Notes under the pieces: generated by a model | What the model was told of the DNA's origin: nothing | What the model saw: only the letters and a program-made list of their open reading frames with translations | Database searches by the model: none | In this document: piece by piece, positions 1-64,000 of the stretch | Position numbering within the stretch: position 1 is the first letter of the stretch | Layout: each line of letters starts with the position of its first letter | Position numbers and translations under genes: made by a program | DNA from: Leptospirales bacterium | GTDB taxonomy: Bacteria > Spirochaetota > Leptospiria > Turneriellales > JAOUFE01 | DNA length: 64,000 bases | Direction of reading: 5' to 3' | Assembly: GCA_040326155.1 (NCBI GenBank) | Contig: JBEQLE010000005.1 | Coordinates: forward strand, 27,041 to 91,040

Positions 1-1
1 T

Positions 2-205
2 AAACAACTGGAAAATGAACTAATACAACGGACTGCCCAGATGATGCATATTATTAACATTGTCCTGGGTGGTAAGAAAAAAGAGGAGTTGATTACTTCA
101 ATGCAGAAACAAAACCTGGCTGATGAAGTTAAATCGATGATTAATATGATACTCAGCAAAGGTAAAATTGAAGCAGTCTATTTCGAAGAGTTGATTGTAA
201 GTTAA
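2..205 (+). CDS. fliL: Flagellar basal body protein FliL, 3' part (5' end outside window)
   Basis: Manual translation of frame 2 (not in ORF track): KQLENELIQRTAQMMHIINIVLGGKKKEELITSMQKQNLADEVKSMINMILSKGKIEAVYFEELIVS*. This is a typical FliL C-terminus, directly upstream of fliY. Confidence 0.85.
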   Translation, partial: KQLENELIQRTAQMMHIINIVLGGKKKEELITSMQKQNLADEVKSMINMILSKGKIEAVYFEELIVS

Positions 206-215
206 GGGGAGCAGC

Positions 216-1343
216 ATGGGAGAAGCATCATTATCACAAGATGAAATAGACGCACTATTAATGGGGGCAGAGGATGTTGACGCGCCCGCTGCGCCGGAAT
301 TTCCAGAACCAGCGCCTGCTAGTTCGGGGGGCGGTTCGAGTGCGGCTTTAGGTGGTGTCTTTAACGACGCTATGGCTACGGCGGCAAATTCAGCTACCTC
401 ATTAATAACTAAGAATGTCGAGATTGCTAATGTCGAAATCGAACCTAGCGATACCGGCGCAATGTCCAGGTCAACAATACCTGGTTCCGTGGTTATTTCC
501 ATTACAATGGGGGCCAGTAATAGTACTTTTACTATTGAGGCCGAAGCAGCCAAGAAAATATCAATGCTCATGATGGGCGCCGATATGCCGCCGGCTGAAC
601 TTGATGAAGCGTATTTATCTACACTGGGAGAGCTTGCGAACACGATCGCGTCTTCTATGTCGAACAGTCTGGGAGGCAAGTTTAAAGACGACTTGCAACC
701 CGGAGTTCCCGATATAAAGGTTTATAACAGCGAGGCAGACCTACCGCCTTTTGCCGGTAGTAATATTACAAAGTTTACATATGACTTGAAAATTGAAGGG
801 GAGACCCCGACAAAACTTGTTCATTACATTGATGCGCAAAGTACCGATAAGTGGGCTTCAGCCATAGCCGGACCTGCGGCAGCGCCCATGGCTCCCCCCA
901 TGAATCTTGGACAACCCCAGGCGCAACCACAGGCGGCTCCACAGCAGCAGGCATTTGGTGGTATGATGGGCGGAGCGCCTCAAGCACAATCCATGGGTGA
1001 TGTAGCGATTAATCCGGTGAATTTTCCAAGCCTCAGCGCCGGGGGACCGGCTATGGCAGCGGGAAGCGGTCAGATTCCATCGAATATCGATCTTTTGATG
1101 GATGTTCAGATGGTTCTTACCGTAGAGCTGGGCAGAACGAAAAAGTATGTTAAAGATATTCTGGGTCTTGGTGAGGGTTCGATTATCGAACTTGATAAAC
1201 TGGCCGGTGAACCGGTTGACCTTTTGGTCAATGGGAAACTGATCGCGAAAGGCGAAGTTGTGGTAATTGACGAAAACTTCGGTGTTCGGGTAACCGACAT
1301 TGTAGGACCTGCCGAACGATTAGCTCGAATGACATCGGGTTAA
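216..1343 (+). CDS. fliY: Flagellar motor switch protein FliY/FliN (CheC-like + SpoA domain)
   Basis: N-terminal LSQDEIDALL CheY-binding peptide, middle CheC-like region (LGELANT), C-terminal FliN domain (LMDVQMVLTVELGRT...GEVVVIDENFGVRVTDI). Confidence 0.92.
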   Translation: MGEASLSQDEIDALLMGAEDVDAPAAPEFPEPAPASSGGGSSAALGGVFNDAMATAANSATSLITKNVEIANVEIEPSDTGAMSRSTIPGSVVISITMGASNSTFTIEAEAAKKISMLMMGADMPPAELDEAYLSTLGELANTIASSMSNSLGGKFKDDLQPGVPDIKVYNSEADLPPFAGSNITKFTYDLKIEGETPTKLVHYIDAQSTDKWASAIAGPAAAPMAPPMNLGQPQAQPQAAPQQQAFGGMMGGAPQAQSMGDVAINPVNFPSLSAGGPAMAAGSGQIPSNIDLLMDVQMVLTVELGRTKKYVKDILGLGEGSIIELDKLAGEPVDLLVNGKLIAKGEVVVIDENFGVRVTDIVGPAERLARMTSG

Positions 1344-1351
1344 TGAGTTTA

Positions 1352-1894
1352 TTACCGAAGGGTAGTTGCAGATACTTCGTTAGAAAATTCAGACAATGTA
1401 TCAAACTGGGAGTGGGCTTTTATTTTAAAATAATAGGTCACTCCTGTCTCAAAAGGGACGTAGTACACAACGGTGGAACCATCGATTGCTTGTGTTACTC
1501 CCATATAATCATATAGAGTAACGGAAACAGTGTTTGTCAGGTCGTAATCGGCGCTGGAGTGAACAAAGGTTGGCACGGAGCCGTCATAATTATAGGCTTT
1601 GAGGTTTAAATTCCCCCCGCCATCTCCGCTGGAATGACGTGAAATATACAAATTGTAACCGTCAAAAGTATCTTCTTTATTTTGAACATTATATTCAACT
1701 TTAAACTTTTGTCCAGATAAGGCGGTAACGGCCAGGTCGACCGGCCTTTCAAGAAATTCTTGTTCGTTATAAGAGAGGTTCAAAACGCATCCGCCGGAAG
1801 TTACCAATAACAAAGGTAACCAAAGCAGTAATATTTGTTTTAAAGAACGTCTCACAAAATAAAAATACGCACGAGGTTTCAAAGCGTCAATCAA
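1352..1894 (-). CDS. Putative lipoprotein with fibronectin type III-like domain
   Basis: Hydrophobic stretch ending LLVTSGGC (lipobox-like). FDGYNLY and GVTYYFKIKAHS...SEFSNEVSATT resemble FN3 strands. Start uncertain. Confidence 0.6.
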   Translation of the reverse strand: MIDALKPRAYFYFVRRSLKQILLLWLPLLLVTSGGCVLNLSYNEQEFLERPVDLAVTALSGQKFKVEYNVQNKEDTFDGYNLYISRHSSGDGGGNLNLKAYNYDGSVPTFVHSSADYDLTNTVSVTLYDYMGVTQAIDGSTVVYYVPFETGVTYYFKIKAHSQFDTLSEFSNEVSATTLR

Positions 1895-1911
1895 AATATT
1901 GTAAAGTTACT

Positions 1912-3531
1912 TCAATACCTTTCAGTAGAGCGAATTCGTATTATTCGGACTTTGGCGCGAATAATAAAAAGGGATGAACCGCCAATGGAATGGTTCAGGT
2001 ATCTTTGAGGGTTTTTTAAGTAGTCGTTTATATCGATTGTTAAATATTTCGAGGTGTCATTGTATTGTAACACCATTCCAAAACCGGAATCGGTAAGAAA
2101 GGGCATTCCTTTTTGACCAGGTAACAAATAGAGCATAAAGTAATATGTTTTCTCTTTTTCTAAAATCAGTTTGCCCGATCTGTCAAAAATTTGTGAGCGC
2201 GGCAGGGTAATCCAGAAAGGTTTTCCGTCGATGTCGAGCAGAACCCTTACGGAATTTTCTTCGGAGGTTGGCGTGGCATTTGAAAATATGGGTTCTAGAG
2301 AGTAGTGCGCCAGCGCCGTGGGTCTATATTTTGTTATAACTTTTAAACCCGAAAAAGTTTCGTAGAGTTCAGTCGCATTTTCAGGGGTTACGGAGATGGT
2401 CCCGTTTTTAGAAATATTTAATTTTTTGGCAGTTTTGAAATCATCTATGGAATTTTGGTACAGGTCATCTCCATTTAAAAATAGAAAAAACTGATGACCG
2501 CTGGAAAGCCCGACTTTTTGTCTGTAAATAATATTGGCATAAGAAATACCCATTCTGGAACTTTTCTCGGCTGCTGCATTTTTCCAGAATACTCTTTCGC
2601 TCGGACTCATGCGGGGGCTTCCAATAATATGAACATGATGCTCTTGAGCAAGTATTCGCAGTTTTCCGCGAACCCGTTGCCGCGAATTGTCGCTACGTGG
2701 AGCTCCCGATACAACTAAAAGAATAACCGATTTTTTTTCAGATTTTTCATCGGGTACTATGTTTTTAAGTAGTGTATAATATAAGTTGTCGTCTTTATCA
2801 TTTCCTTTGCAGGGGATGTTTTGAACATAATCTATAATTTTTAATTTATCGTGGCTTACACCGGAAGTTTCCACATGGTTGTAACCGTTCACCGATATAA
2901 CTGAACTTTTACCTGCCGGGTAAAGTCGAAGGGCTTTCGATAGCGGACCTAATTCGGCGAATGATCTTCCTCTGGCGTCAATGGCAATTGTTAATGGTAT
3001 ATCGAATCCGCGAGAGGAGGCTGCGAATTTTACAAAAAACGAAGATTGAAAACGAATTCTGGCATACCTGCCTAGAAGTTCCCAGGCGTTGTATCCTTTT
3101 TCTTGAATTTCGTCGGTTAATAGTCCCGAGTGCGAGTAATAAATTGTGCCAGTAATAAAAAAAGATTTATCAGAGCCCGTAATTTCCGTTATCAATAAAT
3201 TATCAACATCTAGTTTTTGCGCGACGGTTTTTAACTGCCCGAGGCTGAGTCCATGGTTGGGGTGTATGCCGAGCTCACGAAAAACTTTTTCAACTTTTTG
3301 CGGGGCTATAATATTATTTACTTTGCCAGCTTTCAGGTAGAGATAAACGGTGCGGGCAAGTTCCCAGGGGGTTAATCGGTTGTCGATTGGTTCGGCCCGG
3401 TTTCCTGTTTGCAGGTGGGACGAATTGATCTGTTTTATTTTAACGGGTAATACTGCGTAAGTTGACGAATAAATGGCGGTCGAAAAAAAAAATAATCCAG
3501 CCAGGGTAAGTATACTGCGAATCGCTTTCAT
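1912..3531 (-). CDS. Exported hypothetical protein (TolB-N/CsgG-like N-terminus, degenerate vWA-like middle)
   Basis: Signal peptide MKAIRSILTLAGLFFFSTAIYS (likely start 3531). AQKLDVDNLLITEI segment, and IAIDARGRS / ILLVVSGAP resembling MIDAS positions. Confidence 0.5.
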   Translation of the reverse strand: MKAIRSILTLAGLFFFSTAIYSSTYAVLPVKIKQINSSHLQTGNRAEPIDNRLTPWELARTVYLYLKAGKVNNIIAPQKVEKVFRELGIHPNHGLSLGQLKTVAQKLDVDNLLITEITGSDKSFFITGTIYYSHSGLLTDEIQEKGYNAWELLGRYARIRFQSSFFVKFAASSRGFDIPLTIAIDARGRSFAELGPLSKALRLYPAGKSSVISVNGYNHVETSGVSHDKLKIIDYVQNIPCKGNDKDDNLYYTLLKNIVPDEKSEKKSVILLVVSGAPRSDNSRQRVRGKLRILAQEHHVHIIGSPRMSPSERVFWKNAAAEKSSRMGISYANIIYRQKVGLSSGHQFFLFLNGDDLYQNSIDDFKTAKKLNISKNGTISVTPENATELYETFSGLKVITKYRPTALAHYSLEPIFSNATPTSEENSVRVLLDIDGKPFWITLPRSQIFDRSGKLILEKEKTYYFMLYLLPGQKGMPFLTDSGFGMVLQYNDTSKYLTIDINDYLKNPQRYLNHSIGGSSLFIIRAKVRIIRIRSTERY

Positions 3532-3550
3532 GGATGGTGATTTTTCGAGT

Positions 3551-5035
3551 TTAATTTTCAACGTCAATGACTTTAAATTCAGTCCTGCGGTTTAAGCGGT
3601 TGGCTTTCGGTTCTTTATTGTTTATAACGGGCCGTGTTTCTCCGGCTCCTTCAATTTTAAGTTTGTTTGTAACCCCTTTGTCCACTAAATATTTTTTCAC
3701 CGAAGAGGCCCGTTTTTGTGATAGTTTTAAATTAAATTCCTCTTTGCCGATTAAGTCGGTGTGTCCGATAATTTTCAATTTCATCCCTTGGTGTTTTTTT
3801 AAATATGCCGCCAATCGATCAAGATAAACGTAAGACTCTTCTTGTATCTGGTCTGAATTGTGGTCAAAGTGTATCGACTGTATTGTGAAGCTACGATTTT
3901 TTTCGATGGGTTGTAATACAATGGGGAAAACCCCATCTCGGTAATCAACAGCGAGTACTTTTTTGTAATAGGGTAGATAACCCTCTTTTTCAATAAAAAT
4001 ATCAATATATTCAGGTCGGTGATCCACTTTAAGCATGAGCTTTCCATCTTTGTCAGAAGTTTTGGTGGTTTCAAGGGTGGGCGCAGAGGGTTTCGGGATT
4101 CTAAATTTTACATCTACCGAAAGATTTTTTTTTGTACTTATATCCTTAATCGTAAAACGTAAGAAAATATCATCGGACACTGGTTCTGAAAGAATATCAA
4201 AATGCAATTTTTTACTTTCGCTTTCATGGGTTCTGCTGTAGAAGAGCCGGTCATTGTAGATCGAGAAATAGGTTTCAGCCTGGTCGGTATTGATGGGGGG
4301 GCCAAGGTTGACAGGCAGCCCGAACTCTCCTTCGCGATGAGATACATAATAAATATCAAAGCTGCCCTCTCCTTCGGGTCGGTTGGAAGAAAAGTAGAAC
4401 CCCTGGTCATTTTCATCGGGTATAAGACTAATTTCAATGTCGGGTGAGTTTATTGGTTCAGGAAACTCAGTTGCTTCTTCGAAACTGCCATTTACCATAT
4501 TTGCATACATAAGTTGTGCATTCTGTATGTGCCCGAATTCATATCTGCTGAAATAGACAATTTTACCATCATGGCTGAGGGAGGGAGCTTTTTCATGGTA
4601 GGCTGTATTTACTTTGCCCGGAATTTTTACGGGTCTGGTCCATTGGCCTTTTACTAAGTGAGACCAATATAGATCGTGGGAGACCCGTATCTGACCTTTC
4701 GAGTTTTTCGCCATTTCGGCGCTTCCGTCTCGGTCTGAGGTAAAGATGATTACTTTTCCGTTTCGTGCGATGTAAGGGGCTTCGTCATTATAAGGTGAAT
4801 TAAGTACCTGGAACTTGGCAGGTTTTGCCCATTCATCATTTTCAAACTGAGAAATATAGATATTATTATAGCGATCTTTTTCTCTTTTGCTGTAAAAAAC
4901 CATGAAGGAACCATCCGGTGCGACTGAAGGCGCCAGTTCATGGTATGAGGTATTTATATTTTTCATGTTCTCGCCAAAGGCGGGGTGGGCGACCAGGAAT
5001 ATAAATAAGGCAGAGATAAAGAGATAGATTTTCAT
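3551..5035 (-). CDS. PD40 (TolB-like) repeat + OmpA C-terminal peptidoglycan-binding protein
   Basis: Signal peptide, repeated 'NT.YHE.APS.S.DG' PD40 repeats, OmpA_C motifs (IHFDHNS, IIGHTD, NLKLSQKRA, NRRTEF). Confidence 0.9.
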   Translation of the reverse strand: MKIYLFISALFIFLVAHPAFGENMKNINTSYHELAPSVAPDGSFMVFYSKREKDRYNNIYISQFENDEWAKPAKFQVLNSPYNDEAPYIARNGKVIIFTSDRDGSAEMAKNSKGQIRVSHDLYWSHLVKGQWTRPVKIPGKVNTAYHEKAPSLSHDGKIVYFSRYEFGHIQNAQLMYANMVNGSFEEATEFPEPINSPDIEISLIPDENDQGFYFSSNRPEGEGSFDIYYVSHREGEFGLPVNLGPPINTDQAETYFSIYNDRLFYSRTHESESKKLHFDILSEPVSDDIFLRFTIKDISTKKNLSVDVKFRIPKPSAPTLETTKTSDKDGKLMLKVDHRPEYIDIFIEKEGYLPYYKKVLAVDYRDGVFPIVLQPIEKNRSFTIQSIHFDHNSDQIQEESYVYLDRLAAYLKKHQGMKLKIIGHTDLIGKEEFNLKLSQKRASSVKKYLVDKGVTNKLKIEGAGETRPVINNKEPKANRLNRRTEFKVIDVEN

Positions 5036-5093
5036 ATCTTATTATCGGTGAACTTCGGAATCTGGGTTAGTGAAATTTTTTATAAAGATGAGT

Positions 5094-5117
5094 TAAGGAA
5101 GGCAGGAAGGGCAAGAA
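5094..5117 (+). repeat. Purine-rich dispersed repeat, copy 1 (taaggaaggcaggaagggcaagaa)
   Basis: Shares the AAGGAARGCAGGAA core with five other intergenic copies and a shortened core with a sixth. Confidence 0.8.
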
Positions 5118-5244
5118 TAATAAAAAACATAATTCCTTGAAATTTTATGAGAATACTATTCTTTTGCATAAAAATCCTGTTATGTGAAATGCCTAATGTT
5201 ATTTTCTCACCCGAATTCAACCACATTTTGGGGCTAACTCCGCT

Positions 5245-5506
5245 TAACCGCAAGAACTCGCAAAAAACTGGCAAGTCAATACGGCTCGCTTCATGCGTTG
5301 GTGAACAACGCCGCAGCGACCTGGGTTTCGCCGGCCACGAGTCACCCGACTGCGGCCCCCAAACCCCCGCCTGGCTCGTCACCTCGCAAGAGGTCACCGA
5401 CATAACCGGAGCCAACTTTGAATACATGCGCCAGGTCCTCTGCCAATTTATTCGCGATAATGAACAAATCAAACGTTTGTATGAAGTTTGTAAGGGATAT
5501 GTTTAA
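5245..5506 (+). pseudogene. Remnant of a short-chain dehydrogenase/reductase (SDR)
   Basis: One frame gives GSLHALVNNAA (SDR NNAG motif). It is joined in another frame to an SDR-like C-terminus SDLGFAGHESPDCGPQTPAWLVTSQEVTDITGANFE...IKRLYEVC. The GxxxGxG and YxxxK motifs are missing. Confidence 0.65.
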
Positions 5507-5525
5507 TTACGCGCGATAAATAAAT

Positions 5526-8500
5526 TTATTTTATTTCTTTATGAGTTTTCACCCGATTTCTACCTTTATGTTTTGCCGCATAAAGGGCCTTATCTGCTCT
5601 TTCAATTAATAAACCAGGTGTTTCCGTTGAGGTAGGTTTAATCGTGGCTACACCTTCACTCACCGTAACCACTTTTAAAATTTCAGAAAAATCATGTTTG
5701 AGGGCTAAACTTTCAATATGCCTTTGGATGTTTTCAGCAATAACGAAAGCTCCTTGAGCCGTAGTATTCGGAAGAATAACGGCAAACTCTTCTCCTCCGT
5801 ATCTTGCGGCAATATCCGTTGGCCGGTTTAATTGACCACGAATTGCATCAGCCACAATTTTAATACATTCATCGCCTTTTTGATGCCCATATCCATCATT
5901 GTATTTTTTAAAAAAGTCGATATCAATCATAATTAGCGATAATAAATTATGATCGCGAATACCATTGTCCCATTCTGCGTTAATAAATTCATCGAAATGC
6001 CTTCTATTGGCCAGACCTGTTAGAGCGTCTACTACTGCCAGTCGCTGTAGTATCCGGTTGGCATCAACAATCTCTTGCATAGCAACTTTCAATTTTTCTT
6101 TTTCTTCTTCAATTATTCTGGTTCGGTCTATTACTTTATCTTCAAGAGTTTCATAATGCCTTGCGTTTTCTATTGAAATAGCTGCTTGCGTAGAAATCAT
6201 TTCAAGCATTTCAATACGGCTTTCAGTAAAAGCGTCAGAAGTTAAATTGTTTTCAAGATAAATTATTCCGGTGACTTCCCCTTTGTATCTAACGGGGGTA
6301 CACAAAACAGATTTTATTTGATTTTTCTTGAAGTAAGAATCATTCTCAAACCTGTGGTCAATACCATCACCAGTCAGCATAACAACCTCCGAAGTTCTAG
6401 AAACAAATTGAACCATTGAAAATGGAATCCTGTCGTAACCTTCAGCCGGAGTTCTTTCAAATTTTAATAAAGAATTCTCTTCTATTGAATCTTCCGCTTC
6501 AATCCATAATTGGTTATTTTCATTGGATATAAATATTCCACGCTGGGCCCCCGCATTTTCAATAATAATATGCATTAATTTTTTTAACAAGGAATCGAAT
6601 TTAATCTCGCTGGAAATAGCAACGGTTGCTTTAACAACGGTATCAATATCAAGGAGTGATTTTGTAGTAGAAGAGATCTCTACCTTGCCAGGCACACTGG
6701 TGTTAGAAAAATTTTCGGGTTTCAGTAAAGTTTTATTCGTAGTTCGATTGCTTAAATCCACACTCCCAGCGAAGGCCTGTAGATTGGAAAATTCCGCTTC
6801 TGTTTTTTCAGCTATTGCCTTTGCCCCCCATGCACTGTACCCTGAGATGGCATCTCGAAGAAACGGCCAGGCCAGTTTCTTATTGTTTTCTTTAACAAGC
6901 AATCGTCCTGCCAGCTCATTGGCAATGCCGCTTTTTTGAATGAATCCGTTTTTAAGAGCGCTTTGCGAGGCCTCTTCATAAAGTCTAATTGCACTCAGCA
7001 CTTTTCCTTTATGTTTTTCAAGCTCAGCAGATACGAGCAAGTATTGATAGCCAAAATTTACCGGGTTCTTATCTGCCCATGATTTTATTTTTTTTTGAAT
7101 CTTGCGAATTTCTTTAAGGTATTTTTTCCGGGGTTTTTGATTATAAAGAGCTGATAAAATAAGTGCAGTAATGAAATAATGCTCAGTCGTATGAAGCATA
7201 GCAAGAGAATATTTCAAATATTTTTTAGACTCCAGCGAAATGTTATATGCTTCCGAGAAATTTCCCCATAAGTAAAGAGAGAACATCTTATTGACATAGT
7301 AAAAATGGGAAAAGTGAAGGGCTGTAAAAGTATTAATTTCTTTAATATACTCTTCTTCAACCAGGTTGTTATCCGAAAATGAATCCCGGCTGGATGTTAA
7401 TCCGTTTAAATTAGCAATAGTGCTGAGAACCGATTGGATTGTTCCCACTGCCTCTTTGTTGGCAATTCGGTGCATAAATTCCTGGAAATTTTCTGCAATT
7501 TTTTTAACTTCATCGAGGTTGACTCCCCTTATAAACTGGCTCATCACCAGAGTAGATACGGCACAGGAAACATGGAAAAAATCTCCCGTATGTAAGCCAC
7601 TTTCATAAGATGCCTTATAGTATTCCTCTGTTTCCGTAACCGGCCGCAACCAGAAATTTGTAAAATAGGCGGAAACAAAATTTATTTCGCTACGCTGATT
7701 TTTGTAATCAAATTTTTCGTTCATGGACAGAGCGAGGCGGCCAAACTCGTAACCACTTTGGTGGTTACCCAGTACTCCCCCTCTAAATATCCCCCCATAA
7801 ACCAGATACGATACAGCATTATCTTTAATGTTCCCGTATTTAAGACTTAAAGTAACTCCTTTAATTGCGTTATGAATGCAAAGTTCAGGCCGAATTTGGT
7901 ACGCAGCTTTAAGTAAAGCTGCAATAAGTTTCATGGCATAGGCCTTATCTTCATTTTCACACAAAGACAGGTTAACAAGGTCCTCAATTTTTTTCCCCGC
8001 CATTTTAATTTTAAGTTTAATAAAGTCCTTAATTAACAGGGGAGGGATAAAAGCTGAAGGGAGTTTTACACCATAAAGCCGGACAGCCTTTCTCCCGGTT
8101 TGGTAGGCAGTTTTAAAGTCACCAAGGTTTGTATAAAAATGAATCATCTTTTCATATACGGCTGATTTTTGATCCCTGTTTGATGCAATTTCCAGCGTTT
8201 CATTAAATATTTTTTTAGCATTTTCATGATTACCGCACAAATGTTCAATTTCAGCTAACTCCAGATTCACTTTATGCCAGAAATCGTTGTGTGTTTTAAA
8301 TAAATCTTCTTTCAATAAATTCCGCGCTGTTTGAATATACCGAAGAGCCGGTTCATAAGCGATAGATTCTTTTGCCCGAATCGCTGCCTGCAAATTGAGT
8401 TTTGCCAATTCCAGCTTTTCCTTTGCATCAACAATTAAATCCAAGGCAAGATCGTAATGATTGACAATTTCAAAAATATATTCCGATAAATGCTTTTCCT

Positions 8501-10643
8501 TTACTTCGGCTAAGCGAAGCTTCCCTATTTTCAAATGAAACACAGATTTCTCACCGGAACTGAGCATATCGTAAGCAGCTTGTTGAACCCTGTCATGAAG
8601 GAACCTGTACTCAACGTCAAAAGCAATATCTGTCTCCGGGTTATCACTGATATATTTATAATTATCTCCTATCGGCTGAATTAGATCGCTTGAGACAGCC
8701 GGGGTAAGTTGTGTAATTACTTCAGCATGCGGTAATTGCAGTAAAAATAAAAGTTCTTTATGGGTAAATTTATTGCCAATGCAAGCTGCTCTTTTTATCA
8801 ACTGCTGGCTCGGCTCGGGAAGTTTTTTAATATTTTTTATCATTAAATCGATAACATTATCAGAATCTTCCAGGTTTTGAATACTTTGAATATCCCAGGT
8901 CCAGACTTTTTCAGCAACGCTAAACATGGCCAATTTAGACTGGTAAATATCAATTAACAATTGATTAATAAAAAGAGGGTTACCATTGGTTTTTTTATGT
9001 ATAACTTCGGCTAATGATAAGGAGTTCTCTTCGGTGCACAAAAACGTATCACAAATTATCTCTTGAACCGTGGACAATGAAAATGGCAACAACAATAATT
9101 CATTAACAAGATTATTGGCCTTTTTAAATCGGGCAAGCATCACTAAAAGCGGGTGCGACAAATCCACTTCGTTGCTGCGGTATGCTCCAATGACAAATAA
9201 ATGAGTTATCTCCGTATCGGTACAAATTATCTCGATTAAATTCAAGGAAGCTGCATCTGCCCAATGAAGGTCGTCTAAAAACATTGCCAAAGGATGTTCT
9301 TTCGTTCCAAAGACCTGAACGAACTTTTTAAAATAAAAATTAAACATGTTTTGTGACTCTAGAGCACCGAGCGTCGGAACCTCCGGTTGCTCTCCGATAA
9401 TAATTTCCAGCTGCGGAAGAACATCGATTATGATTTGACCGCTTCCCTCCAGAGCCTCCAGAATTTTAAGTTTCCAGATTTCAATTTGACTATCACTCTG
9501 TGTAAGAATCTGGCGTATTAAATCCTGAAAAGCCTGAATAACCGCAGAGTATGGTATATTTCTTTTATATTGCTCAAATTTACCATTTATAAAATGGCCG
9601 GTGGATTCAGTAATCGGTTTGTATATTTCATGAATCAAGGATGATTTCCCGACCCCTGAATAACCTGAAACCAACATGATTCCGGTTTGGCCATTGCAAA
9701 CGCTCTCATACGCAGATAGAAGTTTCTGGATTTCGCTTTCACGACCATAAAGCTTATCCGGTATTTTAAATATATCCGGGGTATCGTTCATTCCCGCACG
9801 GAAGTTTTCTAAAGATCGATTAGTATTTAGGCTGGTTAATATTTTTTCAAAGTCCGATTTAACGGTAAAGGCGCTTTTATAACGGTCTTCGGCATTTTTT
9901 GCCATCATTTTCAAAACGACATCCGATATTGCCTTTGGGATTGTATCATAGGTTTCATACAATTGTTTTGGCGCTTTTGCAATATGCATATGAACCAGTT
10001 CCATGTTGTCGTTTGCAATAAAAGGTCTTTTTCTTGAAAAAAGCTCATAAAATGTAACACCAAGAGAATAAATATCCGACTGATAGCGAATGGGTCGGTT
10101 CATTCTACCAGTTTGTTCGGGTGAAATGTAAGCAAGTGTGCCTTCAAGGTGGTCCGGGTTCGTTAGCTCCTGGTTTTCATGGGTAAGCCTGGTGGCAATT
10201 TCAAAATCAATAACTTTTATAACCCCGGTTTCCGGATTAAATAAAATATTATTTGGATTGATGTCTTTATGAATAATTCCACTATTATGAATCTCTGCAA
10301 GAATGCCTGCGATTACAGCTGCAAGCTGATAACGATCCATTAAAGAAACCGTGTTATCCTCTATAATATTGTTTAAGGGCTCTCCTTTAAAATCTTCCAT
10401 TACCAATATTGGATAATTGTCCAATTTCTCGTAAGCTAAAATCTTGATAACACCATTTATATTTAGATCGTTTAATAGTTTATATTCGTGTTTTAAACGG
10501 GCAACTTCAATAGGCTGTGGAAACTCAGAATTCATTGCACGAATAATGACAGTTTCCCCGGTAGTTACTTTTTTTGCGCGGATAATACTGGAATGCTTTC
10601 CGGTAAACAAGGTTTCCATTCGTTTGTATTTTTTATTTTGCAT
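5526..10643 (-). CDS. Ser/Thr kinase-like + AAA ATPase + GAF + GGDEF diguanylate cyclase (HstK-like architecture)
   Basis: HKDINPNN, GTLAYISPEQTGR, Walker A GYSGVGKS, Walker B LDDLHWAD, FLHDRVQQAAY, GAF (IIYLENN), C-terminal RPTD I-site and RYGGEEF. Confidence 0.93.
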   Translation of the reverse strand: MQNKKYKRMETLFTGKHSSIIRAKKVTTGETVIIRAMNSEFPQPIEVARLKHEYKLLNDLNINGVIKILAYEKLDNYPILVMEDFKGEPLNNIIEDNTVSLMDRYQLAAVIAGILAEIHNSGIIHKDINPNNILFNPETGVIKVIDFEIATRLTHENQELTNPDHLEGTLAYISPEQTGRMNRPIRYQSDIYSLGVTFYELFSRKRPFIANDNMELVHMHIAKAPKQLYETYDTIPKAISDVVLKMMAKNAEDRYKSAFTVKSDFEKILTSLNTNRSLENFRAGMNDTPDIFKIPDKLYGRESEIQKLLSAYESVCNGQTGIMLVSGYSGVGKSSLIHEIYKPITESTGHFINGKFEQYKRNIPYSAVIQAFQDLIRQILTQSDSQIEIWKLKILEALEGSGQIIIDVLPQLEIIIGEQPEVPTLGALESQNMFNFYFKKFVQVFGTKEHPLAMFLDDLHWADAASLNLIEIICTDTEITHLFVIGAYRSNEVDLSHPLLVMLARFKKANNLVNELLLLPFSLSTVQEIICDTFLCTEENSLSLAEVIHKKTNGNPLFINQLLIDIYQSKLAMFSVAEKVWTWDIQSIQNLEDSDNVIDLMIKNIKKLPEPSQQLIKRAACIGNKFTHKELLFLLQLPHAEVITQLTPAVSSDLIQPIGDNYKYISDNPETDIAFDVEYRFLHDRVQQAAYDMLSSGEKSVFHLKIGKLRLAEVKEKHLSEYIFEIVNHYDLALDLIVDAKEKLELAKLNLQAAIRAKESIAYEPALRYIQTARNLLKEDLFKTHNDFWHKVNLELAEIEHLCGNHENAKKIFNETLEIASNRDQKSAVYEKMIHFYTNLGDFKTAYQTGRKAVRLYGVKLPSAFIPPLLIKDFIKLKIKMAGKKIEDLVNLSLCENEDKAYAMKLIAALLKAAYQIRPELCIHNAIKGVTLSLKYGNIKDNAVSYLVYGGIFRGGVLGNHQSGYEFGRLALSMNEKFDYKNQRSEINFVSAYFTNFWLRPVTETEEYYKASYESGLHTGDFFHVSCAVSTLVMSQFIRGVNLDEVKKIAENFQEFMHRIANKEAVGTIQSVLSTIANLNGLTSSRDSFSDNNLVEEEYIKEINTFTALHFSHFYYVNKMFSLYLWGNFSEAYNISLESKKYLKYSLAMLHTTEHYFITALILSALYNQKPRKKYLKEIRKIQKKIKSWADKNPVNFGYQYLLVSAELEKHKGKVLSAIRLYEEASQSALKNGFIQKSGIANELAGRLLVKENNKKLAWPFLRDAISGYSAWGAKAIAEKTEAEFSNLQAFAGSVDLSNRTTNKTLLKPENFSNTSVPGKVEISSTTKSLLDIDTVVKATVAISSEIKFDSLLKKLMHIIIENAGAQRGIFISNENNQLWIEAEDSIEENSLLKFERTPAEGYDRIPFSMVQFVSRTSEVVMLTGDGIDHRFENDSYFKKNQIKSVLCTPVRYKGEVTGIIYLENNLTSDAFTESRIEMLEMISTQAAISIENARHYETLEDKVIDRTRIIEEEKEKLKVAMQEIVDANRILQRLAVVDALTGLANRRHFDEFINAEWDNGIRDHNLLSLIMIDIDFFKKYNDGYGHQKGDECIKIVADAIRGQLNRPTDIAARYGGEEFAVILPNTTAQGAFVIAENIQRHIESLALKHDFSEILKVVTVSEGVATIKPTSTETPGLLIERADKALYAAKHKGRNRVKTHKEIK

Positions 10644-10853
10644 ATTATAGCTACCAAAATCGATTGAATACTAGTATAGATTAAACCGATAATCCGGCAA
10701 TAAAAATAATACGTATAATGTCGCTGAGGGATACATTTACCAAATTCGTGAATATACGATAAAAAAATACCTGACTTGTGCAACGATTATTGCATAATCT
10801 AACAATAGAGTAGAAAACGGCACAATAGTTTAAAAATTAAAAAGGAGAGTACA

Positions 10854-10953
10854 ATGATAAATAGTGTTTTAAGAACGATGCAAACGGAGGATTGGGCAGC
10901 GGGTTAAGATGGAAAATTATTGGAATTATATTCACCTTCCTGATTTTAAATGA
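10854..10953 (+). pseudogene. Probable truncated GNAT acetyltransferase remnant
   Basis: Strong RBS AAAGGAG then MINSVLRTMQTEDWAAG* (10854-10907). Removing one G gives EDWAAVK, matching the 'IR.M..EDW.AV..IY' GNAT N-terminus. A terminator follows. Confidence 0.45.
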
Positions 10954-10978
10954 GCCCTCCATGGCTCATTTAATTTTT
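10946..10978 (+). terminator. Rho-independent terminator
   Basis: ttaaatgagcc-ctccat-ggctcatttaa stem followed by a T-run. Confidence 0.7.
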
Positions 10979-11224
10979 ACTACAGATTTCATCCGATAAC
11001 AGATTTCAATCTGCCAATTGGCCGGGGCCAACTGGCCAACGGCTCGCGACCTGTTCGGTCGTTCGGGTCTCGCAAATAGCTCGACCACATTTTGGACCTG
11101 AAGATTTAGGTCGGATTCACGGGGTCAATGAACGCAGAGATTCGAAAAGCTCTCACATCGTGTGCTCACAAAATTATGCTTAATGAAATATGTTTGACTT
11201 TTCAATTGTATTATATAAATTTCT

Positions 11225-11280
11225 ATATAATACCTGATACAACCGAATTAGATGGAAAACTATTTAATTATATGTTATAT
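11225..11280 (+). mobile_element. Degenerate attC-like site ending in GTTATAT
   Basis: ATATAAT-acctg-ATACAACCGAA...TTA-N7-GTTATAT, 56 bp, with R''/L''/L'/R'-like spacing. Confidence 0.4.
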
Positions 11281-11327
11281 ATAAACAGATACGTGGCATG
11301 CAATAGTGAAGTAGAAAAAGGATTGTT

Positions 11328-12740
11328 ATGAAAAAATTATCAATTGGATTTAAAAATATTGCTTTAGTTAAAGAGATTGAATCTCCTGAAAACCCAGGTG
11401 GATTAGAAAAAAGAGTTGCTTTAACACCAGAAGATGTTGGGCAATTAACAGCCGTCGGGGTAAAAGTATTTGTTGAATATGGTGCAGGTCTAGGTGTAAA
11501 TTTTGAAGATGAAGAATATCTTAAAAATGGTGCTGTGATGCAAAAAGCAGATGAGATATACAAAGATAAAGATATGATTATTAAATTTAAAGGCCCATCT
11601 TTGCAGTCTATATCCAAGATGAAAAAAGGTTGTACTCTGTTTTGTATGGCACATTTTCACTCATTCCCGGATAGAGCAAAAATCCTTGAGAAGTTTCAAA
11701 TAAATGTTATAGCTATGGAAGAGATTCTTGAATCCCCAAAAGTACAAACCGATGAGCAGATATTAGCACGGGTTGCGATGGCCGAAGCATTAAAAAGTTT
11801 TATTGATAATGAAACAATTGGAAATCTAAAAATATTTGTTATAGGCCGAAGTGAAAGACTAGCGGGCGCTATTAGAAGGGCAGGAAATCGCAATCCCCAT
11901 TCACTAAATATTTTACATAAAGATGTAAAATTTGAAGAGTTAAAAGAAACAGGTAGAGAAACTCTGTATGTTTATGATAGTGAAGGTTTTAATGATTCAA
12001 ACAGACTAATTGAAAAATTAAAACAAAATAATTCATATATTTTTGATCTTCATAAATTTAAAGTAGAAAGTGGGGATGTGGCAATTGCTAATTATAGAAA
12101 AACACATACGCCTTTTGAATTTGGTTTGCGAAGAATTCAGTGTCTTCATGAAACAGGGCAAGCAGGTGCAAGGTATGGGATTAAACTACTTAAAGAAAAT
12201 AAACCTCAAATAGATATCTGTGAAGCAAAAGTTGTTGTATTGGGTTATGGTAATGTAGCAAGGGGTGCAATGCATGAAATATATAATCAAGGTTTTAAAA
12301 ATATCAATATTTTAGGTCGTACCCAAACAGCTAAAGATAAAATAGATTTTTGGTTAAAAGATGTTGATTTGGTTGTAAATGGTGCAGAACTACCACGAGA
12401 ACAAAGAGGTATCACTTATCTTGTAAGTAATGACCATCTAAAAAGAGTAATTCCCAAAGGCTCAGTTGTGATTGACCTTGTAGGTGGAAGTGAGACAAAC
12501 AGAAGCGCTGTTGAATCCGTACTTAGCTGCACATTTTTAACGGAGCCTCATTTTATTAAAGAAGAAGTTACAGTTTCAGCATTGTGGGGTTGGCCAATGC
12601 TGGGAATGATGAGAGAGAGTGCTATAAAATATTCAAGTCAAATTACAGATGTTCTAATTAGAAGAGAAAAATTAATCGAAGGGATAGATACTTTAACAGC
12701 TGGCGTAAAACGAGCATTGGTTTGCGGACCATTTGAATAG
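11328..12740 (+). CDS. Alanine dehydrogenase/PNT-superfamily NAD(P)-dependent oxidoreductase with central insertion
   Basis: EKRVALTPEDV, VFVEYGAG and IIKFKGP (AlaDH_PNT_N), plus C-terminal Rossmann VVVLGYGNVARGA and SVVIDL. Visibly AT-richer than neighbours. Confidence 0.8.
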   Translation: MKKLSIGFKNIALVKEIESPENPGGLEKRVALTPEDVGQLTAVGVKVFVEYGAGLGVNFEDEEYLKNGAVMQKADEIYKDKDMIIKFKGPSLQSISKMKKGCTLFCMAHFHSFPDRAKILEKFQINVIAMEEILESPKVQTDEQILARVAMAEALKSFIDNETIGNLKIFVIGRSERLAGAIRRAGNRNPHSLNILHKDVKFEELKETGRETLYVYDSEGFNDSNRLIEKLKQNNSYIFDLHKFKVESGDVAIANYRKTHTPFEFGLRRIQCLHETGQAGARYGIKLLKENKPQIDICEAKVVVLGYGNVARGAMHEIYNQGFKNINILGRTQTAKDKIDFWLKDVDLVVNGAELPREQRGITYLVSNDHLKRVIPKGSVVIDLVGGSETNRSAVESVLSCTFLTEPHFIKEEVTVSALWGWPMLGMMRESAIKYSSQITDVLIRREKLIEGIDTLTAGVKRALVCGPFE

Positions 12741-12745
12741 GCAAT

Positions 12746-12775
12746 ATATAACAAGTGCTTCAAATTGGATTCGTG
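12746..12775 (+). mobile_element. 5' half of an attC-like site
   Basis: ATATAAC-aagtg-CTTCAAATTGGATTCG, 5 bp after the stop codon. ATATAAC is the exact reverse complement of GTTATAT at 11274-11280. Confidence 0.5.
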
Positions 12776-12784
12776 GCTACAAAC

Positions 12785-12990
12785 CTAAGACTTCAGCAGA
12801 GGTAAAACGACAACCATCAGAACGCTCACGAAGTTCACGGCCCAATGTGCGATGACAGCGGTAACAGACGGCGGATGCGCAAATACACCATTAATAATGC
12901 GACTCCAGTAAGAAGACTTGATCCAAATCGGTAGACCGCCCAAACCGAGAAGCAAGTCCCGTCGAAGCTTTAGGCGCTGGAAACCGATCT
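12785..12990 (-). pseudogene. Remnant of CPBP (CAAX/Abi) family intramembrane metalloprotease
   Basis: Minus strand gives IGFQRLKLRRDLLLGLGG, then (frame change) LLTGVALLMVYLRIRRLLPL, then (frameshift) VIAHWAVNFVSVL...*. The HxxxN motif is present and the EExxxR core is absent. Confidence 0.65.
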
Positions 12991-13002
12991 TCCCTCTCTC
13001 TC

Positions 13003-13028
13003 TTTTCCTGCACTTCCTGCCTTCCTTA
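13003..13028 (-). repeat. Purine-rich dispersed repeat, copy 2
   Basis: Reverse complement is taaggaaggcaggaagtgcaggaaaa. Confidence 0.8.
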
Positions 13029-13066
13029 CTAAAATTCTTTATTCGTTTTCCTGAAGATGATACTTC

Positions 13067-13169
13067 AAAATAAAAAACAAATCTCTACCGCGGTCGAATT
13101 CCGAACTATGTACAGTTAACTGAATTTACATTTACACTTCGAAAAAACAGGTCTGGTATACGGCCATAT
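13067..13169. repeat. ~100-bp junction element, copy A
   Basis: Core gcggtcgaattccgaactatgtacag (13090-13115) matches 47814-47839 at 24/26. Flanks and the distal cggccatat are also shared. Confidence 0.75.
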
Positions 13170-13268
13170 TTTCATATAAAGACTGGAAAAGATTTTTTCC
13201 TTGTTGTGTTGTTTCCAATTTTGACCATTGGGTTACGTGGATTTTATTTTTATGATTCGAGGAAACGA

Positions 13269-14537
13269 ATGGAACTGACCCAGGAAGAACGAGCATATAT
13301 TCAACTGTTAGTGAAAGGGGCTGCTTCGGCGCAAATTGCCTTACGTCAGGTGGGAACCCTTCAAAAAAACGAGGCTATTGAAGGTTTAGCTGCGCTGCTT
13401 GATGAGAACAGAGCTAAGATTAAAATTGAGAATGCAGTTGATATTGAGTACGCGATACAAAACTCATACGCACAGTCCATGGTTGACCGGTTGTTGCTCG
13501 ATGACAAAGCGATTGACTCTATTATAAAGTCGATGTTTGAAATTGCCGCCTTAAAAGACCCCGTAGGTGATGTCGTTTCGGGTACTGTTTTACCTAATGG
13601 ATTAAATCTGCAAAAGGTTCGGGTACCGATTGGTGTGGTGACTATTATTTATGAGTCTAGACCAAATGTTACTGTTGATGTAGGCGCTCTGGGTCTGAAA
13701 TCTTCCAATGCTGTTATTTTGCGCGGCGGTAAAGAGGCTCTTCATAGTAATAAAATACTGGCTCGTATGTTTCAGAAGGCCCTTTCCGGAGCCTCCATAC
13801 CGGTTGAAGCTGTTCAACTTGTTGAAAAAACCAACCGTAATTTAATGTATGGGCTTCTTCGAATGAAAGATCATATTGATCTGGTGGTACCTCGTGGTGG
13901 GTCCGGGCTTATTAACTATGTAACCGAAAACAGCCTCATACCTGTTGTAAAACACGACAAAGGCGTTTGCCATGTTTATATTCATCCAAGCGCAGAAAAA
14001 GAGATGGCCATAAAACTGGTTTTAAATTCAAAAGTAAAAAGACCCGGGGTGTGTAACGCCGCTGAAACCTTACTGCTCGATGAAAATTTTGAATTTTCCA
14101 CAGAAGTATTAAACGCCCTGGCCGAAGCCGGTGTTACCTTAAGGGGCGATAAAAAAACCCAGGACCGGTTTTCTACATTTAATATGGAACCTCTTACCGA
14201 AGAGGGTTACGATAAAGAGTATTTGGGTCTGGAAATTTCAATTAAGGCTGTCGATAATCTTGAAGCGGCAATAGCCCATATTAATGAATATTCTTCTTCT
14301 CATTCAGAAGCCATTATAGCCCAGGATTTTACAGCTATAAACGTTTTTACCAAAAGCCTCGATTCTGCCGCTTTGTTTGTGAACGCTTCCACCTATTTTC
14401 ATGACGGAGGACAATTTGGCTTTGGGGCCGAAGTCGGAATATCCACCGGAAAACTTCATTGTCGAGGACCGATGGGTCTTACCGATTTAACAACGACAAA
14501 ATATATTGTGACCGGCAACGGGCAAATTCGCACATAA
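13269..14537 (+). CDS. proA: Gamma-glutamyl phosphate reductase
   Basis: VPIGVVTIIYESRPNVT, CNAAETLL, VNASTYFHDGGQFGFGAEVGISTGKLHCRGPMG. RBS GAGG before ATG 13269. Confidence 0.97.
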   Translation: MELTQEERAYIQLLVKGAASAQIALRQVGTLQKNEAIEGLAALLDENRAKIKIENAVDIEYAIQNSYAQSMVDRLLLDDKAIDSIIKSMFEIAALKDPVGDVVSGTVLPNGLNLQKVRVPIGVVTIIYESRPNVTVDVGALGLKSSNAVILRGGKEALHSNKILARMFQKALSGASIPVEAVQLVEKTNRNLMYGLLRMKDHIDLVVPRGGSGLINYVTENSLIPVVKHDKGVCHVYIHPSAEKEMAIKLVLNSKVKRPGVCNAAETLLLDENFEFSTEVLNALAEAGVTLRGDKKTQDRFSTFNMEPLTEEGYDKEYLGLEISIKAVDNLEAAIAHINEYSSSHSEAIIAQDFTAINVFTKSLDSAALFVNASTYFHDGGQFGFGAEVGISTGKLHCRGPMGLTDLTTTKYIVTGNGQIRT

Positions 14538-15157
14538 TGGCGACTGACACACCGCTCATTTTGTATGGCGGTACTTTTGACCCTCCCCATTTTGGGCATA
14601 AGAAAATTGCCGAATATGTGACCCAGAAAGTACCATATGAAAAAATGTTTATTGTACCGGCTTTTTCACCTCCGCATAAATTTGAACAAAAGACAACACC
14701 TTTTCAAGATCGTTTGAAAATGTTGCAATTGCTTTTTGATGATGTGGTTTTACCTGAAGTAGAAATATCTCCAATGGAGAAAGGACTGCCGGAACCCAGT
14801 TATACCTGGCGAACCCTGGAATATATGGAAAAACAATATCCCGGAAAAAAAATATCGATTGTCTTAGGCAACGATATGTATAACCAATTGCCGACATGGA
14901 ATAATTATGAATTGCTGAGAAAAAAATACAGTTTTATTGTACTTGATCGCTCTCTCGGCAGTACTGAAAAAGATGGTCATGAAAAAGATGTTTTTTTGCA
15001 GAATCCGAAATGGGACACTTCCTCTCAGGTTATTCGAGCTGCGTATAAAACATATTACCAAACCCGGGAAATGCCGGAAGTTATAAAAAAATGGATACCG
15101 CCGACTATTCATGATTACATTTGCAATCATAATTTATATTCAGACCAGAGTTCATAA
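14537..15157 (+). CDS. nadD: Nicotinate-nucleotide adenylyltransferase
   Basis: YGGTFDPPHFGH, PPHK, SYTWRTL. TAATG coupling to proA. Confidence 0.95.
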   Translation: MATDTPLILYGGTFDPPHFGHKKIAEYVTQKVPYEKMFIVPAFSPPHKFEQKTTPFQDRLKMLQLLFDDVVLPEVEISPMEKGLPEPSYTWRTLEYMEKQYPGKKISIVLGNDMYNQLPTWNNYELLRKKYSFIVLDRSLGSTEKDGHEKDVFLQNPKWDTSSQVIRAAYKTYYQTREMPEVIKKWIPPTIHDYICNHNLYSDQSS

Positions 15158-15174
15158 AAGGATAAGTACAGTTC

Positions 15175-17136
15175 ATGTCTAAAATAGATAGAGAAGGTCC
15201 ATTTGATTGCATTGTTGTCGGCGGTGGCCATGCCGGGGTAGAAGCGTCTTCTATTGTTTCCCGCGCAGGTTATTCCGTTTTACTCTTGAGCTTAAATCTT
15301 GATGAAATTGCGCAAATGAGTTGCAACCCTGCGATTGGTGGTATAGCCAAAGGTCATATCGTCAGAGAAATTGACGCGCTCGGTGGTTTAATGGGTCAAA
15401 TTATCGACCATACGGGAATTCATTACAAAATGTTAAACCTCTCGAAAGGCTCGGCGATGTGGTCGCCGCGAGCCCAGGCCGATAAATACCAGTACAAGCA
15501 ATATGCAAAAAATATTTTAGAAAACAGTCCCAATTTGCAGTTGCGTCAAGACTCTGTTTGTGACCTGATTGTTGATAGTAAACAAAATAAAATTACCGGC
15601 GTTGTCACCGATCGGGGAAATAAGTATTATGCTTCTCACGTAATTTTAACAACCGGAACATTCTTAAAAGGCAAAATTCATATTGGAGACCATACCTTTT
15701 CGGGTGGTCGCATTGGAGCGCAAAGCGCTGAACGTTTGTCTGGTTCTCTTGAAAAATTTGGCTTTGAAGTCAGTCGCCTGAAAACTGGAACACCCCCGCG
15801 TATTCATGCGGCAACCATGAATTTGAATAAACTTGAAGCGCAAGAACCAGATAAAGTTCCCCAGCCCTTTAGCTTTGCTTTTGAGTACGACCATGCCGCT
15901 TTACCACAAAAACAGATTCCCTGTTATATTACCTATACCACTGCAAAAACTAAAGAAATTGTAGAAAAGAATTTGTTACGCTCTGCTCTTTATGGCGGTA
16001 AAATTAAATCTGTCGGTCCTCGCTATTGTCCCTCTATTGAAGATAAAATTGTTCGTTTTGCAGATAAAGAGCGACACCAGATTTTTCTTGAACCCGAAGG
16101 GCTCGATACTAATGAAGTCTATGTTAACGGAATTTCGACGAGTCTACCCGAAGATGTGCAATGGGAAATTGTAAACAGTATAATTGGGCTTGAAGACGCA
16201 CAAATAATGCGTCCGGGTTATGCCATCGAGTATGACTTTTGCCCGCCAACCCAGCTTCACCCCTGGCTGGAAACTAAAAAAGTCGAAGGGCTGTTTTTTG
16301 CTGGTCAAATAAATGGCACTACTGGTTATGAAGAAGCCGGAGCCCAGGGTTTAATGGCCGGGTATAATGTTATTCATAAAATTCGTAAAATGGACCCTCT
16401 GGTTTTGGGGCGAGACGAAGCCTATATTGGGGTTTTAATTGATGATTTAGTTACAAAAGGGGTCGAAGAACCCTATCGTATGTTCACCTCCAGAGCCGAA
16501 TATCGTCTTTTCCTGCGTCAGGATAATGCTGATTTTCGTTTAATGAAATATCCCCATAATGTTGGTCTGGACCGTGGTTTATATGCCCGAATGCAATCTC
16601 GGTATGAATGTTATAACGCTGTTAAAATCGCCATTGAAAAGACTAAAATATCGGAAGAAATACTTGTTCTTCTGGGCAAAGCAAATATTGACATTCAAAA
16701 AGGACTACCTTTGAGTCATGTTTTTAAAAGACCCCAGGTACCCTCTGAAATTTCTATTGCCTTATTCGATTATATAACAAATTTTGACTCTTCTTTTTTA
16801 TCAGAAATGGAAAAAATAAAGTTGTCTATGGATATCAAATATGAAGGATACGTCATTCGAGAAATGGTAAAAACCAAACGGCGGATGGAAGCGGTTGAAA
16901 AGATCATTCCTGAAGATATAGATTATGATGCCATCAACGGATTAAAAACAGAAGCCAGGGAAAAACTGAAGCGGGTTCGTCCTGTGAATTTAGGCCAGGC
17001 GGCTCGCATTAGCGGAGTAGATCCATCCGATATTGACATTGTACTTTTGAATATTTCGAAAGCCGCTAAACAAAATAAAGATGTTTCGAGAAAAAACGTC
17101 TTAAGTCAAAGCGGCAAAGTGAAAAATGAACAGTAA
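15175..17136 (+). CDS. mnmG: tRNA uridine-5-carboxymethylaminomethyl synthesis enzyme MnmG (GidA)
   Basis: GGGHAG, MSCNPAIGG, GPRYCPSIEDK, AGQINGTTGYEEA. Confidence 0.98.
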   Translation: MSKIDREGPFDCIVVGGGHAGVEASSIVSRAGYSVLLLSLNLDEIAQMSCNPAIGGIAKGHIVREIDALGGLMGQIIDHTGIHYKMLNLSKGSAMWSPRAQADKYQYKQYAKNILENSPNLQLRQDSVCDLIVDSKQNKITGVVTDRGNKYYASHVILTTGTFLKGKIHIGDHTFSGGRIGAQSAERLSGSLEKFGFEVSRLKTGTPPRIHAATMNLNKLEAQEPDKVPQPFSFAFEYDHAALPQKQIPCYITYTTAKTKEIVEKNLLRSALYGGKIKSVGPRYCPSIEDKIVRFADKERHQIFLEPEGLDTNEVYVNGISTSLPEDVQWEIVNSIIGLEDAQIMRPGYAIEYDFCPPTQLHPWLETKKVEGLFFAGQINGTTGYEEAGAQGLMAGYNVIHKIRKMDPLVLGRDEAYIGVLIDDLVTKGVEEPYRMFTSRAEYRLFLRQDNADFRLMKYPHNVGLDRGLYARMQSRYECYNAVKIAIEKTKISEEILVLLGKANIDIQKGLPLSHVFKRPQVPSEISIALFDYITNFDSSFLSEMEKIKLSMDIKYEGYVIREMVKTKRRMEAVEKIIPEDIDYDAINGLKTEAREKLKRVRPVNLGQAARISGVDPSDIDIVLLNISKAAKQNKDVSRKNVLSQSGKVKNEQ

Positions 17137-17539
17137 AATTAAAGACGGCGATTTAGTTAATCTATTATTTTTGTTTGCAGTTGCCGCAGTATTCACCTTA
17201 TTTGTATTTATACACTTATGGAGAAATATTCAATTTGCAAATTTGAGTTATGACATTGAAATATTAACGAAAGAGAAAAAGAAATTGTTTATGGAAGTCG
17301 AAGGGCTTCGTTTATCGATGGCAAATTATTCCAATATTATTCGAGTTGAAAAAATATTTCGCGAGGAGCTTGGTTATCTGCCGCTTGAAATCGGCAAACG
17401 TATTGTAACTTTAGAGTTGCCCAGTTTAAATCTTTCTCGCGAAGTTAAAGAAGAGAGTCAGATTAATTTATTAGAGCCAGTTATTAAACCTGACATTACT
17501 CCAGAAAATCTATCTGAAGAGGATAATACAAACCAATGA
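17126..17539 (+). CDS. Bitopic coiled-coil membrane protein, FtsL-like
   Basis: Single TM segment followed by heptad coiled coil and RVEKIFREELG (FtsL-like). Confidence 0.55.
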   Translation: MNSKIKDGDLVNLLFLFAVAAVFTLFVFIHLWRNIQFANLSYDIEILTKEKKKLFMEVEGLRLSMANYSNIIRVEKIFREELGYLPLEIGKRIVTLELPSLNLSREVKEESQINLLEPVIKPDITPENLSEEDNTNQ

Positions 17540-19506
17540 AATTTGATCTTCAATCCAAATGGGAACCCGCCGGAGATCAACCCGCAGCGATTAAAACGGT
17601 TTCAAAAATGCTAAAAGAACCCAATGGAAAAAGTGTCCTAATGGGTGTTACCGGTTCGGGTAAAACAATGACAATGGCCCATGCTATAAGAAACCTGGGA
17701 AAACCGACTTTAATATTAACCCATAATAAAACTCTCGCAGCTCAACTCTACCGTGAATTTTGCGATTTTTTCCCCAATAATTCCGTTGAGTATTTCATTA
17801 GTTATTATGACTATTACCAACCCGAAGCATATATTCCGGTCTCCGATACTTATATTGAAAAAGATTCATCCATAAATGAAGAAATTGAAATGCTGCGACT
17901 GCGCGCTACGACTTCGTTGCTTGAAAAAGATGATGTAATCGTAGTTGCCTCTGTTAGTTGTATTTATGGTTTAGGCTCCCCGGAAGACTACGAGGGGGCG
18001 GTTCTGCTTTTACATAAAGGGCAAAATATTTCAAGAGAAGATGTCATTCTCAGTCTTGTCGGAATGCTCTATGAACGAAACGATGTTGAACTACAGCGCG
18101 GTAAATTTCGGGTAAGGGGAGATACAATTGAAGTTATCCCTCCTTATGCTATGGAGATTTTGCGTCTGGAATTTTATGGCGATGAGCTCGAAGCCATTCA
18201 TAAAATAGATCGTGTTACCGGCAAATCGAATGAGTCGCTGAACAAAACGGCAATCTACCCCGCAAAACATTTTATAACGCCGCAACCTCGGTTAAAAGAG
18301 GCGATTTCATGTATTCGCGAAGAACTTGCCGAACAAGTAGAACATTTTAAACAGATTAACAAACCGCTGGAAGCCGAACGAATTACACAACGTACAATGT
18401 ACGACATGGAAATGCTGAAAGAGATGGGTTATTGCAATGGAATAGAAAATTATTCGCGTCAATTAATCGGTAGACAACCCGGCACGCGTCCCGCTTGTTT
18501 AATCGATTATTTCCCCAAAGATTTTTTAGTTATTGTAGATGAGAGTCATGTTTCTTTGCCACAGGTACGCGGTATGTTCGCAGGTGATCGTTCCCGTAAA
18601 GAGACTCTGGTTGAGTTTGGTTTTCGCCTGCCTTCGGCGCTTGATAATCGACCATTGAATTTCTCTGAATTTGAAGGACTTGCCAAAAATATACTTTATG
18701 TATCGGCGACCCCCTCTGAATATGAACTTAACATCGGGGGAACTCCCGTAGAACAAGTAATTCGGCCAACGGGACTTCTAGACCCGATTGTGGAAGTTCG
18801 AAAAACAGAAGGTCAAGTTGATGACCTGGTCAAAGAAATAAATATTAGAGCAGAAAAATCAGAAAGAATTCTTGTCACAACTTTGACAAAAAAAATGTCT
18901 GAAGATTTAACAGACTATATGAGCGACCTGGGAATAAAAGTTCGATACATGCACTCCGAAATTGAAGCCATTGAAAGAACAGAAATTCTCCGCGATCTGC
19001 GCAGAGGTGAATTTGACGTTTTAATTGGAATCAACTTATTAAGAGAAGGGCTTGATTTACCGGAAGTCTCCCTCGTTGTTATTTTAGACGCAGACAAGGA
19101 AGGATTTTTACGCTCCAGGGTTTCTATGATTCAAACAATGGGCCGCGCCGCTCGTAATGCCAACGGCAGGGTTATTCTATATGCTGATAAAATGACCAAC
19201 TCTATGCGACTGGCCATGGAAGAGACCTCTCGACGGCGAACCATACAAGACGAGCATAATAAAAAACACAATATTACTCCCACCACGATACAAAAAGATG
19301 TTGTGGATATTCTCCAACGAACGATCGACCCTGAATCTGAACACGATTCGGTTTTAGACGCAATTCTCGACGAATACGACCCGAAAAAATTTAAGAATAA
19401 AAATAAATGGAAAGAGGTTATTCAAAAAGATATGCTTAAAGCTGCCGAAGAACTTGACTTTGAAAAAGCGGCGCTACTTCGCGACCTGATTTACTCGGAC
19501 GATTGA
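17536..19506 (+). CDS. uvrB: Excinuclease ABC subunit B
   Basis: PAGDQP, GVTGSGKT, HNKTLAAQL, YYDYYQPEAY, DESH, C-terminal UVR motif LDFEKAALLRD. Confidence 0.99.
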   Translation: MKFDLQSKWEPAGDQPAAIKTVSKMLKEPNGKSVLMGVTGSGKTMTMAHAIRNLGKPTLILTHNKTLAAQLYREFCDFFPNNSVEYFISYYDYYQPEAYIPVSDTYIEKDSSINEEIEMLRLRATTSLLEKDDVIVVASVSCIYGLGSPEDYEGAVLLLHKGQNISREDVILSLVGMLYERNDVELQRGKFRVRGDTIEVIPPYAMEILRLEFYGDELEAIHKIDRVTGKSNESLNKTAIYPAKHFITPQPRLKEAISCIREELAEQVEHFKQINKPLEAERITQRTMYDMEMLKEMGYCNGIENYSRQLIGRQPGTRPACLIDYFPKDFLVIVDESHVSLPQVRGMFAGDRSRKETLVEFGFRLPSALDNRPLNFSEFEGLAKNILYVSATPSEYELNIGGTPVEQVIRPTGLLDPIVEVRKTEGQVDDLVKEINIRAEKSERILVTTLTKKMSEDLTDYMSDLGIKVRYMHSEIEAIERTEILRDLRRGEFDVLIGINLLREGLDLPEVSLVVILDADKEGFLRSRVSMIQTMGRAARNANGRVILYADKMTNSMRLAMEETSRRRTIQDEHNKKHNITPTTIQKDVVDILQRTIDPESEHDSVLDAILDEYDPKKFKNKNKWKEVIQKDMLKAAEELDFEKAALLRDLIYSDD

Positions 19507-19508
19507 TT

Positions 19509-19700
19509 TTTAAATTGAATGCTAGTGCTGTGACTGGATAGATGTTACATTAGCTTGTTTCAATATAATCTATCTAGTCACTGCTTAAGTCATAGACTCT
19601 GAGTGCAAAAGGCACTTCGAGTGGCGTTTCCACTTGAATTTGTGAAGCGGTAGCGGAAAAAATTAAAAAGACACGGCACTAGACTGCATTCGAGTTTAAA
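19509..19700. repeat. Palindromic intergenic element (nested inverted repeats)
   Basis: Outer gaatgc-tagtgctgtg / cacggcacta-gact-gcattc, inner gtgactggatagat (19530-43) / atctatctagtcac (19568-81), small cacttcgagtg hairpin. Confidence 0.6.
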
Positions 19701-20325
19701 TATTAGAGAGCAAACGTTTAAGCTGCTCATACCCTTTTTTTTCTTTTTGGGTTAAGCGAGACGTTTTAACTTTGGCAAGCCACACCCTTGAAAGGCGATA
19801 CAGATTAGATTCATAGGCTCGAAGGGGCCAGAACAAAAGAGAGCGCTTTGTCTTATTCGTCTTTTTGAAATTTTCATACTCCTTGTTCCATTTATCAAAG
19901 GTTTTTATTGTTTCCCAATCTGGTAAATTATGGGACGATTTTATATTCGAAATTTTTGTATGCCAAAGGTATACTCCATCTTTAGAAAAAAAGTATAAGC
20001 CTATACTGTCTTTATTTAATTCGAGAGGAACTTTATCGTATACCGATAAAAAATTTTGCCAGGAGGAATCAATTTCTCGCACTTTGTCTGACCAGACGCT
20101 CTGGAATTTTTCAGGACGGTAGTATCTAAAGTTTTGTCTGTAATTGTCTAAATCTTTTGTATCGAAATAGACTATAACTACTGGTGATTTTGTATTGTGG
20201 GGTTGAATAATCTGTTCGGATATGGACGAAAAAATCGGGCTAACTATAGCGAGCAGGGCGAGCAGCCAGACAACCTGTTTAGAGGTTTTATTATATGTGA
20301 ATTCAGATGTATTCAATTGTATCAT
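19696..20325 (-). CDS. Hypothetical exported/membrane-anchored protein
   Basis: ORF with N-terminal hydrophobic segment VVWLLALLAIVSPIFS, downstream of kdsD. Start uncertain. Confidence 0.6.
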   Translation of the reverse strand: MIQLNTSEFTYNKTSKQVVWLLALLAIVSPIFSSISEQIIQPHNTKSPVVIVYFDTKDLDNYRQNFRYYRPEKFQSVWSDKVREIDSSWQNFLSVYDKVPLELNKDSIGLYFFSKDGVYLWHTKISNIKSSHNLPDWETIKTFDKWNKEYENFKKTNKTKRSLLFWPLRAYESNLYRLSRVWLAKVKTSRLTQKEKKGYEQLKRLLSNI

Positions 20326-21280
20326 GCATGCGGATAATACCGACCGGCTTTTTATGGTCGTTGACGACTGGCAACGTATACGTTTTTTTCTCGTGCATAA
20401 TCGAGACGGCAGTTTCAATCAATGTCTCAGGCGAGGTCCAGATGGGATGCTCGTGCATAAGTTCTTGAGCTGTTTTACTAAACAAAGACTGGAGCGTTTT
20501 TTCATTGGTGTCCAGGTATCGTTTAATATCGCCATCGGTAATAATACCACGCATATGACCTTTCGAACCGACCACCAGAACGGCCCCCATGTTACTCGAA
20601 ACCAGAGTTGCCAGTATCTCTTTAAACGGGGCATCTTTATTTACAGTAAAAGTGGTTATATCGTCTTTCATAACATCCTTTACTTTGGTAAGAAGCTTTT
20701 TGCCCAGCGCCCCCGATGGATGAAATTTTCCAAAATCTTTAGGTTGAAATTTATTGAGTTCTATTAAACCGGCCGCTAGAGAGTCGCCAATTGCCAACGA
20801 GACCGTCGTTGAAGCCATAGGAGCCAGATTCAGCGGGCAACCTTCTTTCGTGATGGAATATATAACAGCTACATCGCCCTCTTTTGCCAGAGTACTTTTA
20901 TTTTTTTGTGTTATGGCTATAAGTTTTGCCCCTAAAAATCGTATATGCGGTAAAAGTTCTATAATTTCGCGGGTTTCTCCCGAATTACTAAACGCGATGA
21001 CAACCTCTTTGGTTTGAACATTACCCATATCCCCGTGCAAAGCGTCAGCGGGATGTAAAAACACAGAGGGTGAACCGGTAGATGTTAAAGTGGCGGCAGT
21101 TTTTCGAGCCACCAGACCCGATTTTCCCATTCCGGTAACAATAATTCTATTGCCTGTAGTTTTTAATAAATGTACGGCTTCTTCAATTTGCTGTAAAAAT
21201 TCGGGACTATCGAGGTTCTGCGTAAGCGATTGTACGGCGTTCGAAAGAGTCTCTTTAGCAACGGATTGCAATCGACTCAT
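20303..21280 (-). CDS. kdsD: Arabinose-5-phosphate isomerase (KpsF/GutQ family, SIS + CBS)
   Basis: TGMGKSG, HPADALHGDMG, SNSGET, CPLNLAPMAST, FHPSGALG, CBS pair. Confidence 0.93.
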   Translation of the reverse strand: MSRLQSVAKETLSNAVQSLTQNLDSPEFLQQIEEAVHLLKTTGNRIIVTGMGKSGLVARKTAATLTSTGSPSVFLHPADALHGDMGNVQTKEVVIAFSNSGETREIIELLPHIRFLGAKLIAITQKNKSTLAKEGDVAVIYSITKEGCPLNLAPMASTTVSLAIGDSLAAGLIELNKFQPKDFGKFHPSGALGKKLLTKVKDVMKDDITTFTVNKDAPFKEILATLVSSNMGAVLVVGSKGHMRGIITDGDIKRYLDTNEKTLQSLFSKTAQELMHEHPIWTSPETLIETAVSIMHEKKTYTLPVVNDHKKPVGIIRMHDTIEYI

Positions 21281-21281
21281 A

Positions 21282-21557
21282 TTAAAAAATACTTCCCTGG
21301 GTGGCTTCACCTTCTTCTAAAGTTTCTTTATCCACTTTTTCGGCTTCCGTATTTCCATCGGGCTTCTTTTTTAAAACCGTCCACTTACCCTCGGCTTCTG
21401 TAAGTTTTTCTTCGCAAAATTGTCTTAGACTGACCGCCTTTTCGTAGAGCTCCATAGACTTCTCAAGGGAGTCTTCACCCGCTTCGAGGGCCTTTGTAAT
21501 TTCTTCAAGCTCATTCATAGCCTCTTCGAAGGTCAGATTTTTTACCGATTTTGACAT
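21282..21557 (-). CDS. xseB: Exodeoxyribonuclease VII small subunit
   Basis: FEEAMNELEEITKALEAGEDSLEKSMELYEKAVSL...CEEKL. Confidence 0.93.
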   Translation of the reverse strand: MSKSVKNLTFEEAMNELEEITKALEAGEDSLEKSMELYEKAVSLRQFCEEKLTEAEGKWTVLKKKPDGNTEAEKVDKETLEEGEATQGSIF

Positions 21558-21772
21558 AATTCAGTTTAGAATCAGTGTTTCAGCTGTAAATGATTTATCG
21601 GTGGCACCTGCGCAGTTATTTTGACTATCATGCGGGGAAAAGATGGTAAATTCCCCATCTGTATTATCCATTTTCCCCCGTTACGAACCACTTCGCGGTT
21701 CTTAACTTCCCCTTTTATCTGCAGTGAGTTCGAGTTGTTGAAAATTTCCGGCAATGAAGTTTTGTGAACGAA

Positions 21773-22189
21773 TCAACGTTTCGGCTTGGCGATATTCAGG
21801 TAACCTTCCGAAGCGTATTTTATTATCTGCTTATCAAAGGTTAATAAAGTAGCATGTAAAACACGAGCAGTAGCAACAATCATTCGGTCCGCAGGGTCAC
21901 CATGAAAATTACCCGGCAAAACAGTACTCTCATAAGCAATTTCGGGGGAGAGCGGATAAACACTCATTCCAGGAGCCGATGAGGCTTGTTCAATCCAGTC
22001 CAGTGTATTTTCAGATAATTTTATACGCTCTTTCGATACAAGCATTGCCAATTCCCAGATACTAATTGCTGGAATAAAAATAGTATGGTCTTTTATGCTT
22101 TTTTGAATTATTTGCAGAAAACCAGATTTCTTAATTTTTTCATCGCCATTGATCGTCCATATCCAGGTATGAGTATCTAAAACAATCAT
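21773..22189 (-). CDS. vapC: PIN-domain VapC toxin
   Basis: IVLDTHTWIW, ISIWEL, FHGDPADRMIVATA, LLTFD. Confidence 0.93.
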   Translation of the reverse strand: MIVLDTHTWIWTINGDEKIKKSGFLQIIQKSIKDHTIFIPAISIWELAMLVSKERIKLSENTLDWIEQASSAPGMSVYPLSPEIAYESTVLPGNFHGDPADRMIVATARVLHATLLTFDKQIIKYASEGYLNIAKPKR

Positions 22190-22195
22190 TGTTAT

Positions 22196-22423
22196 TTATT
22201 GATCGGCGTCCCAATTTTCTTCGAGAGGTTTTGTAATATCTCCGTATATGGCAACTGTATCTTTCATATAACCAAAGATCGATTTACTGGGTTTATTACT
22301 ATAGGGGACAAGTTTAGCTACCGGCTTACCATGTTTAGTAATAACCACTTCCTGGTGATATGCGTTTACATCATCCATAATTTTCAAGCATTTGCTTTTA
22401 AACTCTGCAGCGGGCATATTCAT
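22196..22423 (-). CDS. Phd/YefM family antitoxin
   Basis: AAEFKSKCLKIMDDV...VVITKHGKPVAKLVP, directly upstream of vapC. Confidence 0.93.
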   Translation of the reverse strand: MNMPAAEFKSKCLKIMDDVNAYHQEVVITKHGKPVAKLVPYSNKPSKSIFGYMKDTVAIYGDITKPLEENWDADQ

Positions 22424-22438
22424 TGTTGTCTCCTCTCT

Positions 22439-22487
22439 ATAGTCATATCTACATAGTCATAATACTATATTCAATTTTTTTCGTCAA
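22439..22487 (-). promoter_or_regulatory. Sigma70-type promoter and probable operator repeats for phd-vapC
   Basis: Minus strand TTGACG (22482-87)-17 bp-TATTAT (22459-64). Direct repeat ATGACTAT twice (22439-46, 22453-60) overlapping the -10/start region. Confidence 0.7.
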
Positions 22488-22495
22488 GTATTTTT

Positions 22496-22759
22496 TCACC
22501 ATTCCATTAAAGCATCTTCTTTGTTTAGGCGTGCGCTGTCTCTCGCTAATGCTAAAACTTCATCATCATCGGTTAGTATTCCACTAGATTCAGCAAAAGG
22601 CAATGTCATATTTCGTAGTTGCCTGAATTTATAAATTGAAATATATCTACGCAGTGAATTACGAACCAGGTCGCTCACCGGTTTGTGCTCTGCCTTACTC
22701 AACTCTTCTAATTTATTGCGCATTTCATCTGGTATGCGAACTGTAATTGTTTGACTCAC
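22496..22759 (-). CDS. CopG/ribbon-helix-helix antitoxin with aberrant C-terminus (probable fusion to a deleted PIN toxin)
   Basis: TITVRIPDEMRNKLEELS...VSDLVRNSLRRY...LPFAESSGILTD then DDEVLALA. GTG start with GAGG RBS. Confidence 0.75.
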   Translation of the reverse strand: MSQTITVRIPDEMRNKLEELSKAEHKPVSDLVRNSLRRYISIYKFRQLRNMTLPFAESSGILTDDDEVLALARDSARLNKEDALMEW

Positions 22760-22970
22760 TTTGTAACCTCGATTGTAAGACAATGTAGCACATCAGTACA
22801 GTTTTGTCAGATATTTTTACAATGGATCGCCGAAAATTATGGCATTAGAATAGATGCAAATGCTCTTTAAATATTACTTGTAATATTGAAAAGATGTAGG
22901 TGAACACACAAGACCAGAGGACTTCTCTTTACGCCTTATATTTATTAAAAAATATGACGACATAAATATT

Positions 22971-23831
22971 ATGCGAGCAGTTGATTTTTTTAAAACACCG
23001 GAAGGTAAAAAGTATTTAGCTGAGTTTCAAGACGAAATTTTTGTTATTAAATATGGGGGAGCCGCGCTCGAAACCGGTTCCATGAAACGTTTTTTTCTGG
23101 AAGATGTGGCGCAAATGCAAAAGCACGGGCTTCGCATTATTCTTGTTCATGGCGGGGGAAAAATGCTCTCGGCAAAAATGAAAGAAGAAAACATTGAGGT
23201 AGAGTTTGTCAATGGTATTCGAAAAACCACGGAGCGAATCGCCGAACTTGCCTTAGAGGTTTTTACATTGATTAATATAGAAATTTGTGAAATACTCAAA
23301 GAGTTTGGTATTAACCCATTAAGCTTATCAGAAGGAAAAACAGTAGGCGCGAAACTAATCGATTCTGAGAATCCTGATAATCGTGTAGGGGACGCTGTAA
23401 AAATTGATACCGGACGGGTGGACATTTCGTCATTGCCTGTACTTTCTTCCATAGGCCGAAGCGTGGGTCCGCCGGTAGATACACTAGAAGAAGGTAGTCT
23501 GCTCAATATAAACGCCGACATGCTTGCTCTTTCTACTGCGTTAGCCATCAAAGCTAGAAAATTGATTTTTATTTCGGATGTAAATGGCATTTATCTGGAC
23601 CATGAAGACAAGGATACGAAATTAAGCCGTATAACAGAAAGTGAAATTAACAACCTTGTCGAAAAAGGGGTTCTACATGGTGGCATGCGGTTGAAGGTGG
23701 AAATGGCTCTGAGGGCTCTGAAAAACGGGGTACGTAAAGTACATTTTTTAGATGGCCGAATTGAACACTCCATAATGAAAGAAATATTTACAGACGAAGG
23801 GATTGGAACCGAGATTGTGCATGACGAGTGA
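22971..23831 (+). CDS. argB: Acetylglutamate kinase
   Basis: VIKYGGAA, LVHGGG, NINAD, GGMRLKV, EIFTDEGIGT. Confidence 0.95.
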   Translation: MRAVDFFKTPEGKKYLAEFQDEIFVIKYGGAALETGSMKRFFLEDVAQMQKHGLRIILVHGGGKMLSAKMKEENIEVEFVNGIRKTTERIAELALEVFTLINIEICEILKEFGINPLSLSEGKTVGAKLIDSENPDNRVGDAVKIDTGRVDISSLPVLSSIGRSVGPPVDTLEEGSLLNINADMLALSTALAIKARKLIFISDVNGIYLDHEDKDTKLSRITESEINNLVEKGVLHGGMRLKVEMALRALKNGVRKVHFLDGRIEHSIMKEIFTDEGIGTEIVHDE

Positions 23832-24291
23832 GCTTACAACGATTGAAAAATCTTTTGAAAAAGCGTATGAATACGCGCTTATATCGCTCCAGATGGATGA
23901 AGTTCCCGCAGGGGCCGTTATTATTCGAAAGGGAGAGATTATTTCCGGCTCGGGAAATAAGATTAAAACTAACAAGAATCCGACAGCTCATGCTGAGCTC
24001 ATTGCAATACAACAAGCTACGCAAACACTGCAAAACGAACGGCTAACAGGCTGCGAACTTGTGTGTACACTTGAACCTTGCGCTATGTGCAGCGGCGCCA
24101 TTATTTTAGCCAGAATTGAAAAGGTGCATTTTCTCGCTTACGATGAAAAACTGCCAGCCTTGCGTCAGATTGTGGAATTACCCGGTCATAATCATAAAGT
24201 GAAGTGGCAAAGGCATGAAATTCCCCACCTGCCGTATATAGAAACACTTCAAAAGTTTTTTCGCGAAAAACGAAAATCAAAATCTTCATAA
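23821..24291 (+). CDS. tadA: tRNA adenosine deaminase
   Basis: EVPAGA, PTAHAE, TLEPCAMC zinc motifs. Confidence 0.88.
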   Translation: MTSELTTIEKSFEKAYEYALISLQMDEVPAGAVIIRKGEIISGSGNKIKTNKNPTAHAELIAIQQATQTLQNERLTGCELVCTLEPCAMCSGAIILARIEKVHFLAYDEKLPALRQIVELPGHNHKVKWQRHEIPHLPYIETLQKFFREKRKSKSS

Positions 24292-24335
24292 TATGGTTGG
24301 GCAAATGAACCGATACCTTTAAACAGGGTCGAGTT

Positions 24336-25460
24336 GTGAAGTTCTTCAAAATAAAAAATTCATATAAGGTTTTATTGCTCGTGGTTGCCATCGCTCTCGT
24401 GCAAATAAGTTTGGAAGCAGCATCTTTAACCGTAGTTGAAATTAATAATAAAAAGTATATCCAACTCGAACATTTTACGGCTGTAGATTCAAACATCAGA
24501 GGAAAAGTCGACCCCTTAACACTGGTCGTGGAGCTTCACTATAAAACTAAAAAGGTTCGTTTGAAAATTGGCTACGCTTATTATGTGAGCGAAGGGGAGC
24601 AATACCAGCTGCAGTACCCACCGATTATAAAAAACTCTGTTGTATATTTACCCATTGGTTTAACAGAAGAGTTATTAAGTGAGCTGAATATACCCGTAAA
24701 ATACAGATATGACGGAAACGATATTGATGTAGTAACTGTAACTCCGACTCCCCGGTTCCGGGCAGGGGAAAAGATAAAACTTGATTTTATCGTTCTTGAC
24801 CCAGGACATGGTGGAAAAGACCCCGGTGCAAAAGGACGGGAAAAAGAGGTTACTCTAGAAGTCTCACGATACCTTTTTCACTACCTTCAAAAAAAATTAC
24901 CGAAAACAAAAATTTACATAACCCGCTATAATGACGAATATATAACTCTGGCAGACCGTTCGAAAATAGCCAATCGGAAATTAAAACAACACCAGTTTGG
25001 AATTTTTATAAGCATTCATTGTAATTCAACCCTTCAAAAAAGCGTTCATGGGTATGAAATATATTACCTGGCGCAAAATGCCGACAGCGAGCAGGCTCGG
25101 CAGGTAATGTTGCGAGAAAATTTTGGCGAGACAAACGGATTTTCAAAAAAGTCCCCCGTAACAGCCATAGAGTCTTTACTGTTTGATGCTCAATTAATGT
25201 CAGAAAGTAAAGTTCTTGCCAGAGCGCTAAACCGAACATTCATGACTCACTTCGATGGATTGGTAAGCGCCCGTGGGATAAAACGTGCCGATTTTGCCGT
25301 ATTGCGTGGTTCCATGATGCCCGCCGTACTATTTGAAATGGGCTATATCTCAAATGCCAATGAGGCAGTGGTTTTACGATCTAAGAAATACCGCGAGAAA
25401 CTCAGCATCGCGATAGTCGAGGCAGTTCAAGTGTTTATGCAAAATCTGCCCCGTCTCTAA
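24336..25460 (+). CDS. N-acetylmuramoyl-L-alanine amidase (Amidase_3)
   Basis: VLDPGHGGKDPGA, EKEVTL, ISIHCN, AVLFEMGYISN, signal peptide. Confidence 0.93.
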   Translation: MKFFKIKNSYKVLLLVVAIALVQISLEAASLTVVEINNKKYIQLEHFTAVDSNIRGKVDPLTLVVELHYKTKKVRLKIGYAYYVSEGEQYQLQYPPIIKNSVVYLPIGLTEELLSELNIPVKYRYDGNDIDVVTVTPTPRFRAGEKIKLDFIVLDPGHGGKDPGAKGREKEVTLEVSRYLFHYLQKKLPKTKIYITRYNDEYITLADRSKIANRKLKQHQFGIFISIHCNSTLQKSVHGYEIYYLAQNADSEQARQVMLRENFGETNGFSKKSPVTAIESLLFDAQLMSESKVLARALNRTFMTHFDGLVSARGIKRADFAVLRGSMMPAVLFEMGYISNANEAVVLRSKKYREKLSIAIVEAVQVFMQNLPRL

Positions 25461-25488
25461 TTATAAAAACGACCAAATTGGAATAATT

Positions 25489-26046
25489 ATGCGAATAAAT
25501 TTTATTGAAAAATTGAAAACGGATAGACTCTTTTTATTACGTTTTATAATGGTATTGGTCTGCCTCGATACAATCAGTGTGATGGTTTTGGCGAGAGTCA
25601 GTCCCATTCAGTTTATCAATGTAGCGAAGTTTCTATCAATACCCGCCCCGGACACACGTGAGTTGGTTACCCTGTATTATCCGAAAAGTATTCGAATTAA
25701 TGAAGACAAGGATGCGTCGCCGGAAAACTTGAAAGTGGGTTCCGATGAGAAAATTATTCGGTACACTTCAAGTGAGCTGAATGATAATCTTGCAGTTGAA
25801 AACGCTAAAATAATATTGATTGGTTTGGCGAATGACCCGAAAAATCCTGAAGGGCGAAAAGTTTTTAACTACGACGATATACCCGAAAGAATCTGGTTTA
25901 ACGAACATGTTTTATACATCAGCATTCATGAGGAATTTGTAAAGTTTCTTAAAAATACGGAATGGAAAATTGTCTCCTTGTGCATTAAAAAATCACTTAC
26001 CGAAAACATTGACTCTGTCCATGACGTTGTCTTTATGTTTCGCTAG
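25489..26046 (+). CDS. Hypothetical membrane-anchored protein
   Basis: 185-aa ORF with N-terminal TM segment, downstream of the amidase. Confidence 0.6.
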   Translation: MRINFIEKLKTDRLFLLRFIMVLVCLDTISVMVLARVSPIQFINVAKFLSIPAPDTRELVTLYYPKSIRINEDKDASPENLKVGSDEKIIRYTSSELNDNLAVENAKIILIGLANDPKNPEGRKVFNYDDIPERIWFNEHVLYISIHEEFVKFLKNTEWKIVSLCIKKSLTENIDSVHDVVFMFR

Positions 26047-27700
26047 CCCGAGTTTTCAACCATGTTTGAACAAATCCGAATAGTTGCAGTAAGACTATTA
26101 TAATCAGATATATGTATAAGGGTAAATAACCCCAAATGGAAAAAAGAGAGTTCGATCTTTCAGGAATTGACACTTTGTAGATTCTTTCGGCACGCGAATT
26201 CTGTGGCGTCTGGTTTAATACGGTGCCGGTAATATCGATATAAGCGCTGATACCGGAATTGGTAGAACGGACAATAGGTAATCGAAGTTCAATGGCTCGA
26301 ATTCTGGCGAGTTCAAGGTGTTGAAAATTTTCTGCGCTTTTACCGAACCATGTATCGTTTGTTAAATTAACAATGACTCTGGCTTTTTTGTTTGTTTTTT
26401 CGAAAAAATCAAGTGTAAATCGGGAGATCATCAGTTCATAGCAAACCGAAGGTAGTATACCACCAATTTTCGAATTAAAAAGGGCTTTTTTATCGCCCGG
26501 TGTGAAGTTAGAAACCTCGGGAACAAGATTGGACAAGGCAGGGAATGTATAAGACAAGGGAATATATTCACCGAAAGGCAATAAAATTATTTTGTGGTAT
26601 TTCGTTATATTGGTTTGGTCAGTCGGAATCAACCACATATTGTTAAAATATTCGGTCCTGCCTGAAGCGTTTCGCACCGGATCAATATCATTCAATATAA
26701 AATCTGTATTAAACTCATTTTGTATGGTATACACCACCTGCTGTAATTTCGTATGCTCGGTAAAACTTAACAAAGGAATTCCACTTTCGGGCCATACAAC
26801 AAAATCAACCTTTCTATTTTTAGAACGCTCTTCGTTCAATAGAACAATAGTTTGTTCCGTTATATTTTTTAACACGTTATAGCGAAACGTATCGACGTTT
26901 CTAATTTCAGAAAATGCTAATGGGGCGTTGCCTTGGATTACGGCAAAATTGGCGGTTTTAAAATGGGTCTGTTTTTCGTTCCAATACGATTTTGCCAGAT
27001 AGCCATACACATGCAGTAATGAAAACAGAACTAAAATGGCAAAGGCTGGTTTTAATGATTTTGCCGGTTTCAATGCCGGCAAAAAACGTTTGGCAATATC
27101 GTACAAAGACAAGTTCACCAGAAACCAGATAAGACTAAGGCCGTGAATGCCAACAATGTCGGCCGCCTGTATAAACAAGTCGTCCCCGCTAACCAGATTG
27201 GCTCCCGCAACGGGAAAAAGTTCCCAGCCGATTAACTCTGAAACACTCCATAAAACGGGCCATACTATGTAACGGTTTTTTAATAAACGATTCACAACCG
27301 ACTCAGACTCTTCTTTCGTGCGAGATGTTAGATAGATGAAAACAAAAAACAGAATAAAGCGAGAGCTGTTAATAATACAATAACCGGCAAAAGTCAAATA
27401 ACCAAGCCATTCGGGAAAGTGACCGTAAATAATAATCGTTGAATAGAGCCAGTACGATATAAAAGTATAAAAAGCCAGGGCGAGAACAATACCCCACCTA
27501 ATTGCTCTTTTAAAGGAGAGCTTATATTTGTCGATTAAAAAGAAGAGCGGTATAAAAGAAACAAAACCAAGTGGCCATATATGGTATGGTGCAAAAGATA
27601 ATATCTGTAATGCGGCCGAAAGAACCAACATTGCAAGAATGAAATATCTATCTGTTTTTTCTGGTGAATTCTTGAAGGAGGTTTTGAGTTGATTTGTCAT
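26033..27700 (-). CDS. lnt: Apolipoprotein N-acyltransferase
   Basis: Multiple TM segments, nitrilase triad motifs VWPE, YHKIILLPFGEY, VCYE, plus TNDTWFG and RSTNSGIS. True start may lie slightly downstream. Confidence 0.95.
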   Translation of the reverse strand: MTNQLKTSFKNSPEKTDRYFILAMLVLSAALQILSFAPYHIWPLGFVSFIPLFFLIDKYKLSFKRAIRWGIVLALAFYTFISYWLYSTIIIYGHFPEWLGYLTFAGYCIINSSRFILFFVFIYLTSRTKEESESVVNRLLKNRYIVWPVLWSVSELIGWELFPVAGANLVSGDDLFIQAADIVGIHGLSLIWFLVNLSLYDIAKRFLPALKPAKSLKPAFAILVLFSLLHVYGYLAKSYWNEKQTHFKTANFAVIQGNAPLAFSEIRNVDTFRYNVLKNITEQTIVLLNEERSKNRKVDFVVWPESGIPLLSFTEHTKLQQVVYTIQNEFNTDFILNDIDPVRNASGRTEYFNNMWLIPTDQTNITKYHKIILLPFGEYIPLSYTFPALSNLVPEVSNFTPGDKKALFNSKIGGILPSVCYELMISRFTLDFFEKTNKKARVIVNLTNDTWFGKSAENFQHLELARIRAIELRLPIVRSTNSGISAYIDITGTVLNQTPQNSRAERIYKVSIPERSNSLFSIWGYLPLYIYLIIIVLLQLFGFVQTWLKTRASET

Positions 27701-29216
27701 ATGATTTAATCCAGTCGTTGTTCGAGGTGTTTAAATTATCTAATATATTTACAGCCAGTTGTTTTCCGAGTTCAACCCCCCATTGGTCAAAACTATTTAT
27801 GCTCAACATGGCTCCTTCGGCAAAGGTTCGGTGCTCATAAAATGCCAATAATGAACCGATTGCTTCAGGTGTATATTCCTTTAAAAAAATGACAGTTGCA
27901 GGACGATCACCGGGAAACCTGCGGTATGGTTCGTCGGCATCGCCTGTTTCAGAACCACAGGCAAGACCCGTACTTTGTGCGATCATGTTGGCAACGAGCA
28001 TTTCATTAAAATGATCAGAATTGAATGAGTCTTTTAATATACCAACAAACTCAGCGGGATGAATGCCCGTACCCTGGTGCAGAAGTTGCATAAAAGAGTG
28101 TTGGCAATCGGTTCCGGGAAGTCCCCAGACAATACCTGAAGTCTTGTAGTTGGCAATACCATTTTCAATTACAAATGATTTTCCATTCGATTCCATTTCA
28201 AGTTGCTGAACATACTCGGTTAATAACGATAGTCCGGGGTGGTAGGGTAGCAAGGCTCGCGTCGAATATTCGAATCCATTGGAATGCCAGATGTCGAGAA
28301 GTGCAAAAATAAGGGGTATATTTTTACTTGTTTCGGTTGTAAAAAAATGGTGGTCCATTTCTGCGGCGCCGTTTAAAAATTTGTGGAAAACTTCGGGTCC
28401 GGTTTGAAAAATAACAGGCAGTGAAATGGCGGACCATATGGAATAACGTCCTCCCGTCCATGTTGGAAAGTGGACGATATTTTCTTCCGGAAAACCGGCG
28501 TCGATCGCTTTTTGGGGCGCTGCAGTAATCGCGAGACAATGTTTTTGGAAATCGGGAGCATTCACGAAAATATTTTGTATTACACTCCACCATTTAATTG
28601 TTTCTACGGATGAAAATGATTTGCTTGCTATAATAACGATGGTTGTTTTCGGGTCCAGGTTTTCGATTATACTTTTTACATCCGTGACAGGCGAACTTAA
28701 GAAATGGACTGCCGGAGCATTTTCTTTGAAAAATGGTTTAAGAGCGTTTGATAAAAATTTCGGTCCGGTAATGGAACCGCCAATTCCGGCGAAAATAACA
28801 TCCGTAATTTTTTTATTGTCCGTGGAACAAAAACGGTTGTATATCGTTTCAATACTTGCCAGAGATTGCCTGGCTTCTGCGCGTATATTCTCGGGGTAGG
28901 GCAGGGTTTTATTTTCGTAACTGCGCAGGGCATGGTGAAGGGCCGGACGATTCTCCGTAGTGTTTACCGGTTTTCCTGAAAAGAAATCTTGTTTTTTTTG
29001 ATTAAAACCTGTTTTTTCTGCAAGGCGAAATAAAATATCCAGAGCAGTAGAATCGATCTTGTTTTTAGTAATATCGAAAAGAAGACGTTCGGTTTTGAAA
29101 ACAAACTTGTTTATTCTGTCAGGATCTTGAATCAGCTTATTTATATTGTTCTTAGAAACAACGGGAACATGTTTTTTTAATTCTTCCCATTCAGGAAAGT
29201 CGGTAATTACAGGCAT
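27648..29216 (-). CDS. pgi: Glucose-6-phosphate isomerase
   Basis: GIGGS, GGRYSIWS, QQLEMESNGK, QHSFMQLLHQG, FDQWGVELGK. Confidence 0.97.
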   Translation of the reverse strand: MPVITDFPEWEELKKHVPVVSKNNINKLIQDPDRINKFVFKTERLLFDITKNKIDSTALDILFRLAEKTGFNQKKQDFFSGKPVNTTENRPALHHALRSYENKTLPYPENIRAEARQSLASIETIYNRFCSTDNKKITDVIFAGIGGSITGPKFLSNALKPFFKENAPAVHFLSSPVTDVKSIIENLDPKTTIVIIASKSFSSVETIKWWSVIQNIFVNAPDFQKHCLAITAAPQKAIDAGFPEENIVHFPTWTGGRYSIWSAISLPVIFQTGPEVFHKFLNGAAEMDHHFFTTETSKNIPLIFALLDIWHSNGFEYSTRALLPYHPGLSLLTEYVQQLEMESNGKSFVIENGIANYKTSGIVWGLPGTDCQHSFMQLLHQGTGIHPAEFVGILKDSFNSDHFNEMLVANMIAQSTGLACGSETGDADEPYRRFPGDRPATVIFLKEYTPEAIGSLLAFYEHRTFAEGAMLSINSFDQWGVELGKQLAVNILDNLNTSNNDWIKSYDKSTQNLLQEFTRKNR

Positions 29217-29218
29217 GG

Positions 29219-31060
29219 TTAAAATATGTATCCAATTCTAACGGCGCCCCAGTGTTTGTCTTTAAATTTAAACGGCATGGAAAGATCGTTTAAAAATTCC
29301 CCAGTGTCCTTTTTGTACATTTGTAATAAATAAGGTTCGAGATTTTTGGAAGCCCTGATGCCAATTGAGTCGTTGTAAATTCTTTTTGTACGATTGTAAC
29401 GCAGTTCATCGTCCGCATTTTGTGTCTGTGTTTGCATGTATTTTTTATTGTGCGTTGGAACGTAACCGTGATCATCTACTAAACAAAAATAATCGAGACG
29501 ATCATCTTTATTTAGAAAAACTTCCTGTTTAGGGCCTAAGTATTCGTCGGTAAAACGATCAAAGCTTGAGTGGTATTTTGGCGGGTTAAAATCACCGAAT
29601 TTAACGTAAGTTCTGTTAAAGAGCTCTTCTTCTGTGATATGCTTTTTGTCCATTTCAGACTCGAAGACTTTTGAAATCTCTTCTAGAAACTGGTTACCTA
29701 GTTGTAACATTCGTTGTAATGGATTCTCAAGCCGTTCTTCAAAATTAAATTTATCAGTAATTATGGAAAGACTATATGTCTGTTCAACAAGATTGTCGGT
29801 ATTGCTGAAAATCGTTTTTACACCATCGGCATTGTCCGATACAAATTTAGAAATAGTTTCGACATAGTTATGAATTTCATTTGACCTTTTCGATTGTTTT
29901 CGAGAAACAATTGCCAACTCATGAACTCGATCGGTCAACCCTTCCACATCACCTAATACATTTTCAAGAAGGTCGTGTACCCGGTCAGAGTGATCAATAA
30001 TCGTATTGGCTTGTTGCAGCTCTTTGGGTAGCATGTCCATTGTCGCTTCAGTGGACACCCGAATGGAGTTAATCATCTCAATAACTTTACGAGTTGATTT
30101 TTGAGTTGTATCTGCTAATTTACCGATCTCTTCGGCGACGACGGCAAAACTATGCCCTTTTTCTCCGGCGCGAGCCGATTCAATGGTGGCATTTAAGGCC
30201 AGAAGGTTTGTCTGGTCTGCTACGTTTTCAATACCATCAATAATAGTTGCGATTTTATTGGTTGAGGTACTTAAATTACGAATTAAATCGGTGGTCGTAG
30301 CCATGGTATTTAATACAGTTTTAATTTCACTTTCTGTGCTTAATGCCATTTTTTGCCCCAGAGCGGCTGACTCAATTGCTTTTTCTGACATGCTTTTAAT
30401 GATAGATACTTTTTTATCGACATCGTTAAAAAATTCAGCCATATCCTGCGAGGTAAATAGAATATCGTGGGAGCTGCTTATTTGCTCTCTTAAGCGGCCC
30501 GCGTTCGTGGAAGCCAGCGAGTCGATGTTACCGGTTCCAGAATGAACAATATTAACAATGGTATCTAGAAACATAGCATGCGCAATCGGGATACTTTTCT
30601 CGAATTTATGTCTTGGTAGAATCTCTTTTTCTTCCGTAACAACCGTTTCGTTCGGTAATATGCTTTTTTGCAGTGAAAAGGTGTGTAATATGAGGTGTAA
30701 AAGGGCTGCCAGAGCCATTATACTTCCTGCATAGACTTGAAACGAAAACACAGTCTCCGGTGGCAGAGGAAAGTAGAAAATAAGAAAAATATACAAACTA
30801 ATTGCTATAGAAGATGTTAAGTAAATAAGGATAGGGTTACGATAAAGAAATATAAGGATAAGTGTCGGAAAAAGCAGGGCTCCAGAAAGGGGGTGGTAGT
30901 TTGTAGCCACACCAGCTGCCGCTACACTCAAGAACAGCAGGGGAATTGTGGTAAAAGGCGATGTAAAAAAAATTATGATAGCATCTTTAAAGGAATTTTC
31001 AACTGCCTGTACAGGTTCGTTATCACCGTTAAGCGAATCGTATTTTAAACTAACTTCCAT
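29219..31060 (-). CDS. Methyl-accepting chemotaxis protein with C-terminal Cache-like domain
   Basis: N-terminal TMs, [18 protein letters not shown] signalling tip, C-terminal [10 protein letters not shown]...KRIYND...HWGAVRIGY domain. Confidence 0.9.
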
Positions 31061-31231
31061 ATTTTATCGATCCATACTGCAAGGAAACCGTAAATTCTCG
31101 ATTTACACAGTCTACTCTTTTAATATCGGTATTAAAGGTTTTGTTATTAAAAAAGTTCTAAAAAGATTGAATTATTCGTTTTCGATTATTCTTTACAAGA
31201 CAGAGGGATAAGTTAGCAAAGGAAACTGCAC

Positions 31232-33175
31232 ATGAGTCTGACCACAACACACAATTATTCGCTTTCACGGAAATATTTTAACCTCGGGTTGCTTTTGCAA
31301 ACGGTGGTCTTCTTCTTAATTTCTTATGCCCGGGGCGAGTTTGTTTTGCCCGTGATCGCAATCGTTATTACCGGTTTTGTTTTATTGGTTCATGTATTTA
31401 CATCGGGTGATCATCTTAAAGAAGGTATTCTCTACGTAGTCTCTCTATTGTTTATATCCACTGTCATTTTGTTATTTTCTGTAAAGACACCTGGTATTTA
31501 TATATACTATAGTCTAATTTCCGTTTTACTCGTTGTTTTTCTTCGCCAATGGTTATTGGCGCTTTATGGTATTGCCGGTTTTTTCTTCTTATTGTATGGA
31601 TGGATAAATAGTAACATTACAGCTGGTGTGTTTGGGGAGAATGCTAAATCATCGGAATTGCTTATAGCGCTCTCGATTTTCTTAACGGGTATGTTTTTCT
31701 CGTGGTATATTTGTAAACAGGTTCTGCGTTGGCTTAAAAGTGAGGAACCTCTCGCTGAACTGTCCGAACAGAAAGAAAATTCAGTTGATCTCGATCATTA
31801 TGAAATTCCATATTTAATGTATTTGAAACCGGTAGCAGATAATATTCGGCGACTGAGCAAAGAAATTGAAAAATCAGGCACCAGTAACAAAATTCGACTT
31901 TCCGGCCAAAAAGAAAAAATTATCGAAGTTGAAAGTGTGGTTAAAAATCTGGGCGACTCCTTTCATGATACTTCCGATATTATTAAACAAGTTAAACGTA
32001 TCAGCTCTCAGTGTCGTACCATTGCAAAAACCAGTGCCGAAGAGATTCACGTTGTCTTAGAAATGGTAAAACAGATGGTGAAAATCGTTGACGCTACCCG
32101 AAAACATGTTGCCGATTTGAAAGAGTCTACCCGTCGGGTTGAAAACGTTATTAAAGTTATCGATAAAATTTCCCACCAGACTCGATTACTGGCATTAAAC
32201 GCATCTATTGAAGCCGCCAGGTTCGGGGCTGACCAGCATGGTTTTGTGATGGTAGCAGATGAAGTGAAAGTACTCTCTGTTTTAACCCAGCTTTCTGTTC
32301 AGGATATTACAAACACTGTAAGAGATATTAAGATTAAAACGAAAGCGGTAGAAGATATTATTAACCAGGAAGTCGAAGAGTCGGTAAAAGGTCTTGATAT
32401 AGCCCGTTTAGGGGAACAGTCGGTTAAGTATGTTGACAGCATTTTAGGTTCTCTTGAAATGGAAGTTGAAATGATGGAAGAGGAATTTGTAACAAACCGC
32501 GAATCGGCCATCGCTATTATTGAACAGTTTTCTAATATTAAAGTTTTTGTGGAAGAAAATTCCAAAAGTATGAATGAACTGTTGCTGCGTATTGATGACA
32601 TGAAGCTTCAAACAGAAAACGTTATGACCATTGTTAAAAGTTGTGACCTTGACGCTCCCATTAGTAAACAAAACGATCTTGCTTTTATGTATGGAAACCG
32701 TGTTATTATGGAGTGTGAAACCATATTTGAAAACGGAATTGCATCTAAAGATATATCCATGGAAGATTTGTACAGTCGTGAGTACGAGCCGTTCGAAGAA
32801 GGGTTGGGTTTATATCATAGTAAACATGACAAGTATATTGAAACACATTTGCAAAAAGTACTCGATAAATATCTTGAAAAAGTAGACAACTTTGTTTACT
32901 TCTATATTATGGACTCTAAGGGGTATATTCCGGTGCATAATTCTATATATTCTCAAGAATTGACCGGAGATATTGACAAGGATGAAAAACTACATCGACC
33001 AAAAAGGATAAGTCAGGACTATGCATCTACTCTTGCATTGAAAAATGACGATATTTTTCTTTTACAGTGTGTTCGACACTCCTCGGAGACAGAACCTGTT
33101 ATGGATATGTCGATACCCTTTTTCTTTCGCGATAAACAGTGGGGTGTTGTGAGAGTCGGTTTTGTTTACACGTAA
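31232..33175 (+). CDS. Methyl-accepting chemotaxis protein (divergent tip) with C-terminal Cache-like domain
   Basis: Multiple N-terminal TMs, QTRLLALNASIEAARFG, C-terminal DSKGYIPVHN...QWGVVRVGF. Confidence 0.88.
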   Translation: MSLTTTHNYSLSRKYFNLGLLLQTVVFFLISYARGEFVLPVIAIVITGFVLLVHVFTSGDHLKEGILYVVSLLFISTVILLFSVKTPGIYIYYSLISVLLVVFLRQWLLALYGIAGFFFLLYGWINSNITAGVFGENAKSSELLIALSIFLTGMFFSWYICKQVLRWLKSEEPLAELSEQKENSVDLDHYEIPYLMYLKPVADNIRRLSKEIEKSGTSNKIRLSGQKEKIIEVESVVKNLGDSFHDTSDIIKQVKRISSQCRTIAKTSAEEIHVVLEMVKQMVKIVDATRKHVADLKESTRRVENVIKVIDKISHQTRLLALNASIEAARFGADQHGFVMVADEVKVLSVLTQLSVQDITNTVRDIKIKTKAVEDIINQEVEESVKGLDIARLGEQSVKYVDSILGSLEMEVEMMEEEFVTNRESAIAIIEQFSNIKVFVEENSKSMNELLLRIDDMKLQTENVMTIVKSCDLDAPISKQNDLAFMYGNRVIMECETIFENGIASKDISMEDLYSREYEPFEEGLGLYHSKHDKYIETHLQKVLDKYLEKVDNFVYFYIMDSKGYIPVHNSIYSQELTGDIDKDEKLHRPKRISQDYASTLALKNDDIFLLQCVRHSSETEPVMDMSIPFFFRDKQWGVVRVGFVYT

Positions 33176-33236
33176 ATTTGTTAAATTAAGAAGAAATGTG
33201 GTTTTGACGATACTATTAAAGTAAAGGAACATATAA

Positions 33237-33944
33237 ATGGAAAAACCTATTGTAATTCATTATCGATTTAAATTTACTGATGACAACCGCGTTACAGATT
33301 ACCTGCTCCGTCTTGACCCTAAAACGATTACGTTTATTCCTCCCACCGATTTGGAATTACCTGACTGGGTAAACCTCGAATTTAACAAATGCGATCACTG
33401 TCCGTTAGATCCGAAAGAGCATCAGCATTGTCCGGTTGCCAGGAACCTGGCCGGGTTTGTGGAACACTTTAAAAATGAAATTTCCCATACGGAAGCGCTG
33501 ATTATTGTTCGTGCAAATGATCGTTATTATAGCAAGCAACTCTCTTTGCAAGAGGGACTTTATTCTGTGTATGGAATTATTATGTCGACCAGCAATTGTC
33601 CCATGATGAATTTCCTAAAACCAATGGCCCGGTATCATCTTCCTTTTGCATCGCTGGAAGAGACTATCTTTCGTACGACTTCTTCTTACCTGCTTGAGCA
33701 ATACTATGCTCATAAACGCGGTGAAGAGGCTGATCTGAAACTTGACGGACTTTTATTTCGCTATCAGGAAGTCGAAAAGGTAAATGAAGGTATTTCGAGA
33801 CGTCTAAGAGCTGTAACCAGTGGAGACGCTGATCGAAACGCCGTTGTCCTTCTCGATTCACTGGCCCAGGTACTTTTCTTTGAACTTGGCACCAGCCTCG
33901 AGAGTATGGAGTATTTGTATGGCCAGTCTGTTCAATCTACTTAA
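33237..33944 (+). CDS. Conserved Cys-rich hypothetical protein (DUF6901-like)
   Basis: LPDWVNLEFNKCDHCPL...HCPVA, SNCP, FLKPMARYHLPFAS...ET. Confidence 0.7.
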   Translation: MEKPIVIHYRFKFTDDNRVTDYLLRLDPKTITFIPPTDLELPDWVNLEFNKCDHCPLDPKEHQHCPVARNLAGFVEHFKNEISHTEALIIVRANDRYYSKQLSLQEGLYSVYGIIMSTSNCPMMNFLKPMARYHLPFASLEETIFRTTSSYLLEQYYAHKRGEEADLKLDGLLFRYQEVEKVNEGISRRLRAVTSGDADRNAVVLLDSLAQVLFFELGTSLESMEYLYGQSVQST

Positions 33945-33988
33945 AAAAGCTGTTTTTGTCACGAGAATGGATTGTCTATAAATATTAT

Positions 33989-34017
33989 TTGACAACCTAT
34001 CTGTATTCTATTATGTT
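33989..34017 (+). promoter_or_regulatory. Sigma70-type promoter of hrcA operon
   Basis: TTGACA (33989-94)-17 bp-TATGTT (34012-17), just upstream of CIRCE. Confidence 0.7.
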
Positions 34018-34026
34018 GCAATCCAG

Positions 34027-34053
34027 TTAGCACTCGAAAGTTTAGAGTGCTAA
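34027..34053 (+). promoter_or_regulatory. CIRCE operator (HrcA site)
   Basis: Perfect TTAGCACTC-N9-GAGTGCTAA, 18 bp upstream of hrcA. Confidence 0.99.
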
Positions 34054-34071
34054 TGTATTGGTCCTAAACTC

Positions 34072-35175
34072 ATGACAGAACAGATTACAAAACGACAAGC
34101 GAATATTATCAGGTCTGTTGTTACCGGCTATATCGACACGGGGCAACCTGTCGGGTCGGCTAATGTGGTCGAAAATTTTTTAAACGATATTTCATCTGCA
34201 ACAGTAAGAAAAGAGATGTCGGTTTTAGAACAGATGGGTTATCTCTTTAGCCCACATACGTCGGCAGGTAGAGTTCCCTCCGATAAAGCGATTGAATTTT
34301 ATGTTCGAGAGTTAATTGGCCTCTATTCGGGTGAAGCTAAAAAAAGTGTCAATTTAGAAGAACTTTCGAGAACAGCCAACATGCAACTTGAAAAGTTGAT
34401 GAAAGCAACCGCGCAGCAACTTGCAGCAGCTTCCGATAATGCCGGTATTGTTCTAGCCCCTTTGGCTTCTGGTTCTTCCATTAACCGGGTCGAACTTGTT
34501 TCGGTTACGGGAAGCATTGTTTTAATTATAATGGTCGCTGGTTCCGGTACAATTTACCAGAAAAAAGTGCGCTTAGATTCAGCTTATACACAAGAAGAGT
34601 TATATAAAGTCAGCAGGTATTTAAACCGTATGTTGAAAGGGTACGATATAACCGATATTCGCGATAAAGGGCTTGCCTTTTTTATGGAGTCCGATAATAG
34701 TATGGGCGACCTGGGTAACGCTGCTATGCAGGTGGCTCAAAATTTGATTTATACCCCACCGAACCAGCAGGTTCTAATTGAGGGTGAAGCGTCTTTATAT
34801 AAACATATTCACGAAGAGTATAGTGACCCGAAAGTTTCAGAGTTATTGATAAACCAGCTCGAAGATAAAAGTTTTATATGCAATTTAATCAATGATTTAA
34901 CACAAGAAGACGCTATCGATGTTCAAATCGGTTTTAATACAAGCGATGAACGTCTTGAAGGTATCTCAATTTTAACACGTAGTTATTCCGTAGGCGGTAG
35001 AAATATTGGAGCTCTCGGTGTCATAGGTCTGAAACGAATGCCCTATGACAAAATTATCCAGAGTATTGATTACAGCTCTTTTATTTTATCCAGTTTGTTA
35101 AATGAACTATCCGAATTAGATTTTGATGAAGGGACAATTATCAATATTGACGGATTACCCGCTTTGCGCCATTGA
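34072..35175 (+). CDS. hrcA: Heat-inducible transcription repressor
   Basis: YIDTGQPVGS, SSATVR, PHTSAGRVP, GVIGLKRMPY. CIRCE upstream. Confidence 0.97.
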   Translation: MTEQITKRQANIIRSVVTGYIDTGQPVGSANVVENFLNDISSATVRKEMSVLEQMGYLFSPHTSAGRVPSDKAIEFYVRELIGLYSGEAKKSVNLEELSRTANMQLEKLMKATAQQLAAASDNAGIVLAPLASGSSINRVELVSVTGSIVLIIMVAGSGTIYQKKVRLDSAYTQEELYKVSRYLNRMLKGYDITDIRDKGLAFFMESDNSMGDLGNAAMQVAQNLIYTPPNQQVLIEGEASLYKHIHEEYSDPKVSELLINQLEDKSFICNLINDLTQEDAIDVQIGFNTSDERLEGISILTRSYSVGGRNIGALGVIGLKRMPYDKIIQSIDYSSFILSSLLNELSELDFDEGTIINIDGLPALRH

Positions 35176-35196
35176 TAAGTATACAAGGAAACCAAT

Positions 35197-35859
35197 ATGT
35201 CTGAAAATAGTGAAAATACACCAAAAGCAAATACAGAAGAAATAGAAAACGATAACATCTCCTTTGAACCTGGTCTGCCGAAAGATATCGAAGATTCAGA
35301 AAACCTGGAAGCCGAAAGTGCAACTTCGCAAACTGATGAAACTGTAGAAGCCGAGCAGAGTGAAGATACGCCCGAAGAGATGATTGAAGATTTAAAAGAA
35401 GAACTTCACGCTCTTACATCGACTTTACAGCGGGAAAGGGCAGACTTTGTTAATTTTCGAAGACGTTCGCAAGCTGAAAAAGAAGAAGCAAATTCAATTG
35501 CTTTACGGGTAATTTTACAAGAAATGTTACCTGCTATGGATGCTTTTGACCAACTGTTTTCGGTGAAAATAGATGAAAATCACAATATCGATCAATTTAT
35601 GGATGGGGTAAAACTGATTCGTAAGCAACTTTGGCAATCGTTCTCAAATCTCGGTGTGGAAGAGCTTGATCCTGCTGGAAAAGAGTTTGATCCAAATGAA
35701 ATGGAAGCGTTGAGTGTAGATGAATCTTCTGAGGTAGAACATGAAGTGGTAGACAAAGTTTATCAGAAAGGGTATACCATAAGCGGAAAGGTTCTGCGAG
35801 CGGCTAGAGTAGGAGTGCATAAACCTGCTGCCAAAGAGAAAAAAGAAGATGCAAATTAG
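35197..35859 (+). CDS. grpE: Nucleotide exchange factor GrpE
   Basis: RADFVNFRRR, FDPNEMEA, KGY...VLRAARV. Confidence 0.97.
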   Translation: MSENSENTPKANTEEIENDNISFEPGLPKDIEDSENLEAESATSQTDETVEAEQSEDTPEEMIEDLKEELHALTSTLQRERADFVNFRRRSQAEKEEANSIALRVILQEMLPAMDAFDQLFSVKIDENHNIDQFMDGVKLIRKQLWQSFSNLGVEELDPAGKEFDPNEMEALSVDESSEVEHEVVDKVYQKGYTISGKVLRAARVGVHKPAAKEKKEDAN

Positions 35860-35883
35860 AATTAATATTAAGGAGAAATCAAT

Positions 35884-37830
35884 ATGTCTAAGGAAAAAGT
35901 AATTGGAATAGATCTTGGCACAACGAATTCATGTGTTGCGGTCATGGAAGGTGGCGAACCTGTTGTCGTTCCCAACTCGGAAGGTGGTAGAACAACTCCT
36001 TCTGTTGTAGCATTCACTGAAAAAGGGGAAGTTCTGGTAGGCCAAACAGCCAAAAACCAGATGATTACAAACCCCGTGAATACAATTCGCTCAGCAAAAC
36101 GGTTTGTTGGTCGCAAATTCAGCGAAGTAAGCCAGGAAATACGACTTGTACCCTATACTTTAAAAGATAGTACGAATCATTCTATAGTTATTGAAACCAG
36201 AGAGAAAGATTATCGCCCCGAAGAGATCTCCGCTCGTGTTTTACAAAAAATGAAACAAACAGCAGAAGATTACCTGGGTTATGATGTAGATAAAGCTGTT
36301 GTTACGGTTCCAGCTTATTTTAACGACGAACAAAGACAGGCAACTAAAGACGCTGGAAAAATAGCAGGTCTTGACGTACTTCGTATTATAAACGAGCCCA
36401 CTGCGGCGGCCCTGGCCTATGGTTTAGACCAGAAAAATAAAAGTGAGATGATCGCTGTATTTGACCTGGGCGGTGGTACCTTTGATATTTCTATTTTAGA
36501 GCTGGCCGATAATGTCTTTGAAGTAAAATCAACTTCAGGCGATACCCATCTTGGTGGCGACGATTTTGACCAGGTGATTATGGATTGGTTGGTCGAAGAA
36601 TTTAAAAAAGAGACCAGTATCGATGTTGGCAAAGATAAAATGGCCCAGCAACGGTTGAAAGAGGCTGCAGAAAAAGCAAAAATTGAATTATCAAATAAAG
36701 AGACTTCGGATATAAATATTCCATTTATTACAGCTGACTCATCGGGCCCCAGACACTTGAATATGAACCTGACAAGGGCGAAATTTAACCAGTTGACTAG
36801 TCACCTGGTTGAAAAAACATTAGGACCTTGCAAAACGGCTCTTAAAGACGCCGGTCTAAACGCGAGTGATATTGATGAAATTATTTTAGTCGGTGGTTCT
36901 ACCAGAATTCCAGCGGTACACGATAAAGTAAAAGAGCTGTTTTCTAAAGAGCCAAATAAAAGTGTTAACCCGGATGAAGCCGTAGCTATTGGGGCGGCCA
37001 TTCAAGGTGGCGTTTTAGCTGGCGAGGTTCACGATGTATTATTACTCGATGTAACTCCACTTTCACTCGGTATTGAAACTCTTGGCGGTGTAATGACAAA
37101 AATTATACCACGAAATACTACAATACCGACCAAAAAATCGGAAATATTTTCTACTGCGGCAGATAACCAGACCTCGGTTGAAATTCATGTACTGCAAGGC
37201 GAACGTGAACTTGCTAGAGATAACCGTACACTGGGTAAATTTCATCTGTCTGAGATACCCGGATCGCCCAGGGGAGTTCCTCAAATTGAGGTGAGCTTCG
37301 ATATTGATGCCAACGGTATTGCTCATGTACACGCAAAAGATTTAAAGACCAATAAAGAGCAAAAAATAAAAATTGAATCATCCAGTGGTCTTAATGAAGA
37401 CGAAATTGATCAAATGGTAAAAGATGCAGAGACCCATGCTGATGAAGACAAAGCAGCGGCAGAATCAGCAAAAGAATTTAATGAACTTGACCAAATGATT
37501 TATACTGTGGAAAAAGCTATGAACGAAGCTAAAACATTGGACGATGTCATTAAAAAAGAGGTGGATGATGCTCTTAATGATGCTCGTACCACTTTAGCGG
37601 GTCGCGATGTTGAAAAAATGAAAGCGGCTAAAACTACTTTGGGCGAAGTTATGCAAAAACATAGCACAGCGTTTCAACCATCCGAAGCTACAGCCGATGA
37701 ACCTGCGGGTGAAGCCGAAGGCGAAGCGGAAGCTGAACCAAAGAATGAAGAAAAAATTGTAGATGCTGAAGTTGTTGAAGATGAAGATGAAACTGAAACT
37801 GAAGCAGAAACAGAAAATAAGAAGAAATAA
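35884..37830 (+). CDS. dnaK: Chaperone DnaK
   Basis: [20 protein letters not shown], canonical Hsp70. Confidence 0.99.
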
Positions 37831-37847
37831 TAAACAGGAGTTTTGTA

Positions 37848-38978
37848 GTGGCCGATAAAAGGGATTATTATGAAATACTCGGAGTGTCTCGCTCGGCCAC
37901 TCTTGAAGAAGTTAAAAAGGCTTATAGAAAACTGGCCTTGAAGTTTCACCCCGATAAAAACAAAGGTGACCAAGGGGCTGAAGATAAATTTAAAGAAGCG
38001 ACCGAAGCTTATGAAGTTCTTCGTGATGAGAAGAAAAGACAGCTTTACGATCAGTATGGCCATGCCGGGGTTTCGAGCTCAGGCGGCGGTGACGGTTTTG
38101 GTCAGGGCGCCTATAGTGATTTTTCCGATATTTTTCAAGGCTCTACTTTTGAAGATCTGTTTGAAAACATTTTTTCAGGTATGGGCGGCTTCGGCGGACG
38201 AGGCGGCGGTGGAGGTCGAGGTGGAGCCAGACGCGGTTCTGACTTACGATATAATCTTGAAATTTCTTTAGCCGATGTCTACCATGGCAAAGAAGTTAAA
38301 ATACAGATTCCACGAGATGAACATTGTGAAAAATGTAACGGAACTGGTTCAGCTGACGGAAAGCTCGATGTATGTAATACATGCGCAGGTTCCGGGCAGA
38401 TCAGACGTAGTTCTGGATTTTTCTCTGTTGCATCGACTTGTACGACTTGTGGTGGTAGCGGTACAGCTGTTCGAAATCCATGCCATGCATGCCATAGCAC
38501 GGGATTGATTCAAAAGAAAAGGACTATAAGTATTCGTATTCCTCAGGGTATTGAGTCGGGAACCCGACTGAAAGTTTCTGGTGAAGGCGAGGCCGGCCCG
38601 AAAGGCGGTCCCTTTGGTGATCTATATGTAGTCGTTCAAGTTCAAAGAGAAGCAGATTATGAACGAGAAGGGCCAGACCTTTCTTCTTCTCTTGAAATTC
38701 CCGTTACAATGGCAATTTTAGGCGGCGAAGCTGAAATAGAGACTATTTCTGGAAAATCAGTAAAACTGAAAATTCCAGCCGGCACCCAGCCCTCGACTAT
38801 TTTTCGAGTTCGTGGTAAGGGTTTACCCTATATGGGTGGACACGGTCGTTTTGGTGATCTAATGGTAGAAGCGATTGTTCATATTCCTAAATCTGTAAAT
38901 GCAAAAGCAAAACAGATTGTGAAAGACCTCGAAGGCGAGCTGGAGTCTAACTCTAGTTTTTTCGGGCGTTTTAAGTGA
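37848..38978 (+). CDS. dnaJ: Chaperone DnaJ
   Basis: J domain with HPD, G/F region, four CxxCxGxG-type repeats. Confidence 0.99.
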
Positions 38979-39991
38979 GCAAACCTGTGAGCGAGAATCC
39001 TATTCATAAAAATAGTAAAGATTTTCGAATGGGTGTAATCGGCATTGGCCGAATGGGGCAATACCATGTAAATGTATTGTCTGCATTAAACACTCATAAT
39101 TTGGTCGGCGTATATGACACAGATATAGAGACAGGTAAAAAAGTCTCCGAGCAATACTCCATTATAAATTTCGAAACACCCGAAAAATTGATGGAAGAGT
39201 GCGACGCTGTAACGATCGCTGTTCCTACAAATCTTCATTACGAGATGACCAAAAAGGCTCTTGGAAAAGGTTGTCATGTTTTAATTGAAAAACCGATTAC
39301 GGAATCTATTGAGCAGGCCAAAGAACTGATCGATATGGCGCGCGCCACAAATAAAGTTCTACAGGTTGGTCATGTTGAAAGATTTAACGGAGCGGTTATA
39401 GAGCTACAAAAAATTGTACAAAATCCTATTCATATAGAAACAAAAAGGTTATCACCTTTTACACCAAGAATAAAAGATGTCGGCGTTGTCATGGATATGC
39501 TGATTCACGATCTTGATATTGTTATAAACCTGGTAAAATCTCCTTTAAAAAGTTTTACAGCTGTGGGAAGAAAGATTATCAGTGACCATGAAGATCTTGC
39601 GACTATAACTCTTCTTTTTGAAAGTGGGGCCATCGCAACTTTAAATGCGTCGCGAGTAAGCCAGTTAAAGCAACGGGTACTTTATGCTATGCAGGAAAAT
39701 AGTTATGTGAAACTCGATTATACCACACAAGATATAGAAATTCACAGACAGGCAAGCACCGTAAACCTGATTACTCCCGAAGAGATTCGATATTCCACAG
39801 AGTCGTTTGTAGAAAACCTTTATGTGCATAAAGATAATCCTTTAAAAAGCGAACAAGTGCATTTTTATGACTGTATCGTAAATAACGCTAAACCGCTCGT
39901 TTCAAATGACATGGATCTGGAAACACTGCGCATAACACTCGAAAGCCTGGAAATGATCATGAGTAATAAGCCTGCTTATGAAACTCCATGA
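38975..39991 (+). CDS. Gfo/Idh/MocA oxidoreductase (GnnA-like)
   Basis: [29 protein letters not shown]. Confidence 0.88.
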
Positions 39992-40214
39992 GCTGCGCGT
40001 ACCCGATGTAGGCGAAGGTCCCATTGAACTGCACGCCTGGCAAAAAGCCCCCGGCGAAGAATTTCAAGAAGACGATGAACTCTGCGACCTCGTAACCGAC
40101 AAAGCCAGCTTCTCCATAGAAGCCCCCGGCCCTGGAAAAATAATAGAAATATTAACCAAAGAAAAACAGAACGTTGCTGCGGGTGATGTAGTCGCCAAAG
40201 TGGAGCTGTATTAA
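39978..40214 (+). CDS. Stand-alone lipoyl/biotinyl carrier domain
   Basis: LRVPDVGEG, W.KAPG, LVTDKAS (lipoyl-lysine DKA motif), IEAP.PG. Confidence 0.85.
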   Translation: MKLHELRVPDVGEGPIELHAWQKAPGEEFQEDDELCDLVTDKASFSIEAPGPGKIIEILTKEKQNVAAGDVVAKVELY

Positions 40215-40228
40215 AGAGGAAGAATTGC

Positions 40229-40270
40229 AAGGAAGGCAGGAAGAAAGGAATACAGGAAAAGATAAAGAGA
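40229..40270 (+). repeat. Purine-rich dispersed repeat, copy 3
   Basis: aaggaaggcaggaagaaaggaatacaggaaaagataaagaga. Confidence 0.8.
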
Positions 40271-40356
40271 AGATAAGAGAAAATTTTTTTACTTGTTTTA
40301 AAATCGATTTGTTTTAATAATGATATTTTTATGAATCGCTGCTCAAAATCCTGATT

Positions 40357-40395
40357 TTTTTCCTTACTTCCTTATTCCCTTCCTGCTTTCCTTAT
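40357..40395 (-). repeat. Purine-rich dispersed repeat, copy 4
   Basis: Reverse complement tataaggaaagcaggaagggaataaggaagtaaggaaaa. Faces copy 3. Confidence 0.8.
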
Positions 40396-40412
40396 AAAGT
40401 CCCCCTTCCTCA

Positions 40413-41519
40413 TTAAACAGAAACCGAATCTTCAGCAGAATTCAAAAATATAATTTCGGGCGTTTCGATGCCGTTGAAATCGGTTGAGTATACAGTCGTG
40501 TATGCGCCGGCGCCTGAAAAATAGAGGGTGTCATTTAGTTTCGGGGAAGGCAGGAAGGCTTTGAACATTTTGTCTGCTGAGTCGCAACTAGGTCCGCAGA
40601 GCATAACCTCTTCAAGTTCACCTGAACCGTTCGATAAAATGGGGTAGGTAATGCCATCGATGGTTTCCATAAAGCCTGAAAAAACACCGGTATCGAGGTA
40701 GATCCATTTTTCAAGTTTATTGTCGATTTCACGCATAGCTATGCCTATAACATGTGAAACCATACTGCCTGCCGACCCGCAAATATAACGACCAGGTTCT
40801 GCGAAAAAATTTTTCAGTACAATACCCTCGTTCGCCCACGAGTCGAGTTTCTTACGAATTTCTGTACCAATACTTTCAACCGACGGAACTTCTCTACCGA
40901 GGTAGATGGGGAATCCCCCGCCAATATTAAGCGTATCGGGCTTTAAGCCAAATTCTCGCGCCATAAGTATGGCAGTTTTGGCCCGGTCCATGGCAAGGCC
41001 CCACGTTGCAAGAGATTCGCATTGTGACCCGACATGAAAGGTAATTCCTGCCAGCGGCAGGTGGTTTTTCTGCATATAGGTAAATAGCTCTTTCCAAAGA
41101 CTTTGGGATAGGCCGAATTTTCCGTTCAAGGCCCACAGGCTGCCCTGGTTTGAAACATCGATTCGTAGAATCGGTTGAATCGTTTTTTTATAAGGTAAAA
41201 ACTTTTCTGCTTCGCAAATACTGTCAAAGCTTTGGTAAACAATACCTTTTTTTACAGCCTCGGCTATTGCCTGGGCAGGTTTAACTGTATTTGAAAAGAT
41301 AATCTTTGCTGAATTGACTCCTTTTTTCAATAAAGTCTGTATTTCGCTGGATGATGCTGTTTCAAAAAAGGAACCATCGTTTTCCAATAGTTGCAAAATT
41401 CGCTCATGTGGATTTGCCTTCATTGCATACGCAATTGTAAAGCCCGGTAAGGCAGTAACTAAATCCTGGTAATTCGTGAGAACCCGGGACCCATCCATTA
41501 ATAATTTTGGCCGTTTCAT
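40413..41519 (-). CDS. Type III PLP-dependent ornithine/lysine decarboxylase
   Basis: YAMKANP, KFG, TFHVGSQ, NIGGGFP, EPGR, GPSCDSAD, GAYT...FNG. Confidence 0.92.
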   Translation of the reverse strand: MKRPKLLMDGSRVLTNYQDLVTALPGFTIAYAMKANPHERILQLLENDGSFFETASSSEIQTLLKKGVNSAKIIFSNTVKPAQAIAEAVKKGIVYQSFDSICEAEKFLPYKKTIQPILRIDVSNQGSLWALNGKFGLSQSLWKELFTYMQKNHLPLAGITFHVGSQCESLATWGLAMDRAKTAILMAREFGLKPDTLNIGGGFPIYLGREVPSVESIGTEIRKKLDSWANEGIVLKNFFAEPGRYICGSAGSMVSHVIGIAMREIDNKLEKWIYLDTGVFSGFMETIDGITYPILSNGSGELEEVMLCGPSCDSADKMFKAFLPSPKLNDTLYFSGAGAYTTVYSTDFNGIETPEIIFLNSAEDSVSV

Positions 41520-41626
41520 GTCGATACCTAGAAAACAGAAAAAGAGTGTCATGATGTAAAGTAAATATTGTAAAAAATAATTGTAAAGCTATCTAAGAAA
41601 AAGATCGTATCGACCGGACGTAAAGC

Positions 41627-43048
41627 ATGAATTCTGTACAAGATGAAATTGAAATATTAATAAAAAAGAAAAAGTTTATTCATATAATTGGCGGCGGCGG
41701 GGTTGGTATGAGCGCTCTTGGCATGCTCGTTTTGCATATGGGTTACAACGTCAGCGCTTCGGACAAAAACAGCGGACCTTATCTGGAAAAGTTTGCCGAA
41801 AAAGGGGGAAGGGTCTGGACCGGGTCTTCGCCCGAGCAAATAGACAAGAACTCTGTAATTTTTTACAGCAGCGCCATACCCGAAACTGACCCAGAACGTG
41901 TCTGGGCGCGTGAAAACTCTGTTAAACAATTTTCACGTCACTCTTTACTTGGTTTTATTACCCGAAAATATTATACCATTTCAGTTTCCGGAACGCATGG
42001 AAAAACGACGACTACCGCCTGGCTTGGTTACTTGCTGGAGGCTGCCGGTCTGGACCCTACCGTTTTGGCCGGGGGTACAATGAAAAACTGGAATACAAAT
42101 TTGAAAATTGGCGAAGGCAAATACAATAAAAAACCTCTACTGGTAATTGAGGCCGATGAATCTGACGAGAGCTTTTTATATATAGATACAGACGAACTGT
42201 TAATTACGAACATTGAACTTGACCATGTTGATCATTACAACCGGGATACACAGTTGCGCGAAAAGTTTTCTTATGCCATAGAAGGTGTTTCCAGAAAAGG
42301 GGGAGTGGTTATTCCTTCTCTGGAGCTATACGAAAAAGAAAAGAGCAATTTTGAATTTTCACCAGCGGCAATCGAGAATATAAAATCTATGAAAGTAAAT
42401 GGTTTAGAAAATTCGATTTCAATGCAAAAACATGGCGATGCCGATTTAAAAAATTATACAGTGGGACTTCCCGGAGTGCATAATGTATGGAACGCCTCCG
42501 CGGTGCTTTGTTATGCAAAACTTCATAATATAAAAGACGAACCGGTCGTAAAAACTCTATACGATTTTGAAGGAGTTGGCCGCCGCATGGATGTTCTTTT
42601 TACAGGAAAAAATAGTTCAGGGGCGAGTGTTCAAATAATTGACGACTATGCTCATCATCCGACAGAAGTTACCGCTGTTTTAAAAACCCTTTCTACCCGT
42701 AGTAAGAACATTGTACCCATCTGGGAACCACACCGAATTTCCAGGTTTTTACATTTTGAAGATGATTTTCGAAAAAGTTTTTCAGAGTTTATCGATATTT
42801 CAAAAATGTACTTGCTGCCACTTTTTGACGCCGGGGGCGAGTTTGCTGGTGGCAAATTTACAGATCGTATGGTTCATTTTGATAAATGGAAAACAGAGTG
42901 CTCTAGTTTTCTCGATGAAAATAATTTTACAGAGATGTTTTTATCTGCGCTCGAATCAGCTGTAGAAAATACAGTTTTTATATTTTTAGGGGCCGGCAAT
43001 TCAAGTGAGTATGCTCATTTGGCGGCGAAACTGGCTAACAGGAAATAA
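41627..43048 (+). CDS. murC: UDP-N-acetylmuramate--L-alanine ligase
   Basis: GGVGMSAL, GTHGKTTT, EADESD, NIELDHVD, DDYAHHPTE. Confidence 0.93.
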   Translation: MNSVQDEIEILIKKKKFIHIIGGGGVGMSALGMLVLHMGYNVSASDKNSGPYLEKFAEKGGRVWTGSSPEQIDKNSVIFYSSAIPETDPERVWARENSVKQFSRHSLLGFITRKYYTISVSGTHGKTTTTAWLGYLLEAAGLDPTVLAGGTMKNWNTNLKIGEGKYNKKPLLVIEADESDESFLYIDTDELLITNIELDHVDHYNRDTQLREKFSYAIEGVSRKGGVVIPSLELYEKEKSNFEFSPAAIENIKSMKVNGLENSISMQKHGDADLKNYTVGLPGVHNVWNASAVLCYAKLHNIKDEPVVKTLYDFEGVGRRMDVLFTGKNSSGASVQIIDDYAHHPTEVTAVLKTLSTRSKNIVPIWEPHRISRFLHFEDDFRKSFSEFIDISKMYLLPLFDAGGEFAGGKFTDRMVHFDKWKTECSSFLDENNFTEMFLSALESAVENTVFIFLGAGNSSEYAHLAAKLANRK

Positions 43049-43056
43049 ACATCGGC

Positions 43057-45141
43057 ATGAAAACAAAAATGAAAGAATTTCCAAGCGAACCGGGGAGTTA
43101 TAAAAAAGACGATTATAACGATCTTGTCGAGGCTTTGCAGTTACACGGAACCAGGTATTATACACAAGATGACCCTATTATTTCGGACAGTGAATATGAC
43201 GATCTGAATCGTCTGTTGCTAAAAGTCGAAGAAGAGCACTCTGCCTGGACGCGCGCCGATTCGCCTTCTCGAAAAGTTGGGGGAGAAATTATTAAGAATT
43301 TTCCATCTGCTATGCATGAGCCACCAATGTTGAGTCTTGATAATTGTCTGAATCAAGATGAATTATACGATTTTGAAAAACGTCTGAAAAAACAACTTAC
43401 CGGCATGGGGATTGAAGAAACAGAACTCGAACAGATTCAATATCATGGGGAGCTGAAATACGACGGGCTGGCTGTAGAACTGGTGTATGAAAATGGATTG
43501 CTGGTAACGGGTTCTACCAGAGGCGATGGTACAACAGGTGAAGAGATTACACATAATATACGCACGGTTAATAATGTCCCGCTACGCTTGATGTTGGCGC
43601 ACCCCCCATCTTTTGTCAGTATTCGCGGAGAGGTTGTAATGACCATTGCCTCTTTTGAACGCTTGAATAAAGAACTTGTAGAAAATGATAAAAAAGTTTT
43701 TGCCAACCCCCGTAACGCGGCGGCCGGTTCCCTACGGCAGCAAAATTCAGCAATTACAGCTCAAAGAGATCTAATGTTTTTACCATATTCTGTTGGTCGG
43801 GTGGAAGAGACAAAGGCGTCGCAGAAAGGTAATTCTTGCCCGGTGGAGCAAAGTAAAATTCATCTGGAATATTTGTCTGCAGCTGGCTTTGGCATTTCAG
43901 AACTGAACCGACAGGGTCCCATAAATATAATGGTAGAATTATACGAGCATTTGTATGAAACTCGCGCGGACCTGGAATTTGACATTGATGGTTTAGTTAT
44001 TAAAAGTGATCGTACCGACTGGTGGGACGTCGCCGGAGCTACCGCGAAATCACCGCGCTATGCAATCGCCTGGAAGTTTCCAGCGAAATCGGCGATTACC
44101 GAACTGGAAGAAGTCTCTTTTCAAGTGGGCAGAACCGGTGTCATTACTCCAGTTGGACATTTAAAACCGGTAAATATTGGCGGGGTTATGGTAAAAAGGG
44201 TGACCCTGCACAATGCTAATGAAGTGGAAAGACTTGGCCTTAGGTTGAACGACACGGTTGAAGTAATTCGCGCCGGAGATGTAATTCCAAAAGTAGAAAA
44301 AGTAATTCACAGCGATTCTAAAAAATCGCGACCCATACTATTTCCTGAACTTTGTCCGGCTTGTTATCATAAAGTTATTCGGGAAGATGTATTTAATCGT
44401 TGTACAAATAAAAAATGCAAGGGACAACTTCTTGCCTCTTTAAAATACTTTGTATCGAAATCTGGTTTAGACATTGATGGGTTTGGAGTCGAATGGATAG
44501 AAAAACTTTTTGATCTAAAAATAATTTCAGACATGGCCGATATCTTTTTACTGGACGAAAACAAGTTACAGGATATTCCCGGCATGGCTGACATTTCGAG
44601 AAAGAATCTGCTCGATGCCGTACAAACCCGTGTTAAAGTTCCTTTTGATATATTTTTACGTTCGCTTGGAATTATTAACGTTGGAACGCGTATTGCCGAG
44701 GTTCTGGCAGAGTCGTTTACAGATTTAAACGAACTTACCGCCGCAGACGAAGAGAGTCTGGAGGCCATACATGAAATTGGTCCCTCCATTGCTCACTCTG
44801 TTGTACTTTATTTTAAAAATAATAAAGAATTAATTCATAAACTATTTAATGCCGGTTTTACTATTGAATATCTGGAAAAAAAGGCGGAAGACAAAGGAGT
44901 ATTCGCAGGTAAAACTATTGTGTTTACGGGAACCCTGGTTCAAATGACACGAGAGGAAGCGCAGGTGTTGGCAAAAAAGAGCGGGGCAAGGGCGACCGGT
45001 TCTGTCAGTAAGTCGACGAATTATGTAGTGGCTGGTGAAAGCGCTGGTAGCAAACTCGATAAAGCGAATAAGCTTGGTGTAGAAGTGTTAACCGAACAAG
45101 AGTTTTTAAACTTACTTAAAAAAACCGGTGGCGTAGAGTAG
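43057..45141 (+). CDS. ligA: NAD-dependent DNA ligase
   Basis: KYDGLA, TRGDG, NPRNAAAGSLRQ, DGLVIK, C4 zinc finger, BRCT domain. Confidence 0.98.
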   Translation: MKTKMKEFPSEPGSYKKDDYNDLVEALQLHGTRYYTQDDPIISDSEYDDLNRLLLKVEEEHSAWTRADSPSRKVGGEIIKNFPSAMHEPPMLSLDNCLNQDELYDFEKRLKKQLTGMGIEETELEQIQYHGELKYDGLAVELVYENGLLVTGSTRGDGTTGEEITHNIRTVNNVPLRLMLAHPPSFVSIRGEVVMTIASFERLNKELVENDKKVFANPRNAAAGSLRQQNSAITAQRDLMFLPYSVGRVEETKASQKGNSCPVEQSKIHLEYLSAAGFGISELNRQGPINIMVELYEHLYETRADLEFDIDGLVIKSDRTDWWDVAGATAKSPRYAIAWKFPAKSAITELEEVSFQVGRTGVITPVGHLKPVNIGGVMVKRVTLHNANEVERLGLRLNDTVEVIRAGDVIPKVEKVIHSDSKKSRPILFPELCPACYHKVIREDVFNRCTNKKCKGQLLASLKYFVSKSGLDIDGFGVEWIEKLFDLKIISDMADIFLLDENKLQDIPGMADISRKNLLDAVQTRVKVPFDIFLRSLGIINVGTRIAEVLAESFTDLNELTAADEESLEAIHEIGPSIAHSVVLYFKNNKELIHKLFNAGFTIEYLEKKAEDKGVFAGKTIVFTGTLVQMTREEAQVLAKKSGARATGSVSKSTNYVVAGESAGSKLDKANKLGVEVLTEQEFLNLLKKTGGVE

Positions 45142-45145
45142 TCGT

Positions 45146-46603
45146 ATGGAACCGAATTATAAAATCAATTTGGAACTTGATTTTAGCCAGGTAAAGAAAG
45201 TCTTGCTTGTGGGGGCGGGAGGTTTAACCGGGCAATGGTATTCTCGTTTGTTATTAAAGAAAGGCATTCAAGTCTATGTGTATGATCGCAATCCGCTTGT
45301 TCAATACACGGAAAATGATTTAGCCTCCGCAGAAACTTCGGGGTTTTATATTGTCACGAACGAGGAATTTGAAAATCTTAAAATTCTGGATAAGGTAGAT
45401 TCCGTGACTTTGTCTCCGGGGGTTCCTCTGGACCAACCGATTTTTTTAGAAGCCCAGGAACGAGAACTTTTTGTTTTTTCAGAATTGGAATATTGTTTTA
45501 CTTTTTTGAAAGATAAAAAATGGATAACCGTTACCGGAACAGATGGAAAAAGCACTACAGTGGCTTTGCTGGAGCATTGCGCAAAACAGCTCGATAAAAA
45601 GGGAATCGCCTGCGGAAATTTTGGCTTGTCTTTTTCTCAAATAGCATATGAACCTGAACAATATGGGCAGGTGGAATTTCTGTTTGCTGAATTGAGCTCC
45701 TACCAGTTGGAGTTAGCGAGAAATTTACAAAGCGAAGTTTCTGCGTATCTGAATTTATCGGAGGACCACCTCGATCGGTACGAAAGTCTGAGCCATTACG
45801 GCCTAGTAAAATGGAACGGTTTACGTTCCTTGAAAAAAAACGGAACCGGCATCGTCAATACCGATCTATTATCGGGCAACACTTCCATCTGGCGCGAAAA
45901 ACACCCGTGCAAATATCTTATTTCCTGTGAGAAATTTTTATCTGTAGATTGTAATAACCTGGTAAGTAAGAATTTCGCCTGGGTTCAAAATACATTGTAT
46001 CGCCACCCGAATGTAACGGATGTTTTTGCCGACATGAGACACATGAAAATTCAGGGCAGACACAACTGCGCAAATGTACTATTTGCTACTGAAATTTTAT
46101 TCGCCTTATTTGATGATGTAGAAGTCGAAAAATTTCGGAAGGCGATAGAGAGTTTTCCCGGTCTGGAGCATCGATTTGAAAAAGTCGATTCGGGCGATAG
46201 TAATATCTACATCAATGATTCCAAAGCGACGACTACCCAGGCTACAATGACGGCCCTCAAAAATGTGAATGGACCCTTGTTTGTATTCTTAGGCGGTAAA
46301 TCGAAAGGGGAAGATTACTCCGTACTAATAAAACCTCTATTGAATAAAAATGCAATTGTGTTTTTGTTTGGCAAAAACCAGAAAGAGATACAAAAAGTCT
46401 TTAAAAACAGTTCGGTAGAAATGAAAAGCATGAGTGAAACACTCGAAGACGCCTTTCATAAAGCACAACTATTTCAAACACAAGAAAAAAAGCGTAGCGT
46501 TACTTACCTTTTAGCCCCGGCTTCAACATCCTGGGACCAATATGCCTCGTTTGAAAAACGCGGAGAAGACTTTAAAAGACTGGTAAAAGAAATTTCCTTA
46601 TAA
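45146..46603 (+). CDS. murD: UDP-N-acetylmuramoyl-L-alanine--D-glutamate ligase
   Basis: SPGVP, TGTDGKST, ELSSYQL, DHLDRY, NDSKAT, SWDQYASFEKRG. Confidence 0.95.
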   Translation: MEPNYKINLELDFSQVKKVLLVGAGGLTGQWYSRLLLKKGIQVYVYDRNPLVQYTENDLASAETSGFYIVTNEEFENLKILDKVDSVTLSPGVPLDQPIFLEAQERELFVFSELEYCFTFLKDKKWITVTGTDGKSTTVALLEHCAKQLDKKGIACGNFGLSFSQIAYEPEQYGQVEFLFAELSSYQLELARNLQSEVSAYLNLSEDHLDRYESLSHYGLVKWNGLRSLKKNGTGIVNTDLLSGNTSIWREKHPCKYLISCEKFLSVDCNNLVSKNFAWVQNTLYRHPNVTDVFADMRHMKIQGRHNCANVLFATEILFALFDDVEVEKFRKAIESFPGLEHRFEKVDSGDSNIYINDSKATTTQATMTALKNVNGPLFVFLGGKSKGEDYSVLIKPLLNKNAIVFLFGKNQKEIQKVFKNSSVEMKSMSETLEDAFHKAQLFQTQEKKRSVTYLLAPASTSWDQYASFEKRGEDFKRLVKEISL

Positions 46604-46634
46604 AGAAAATAAAGAGTAACCATAAGGTATTTCA

Positions 46635-47093
46635 TTAATTCAGTAACCTTTTATCAAAAGAATATTTCTTAATATCATGGATTTTAACATATCTAATATC
46701 AGGGTGGGCCGGATTGATCAGGATATTGTATTCATTTTCTACTAAAACAGAAGGTACACGTAAAAGTAATGACTGATTATGTAAAATCCAATCTGAGCCT
46801 ATTGCACCAAGCTGGCTGGGCGAGGGGAATTCCCTCCAGTTACGCGGTAAAGTACCTGTGTCCATAATTTGATGTGAAATTTTATCATTAATTTCGATGG
46901 ATGCTATGCACAAGTCATCCGGAATAATCGAGATAGGAAGATGCACAAGATATTCTATGCTTGCTAAAGCCCTGGTTTCGGAGGCGTAAATGACACTTGA
47001 ACCTTTATAATTCCACCTGCCGCCATAAATTCTTGCACCACTGCCAGAAAGGTCATTAATATATTTTTCTTTGGCAATTCTGTATACATTCAT
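46635..47093 (-). CDS. RES-domain NAD+-degrading toxin
   Basis: VYRI, SGSGARIYGGRWN, LASIEYLVH, LRVPSV, EYNILINPAH. Confidence 0.93.
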   Translation of the reverse strand: MNVYRIAKEKYINDLSGSGARIYGGRWNYKGSSVIYASETRALASIEYLVHLPISIIPDDLCIASIEINDKISHQIMDTGTLPRNWREFPSPSQLGAIGSDWILHNQSLLLRVPSVLVENEYNILINPAHPDIRYVKIHDIKKYSFDKRLLN

Positions 47094-47626
47094 TATGAAA
47101 AAACACCATGTTCAATTCTACCCAATTCATCAAGTATCATATCGACTCCAAATTTTGATTGCAGTAAACTCAAAGGAGTTTTATTGGCAAACGATACACA
47201 GGGATAATTCATCCAGGAAATAAACTTGCTTTTGTCATGAAATACTTCTGCTCCTTTGGCGCTCACTTCAGCAATTTGTAAAATATGATCAGACACATCA
47301 GGGCTAAAGTGTTTGTTTTTGTTGTATCTTTGAATTGTTCGTTCCGTAATTGGTAAAATATCAGCCATTTGCTTTGCGGAATAATTTAAATAATTTGCAA
47401 GATGTTCAAAAGCATTTTTTGAAAGACCTTTTCGACCAATCTCAATTAAATCTAAGCGACTTTCAATCTTTCGGTGAAGCACTTTCATGCCACCAAGTAT
47501 GTTCGAAATCCCACTGAGAGAACTCTTACTCCCAAAATTTTCATGGTTAGATATACGACCACTGCTCTTTAATTTTTTACGCGCAATCTTATTGCGTGTA
47601 TCTGTTTTACTTTTACGAATATTCAT
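47093..47626 (-). CDS. Xre/MbcA/ParS antitoxin
   Basis: HTH (ITERTIQRY) and C-terminal TPLSLL...GVDMILDELGRIEHG. TAATG-coupled to the RES gene. Confidence 0.92.
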   Translation of the reverse strand: MNIRKSKTDTRNKIARKKLKSSGRISNHENFGSKSSLSGISNILGGMKVLHRKIESRLDLIEIGRKGLSKNAFEHLANYLNYSAKQMADILPITERTIQRYNKNKHFSPDVSDHILQIAEVSAKGAEVFHDKSKFISWMNYPCVSFANKTPLSLLQSKFGVDMILDELGRIEHGVFS

Positions 47627-47686
47627 TTGTTACCTCAGTTATATTACTATCTAGTTTAAGCTGTTACGATAAACGACAGTAGTACA

Positions 47687-47715
47687 ATAATATACGACAA
47701 TTGTCTGGTCGTCAA
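47687..47715 (-). promoter_or_regulatory. Promoter of xre-RES with palindromic spacer
   Basis: Minus strand TTGACG-17 bp-TATTAT, with palindrome GACAATTGTC (47696-47705) in the spacer. Confidence 0.7.
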
Positions 47716-47769
47716 GGAATTATTGTGTTATTAGAATACATCAAAGCTATGGAAAACAAAGAATAACTA

Positions 47770-47795
47770 TAAGGAAAGCAGGAATTACAGGAAAA
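47770..47795 (+). repeat. Purine-rich dispersed repeat, copy 5
   Basis: taaggaaagcaggaattacaggaaaa. Confidence 0.8.
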
Positions 47796-47891
47796 TATAA
47801 ACAAGTCTGTAGTGCGGTCGCATTCCGAACTACGTACAGGTGGAATATCTACCTTTACCATGCGAATATTCCAGGGAATGGTCGGCCATAT
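47792..47891. repeat. ~100-bp junction element, copy B
   Basis: Homologous to 13067-13169. Can fold as ggtcg-cattcc / ggaatg-gt-cggcc enclosing tggaatat / atattcca. Confidence 0.75.
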
Positions 47892-47973
47892 ATGAATTGG
47901 TTTTAGCCTGAATGAAACAACAACGGGGTTCAAAGGTTTGACAGGTCGTCTCAATTTGGCTTTATGCACAATC

Positions 47974-49308
47974 ATGTCAAAAATAACTATAAATAAAATA
48001 AGCCGTGTCAAGTTCAAGGCAACTGTAAAGCCTACAACCGAAGAATTTGCAGGGGCAGAAACACAAGTCTTTGATAAAGTTCGATCGGGTGTAAAGCTTG
48101 ATGGTTTTAGAAAAGGTAAAGCGCCGGAGCATATTATAAAAAGTAAGTATGCAGCTGATATAGCCGACAAAACCTTACAAAGTCTACTTGAAATTGCAGC
48201 CGACCAGATTATTACTGAAAATAAGGTAGCCTTATATCGCATAAGCACTATTGATAATGTAAAACCAGAAAAGGACAACTATAGTTTTGACCTTACCTAT
48301 GAAATTGAGCCTCCCATCGAACTCGGGAAAATGAAGAATTATACTCTTAAAGAAGATATTCCGGTTATTTCTAAAAGCGATATCGAAAAAGAGGTGAAAG
48401 AAGTACAAAAGGTGTACGCGCAAACCGAAATAAAAAAACCCGAAGAGGGGGCCGAAAAAGGTGACATGGTTACAATGTCCCTGGAGCATTGGGATGATGA
48501 CCTTCCGCTCGGGCAACCCCAGGAAGGGGTTCAGGTGATACTCGGGGAAAATCAATTTTCTGAGAAACTGGAATTGGAAATGATTTCGAAACCAGCTAAA
48601 CCAGGGGATGAGTTTCGTGAAACTGTTGAAACCGATGTGCCTGATGAAAACGGTGAAACGAAGAAAAAGAACATCGACAATCTGGCCAAGGTACATGCAA
48701 TTTATAAAATTGTTTATCCTGAATTGAATGAAGAACTATTTCAAAAGCATGATCCGGATTGTAAAACTCTGGACCAGTTAAAGAAAAAACTGGAAAAATC
48801 AATGATCAGTCGATTTTCCAGAAAAAATATTGCGCAGGAAATAAATCGCGTGGTGGATGAAATTATTAAAGACGCCGATATTGAGTTTCCTGAAAATTAC
48901 GTTGAGGATAAATTTAAAAAGTATCTTGGTGAAAATAAACAACATTTCGATCAAATTCCTGATGATAAACTTAAAGAGATTAAAGATCTTTACACAGGTG
49001 AGATACGTAATCGCCTCGTGAATGATCATTTAATGAAAAAAGCGACTGAAAAATTAACAGACTACAAAGAAAGTTTTGTCGATTATCTATCCACTGAGTT
49101 TGATGAAAAAACAGGTAATATTGGTCGTCAGCTTTATGAGTCGATGGTGGAACAAAAGCAGAAAGATGAATATTCCGGGAAAATGCTTGATAATCTTTTA
49201 AAGTATTATCATTACTATCTGCTGGAAACATATTTTCGAACGCAAAGTATGGTGAAAAAGAATAAAAAAATCCCTTTTGAAAAATATATGAGTGAAACGA
49301 AAGCTTAA
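47974..49308 (+). CDS. tig: Trigger factor
   Basis: Ribosome-binding motif LDGFRKGKAP, FKBP-like middle (AEKGDMVT), PELNEE. Confidence 0.9.
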   Translation: MSKITINKISRVKFKATVKPTTEEFAGAETQVFDKVRSGVKLDGFRKGKAPEHIIKSKYAADIADKTLQSLLEIAADQIITENKVALYRISTIDNVKPEKDNYSFDLTYEIEPPIELGKMKNYTLKEDIPVISKSDIEKEVKEVQKVYAQTEIKKPEEGAEKGDMVTMSLEHWDDDLPLGQPQEGVQVILGENQFSEKLELEMISKPAKPGDEFRETVETDVPDENGETKKKNIDNLAKVHAIYKIVYPELNEELFQKHDPDCKTLDQLKKKLEKSMISRFSRKNIAQEINRVVDEIIKDADIEFPENYVEDKFKKYLGENKQHFDQIPDDKLKEIKDLYTGEIRNRLVNDHLMKKATEKLTDYKESFVDYLSTEFDEKTGNIGRQLYESMVEQKQKDEYSGKMLDNLLKYYHYYLLETYFRTQSMVKKNKKIPFEKYMSETKA

Positions 49309-49341
49309 ATATTTTTTTCTTTTCGGCGTACCAGACCTGAA

Positions 49342-50094
49342 ATGCTAATTAGCCACAGAAAAAAATTTATCTACACGAAAACCGTTAAAACTGCCGGAAC
49401 AAGTGTTGAGTCTTACTTTGAGAAATATTGTATGCCTGAAGGGCAGTGGAAACCCTCCCATTCTCGCGCCGTTTATGAGACTGAATCTGGAGTTATTGGA
49501 AAACGGGGACCTGACCAGACTGCTAAATGGATAAAAAAATTTAAAGCAAAACCAAAATGGAAATCGCATATGCCGGCTGTGAAAATTAAAAATCTAGTCG
49601 ACGAGAAGCTCTGGAACTCTTATTTTAAATTTTGTGTCATTCGAAACCCATATGATAAAATGGTTTCCATGTTTTATATGAAGCTTCAAGAAGAGAAAGA
49701 GTATTCGCAATATAAAAAGTTTAAAATTGGGCTAAAAAAGAAATTTAATATAGGCGACCCTTTTGACCTTTCTACCGGGGACGACGATACCGAGCGTTTT
49801 AAAGACTGGGTAAAAAAAGGCGGAAAAATTATCGACCGAAACATGTATATCATCCAGGATGATGTTTGTGTTGATTTTTTTATTCGCTACGAAGAGCTGG
49901 AAAGTGGTATTAAAGAAGTATGTAAAAAAATTGCGGTTCCCTTTGAACCTGATCGAATACCCAGGTTTAAAAGCGGTCGGCGTAAAACGAATACCGAACT
50001 TGCCGACTTTTACGATGAGCAGGCGAAAGATATAATTACAAAAAAATACCAATTCGAAATCGATACTTTCGGGTATGCACTCAACGTTCAATAA
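49342..50094 (+). CDS. Sulfotransferase family 2 protein
   Basis: ISHRKKFIY.KT.KTAGTS (5'-PSB), FCVIRNPYDKMVS (3'-PB), FIRYE, EIDTFGY. Confidence 0.88.
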   Translation: MLISHRKKFIYTKTVKTAGTSVESYFEKYCMPEGQWKPSHSRAVYETESGVIGKRGPDQTAKWIKKFKAKPKWKSHMPAVKIKNLVDEKLWNSYFKFCVIRNPYDKMVSMFYMKLQEEKEYSQYKKFKIGLKKKFNIGDPFDLSTGDDDTERFKDWVKKGGKIIDRNMYIIQDDVCVDFFIRYEELESGIKEVCKKIAVPFEPDRIPRFKSGRRKTNTELADFYDEQAKDIITKKYQFEIDTFGYALNVQ

Positions 50095-50300
50095 AATGGC
50101 GCCGAAATCTCGGCAAAACCTCCAGAAAATCGGTAAATTTAACCTATCCTGAGGAAGGGGCCTGGGATGAATAAGTCCAATGTGAAATAAATCGAATAAT
50201 TTAAAAACATTTTGTAATAATTTATTGACATTTTCTCTATGTTCTATAAAAAGTTATGGTAATTCGAAATTTATAAATATTCTAGAGGGGAGAAACATAT

Positions 50301-50960
50301 ATGTCTGTCAGTAAACTAAGTTATCAAGAAGCGAGAAAAAGAATGCAACCAGGGGACGTAATTGCCTTTGGAGGTAATAGTCATATTTCAGAAATTATAA
50401 AATTTGCCACATTCTCGGATGTGTCTCATGTAGCGACTGTTATTCAAACAAAAATTCCAGATGATGATTCAGGAAGATTTTTTAACCAGATTATTGAAGC
50501 CACTGGCCACGGTGGTGGGGTAAAAATTGAGAGATTCAGTGACGCTATGGAAGCTGCTCATGGCGATATCTGGTGGCTTCCCCTTAAAAAGGAGATTCGA
50601 GAGAATTCTTTTGACCAGTCAAAGTTTTTCAATTTTCTATTTAACCAGGCTAAACTACGTAAACCTTACGACCTGTCGCAGGCGATTAAATCAGCTATTG
50701 ATATTATTGATACTCTTCCCTTTGGACTTCATGGGCCAGGGCATAACCGCGAAGATTTCAGCAAGTTCTTTTGTTCTGAACTTGTGGCCGCAGGCCTGGA
50801 AGCCTCCGGCGCAGTTGGAAATATGAACGCATCAGAGGTAACTCCGATTGAATTATGCCGATGGAGTATTTATGAAAAAGAATATTACCAGTTAAAAGGT
50901 TCTCCTGAGAATAAAATTAAACGTTACAATAGTCTCGCACCTGAATTGTGGAATGAATAA
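50301..50960 (+). CDS. YiiX/YebB-like permuted papain (NlpC/P60) amidase
   Basis: QPGDVI, SHVA (His), PYD, FFCSELVA (Cys) in permuted order. Confidence 0.85.
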   Translation: MSVSKLSYQEARKRMQPGDVIAFGGNSHISEIIKFATFSDVSHVATVIQTKIPDDDSGRFFNQIIEATGHGGGVKIERFSDAMEAAHGDIWWLPLKKEIRENSFDQSKFFNFLFNQAKLRKPYDLSQAIKSAIDIIDTLPFGLHGPGHNREDFSKFFCSELVAAGLEASGAVGNMNASEVTPIELCRWSIYEKEYYQLKGSPENKIKRYNSLAPELWNE

Positions 50961-51228
50961 CGAATAAAAATCCGAGCATGAATCGTCTTTTTTTTGCAGC
51001 TTTAGAAGCGTATTATATTTTTTTTAGTACTTTTTGAAATGAGTTGCACCATATGGTTTTCATTGATCAAGGTGAATTCAGACAACAATTCGTTTATATT
51101 TGAGACTTTATAGTCAAAATGCGTCTATACAATCCATAAATTGGATAGAAAATGTCCAGAAATGGTATTATATGCTTGCAAAATGTGCAAACAAAGCAAA
51201 ATAATGTATAAAATGGCGTCATCTGCAC

Positions 51229-51256
51229 TTGTGTAAAATAAAGATATTTTACACAA
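51229..51256. promoter_or_regulatory. Perfect 12-bp inverted repeat (candidate operator)
   Basis: ttgtgtaaaata-aaga-tattttacacaa. Confidence 0.6.
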
Positions 51257-51301
51257 ACATGAATTGGAATTTTACTTGCCGAAGCAATAACGATAAATAA
51301 G

Positions 51302-51355
51302 TTGACATAGAAAATAAATTTGTATTTACTTATATAAAGAACAGAAATACAAATT
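51302..51355 (+). promoter_or_regulatory. TTGACA promoter overlapped by an 11-bp inverted repeat
   Basis: TTGACA 51302-07. aatttgtattt (51317-27) / aaatacaaatt (51345-55) spans the -10/+1 region. Confidence 0.6.
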
Positions 51356-51372
51356 AATAATGGAGAATTACT

Positions 51373-52038
51373 ATGCCAGCAAGAAGAAAATTAAGTGAAA
51401 AAGATGCTTTAACACATTTGAAAAGTATCTATAAAATGTTTTTAGATGCGGGGGGCGACCCGAAACGATTTACAATTCGCCACTACAATCGCCTGAATGA
51501 AAATTCACGTTTCTATATTGATGTATACGTGAAAAAACTGGGTGGTTGGAATAACTCTCTTCAAAAAGCCAAGATACCTCTCGGTTTTCGTCAATACAAG
51601 GAATTTAGTAAGGAAGAAATTGCTCAGTATGTAAAAAAAGTGTATAAGCTATACACCGCCGCAAACAAAAAACCCGGCAAATACAAAGGGCAAGAAAAAA
51701 CCTTCCGCATGATAGATTTCCATGACTACAACGAAAAAGCGGGCGGCCGATTTTCTTTGGCTGTAATTTTGAAAAGATTTGGTTCTTGGAGCAATGTGCT
51801 TAGAGAATTAAGTATTCCAATTGGTCGCAGTCGCGGTTTATCGCAAGATCAAATTAAAATACACGTTAAAGCTGTTTACGATAAATTTCGTAAAAAGGCC
51901 GGAAACACTGATAGAGTATTTTCGAAAGAGATGTATGAAAAACACAACTTTATTGAAGATGTCTATATTTCATCTAAATTAGTAGAGCGCCGATTCGGTA
52001 CATGGCTTTCTGCTAAGAAAACTATGAAAATTCAATAA
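51373..52038 (+). CDS. Protein composed of three homing-endonuclease-associated repeats, no nuclease domain
   Basis: Three ~70-aa units ending KKLGGWNNSL, KRFGSWSNVL and RRFGTWLSAK. GGAG RBS. Confidence 0.75.
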   Translation: MPARRKLSEKDALTHLKSIYKMFLDAGGDPKRFTIRHYNRLNENSRFYIDVYVKKLGGWNNSLQKAKIPLGFRQYKEFSKEEIAQYVKKVYKLYTAANKKPGKYKGQEKTFRMIDFHDYNEKAGGRFSLAVILKRFGSWSNVLRELSIPIGRSRGLSQDQIKIHVKAVYDKFRKKAGNTDRVFSKEMYEKHNFIEDVYISSKLVERRFGTWLSAKKTMKIQ

Positions 52039-52060
52039 ATTTCCGTTTCGTGTGAAATTG

Positions 52061-52086
52061 GGTAAGGTCGGTTTTCCGGCCTTATC
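52061..52086. terminator. Hairpin between convergent genes
   Basis: ggtaaggtcgg-tttt-ccggccttatc, overlapping the msbA stop codon. Confidence 0.55.
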
Positions 52087-54043
52087 CTTGAAATTGTAAG
52101 TCGTAAAGTTTCTTATACGTACCTTTATTTTTCAACAATGACTTGTGAGTTCCCTGTTCAATAATTTTCCCATTATCGAATACAAGTATTAAATCGGCTT
52201 TATAGATCGTTGATAAACGGTGAGCAATTACGAATGTTGTTCTGTTTGCCATAAGTCGTTCTAAAGCCTTTTGAACCAATCGTTCTGACTCGGTATCAAG
52301 CGCCGAAGTAGCCTCGTCTAAAATCAAAATTTCCGGGTTTTTGAGCAAGGCTCTGGCAATAGAAATTCTTTGCCTCTGGCCTCCCGATAGAATCATCCCT
52401 CTTTCGCCTATTACAGTGTCATACCCCTCCGGCAGTTTTTGAATAAATTCATGCGCATACGCCATTTTAGACTTTTTGATTATAACTTCTTCTGAAATAT
52501 CATCTCTGCCATAGGCAATATTTTCTCGCAATGTTGTATTAAATAAGAAGATCTCTTGGGTAACGATACCGATTTTTTCGCGTAGATGCTTTAAAGGCAT
52601 TTGACGAATATCAATATCGTCAATGGAAATGGAACCGCTTGTCGGATCATAAAAACGAGAGAGCAGATCGACAAATGTAGATTTACCAGCCCCCGAAGCG
52701 CCTACGAGCGCAATTGTAGAACCCTGTGGAATCTCAATAGAGAGTTTTTTCAGCACTTTTGTTTTTGTGTTGGGGTAGTTAAATGTAACATCCTGGTATT
52801 TAACAGATTTTTTTAGCTTTTTTATATATTTGGGTTCTTCAGGATCGTCAATTTCCGACATTTGGTCGGCCAGGTTAAAAACTCTTTCGCCTGCAGCCGT
52901 TATTCTACTATACAAATTATACCAGTTCGCAAGTTGCTTAATTGGATTTAATATGACCATAAGAGTTACCAAAAAAGTAAAAAAGTTACCGGAGGTAAAT
53001 TTTCCCTGTGTAATTAAATACCCCCCGTAGATAATTAAACCCACCATAATTCCTGAACTGGCAAATTCGATTAAAGAGGGACCGACAGTTTTTAAAAGAC
53101 GAAACTTTGCTACGTTTTTATAAAGTGTATGGTTAATTTTGTAAAAACGGCTTTTTTCAAAATCTTCCATGCCAAAAGCCCGAATGACACGTATGCCACT
53201 GATCATCTCGTGCAAATGGGAACTCAGATCTCCAGTTCCTGTTTGCTCTCTTTTTGTATACTTACGTATTTTACGTGCAATTAAATTAATAGGGTAAATT
53301 ACAAGGGGAACCCCGATAATCGAAATTAACAGCAACTTGTAATTAATAAGAATAAGCAAAATAAGGTGGGTAAAGACAATAAAAAAGTTTGTAATCGAAA
53401 CTCTAAGGTCATTTGCTATGGTATCGGACAATAATTTTACATCATTCACGACCTTGCTTATCCACTCTCCCGTTTTTTCTTGAACGAAATGGTGAATGGG
53501 AAGTGTAATCATTTTATCGTATAGATCTTTTCTCACATCACGGACGGCCAATAGACCGGTCGTTGAAATAAAATACACGGAGGCTAACGATGCAAGTAGT
53601 TTGAAGAAATATAATGGTAGAATTAATAAGGCAACCATGACCATGAGGTCAAAAGGCTCATATTCAATAAAGAAAAGGTTCATTATTAACTTTATTTTGG
53701 AATAAAATCCGGAAAGGCCAGAACCTTGCTCCCGATCTTGCAATCTTTCTATTTTTCCATTTAGCCATTCTCGTTTATCATCGTACATGGAGTGCTTCAT
53801 CAGCTCTTGAAGTTGTGCGGATTTGTCGCCTGTAGCCAGACCGCGAAATTCAGGGTTGCTTAAGTGAATTTGAAACGGTTTTTCAAAACCGGACCCAAGA
53901 ACATCAAAGACAGGTTTTAAAGCAGCCAGGCTCAATGCATTAAACAAGGAGAGTAAAAATGCAAAGAGAACGCCTGTATAAAACCGTTTTTTATATTTAA
54001 ATACATATGCTAACAACCTGCTGAAAATTGGTTTTTCTTTCAT
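52082..54043 (-). CDS. msbA: MsbA-like ABC exporter (fused TMD-NBD)
   Basis: GASGAGKST, LSGGQRQR, LDEATSALD, AHRLST, six-TM exporter domain. Confidence 0.8.
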   Translation of the reverse strand: MKEKPIFSRLLAYVFKYKKRFYTGVLFAFLLSLFNALSLAALKPVFDVLGSGFEKPFQIHLSNPEFRGLATGDKSAQLQELMKHSMYDDKREWLNGKIERLQDREQGSGLSGFYSKIKLIMNLFFIEYEPFDLMVMVALLILPLYFFKLLASLASVYFISTTGLLAVRDVRKDLYDKMITLPIHHFVQEKTGEWISKVVNDVKLLSDTIANDLRVSITNFFIVFTHLILLILINYKLLLISIIGVPLVIYPINLIARKIRKYTKREQTGTGDLSSHLHEMISGIRVIRAFGMEDFEKSRFYKINHTLYKNVAKFRLLKTVGPSLIEFASSGIMVGLIIYGGYLITQGKFTSGNFFTFLVTLMVILNPIKQLANWYNLYSRITAAGERVFNLADQMSEIDDPEEPKYIKKLKKSVKYQDVTFNYPNTKTKVLKKLSIEIPQGSTIALVGASGAGKSTFVDLLSRFYDPTSGSISIDDIDIRQMPLKHLREKIGIVTQEIFLFNTTLRENIAYGRDDISEEVIIKKSKMAYAHEFIQKLPEGYDTVIGERGMILSGGQRQRISIARALLKNPEILILDEATSALDTESERLVQKALERLMANRTTFVIAHRLSTIYKADLILVFDNGKIIEQGTHKSLLKNKGTYKKLYDLQFQG

Positions 54044-55341
54044 ACATCTCCTGCCAATGTAAGGCTTTCAAAATGAACACCAGCGGGTCCAATATAGTTT
54101 TGTCTGCGCACCCGCTCTTTAGAATAATTACATGTAAGTAACCCATCTTTAATATTTCCCGTCACGGAACCTTGTCGAATGGGTATTCTCTTCCCATTTT
54201 TATGGATAAAACCGAGTCTAATTTCACCCGAAAAATTTCCTGAAATCGGGTCGGGTGAAAAAGTTGAAAAACGTAAAAGTTCGATTGTTCCATTGGTAAA
54301 AAAATCTTCGTACGCCGTTTCTCCTGACCCGACTATTGTATTTGTATATCCCGATGTAATCTGTTTTTGTAATAAATGAGAATATTTCCCGTCTATGGCA
54401 AAGTTTGTAACAACACCATCTGTAATTAAATCGACAGGTTTTGTTTCATAGCCGAGTAAATCGCAACAAATACTTCCCGAACAACCTTGAAACTCAGGCG
54501 ATGTCGATAAGTTCAGCTGTTCGACCGGTTTTTTGCCATCATAAATATCATCTTTTTCTTTCCAGATCGAAATATCTTGAAACAGGGCTTCGCCGCTTAA
54601 CTGGTAAATATGAAAATCGAAAAGTGTATCGAGAGCTTCTTCTGCTAAAACGACAGAAAAATTCCCTGTAGGCGGAAGCACTGCTGTAACAATTTGTTCC
54701 AGTTTTGCCGCCTCGTCTTCTAATAACTTGTATAATGGCAAGTCTTGAAAAAAATTACGCGTCATAAAGACCTGAATTTCATGTTCTCGGTCTTGAGACA
54801 AAAGTGAAAAATCGTATAATACTTCACTTTGCGGGTATAGCAGGTCGAGACCTTTTGAATTGGACAGCCTTCGATGCCGGGTTTTAAAGTGGGTTTCGAG
54901 GTAAGATAAACTTGTTCGCTTTTTATGCTTTTCGCAAAAGCGACGAGCAGTCTCTTCAATTTTGAAGATCAGCTCTTGGGCATTTTTATGAATCGAAGCG
55001 TCATAAGTATAACGAGTTTTTTCTTTTTCGGGAAGCCATTTTTCAGATAATTCATAGGCTGGATTCTTAATATAAGAAGCAGATTCAATGGCGCCATCGA
55101 TGTCCTCTTTCCATGTATCCGGCATTCCGTCAAAACGGACAGAACTTTCCCCCATCGAATCTTTCTCGTTCTCTTTTTGGTCTAGAAATACTCCAACCGT
55201 ATTTCTGGTTACAGATGTGTTTCGAATTGCCTCGGTTTTATTGGAGACCATATAGATTTCTTCAGAATGTACTTCCTGCATCTCAATTTGCCAGGCTTTA
55301 AGTTCGGTTCGGTTTTTTAGATAGGGTTCTATGGAATTCAT
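54040..55341 (-). CDS. TldD/PmbA family protein (PmbA-like)
   Basis: PPTGNFSVVL, DLLG, SGNFSGEIRLG, GSVTGN. No HExxxH. Confidence 0.85.
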   Translation of the reverse strand: MNSIEPYLKNRTELKAWQIEMQEVHSEEIYMVSNKTEAIRNTSVTRNTVGVFLDQKENEKDSMGESSVRFDGMPDTWKEDIDGAIESASYIKNPAYELSEKWLPEKEKTRYTYDASIHKNAQELIFKIEETARRFCEKHKKRTSLSYLETHFKTRHRRLSNSKGLDLLYPQSEVLYDFSLLSQDREHEIQVFMTRNFFQDLPLYKLLEDEAAKLEQIVTAVLPPTGNFSVVLAEEALDTLFDFHIYQLSGEALFQDISIWKEKDDIYDGKKPVEQLNLSTSPEFQGCSGSICCDLLGYETKPVDLITDGVVTNFAIDGKYSHLLQKQITSGYTNTIVGSGETAYEDFFTNGTIELLRFSTFSPDPISGNFSGEIRLGFIHKNGKRIPIRQGSVTGNIKDGLLTCNYSKERVRRQNYIGPAGVHFESLTLAGDV

Positions 55342-55456
55342 TCAGGTTTATTCAGTTTTTTATGTTTTATTTCGTTTATTGTCCATATTATGGAGTTTAC
55401 CACCGTTTAATTTGTATTTTGTTTGAAAACGAGTTTTTTTAATAAACAGTGTCCAT

Positions 55457-56503
55457 ATGAAAGTAAAAATTAGTGTACCCGCCACAACGGCAAATATTGG
55501 ACCAGGCTTTGACGTGCTAGGTCTGGCCTTGCAATATAATAACGAATTTTTGTGTGAGGTCAATAGCACCATAGCTGAGGATGATTGGACGGTAAGTTTT
55601 ACGGAACTTGTCGATAAAACGGTGTCGGCAAAAATGCGAACCTCACTGCTCCAGAGTCCCGACAACCTTGTTTTAAAAAGTTACAAAGAAGTTTTTAAAC
55701 AAAAGGGCATAGAGCCGTTACCAGTAAGAATACAAGCTAAAATTGGAATTCCACTCTCGAGAGGCCTCGGCTCTTCTTCTACGGCGATACTGGCCGGGAT
55801 GACACTTGCTAACGAAGCTCTTCGCAAACTTTACGAAAATCCATTTTCGAACTATGATATTTTTAATATGGCGTGCAAAATGGAAGGGCATCCAGATAAC
55901 ATTGCCCCGGCTTTGTATGGTGGTCTTGTTTTAAGCATGGCAGAAAGGTCGGTCGACTCTAATGCTATTCGTACTATTAACAGTACAGATGCTGAGCAAA
56001 AGGCTGACCCCAAGACCAAAGCTGACGTTACACAATATCATGCGCTCCGTATTCCTGTAAACGCTCCGGTAAAACTCGGTGGTATCGTTCCTCATACCAG
56101 CCTGGCGACATCGGAGGCCAGGTTGGTCATTCAACAAACGCAACCTTTGTCTGTTGTCAGTTTTCAAAGTTCAAGAACCGCTGCTCTAACTCATCTTCTG
56201 GCAAAACAAACCTGGGACGAGCAAGACAAAAAACTTTTCACTATAGCCCTGGATGATAAAATACACCAGGACCCCCGTTCGGCATTAATACCTGGAATGA
56301 AAGAGACGTTAACCGCCTGGAAGAAAATGGGAGCGCTCGGAGCGTACCTTTCAGGAGCCGGCACAACTTTAATTGGTTTCTGGGAACTTGACGCCGATAT
56401 AGAAAACCTTGGTTTACGTGACCCATTTCTAATAACCAACGCAGGAGCCACTGAAATATTTCCTACCATAGACAGTTTCGGCTTAACAATCACCTATGTT
56501 TAA
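55457..56503 (+). CDS. thrB: Homoserine kinase
   Basis: PATTANIGPGFDVLG, IPLSRGLGSS, EGHPDN, LSGAG. Confidence 0.96.
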   Translation: MKVKISVPATTANIGPGFDVLGLALQYNNEFLCEVNSTIAEDDWTVSFTELVDKTVSAKMRTSLLQSPDNLVLKSYKEVFKQKGIEPLPVRIQAKIGIPLSRGLGSSSTAILAGMTLANEALRKLYENPFSNYDIFNMACKMEGHPDNIAPALYGGLVLSMAERSVDSNAIRTINSTDAEQKADPKTKADVTQYHALRIPVNAPVKLGGIVPHTSLATSEARLVIQQTQPLSVVSFQSSRTAALTHLLAKQTWDEQDKKLFTIALDDKIHQDPRSALIPGMKETLTAWKKMGALGAYLSGAGTTLIGFWELDADIENLGLRDPFLITNAGATEIFPTIDSFGLTITYV

Positions 56504-56556
56504 TAAGGAAGGAAGGAAAAGATAAGAGGACAGGATTTACAGGATTAACATGATTT
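56504..56556 (+). repeat. Purine-rich dispersed repeat, copy 6, plus ACAGGATTW tandem
   Basis: taaggaaggaaggaaaagataagagg (shortened core) followed by acaggattt-acaggatta-acatgattt. Confidence 0.7.
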
Positions 56557-56676
56557 AAGAGGATAACTATAATCAAATTCAGAAAAACTATTGTGCTTCC
56601 ATAATTTTTCTGAATTCATTACACGATTCATTTCTTAAGAACTGTAAATCGGCCAATTCTGACTAAATCTTTTTTA

Positions 56677-56713
56677 TTTTTTCCTGAATTCCTACCCTTC
56701 CTGCCTTCCTTGC
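56677..56713 (-). repeat. Purine-rich dispersed repeat, copy 7
   Basis: Reverse complement gcaaggaaggcaggaagggtaggaattcaggaaaaaa. Faces copy 6. Confidence 0.8.
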
Positions 56714-56730
56714 AGCACCTCTTCGTTTCC

Positions 56731-58845
56731 TTATTCAGGTTTATGAGCAACAGGACTCAGTGAGTATTTTTTACCGAAAAGGTTAATTGCTTTATTTTCA
56801 CCGATGGGTAAGAGTAAGAATAAAATAAATACGTGGTAAAAGATCATACCGAACCAGAGAAAGTTAATTAACGGATCTGTTTTTACCTGAATAATTAACC
56901 TGTTGTCGTCGGTGGCGTCGGGACGAGCATATTGTATTTTAATATCACCAAAACCGTTGGATATTATACCGGGCTCTGATGTTGGCTGTGGGTCGCCATA
57001 ACTCTCTGTGACAGGGCTGTACATGGGATAGTAGCGTTTTTCAGTTACCGTGGACCCTACTAATCTATTATTTTTATAGATGTTTATACTTACCGCTTCG
57101 TATTTATACCCCGGGCCGTCTTTGGGAAGGTTTGCAAAGGAGACATCAAATGTCGGGTATACTTTATAGTCGGCTACTTCTATTGTATATCCATCAAAGT
57201 ACTCAATTCCTTTTGGATGCAGTTTAAACTGGTACTCTTTAGCATAGGCGAGTCCGGTAAAACCGATGAACATAAAAGCAATGCCGAGGTGAATGGAGTA
57301 TCCCATAAACCTGCGTTTATTCTGGAATAAAATAAGTAAAAGCCCCAGTAAAAAATTCTCATGAGTTACACGAGTTCTTGCCAGAGTTGTTCTAACAAAC
57401 TCTTCAATAACTCCGGTGAATACAAAACCGCACAGAGCAAAACAAGTAAGGGCAAGAGGTTTGTATTGTGCTAACTCAACAGGGGAGATTGTATAATGTG
57501 TATATGCAAAGCCTGCAATTAGAGCAATGAAAAAAACAGCCATGGGAAATCGAAAGTTTTTCCATAACGTTTTACCTGACGTTTTTCTCCAGGAGAGCAG
57601 GGGACCCGCCCCGGTTAAAAACAGGAGTATCAGGCCAAGCGGAGCCATTCTATTGTCAAACCATGTCTGGGTTTTCTGGTCCGCTTCACCCGTAAGCAAT
57701 TCCGATACATTGGCCCACATCGTTCCAAGAAGTATTACGATCACCATGAATATAAGGAGCATATTGTTGAATAAAAAGCCTGCTTCGCGGCTTAAAAAAG
57801 AGTTCATCGGACGGTCTGAACGTAGTTCTGAACTTCGTCTAGTTATCCAGTAAACACTGAATATTATAATGATTCCTAAGAATATGGCAAAGTTTAGTCC
57901 AAGGCCGGTATTGGCAAAAGAGTGAACCGAGTTTATTAAACCGGAACGAGTAATAAATGTACCGAAAATACACAAGAAAAAGGAGATGGTTACAAGTACC
58001 ATATTCCATGTTTTAAACATTTCCCTTTTTTCTTGTACAAGAATACTATGTAAAAATGCGGTAGAGCTTAACCATGGCATTAAAGAAGAGTTCTCGACGG
58101 GGTCCCAGAACCAGTAACCTCCCCAGCCAAGCTCTTCATAGGCCCATTTGCCTCCGAGCATCATTCCTGCGCCTAAAAAGGACCAGGAGAACAGAGTCCA
58201 ACGACGAACCAATCGGGTCCAATTCAAATTGACTCTGCCGGTAATGAGAGACGCCATGGCAATAGCAAAGGGTACGGAAAAAGCAGCGTAACCGATTAAT
58301 AAAGTCGGCGGATGAATGACCATAGCCCAGTGTTGCAGCAATGGACTTAAACCCCGCCCTTCGGGTCCATGGTATGGTATCCCATTTTTTATGATCATTG
58401 TGAAAGGATCGGAGTTTTCAGTGAAATTTCCCACAAGTGAGAAAAACAGGCTGATTCCCATTAATATAATAATCATGGGAGGAACCAGTGTGGGTTCTTC
58501 TTTTTCTACGTGGCGTACAGCAATTGCGGAAAAAAGAGCAATTAAAAAGTTCCAGAATAAAAGTGAACCGGCATTTCCAGCCCAGAGAGCCGAGATTCGG
58601 TAAAATATAGGCAGGTTGTTGCTGACGTAATTGAGTACATAATCAACGGAATAATCACCAATTACAAGCAAATAAAGTAGAATCAGTTCACTAAGCGCCA
58701 GAACAAAAAAGTGCAACATTACACTTTGTCGACTGAGGGCCAGAATGGACCTGTTTCTGGTGGCCATTCCCCAGACCCCCGTACCTAGAGAAAGGGCTGC
58801 GGTTGCAACTGAGAAGGAAAAAAGTACCGAACCGGCTTCAATCAT
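56731..58845 (-). CDS. ccmF: Cytochrome c biogenesis heme lyase CcmF
   Basis: WAGNAGSLLFW, HPP, WWD domain WAYEELGWGGYWFWDPVENSS, SVHSFA. Confidence 0.96.
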   Translation of the reverse strand: MIEAGSVLFSFSVATAALSLGTGVWGMATRNRSILALSRQSVMLHFFVLALSELILLYLLVIGDYSVDYVLNYVSNNLPIFYRISALWAGNAGSLLFWNFLIALFSAIAVRHVEKEEPTLVPPMIIILMGISLFFSLVGNFTENSDPFTMIIKNGIPYHGPEGRGLSPLLQHWAMVIHPPTLLIGYAAFSVPFAIAMASLITGRVNLNWTRLVRRWTLFSWSFLGAGMMLGGKWAYEELGWGGYWFWDPVENSSLMPWLSSTAFLHSILVQEKREMFKTWNMVLVTISFFLCIFGTFITRSGLINSVHSFANTGLGLNFAIFLGIIIIFSVYWITRRSSELRSDRPMNSFLSREAGFLFNNMLLIFMVIVILLGTMWANVSELLTGEADQKTQTWFDNRMAPLGLILLFLTGAGPLLSWRKTSGKTLWKNFRFPMAVFFIALIAGFAYTHYTISPVELAQYKPLALTCFALCGFVFTGVIEEFVRTTLARTRVTHENFLLGLLLILFQNKRRFMGYSIHLGIAFMFIGFTGLAYAKEYQFKLHPKGIEYFDGYTIEVADYKVYPTFDVSFANLPKDGPGYKYEAVSINIYKNNRLVGSTVTEKRYYPMYSPVTESYGDPQPTSEPGIISNGFGDIKIQYARPDATDDNRLIIQVKTDPLINFLWFGMIFYHVFILFLLLPIGENKAINLFGKKYSLSPVAHKPE

Positions 58846-59267
58846 TATTGCTCCGCAGGTGTCGCTACATTCGATTTATTATATTTCGAATCACATTTAG
58901 CCAGAACATTTTTAGCAACGATGAGGTGTTGAGCTTGATCGTACGTTCCATCGATCGTAACTTCGGAGCCATCTTCAAACGTGTCTGGTAAAAGTCCGTT
59001 TTCACCGGGATAGTGGACTTTCAGTTCATTTATTTCACTTTTTACAATAAAATTTGAATCTGCGCCGTCTATTTCAATACTACCCTCTTTAACATAACCA
59101 AAAATAGTTAAAGGCTTGTTGTTTAATCGGGCAGGATTCTTTTCTAAAGCCTGGTAAAACTTATCAAGCGGGTATTGGGCTTGCGTTTCGCCCTCACTAT
59201 TGGACATAATAAAAAAGCCGAGTGCTATTACGGCTGCTACAATAACTAAGGAAACCTTCATTTTCAT
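58845..59267 (-). CDS. ccmE: Heme chaperone CcmE (CxxxY type)
   Basis: N-terminal TM, GYVKEGSI, LPDTFEDG, VLAKCDSKY. Confidence 0.92.
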   Translation of the reverse strand: MKMKVSLVIVAAVIALGFFIMSNSEGETQAQYPLDKFYQALEKNPARLNNKPLTIFGYVKEGSIEIDGADSNFIVKSEINELKVHYPGENGLLPDTFEDGSEVTIDGTYDQAQHLIVAKNVLAKCDSKYNKSNVATPAEQ

Positions 59268-59425
59268 AAAGGAAACCTGTTTATAGAGTGATATGGTGAC
59301 AAGTACAATATGAGTGATTTTTCTCTAGGACCCTGGATTTATGATTTGAAAAATGGCAAATTCTAAATGAAAAAGTCTTGACACTTACGGTATTTTCAAG
59401 ATTATCGAATCACTGGAGATAACTA

Positions 59426-59965
59426 ATGAAAAAAATTGCAATTATATTGGCCTTGACATTAACTTTTATTACAACAAACCTTTTCAGTAGTGTAGTAATT
59501 GAACAATCGGTTACCGGTACGACTCAGGGTACATTAAGTAATGGCGGGAGTGCCGCGAATTTAACCATAACAGGCTATGTTTTTTTAGCGATTAGCGCTA
59601 TTGGAGCGGTTATATTAACAGTTGCTTCTGTAAAGAACATGAATAATGTTGAACTGGCAGAACAACAAGTAGTCTATTTTTTAAAAGCAAACCATACGAC
59701 GTTGACAAAAGAGTTCAGCCAATCGGAAGGTTATTTCTTTCAGGATATTGCATCAATGAGTGGAATGACCCGAAACGAAGCGAATATTTTGTCTAACGAA
59801 TTTGAAGGCAGTGTCCAACAAAAACGTATGCTGGAAATTTTATCACACCCCATTGACGGAAATTCAGCTAGAGGTTTTGTGCGGAACTTAGGAACGTACA
59901 TGTTAGAACACCTGGGAATGAATCGTGTTATTGATATTTCGTCGCGTCATCTTGCTGCACCATAA
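59426..59965 (+). CDS. Exported DUF3015-like protein
   Basis: Signal peptide, glycine/hydrophobic segment, FLKANHTTLTKEFSQSEGYFFQDIA resembling the DUF3015 'F...N...L..D.A.G.G' core. Upstream of a DUF4105 gene. Confidence 0.55.
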   Translation: MKKIAIILALTLTFITTNLFSSVVIEQSVTGTTQGTLSNGGSAANLTITGYVFLAISAIGAVILTVASVKNMNNVELAEQQVVYFLKANHTTLTKEFSQSEGYFFQDIASMSGMTRNEANILSNEFEGSVQQKRMLEILSHPIDGNSARGFVRNLGTYMLEHLGMNRVIDISSRHLAAP

Positions 59966-60102
59966 AAACCTCGAATCGAATATTCTTCCTTTGGTATTTC
60001 CAATACTATTTGCAATACCATCGTTGTTATAATATGATAATATAACAACGATGATCGAAATATGTCGAAAGTCTTGTTTTGCAGTGCGTGCTATGGTCTA
60101 AT

Positions 60103-63057
60103 ATGAAAAAAACACCTGTATTATTTGTAGTTGCCTTCATTCTCGCCTTTCTTTTCTCGGGGATGATTTTTGCCGAGGCAGATCAAAAATATAAATTACA
60201 AGGCGACTGGACTGCGCAACAGACCGTATGGATAAACCAGGCAACCCGTTTGCTGCCCGAGCAGATGTTGGGTCCGGAAGCACTTCTATTTGTAAAATAT
60301 ACCGGTTCTCATGTTTTAAAAAAAGGGCAGACGCTGGCGCTTCATAAGAGCGGAACCGATCGTTTTGTTTTCTGGTTTTCGCCTGGTAATGAAGAGTTAA
60401 AAATTGCAAAGCAAAAATTAAATTTGCAACGCGCTTTAATCAGGGCAATTTTATGGCGTTACAACGAACACTCCGGTTGGGCCGGTTCACGAGAGTGGCT
60501 CTCTATTAATAAATGGAAAATCCCGATAAAAGATGGAATTGTATTAACTGAAAATAGTAAAAATGGATCGGCTATGGGTTTTACGGAACCTGAAGCAAGA
60601 AAAAGTTCATTAAAAGATTTTCTATATTTTGGCTCCTATTACTTTCTACCAGATAAACCTGAAAAAGATGTCGTAAAAGAGCAGTTTAGGTGTCGCTTTT
60701 TAGCCCAGTCCGAATTTTTCGATTCTAAAATAAACGATATGAACCCGCAATTTCGCTCCTTGTCATTGCAGCCTACCACTCAATGTCAGGAATTCGAGAA
60801 GTGGGCCAGGATGGACGAAATAGATCAATTTGAAATTATACTAGCGGCTCCTTCTACAGTTTTTATCGGCTCCATGTTCGGCCATGTGTTTTTACGCGTT
60901 ATTTCAGCAAATGAAAATGGCGTACGTCCGGTGATGAGTTCACGCTCTTTCGGGTTCGTCGCCGAAACCCATGGACCCATTGAGGCCGACCCCTTTGGCA
61001 TTATTAAAGGTGTTATTGGAACTTACAGAACAATATTGCTGGAGTCCCCTTTTGCCGAAATGTATCGGCAATATGTCGTGATGGAAGATCGTTCTATGCG
61101 CAGGTGGAAACTGAATTTGAACAAGGCGGACAAACGTAAGTTAATGGTTCGAATGTGGACTATGATGCGTAGTTCCGATTACCGATATTATTTTTTCTCC
61201 AACAACTGTGGTACTTATCTAATTGATTTAATTAATGGAATTATGCCCGAAGAGAGTCCCATTTTATACGCAAACGACGGATTGTCCATGCCCACAGCGA
61301 CGATTGATGGATATATAAGTGCTACTGTAAATGATACTGCTTTTGTTGAATATATACCAGACACGTTTGAAAGTATGCGAGAAGAGATGCTAGTGGCTTC
61401 GCGTAAAAGAAAAAAAGAGGCTGAAAAAATAATTCATTATCTAAATATAAAGGAGAACTTGAAAACAGGAAAGAAATTCAAGGTCTCCTTTCAAAAAGCG
61501 ACATCTGCAAACCTGCAAACAAGAGCCGAAGGTTACAGCGAAATAAACGAATATACCAAATATATGACTGGTTCAATTCTGGTATCTTTTTATTCGTTGA
61601 ATTGGTATAGCGCAGTAATTGAAAATTATTTCTCTACCAAAGAAAACCTCAAACAAGAAAAAATATTGAACAGCGAAAGAATACGCGATTTACGAAAACA
61701 GTTATCCGTTAGAAAAAAAAGAGTAGTGACAGACTTTCTTTCTTTATTAACTAGAACAAGAATGACAAAAGGAAACAGATATAAAGAAAATTGGGATAGT
61801 CGTTTTGAAAAAATTATAAAAAGTGTGTTTTCAAACAAATTTAACAACCGCTTTGAAGGTTATTTAAAAACAGAGAATTTTTTAAATAATCATCTAAAAC
61901 CTGAATTGGTTGAAATGGACGAGAGCTTGAAAGAAGAGTGGAACCTGTTTATTTCTTCATTGCGACAACTAATCGTTTTAAGGGCTTATGAAAAATTTGA
62001 TGGGGCTGTCATGACCACAGACCAAATTTTACGCGGTCTTTTAATTACTGACCCTGAGCGTAATCTTTTTTCCCAGCCATATCTGCAAGATATTCTAAAG
62101 TATATTGATTACTCCTTTGTAAGTAATATATCGAAAAACTTAATGCAAGTGCAAATGTACAGGTATGATTTGATTAAGAAAATGAGAAAGGAAGGCATAA
62201 GAATTAGCGAGCTACAACGAGAAATATTTTCTCCCGATCAAATTCAAAAAGAGTACAATGCTTCTTTTTCGCACTCTGGTGCTCAGATGATCTCATTGCA
62301 ACCATACTATTTTAAAAACTCAACACAAACCGAATATGGATTTCTTTGGAAGACGGCGCTGGTTGAGGAATTTTTTGGTGAGAAAAGAAAAGCCGGTTTT
62401 CCATATTTTTCAGAAATGACGCTATTAAAACAAGAGTTATTTACCAGTGTATCGAACAACGGGGTTGAAATTTCAAATTATAAATTAATGGCGGTTGATT
62501 TTCGACAAATTCGGCCGAAAGCTTCGGAAGAAAAATCTTTTTTTGTCACCCCCGGCGCTCATTTTGGAATTTACTATGAAATTGATAATCGTGTAAAAAC
62601 GGAAAATATTACGCAAATACAAATGGGGGCTATTTTTGCCCTTTTTTCACGTCAGCGTTATGAACAACTCGGGTTTTTAGAATTCGATTTAAGTTATAAA
62701 TCTATGCAAACGAAGCTTTTTTCTACGGAAGGTATAATCCAATGGGTTGGTGTACCAGTTATGTTGCAAATTCGACTGCCTTTTCTGGGGCAAAAATTTG
62801 GAATGAACTTCATTCGTTTGAATCTAATGGCAACACCATGGTATAATATAACGAATGACAATTGGGAAAATGATTTTGTAGTTAAAATAACATCAGCTCA
62901 TATACTAAAAGAACATGCGGTTTTATTTGAAAAAAGTCCCGAAAAAGGGGTGAGGTTATTTGCTGATATTTCGTATAAGGTATCGTCCCCCTGGGGGCAG
63001 CCGATACCTTATAGAAATGGAGAATTCATGTTTGCTTTAGGTATTCGCTTTAATTAA
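60103..63057 (+). CDS. DUF4105 / Lnb-like protein with C-terminal beta-barrel
   Basis: Signal peptide, SMFGHVFLR and YYFFSNNCG motifs, amphipathic C-terminal strands ending LGIRFN. Confidence 0.82.
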   Translation: MKKTPVLFVVAFILAFLFSGMIFAEADQKYKLQGDWTAQQTVWINQATRLLPEQMLGPEALLFVKYTGSHVLKKGQTLALHKSGTDRFVFWFSPGNEELKIAKQKLNLQRALIRAILWRYNEHSGWAGSREWLSINKWKIPIKDGIVLTENSKNGSAMGFTEPEARKSSLKDFLYFGSYYFLPDKPEKDVVKEQFRCRFLAQSEFFDSKINDMNPQFRSLSLQPTTQCQEFEKWARMDEIDQFEIILAAPSTVFIGSMFGHVFLRVISANENGVRPVMSSRSFGFVAETHGPIEADPFGIIKGVIGTYRTILLESPFAEMYRQYVVMEDRSMRRWKLNLNKADKRKLMVRMWTMMRSSDYRYYFFSNNCGTYLIDLINGIMPEESPILYANDGLSMPTATIDGYISATVNDTAFVEYIPDTFESMREEMLVASRKRKKEAEKIIHYLNIKENLKTGKKFKVSFQKATSANLQTRAEGYSEINEYTKYMTGSILVSFYSLNWYSAVIENYFSTKENLKQEKILNSERIRDLRKQLSVRKKRVVTDFLSLLTRTRMTKGNRYKENWDSRFEKIIKSVFSNKFNNRFEGYLKTENFLNNHLKPELVEMDESLKEEWNLFISSLRQLIVLRAYEKFDGAVMTTDQILRGLLITDPERNLFSQPYLQDILKYIDYSFVSNISKNLMQVQMYRYDLIKKMRKEGIRISELQREIFSPDQIQKEYNASFSHSGAQMISLQPYYFKNSTQTEYGFLWKTALVEEFFGEKRKAGFPYFSEMTLLKQELFTSVSNNGVEISNYKLMAVDFRQIRPKASEEKSFFVTPGAHFGIYYEIDNRVKTENITQIQMGAIFALFSRQRYEQLGFLEFDLSYKSMQTKLFSTEGIIQWVGVPVMLQIRLPFLGQKFGMNFIRLNLMATPWYNITNDNWENDFVVKITSAHILKEHAVLFEKSPEKGVRLFADISYKVSSPWGQPIPYRNGEFMFALGIRFN

Positions 63058-63998
63058 AACCATAACTTAATTCCCGACTCAGCGCCGTCTGAAAATCGGC
63101 TTTCTCCGAAGCTGTGTCTGTAATACCCCGTAAATATTTCGAACCTGTTAATATGAACTCCCAAACGGAAATTCGTACTCTGGTATATTCTATTTTCATG
63201 TTCCATGTAAGCATATTTCAAGGTAAATGAAATTGGTTTCACAGGATACACCATGAATATAAAGCCAACAGTTTCATCTTGAAAAACTTCTGTACTGTCA
63301 ATTTTTAACCAGGTGTGTTGCCAGAAGGCGCTGAGTGACATATTTCCAAACTGAAAAACTGCTATATCAACCCCTGCTTTCATAATATTGTAGGTAAAGT
63401 AATCTATTTTTATTCCCTGGTATTCAAACAAGGGTCCAAGTATGCTTAACACCCGTCCATGTATAACAGTATTCATCCCATAATAGGTTGGTGAAAGGTA
63501 TTGCCCGCCCACTTCGACATTAAAGAAGACTTTACGATAGTACGGGGGAACGGCCTGCCCATATTTTTCTCCGGCGACATCTGACCTTAGATAGGAGCCT
63601 GGTTGCAACGCCAGGTTTTCTAGAAAGTTTGGACCTTTACCGTAATAGGGGTAGGGGGTGTACCATGTATCTATGTTTAATATAATAAGTAATTTGATAA
63701 CTTCAGCCGCTACTTCGGCACTGCCACCATCATCATTTCCATTGTCAGAACGCTTGCCTTTTTTCCGTTTATCATTACCTTTACCACGTTTGCGATTGTC
63801 CTTGTTTTTGTCCTTATCTTTGTCGTGGCCATACTTGTTGCCTCTGCCGCGTTCACGATTATTTTTGCCTTTGTTTTTATCTTTGTCGTGACCATATTTA
63901 TTGCCTTTGCCGCGTTCACGGTTGTTCCGCTGTTCGTTGTCTTTTCGTTTTTTATCGCCAGAGTCGCGTTTTTTTCTGTCGTTGTCTTTTCTCTTTTT
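63054..63998 (-). CDS. Putative outer-membrane beta-barrel protein with charged low-complexity N-terminal region (5' end outside window)
   Basis: The frame of the 63054..63608 ORF stays open to the window edge: KKRKDNDRKKRDSGD...NNRERGKGNKYGHDKDKNKGK NNRERGRGNKYGHDKDKDK...YTPYPYY...GIKLWF*. Confidence 0.7.
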   Translation of the reverse strand, partial: KKRKDNDRKKRDSGDKKRKDNEQRNNRERGKGNKYGHDKDKNKGKNNRERGRGNKYGHDKDKDKNKDNRKRGKGNDKRKKGKRSDNGNDDGGSAEVAAEVIKLLIILNIDTWYTPYPYYGKGPNFLENLALQPGSYLRSDVAGEKYGQAVPPYYRKVFFNVEVGGQYLSPTYYGMNTVIHGRVLSILGPLFEYQGIKIDYFTYNIMKAGVDIAVFQFGNMSLSAFWQHTWLKIDSTEVFQDETVGFIFMVYPVKPISFTLKYAYMEHENRIYQSTNFRLGVHINRFEIFTGYYRHSFGESRFSDGAESGIKLWF

Positions 63999-64000
63999 AT

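Follow-up and report, generated by a model that had tools for sequence, protein, structure and literature searches.

Purine-rich inverted repeats as probable arms of a lineage-expanded family of small palindromic intergenic elements

The purine-rich motif that recurs in the window (the whole stretch of DNA analysed, 64,000 nucleotides) is probably the terminal arm of small palindromic intergenic repeats that have expanded in one lineage; the copies at 5094 and 13028 would then be independent halves, and the 8 kb between them would not be cargo. As proposed here, the family comprises small (about 40–280 bp), ORF-less, imperfectly palindromic repeats in intergenic gaps. Each close pair (at 40.2 kb and at 56.5 kb) would be the two arms of a single element in a convergent spacer, and the copies at 5094, 13028 and 47770 would be half elements.

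Motif copies in the window

Exact matches to AAGGAARGCAGGAA lie at 5095–5108(+), 13014–13027(−), 40229–40242(+), 40380–40393(−), 47771–47784(+), and 56698–56711(−), with a further copy carrying one mismatch at 56505–56518(+). All seven intergenic copies listed in the preliminary description were thereby recovered at their sites, far above chance: with up to two mismatches AAGGAARGCAGGAA matches 11 times in the window against 1.26 expected, a count reached in 0 of 100 shuffles. Two of these 11 matches (36125 and 40543) are intragenic and look like chance, and two others (40245 and 40360) are sub-repeats within the arms of the 40.2-kb element.

The two close pairs, previously described as facing each other some 170–210 bp apart, measure 165 bp (40229–40393) and 207 bp (56505–56711) between outer ends, and both lie between convergent genes, directly 3′ of the stop codons. 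The first belongs to a complete hairpin element (40211–40416, no strand assigned) that fills its convergent spacer; its 32-nt arms (40229–40260 and 40358–40393) are 72% complementary, and its predicted fold has a ΔG of −62.2 kcal/mol (z −6.2). The second (56490–56735, no strand assigned) is also complete with inverted arms, and consists of a short purine arm, a GACAGGATTTACAGGATTAACATGATT 9-mer module, a centre with its own 16-nt hairpin, and a reverse arm; its predicted fold is weaker (ΔG −54.9, z −2.7).

The remaining three copies are partnerless. At 5078–5125(+) a purine/T outer module and a AAGGAAGGCAGGAA core, with no partner within 350 nt, lie 59 bp from the start codon of the OmpA/PD40 gene and are directed away from it. 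At 12995–13045(−) an outer module, core, and GTGCAGGAAAAGAGAGAG tail, likewise with no partner within 350 nt, abut at their inner end a truncated CPBP-type pseudogene. The third arm (47755–47800(+)) is followed by the R2 repeat and lies where a RES-Xre toxin-antitoxin insertion ends on its right side; examined as a structured RNA, R2 yielded no consensus fold (−2.8 kcal/mol, with 0 compensatory pairs).

A repeat family expanded in one genome

The host genome (G000) contains 69 exact arm copies (39 forward, 30 reverse) and none of the reversed-pattern control, and the 30 genomes of the same order hold 0–1 exact copies each. With at most one mismatch, 111 copies fall in 62 intergenic intervals representing all four gene arrangements, with 13 more in crude ORFs. 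The GACAGGATT module is present in 70 copies, with a few in three other genomes of the phylum. These counts derive from a draft assembly that is 94.7% complete and lacks rRNA genes, and drafts often leave repeats unassembled. Rfam searches at the gathering threshold and at E values up to 1 returned only two sub-threshold chance matches; the family, which is without an Rfam match, appears to be undescribed so far and expanded in one lineage.

Arms are modular. The outermost module is a purine/T tract (AAAGAAAGArTTTTAT), the second is a purine core of 8–9-nt units (AAGGAAGG, CAGGAAnnn), and often there is a third, an array of 9-nt units (GACAGGATT, TACAGGATT, AACATGATT). Between the arms lies one of a few centre types shared among copies, or a loop of only 4 nt, as in the minimal arm–4 nt–arm hairpin at C84:26199. 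Outward, conservation fades at about −17, leaving a fuzzy boundary, and the sequence following the arm is ATAAAAyTCTTTCTTT.

At short range the copies are arranged as a palindromic unit would have them. Among 49 multi-copy clusters (spans 39–275 bp), 27 run in the order + to − and two in the reverse order. Of 97 outermost arms, 56 are followed by a partner no more than 350 nt ahead, 10 have one behind, and 41 are partnerless; here we relied on the contrast between ahead and behind, as the reversed pyrimidine motif used as a control matched ahead of 49 of 97 arms and is a poor control because of its low complexity. Single arms have their outer end nearer to the gene, and so are directed away from it, in 24 of 30 cases. 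Similarity between the two arms of an element does not exceed that between arms drawn from different elements (mean scores 9.7 and 12.0, permutation p 0.97), which fits conservation of sequence rather than of pairing.

This conservation of sequence, together with the regular recurrence of the units, would also fit arrays of binding sites for a nucleoid or regulatory DNA-binding protein, the palindromic layout then reflecting dimer binding rather than a hairpin. Units such as CAGGAAnnn and nACAGGATT recur every 8–9 nt, arrays of at least three units number 41 against 2 in the reversed-sequence control, and the loci are regionally clustered, with 35 of the 52 contigs of at least 30 kb lacking any locus against 24.2 expected under a Poisson model. 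However, no candidate binding protein emerged, identical arms are present in unrelated genomes whose GC content differs widely, and arrays elsewhere enclose small selfish-looking genes; we regard a binding-site function as highly improbable.

The interval between 5094 and 13028

The arms at 5095(+) and 13027(−) span everything from the start of the OmpA/PD40 gene (5035) to proA (13206/13266), as the preliminary description had it, and the absence of a transposase or integrase from this interval was borne out by Pfam searches. In the model of that description the two arms are what remains on either side of a single element or slot after its centre took up some 8 kb by recombination in trans. 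We find this quite improbable; most likely there is no 8-kb repeat-delimited island, and the 5094 and 13028 copies are separate broken copies.

Several observations do lend the capture model appeal. The arms face inward and enclose a stretch between two blocks conserved in relatives, and the non-syntenic stretch (approximately 5036–13192, from the OmpA block to the proA block) coincides almost exactly with the arm-enclosed interval. The inner half is missing from both arms, each of which borders a gene remnant, hairpin elements of similar design can carry a gene in the loop, a toxin-antitoxin pair adjoins another half arm (47770), and variable boundaries coincide with two of the four arm loci within the stretch collinear with G001, counting 47770 at the edge of the toxin-antitoxin insertion.

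Genome-wide orientation, proposed earlier as a check on this model, argues against it. Neighbouring arms more than 450 bp apart (n = 93) are arranged −+ in 33, −− in 25, ++ in 21, and +− in 14 cases, so the inward arrangement that a filled slot would have is the rarest. Two neighbouring single arms are expected to face inward one time in four, and do so by default if each is directed away from its own neighbouring gene. The prevalence of single arms directed away from the nearest gene suffices for the geometry of 5094 and 13028, and partnerless arms are common (41 of 97). Ranked by similarity among arms of different elements, the two fall at the 47th percentile, as a random choice of arms might; this comparison was dropped as a means of pairing them, being uninformative because true partners do not resemble each other more than unrelated arms do. 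Filled loops found elsewhere hold one small gene, with 376–545 nt between the arms. Of the earlier slot model the 8-kb filled slot thus finds no support, while the close pairs stand as ORF-less hairpins that encode no transposase, and similarly built elements hold a small gene elsewhere.

The content of the interval does not suggest a cargo island either. It has no recombinase by Pfam, and its largest gene (5526–10643(−)) encodes a 1705-residue Ser/Thr kinase-AAA_16-TPR-GAF-GGDEF protein (Pfam) of a native paralogue family, with a 57% paralogue at C149:986–5566 and further full- and part-length paralogues in the host genome. An AlaDh/PNT-like oxidoreductase of 470 residues (11328–12740(+), Pfam) has an orthologue in none of five relatives. 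Of the gene remnants reported earlier, the CPBP-type one holds: the pseudogene (12785–12995(−)), a paralogue of C22:15564–16376 (41 nt, 95%), begins where the 13027 arm ends on its inner side, with nothing between, and has lost about 105 N-terminal codons as well as suffering an internal deletion and a frameshift. The SDR remnant is a weak, GC-rich possible fragment (5238–5405(+); PF00106, E 0.041, below the cut-off), and the GNAT remnant has no Pfam match. Beside the 13028 arm, GATCGGTTTCC was considered as the start of a 9-mer module and rejected, being coding sequence of the CPBP-type pseudogene. Other inward pairs (1.4–4 kb apart) enclose S5/L18, RluA, U32 peptidase, patatin, PilZ, HicB, and a metallo-β-lactamase-fold protein; the content of these long-range pairs is ordinary and includes housekeeping genes. 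Inward pairing over kilobases is under-represented rather than above chance (14 of 93), and the genes so enclosed are ordinary or, for the kinase, native paralogues rather than variable or foreign.

Comparison with relatives also speaks against capture. In G001 the OmpA block is on one contig and the proA block on another, in both cases well away from a contig end, which implies that an empty site is absent from that genome. Homology to G001 and to the metagenome contig L028 stops at approximately 13193, about 150 bp outside the right arm. Neither an empty allele nor an insertion polymorphism was found among the sequences compared, in which no near relative spans the site: the nearest genomes share only 65–67% proA identity, and a proA scan of the genome contigs gave Chloroflexi-type matches only (41–47% identity); L028 is the one closer contig, is 2.3 kb long, and ends short of the arm's counterpart.

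In the independent-halves reading, which we prefer, the 5094 and 13028 copies would each adjoin a conserved gene and be directed away from it, most likely independently. The inner half of the 13028 copy may have been lost in a rearrangement, the same event truncating the CPBP-type gene, and the 8 kb between the arms would be a lineage-specific junction of two conserved gene blocks.

Relation to genes and 3′-end function

Among the 58 arm-bearing intervals for which both flanking genes are known, 16 are convergent spacers, compared with 281 of 1838 in the background, and for 30 of the 45 arms with an upstream gene on the same strand, the arm starts 1–54 nt past the stop codon. Elements in convergent spacers take up all the sequence from one stop codon to the other, which random insertion would seldom produce and which may indicate a 3′-end role. 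The GHMP-kinase and ccmF genes are convergent neighbours in both G001 and G003, where their spacers measure about 88 and 135 bp, versus a 227-bp element-filled spacer in the host genome; we count this element as a probable gain in the host lineage. Near 86.4 kb, the corresponding spacer of G001 has a GC-rich hairpin followed by a T-run where the host genome has the element.

These features, with the strong stem of the 40.2-kb element and the presence of an RNase III gene (rnc), could mean that the elements are mainly working 3′-end signals (two-way terminators or RNA-stabilising and processing hairpins) kept by selection, their shared sequence reflecting a common binding factor rather than mobility. 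Nevertheless, divergent, promoter-side intervals are not depleted (15 of 58 versus 506 of 1838 in the background), the partnerless arms cannot form a stem, and compensatory similarity between the arms of one element is absent. In a terminator scan, 0 of 21 terminator-like sites in 39500–57500 fell at the two window elements, neither of which has the short GC-rich stem directly followed by a U-run of an intrinsic terminator. Furthermore, high-GC contigs of unrelated origin contain the same arm sequences as short hairpins (at 5 and 12 loci), which suggests transfer. A mainly 3′-end function is, in our view, rather unlikely.

Mobility and comparison with known repeats

No transposase was found among 22 ORFs scanned near arms, and we infer from the absence of a transposase in or beside the copies that the family spread by copying in trans. 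In the 94.7%-complete draft of the host genome, DDE_Tnp_1 (PF01609) is represented by two fragments only. The RAYT gene that the preliminary description suggested seeking was not found, PF01797 giving 0 matches in the host genome and the positive control matching in 6 of 14 genomes. Nor was a target-site duplication seen as a direct repeat flanking any of 25 complete elements, the outer boundary being fuzzy.

Compared with MITEs as characterised in two reviews (PMC3184786; PMC10969869), the repeats are similarly small, AT-rich, and non-coding, with inverted terminal arms, no transposase, and many dispersed intergenic copies; they also include sub-families with the same ends and different interiors, confined to a single lineage. 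They differ in that neither a target-site duplication nor a parent insertion sequence with the same ends was found (PF01797 and PF01609 searched). In contrast to MITEs, their arms are arrays of 8–9-nt units in variable number, and they often fill a stop-to-stop spacer.

The REP/BIME sequences of enterobacteria and pseudomonads and the BOX elements of pneumococci are modular mosaics of short extragenic palindromic units, and REP sequences carry a GTAG-type head. The present repeats resemble these in being modular mosaics with a variable number of modules, 3′ of genes with which they would be co-transcribed. However, the GTAG-type head is absent, the arms are much longer and purine-rich, and no RAYT gene was found in the host genome draft. 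REP elements are named in one review (PMC3184786).

The repeats also resemble the intervening sequences (IVS) of 23S rRNA, which occur with or without an S23p four-helix-bundle ORF and have complementary termini with a long stem, low GC content, sporadic distribution, and apparent horizontal spread (PMC4990558), features that find likenesses here. As in IVS-type cassettes, short units repeated in tandem make up the arms, in inverted orientation to each other, and complementary termini with short-unit arms are evident (z −6.2; 41 arrays versus 2), less so in the second window element (z −2.7). Yet the more than 60 loci here are ORF-less and lie between protein genes rather than in rRNA, in a draft without a 23S gene. 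The family may belong to a broader group of hairpin cassettes that share the design of these intervening sequences, and its long stems, when transcribed, would serve as RNase III substrates or as 3′-end hairpins.

Small genes near arms

In related genomes, four-helix-bundle genes lie in the loops of inverted short-unit arrays at three of four loci, and filled loops elsewhere contain one gene of about 120 residues, with 376–450 nt separating the arms. A gene-bearing form with similar arms and CAGGAAT units is found in G109:C174. In the host genome PF05635 (four-helix bundle) has 0 matches; complete elements, at 39–275 bp, are too short for a PF05635 or PF13366 ORF, and no loop holds one. The single GxxExxY gene (PF13366; C126:27683–28072) lies in the densest arm cluster, between two elements whose arms are directed away from it and outside any loop. 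The earlier statement that low-complexity inverted flanks surround GxxExxY and four-helix-bundle genes is sound for the four-helix genes of related genomes and for the flanking of the GxxExxY gene by arms. In the literature searched, such cassettes outside rRNA are not described, and nothing was found on repeats of GxxExxY or four-helix-bundle genes.

These associations raise the unlikely idea that the arms are the ORF-less, multiplied form of cross-phylum hairpin cassettes, of the IVS-like kind that bears four-helix-bundle or GxxExxY genes, copied in trans by the sole GxxExxY PD-(D/E)XK nuclease. Breakage and joining would then favour the centres, so that small genes such as toxin-antitoxin pairs or the nuclease gene lodge there and deletions start there. 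If that were so, the half arms at 5094, 13028, and 47770 would mark real rearrangement junctions. With the 8-kb repeat-delimited island most likely a false lead, a genome in which ORF-less copies are numerous and only one candidate nuclease is present offers a setting for studying how IVS-like cassettes are copied.

A Family of Palindromic Repeats

The purine-rich motif AAGGAARGCAGGAA is a genuine repeat. It matches exactly at window positions 5095(+), 13014–13027(−), 40229(+), 40380–40393(−), 47771(+) and 56698–56711(−), with a copy bearing one mismatch at 56505(+), and at up to two mismatches the window contains 11 matches against 1.26 expected, a count reached by no shuffle. The draft genome to which the window belongs (G000; 171 contigs, 4.26 Mb, 39.6% GC) contains 69 exact copies (39 forward, 30 reverse) and none of a reversed-pattern control. 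The family is restricted in lineage: 30 genomes of the same order have 0 or 1 copy each. With up to one mismatch there are 111 copies in G000, 13 within crude ORFs and the remainder in 62 intergenic intervals.

Anchored alignment of 95 arms (the motif with its adjoining modules) reveals a conserved stretch beginning ∼17 nt upstream, AAAGAAAGArTTTTAT, followed by the core and then by more CAGGAA units spaced 8–9 nt apart. Many arms carry a second array after these units, GACAGGATT-TACAGGATT-AACATGATT (the 9-mer module). This module is present 70 times in G000 and 13 times in one other family of the same order, and a shorter pattern, GACAGGATTWACAGGATT, occurs in 7 of 401 genomes sampled from the phylum, G000 included. 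Matches at up to two mismatches number 253 in G000 and form 164 clusters, 115 with one match and 49 with several; the latter comprise 27 that begin with a + copy and end with a − copy, of which 25 span 39–275 bp, 2 in the opposite order (− to +), 16 of single orientation and 4 mixed. A partner lies within 350 nt ahead of 56 of the 97 outermost arms and behind 10. These asymmetries (27 versus 2, 56 versus 10) indicate that the members of a close inward pair are opposite ends of a single palindromic element. No partner lies ahead of the other 41 outermost arms, including those at 5095, 13027 and 47771.

Complete elements are laid out as arm, centre and reverse arm, with centres of a few types common to several copies; the element at contig C84:26199 is a minimal hairpin (arm-4 nt-arm). 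The 40.2-kb window element folds into a single long stem (−62.2 kcal/mol, z −6.2), and the 56.5-kb element folds less strongly (−54.9, z −2.7). An Rfam search with the repeat gave no match. A RAYT gene, which the preliminary description had suggested seeking, was not found in G000, and DDE transposases are represented by two fragments only; the 23S rRNA gene is absent from the draft.

In the 56.5-kb element, at 56545–56573, TTAACA of the 9-mer module and a TATAAT in the element's centre form a sigma-70-like site (11/12, 17-nt spacing) followed by a 16-nt hairpin; module copies elsewhere have TTGACA or TTTACA variants. Hairpin elements of the 9-mer type occur in tandem at C35:1–260, C98:1–240, C113:7340–7450 and 26160–26270, and C149:21280–21400, with a conserved ∼48-nt linker between them that resembles a back-to-back pair of outer modules. 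Because two of the arrays are found at the ends of contigs, the repeats apparently cause breaks in the assembly. A low-complexity word, CCACGAAGGCACAAAG, lies just beyond several G000 arms (C97:25850, C160:38667, C130:17702, C108:36487) and, in a different genome (locus L072, G109:C174), just beyond the purine arm of a cassette with a four-helix-bundle gene.

Genomic Placement of the Arms

The two close pairs of the window span 165 and 207 bp, lie between convergent genes and begin directly after stop codons. Among the 58 arm-bearing intervals of G000 with both flanking genes known (4 more touch a contig end), the gene arrangement is ++ in 17, convergent (+−) in 16, divergent (−+) in 15 and −− in 10, against 504, 281, 506 and 547, respectively, in background spacers of at least 40 bp. 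Enrichment is mild for convergent spacers, with no depletion of divergent ones. In 30 of 45 cases with an upstream same-strand gene, the core begins 1–54 nt past the stop codon of that gene; the distance from core to gene start is at least 45 nt in 52 of 52, and in convergent spacers the element occupies the entire stop-to-stop gap. Arm loci are clustered, with none on 35 of the 52 contigs of at least 30 kb versus 24.2 expected (Poisson), and contig ends carry arms somewhat more often (10 of 342) than random windows do (33 of 3000).

Comparison with Relatives

The nearest genomes belong to other genera (proA identity 65–67%). Window 13206–59267 is collinear with G001:C44:51934–101152, except for an inverted block at 51373–59267 (counterpart G001:C44:94734–101152); neither end of the inversion has an arm. 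Six genes at 21773–26046 (a PIN-RHH toxin-antitoxin pair, an amino-acid kinase, a deaminase, an amidase and one unknown) are unmatched in the collinear stretch of G001, and their borders lack a purine arm.

For each of the two complete window elements, the corresponding spacer in relatives is conserved and convergent; the one between the GHMP-kinase gene and ccmF measures 227 bp in the window, compared with ∼88 bp (G001) and 135 bp (G003). At 47771, a half arm lies at the right edge of a 1.3-kb insertion (46604–47937) carrying a RES-domain toxin (46635–47093) and an Xre-type antitoxin (47093–47626) between the Mur-ligase and trigger-factor genes, a gap of only ∼55–70 bp in G001. At the left edge of this insertion lies a truncated outer module, AAAGAGTAACCATAAGG, ending in AAGG, which by eye matches the start of the right-edge arm at 18 of 21 positions. 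Two of the four arm loci within the collinear stretch therefore lie at variable boundaries, a hint that agrees with the cargo proposal from a sample far too small to test it.

The 8-kb Interval between OmpA and proA

The inward-facing arms at 5095 and 13027 enclose all the sequence between the OmpA/PD40 gene and proA, and the preliminary description read this interval as a filled slot of which the close pairs were the empty form. To the left, four genes at 216–5035 are collinear with G001:C14 and G002:C65; sequence left of proA finds no match in G001:C44 34000–110000, and the genes upstream of G001 proA are unmatched in the stretches examined upstream of proA in G002 and G003. The stretch from 5036 to ∼13192 thus forms a junction specific to this lineage, with a conserved block on each side, and it coincides with the interval enclosed by the arms. 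The two blocks are adjacent in no relative, and hence there is no empty site for comparison. In L028, a 2.3-kb metagenome contig with a proA 88% identical (81% at the DNA level), homology stops at window 13193, ∼150 bp outside the arm, and no arm lies upstream. L028 (542–597) shares with G000 (C146:17383, C118:28789 and four places on C108) a GC-rich 55-nt repeat of the GGGTGGGCGTTTACGCCCAC hairpin type at 83–92% identity.

As originally noted, the interval has no transposase or integrase by Pfam. A 57% paralogue of its 1705-aa kinase-AAA_16-GAF-GGDEF protein lies on C149, with several further paralogues in G000, and the protein is native in type. The wider family of giant kinase-AAA_16-TPR-GAF-output proteins (window 5526–10643; C149, C66, C11, C84, C5, C110) counts five full-length paralogues and two matched in two parts, with frames of 1700–2100 aa, and has fewer members in related genera. 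Five relatives lack an orthologue of the 470-aa AlaDh/PNT-like protein. Of the three proposed gene remnants, that of the CPBP type is indeed a frame-broken, 5′-truncated paralogue of C22:15564–16376, and its start directly abuts the inner end of the 13027 arm; the SDR match is weak, at E 0.041, and there is no support for the GNAT assignment. The SDR-like frame (5238–5405) lies in a GC-rich patch (∼48% in 300-nt windows versus 39.6% for the genome) and has no paralogue in G000.

A second repeat of ∼110 nt, with core GGTCGnATTCCGAACTA ... TACCTTTACA ... GGCCATAT, has five copies (window 13075–13175 and 47800–47890; C106:12520–12640; C138:33050–33200; C119:13420–13560). Purine arms adjoin three of them, two lie just upstream of proA and the trigger-factor gene, and no consensus RNA structure was obtained for it.

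Neighbouring copies separated by more than 450 bp are oriented −+ in 33 cases, −− in 25, ++ in 21 and inward (+−) in 14. Ten inward pairs are 1.4–8.8 kb apart, and a Pfam scan of the ORFs enclosed by the seven at 1.4–4 kb found ribosomal proteins S5 and L18, an SDR-aldolase fusion, a metallo-β-lactamase-fold protein, U32 peptidase, patatin, PilZ, HicB and RluA, and no recombinase. A lone arm is normally directed away from the nearest gene, which is nearer to the outer than the inner end in 24 of 30 intervals with a single strict copy. Since the nearest gene behind the 5095 arm is OmpA (59 bp) and that behind the 13027 arm is proA, their inward geometry is already given by default. Arms are no more alike within than between elements (mean score 9.7 versus 12.0, permutation p 0.97), and the comparison of 5095 with 13027 falls at the 47th percentile of the between-element scores.

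With inward pairs the rarest orientation, ordinary genes in those scanned and a kinase native in type, the 8-kb interval is, on present evidence, not a filled slot. Most likely, 5095 and 13027 are half elements independent of each other that lie at a lineage-specific junction, where the elements may have had a part in truncating the CPBP-type gene. What survives of the slot proposal concerns the close pairs, which are ORF-less hairpin elements without a transposase of their own and belong to a class whose members elsewhere hold a small gene.

Proposed Kinship with Gene-Bearing Hairpin Cassettes

On IMG/VR contigs with unrelated, mostly high-GC flanks, the purine arm occurs at 5 loci, with arm-loop-reverse-arm hairpins at at least three of them, and the 9-mer module at 12. 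Four-helix-bundle (PF05635) genes are found in all three other genomes with several module copies and are absent from two without the module and from G000. At three of four PF05635 loci, inverted arrays of 26–59 nt (75–91% complementary, 376–450 nt between arms) enclose the gene; one locus has CAGGAAT units and the order outer module then purine arm, as in G000 elements.

The suggested association with GxxExxY genes is also seen in G000: its single PF13366 gene, in the arm-densest 1-kb window (5 arms), is one of just 8 among 3519 crude genes that are flanked on each side by strict arms. These arms are complementary to each other (17 nt, 82%) and point away, so that the gene sits between elements and not in a loop.

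Intervening sequences have complementary termini, are excised by RNase III and are distributed sporadically, with apparent horizontal movement (PMC4990558); an RNase III gene is present in G000. The repeat family itself is undescribed, and its kind, interspersed palindromic repeats, is already known. We infer that the G000 elements are akin to cassettes of the intervening-sequence type, and that they may be copied in trans and processed at the RNA level.
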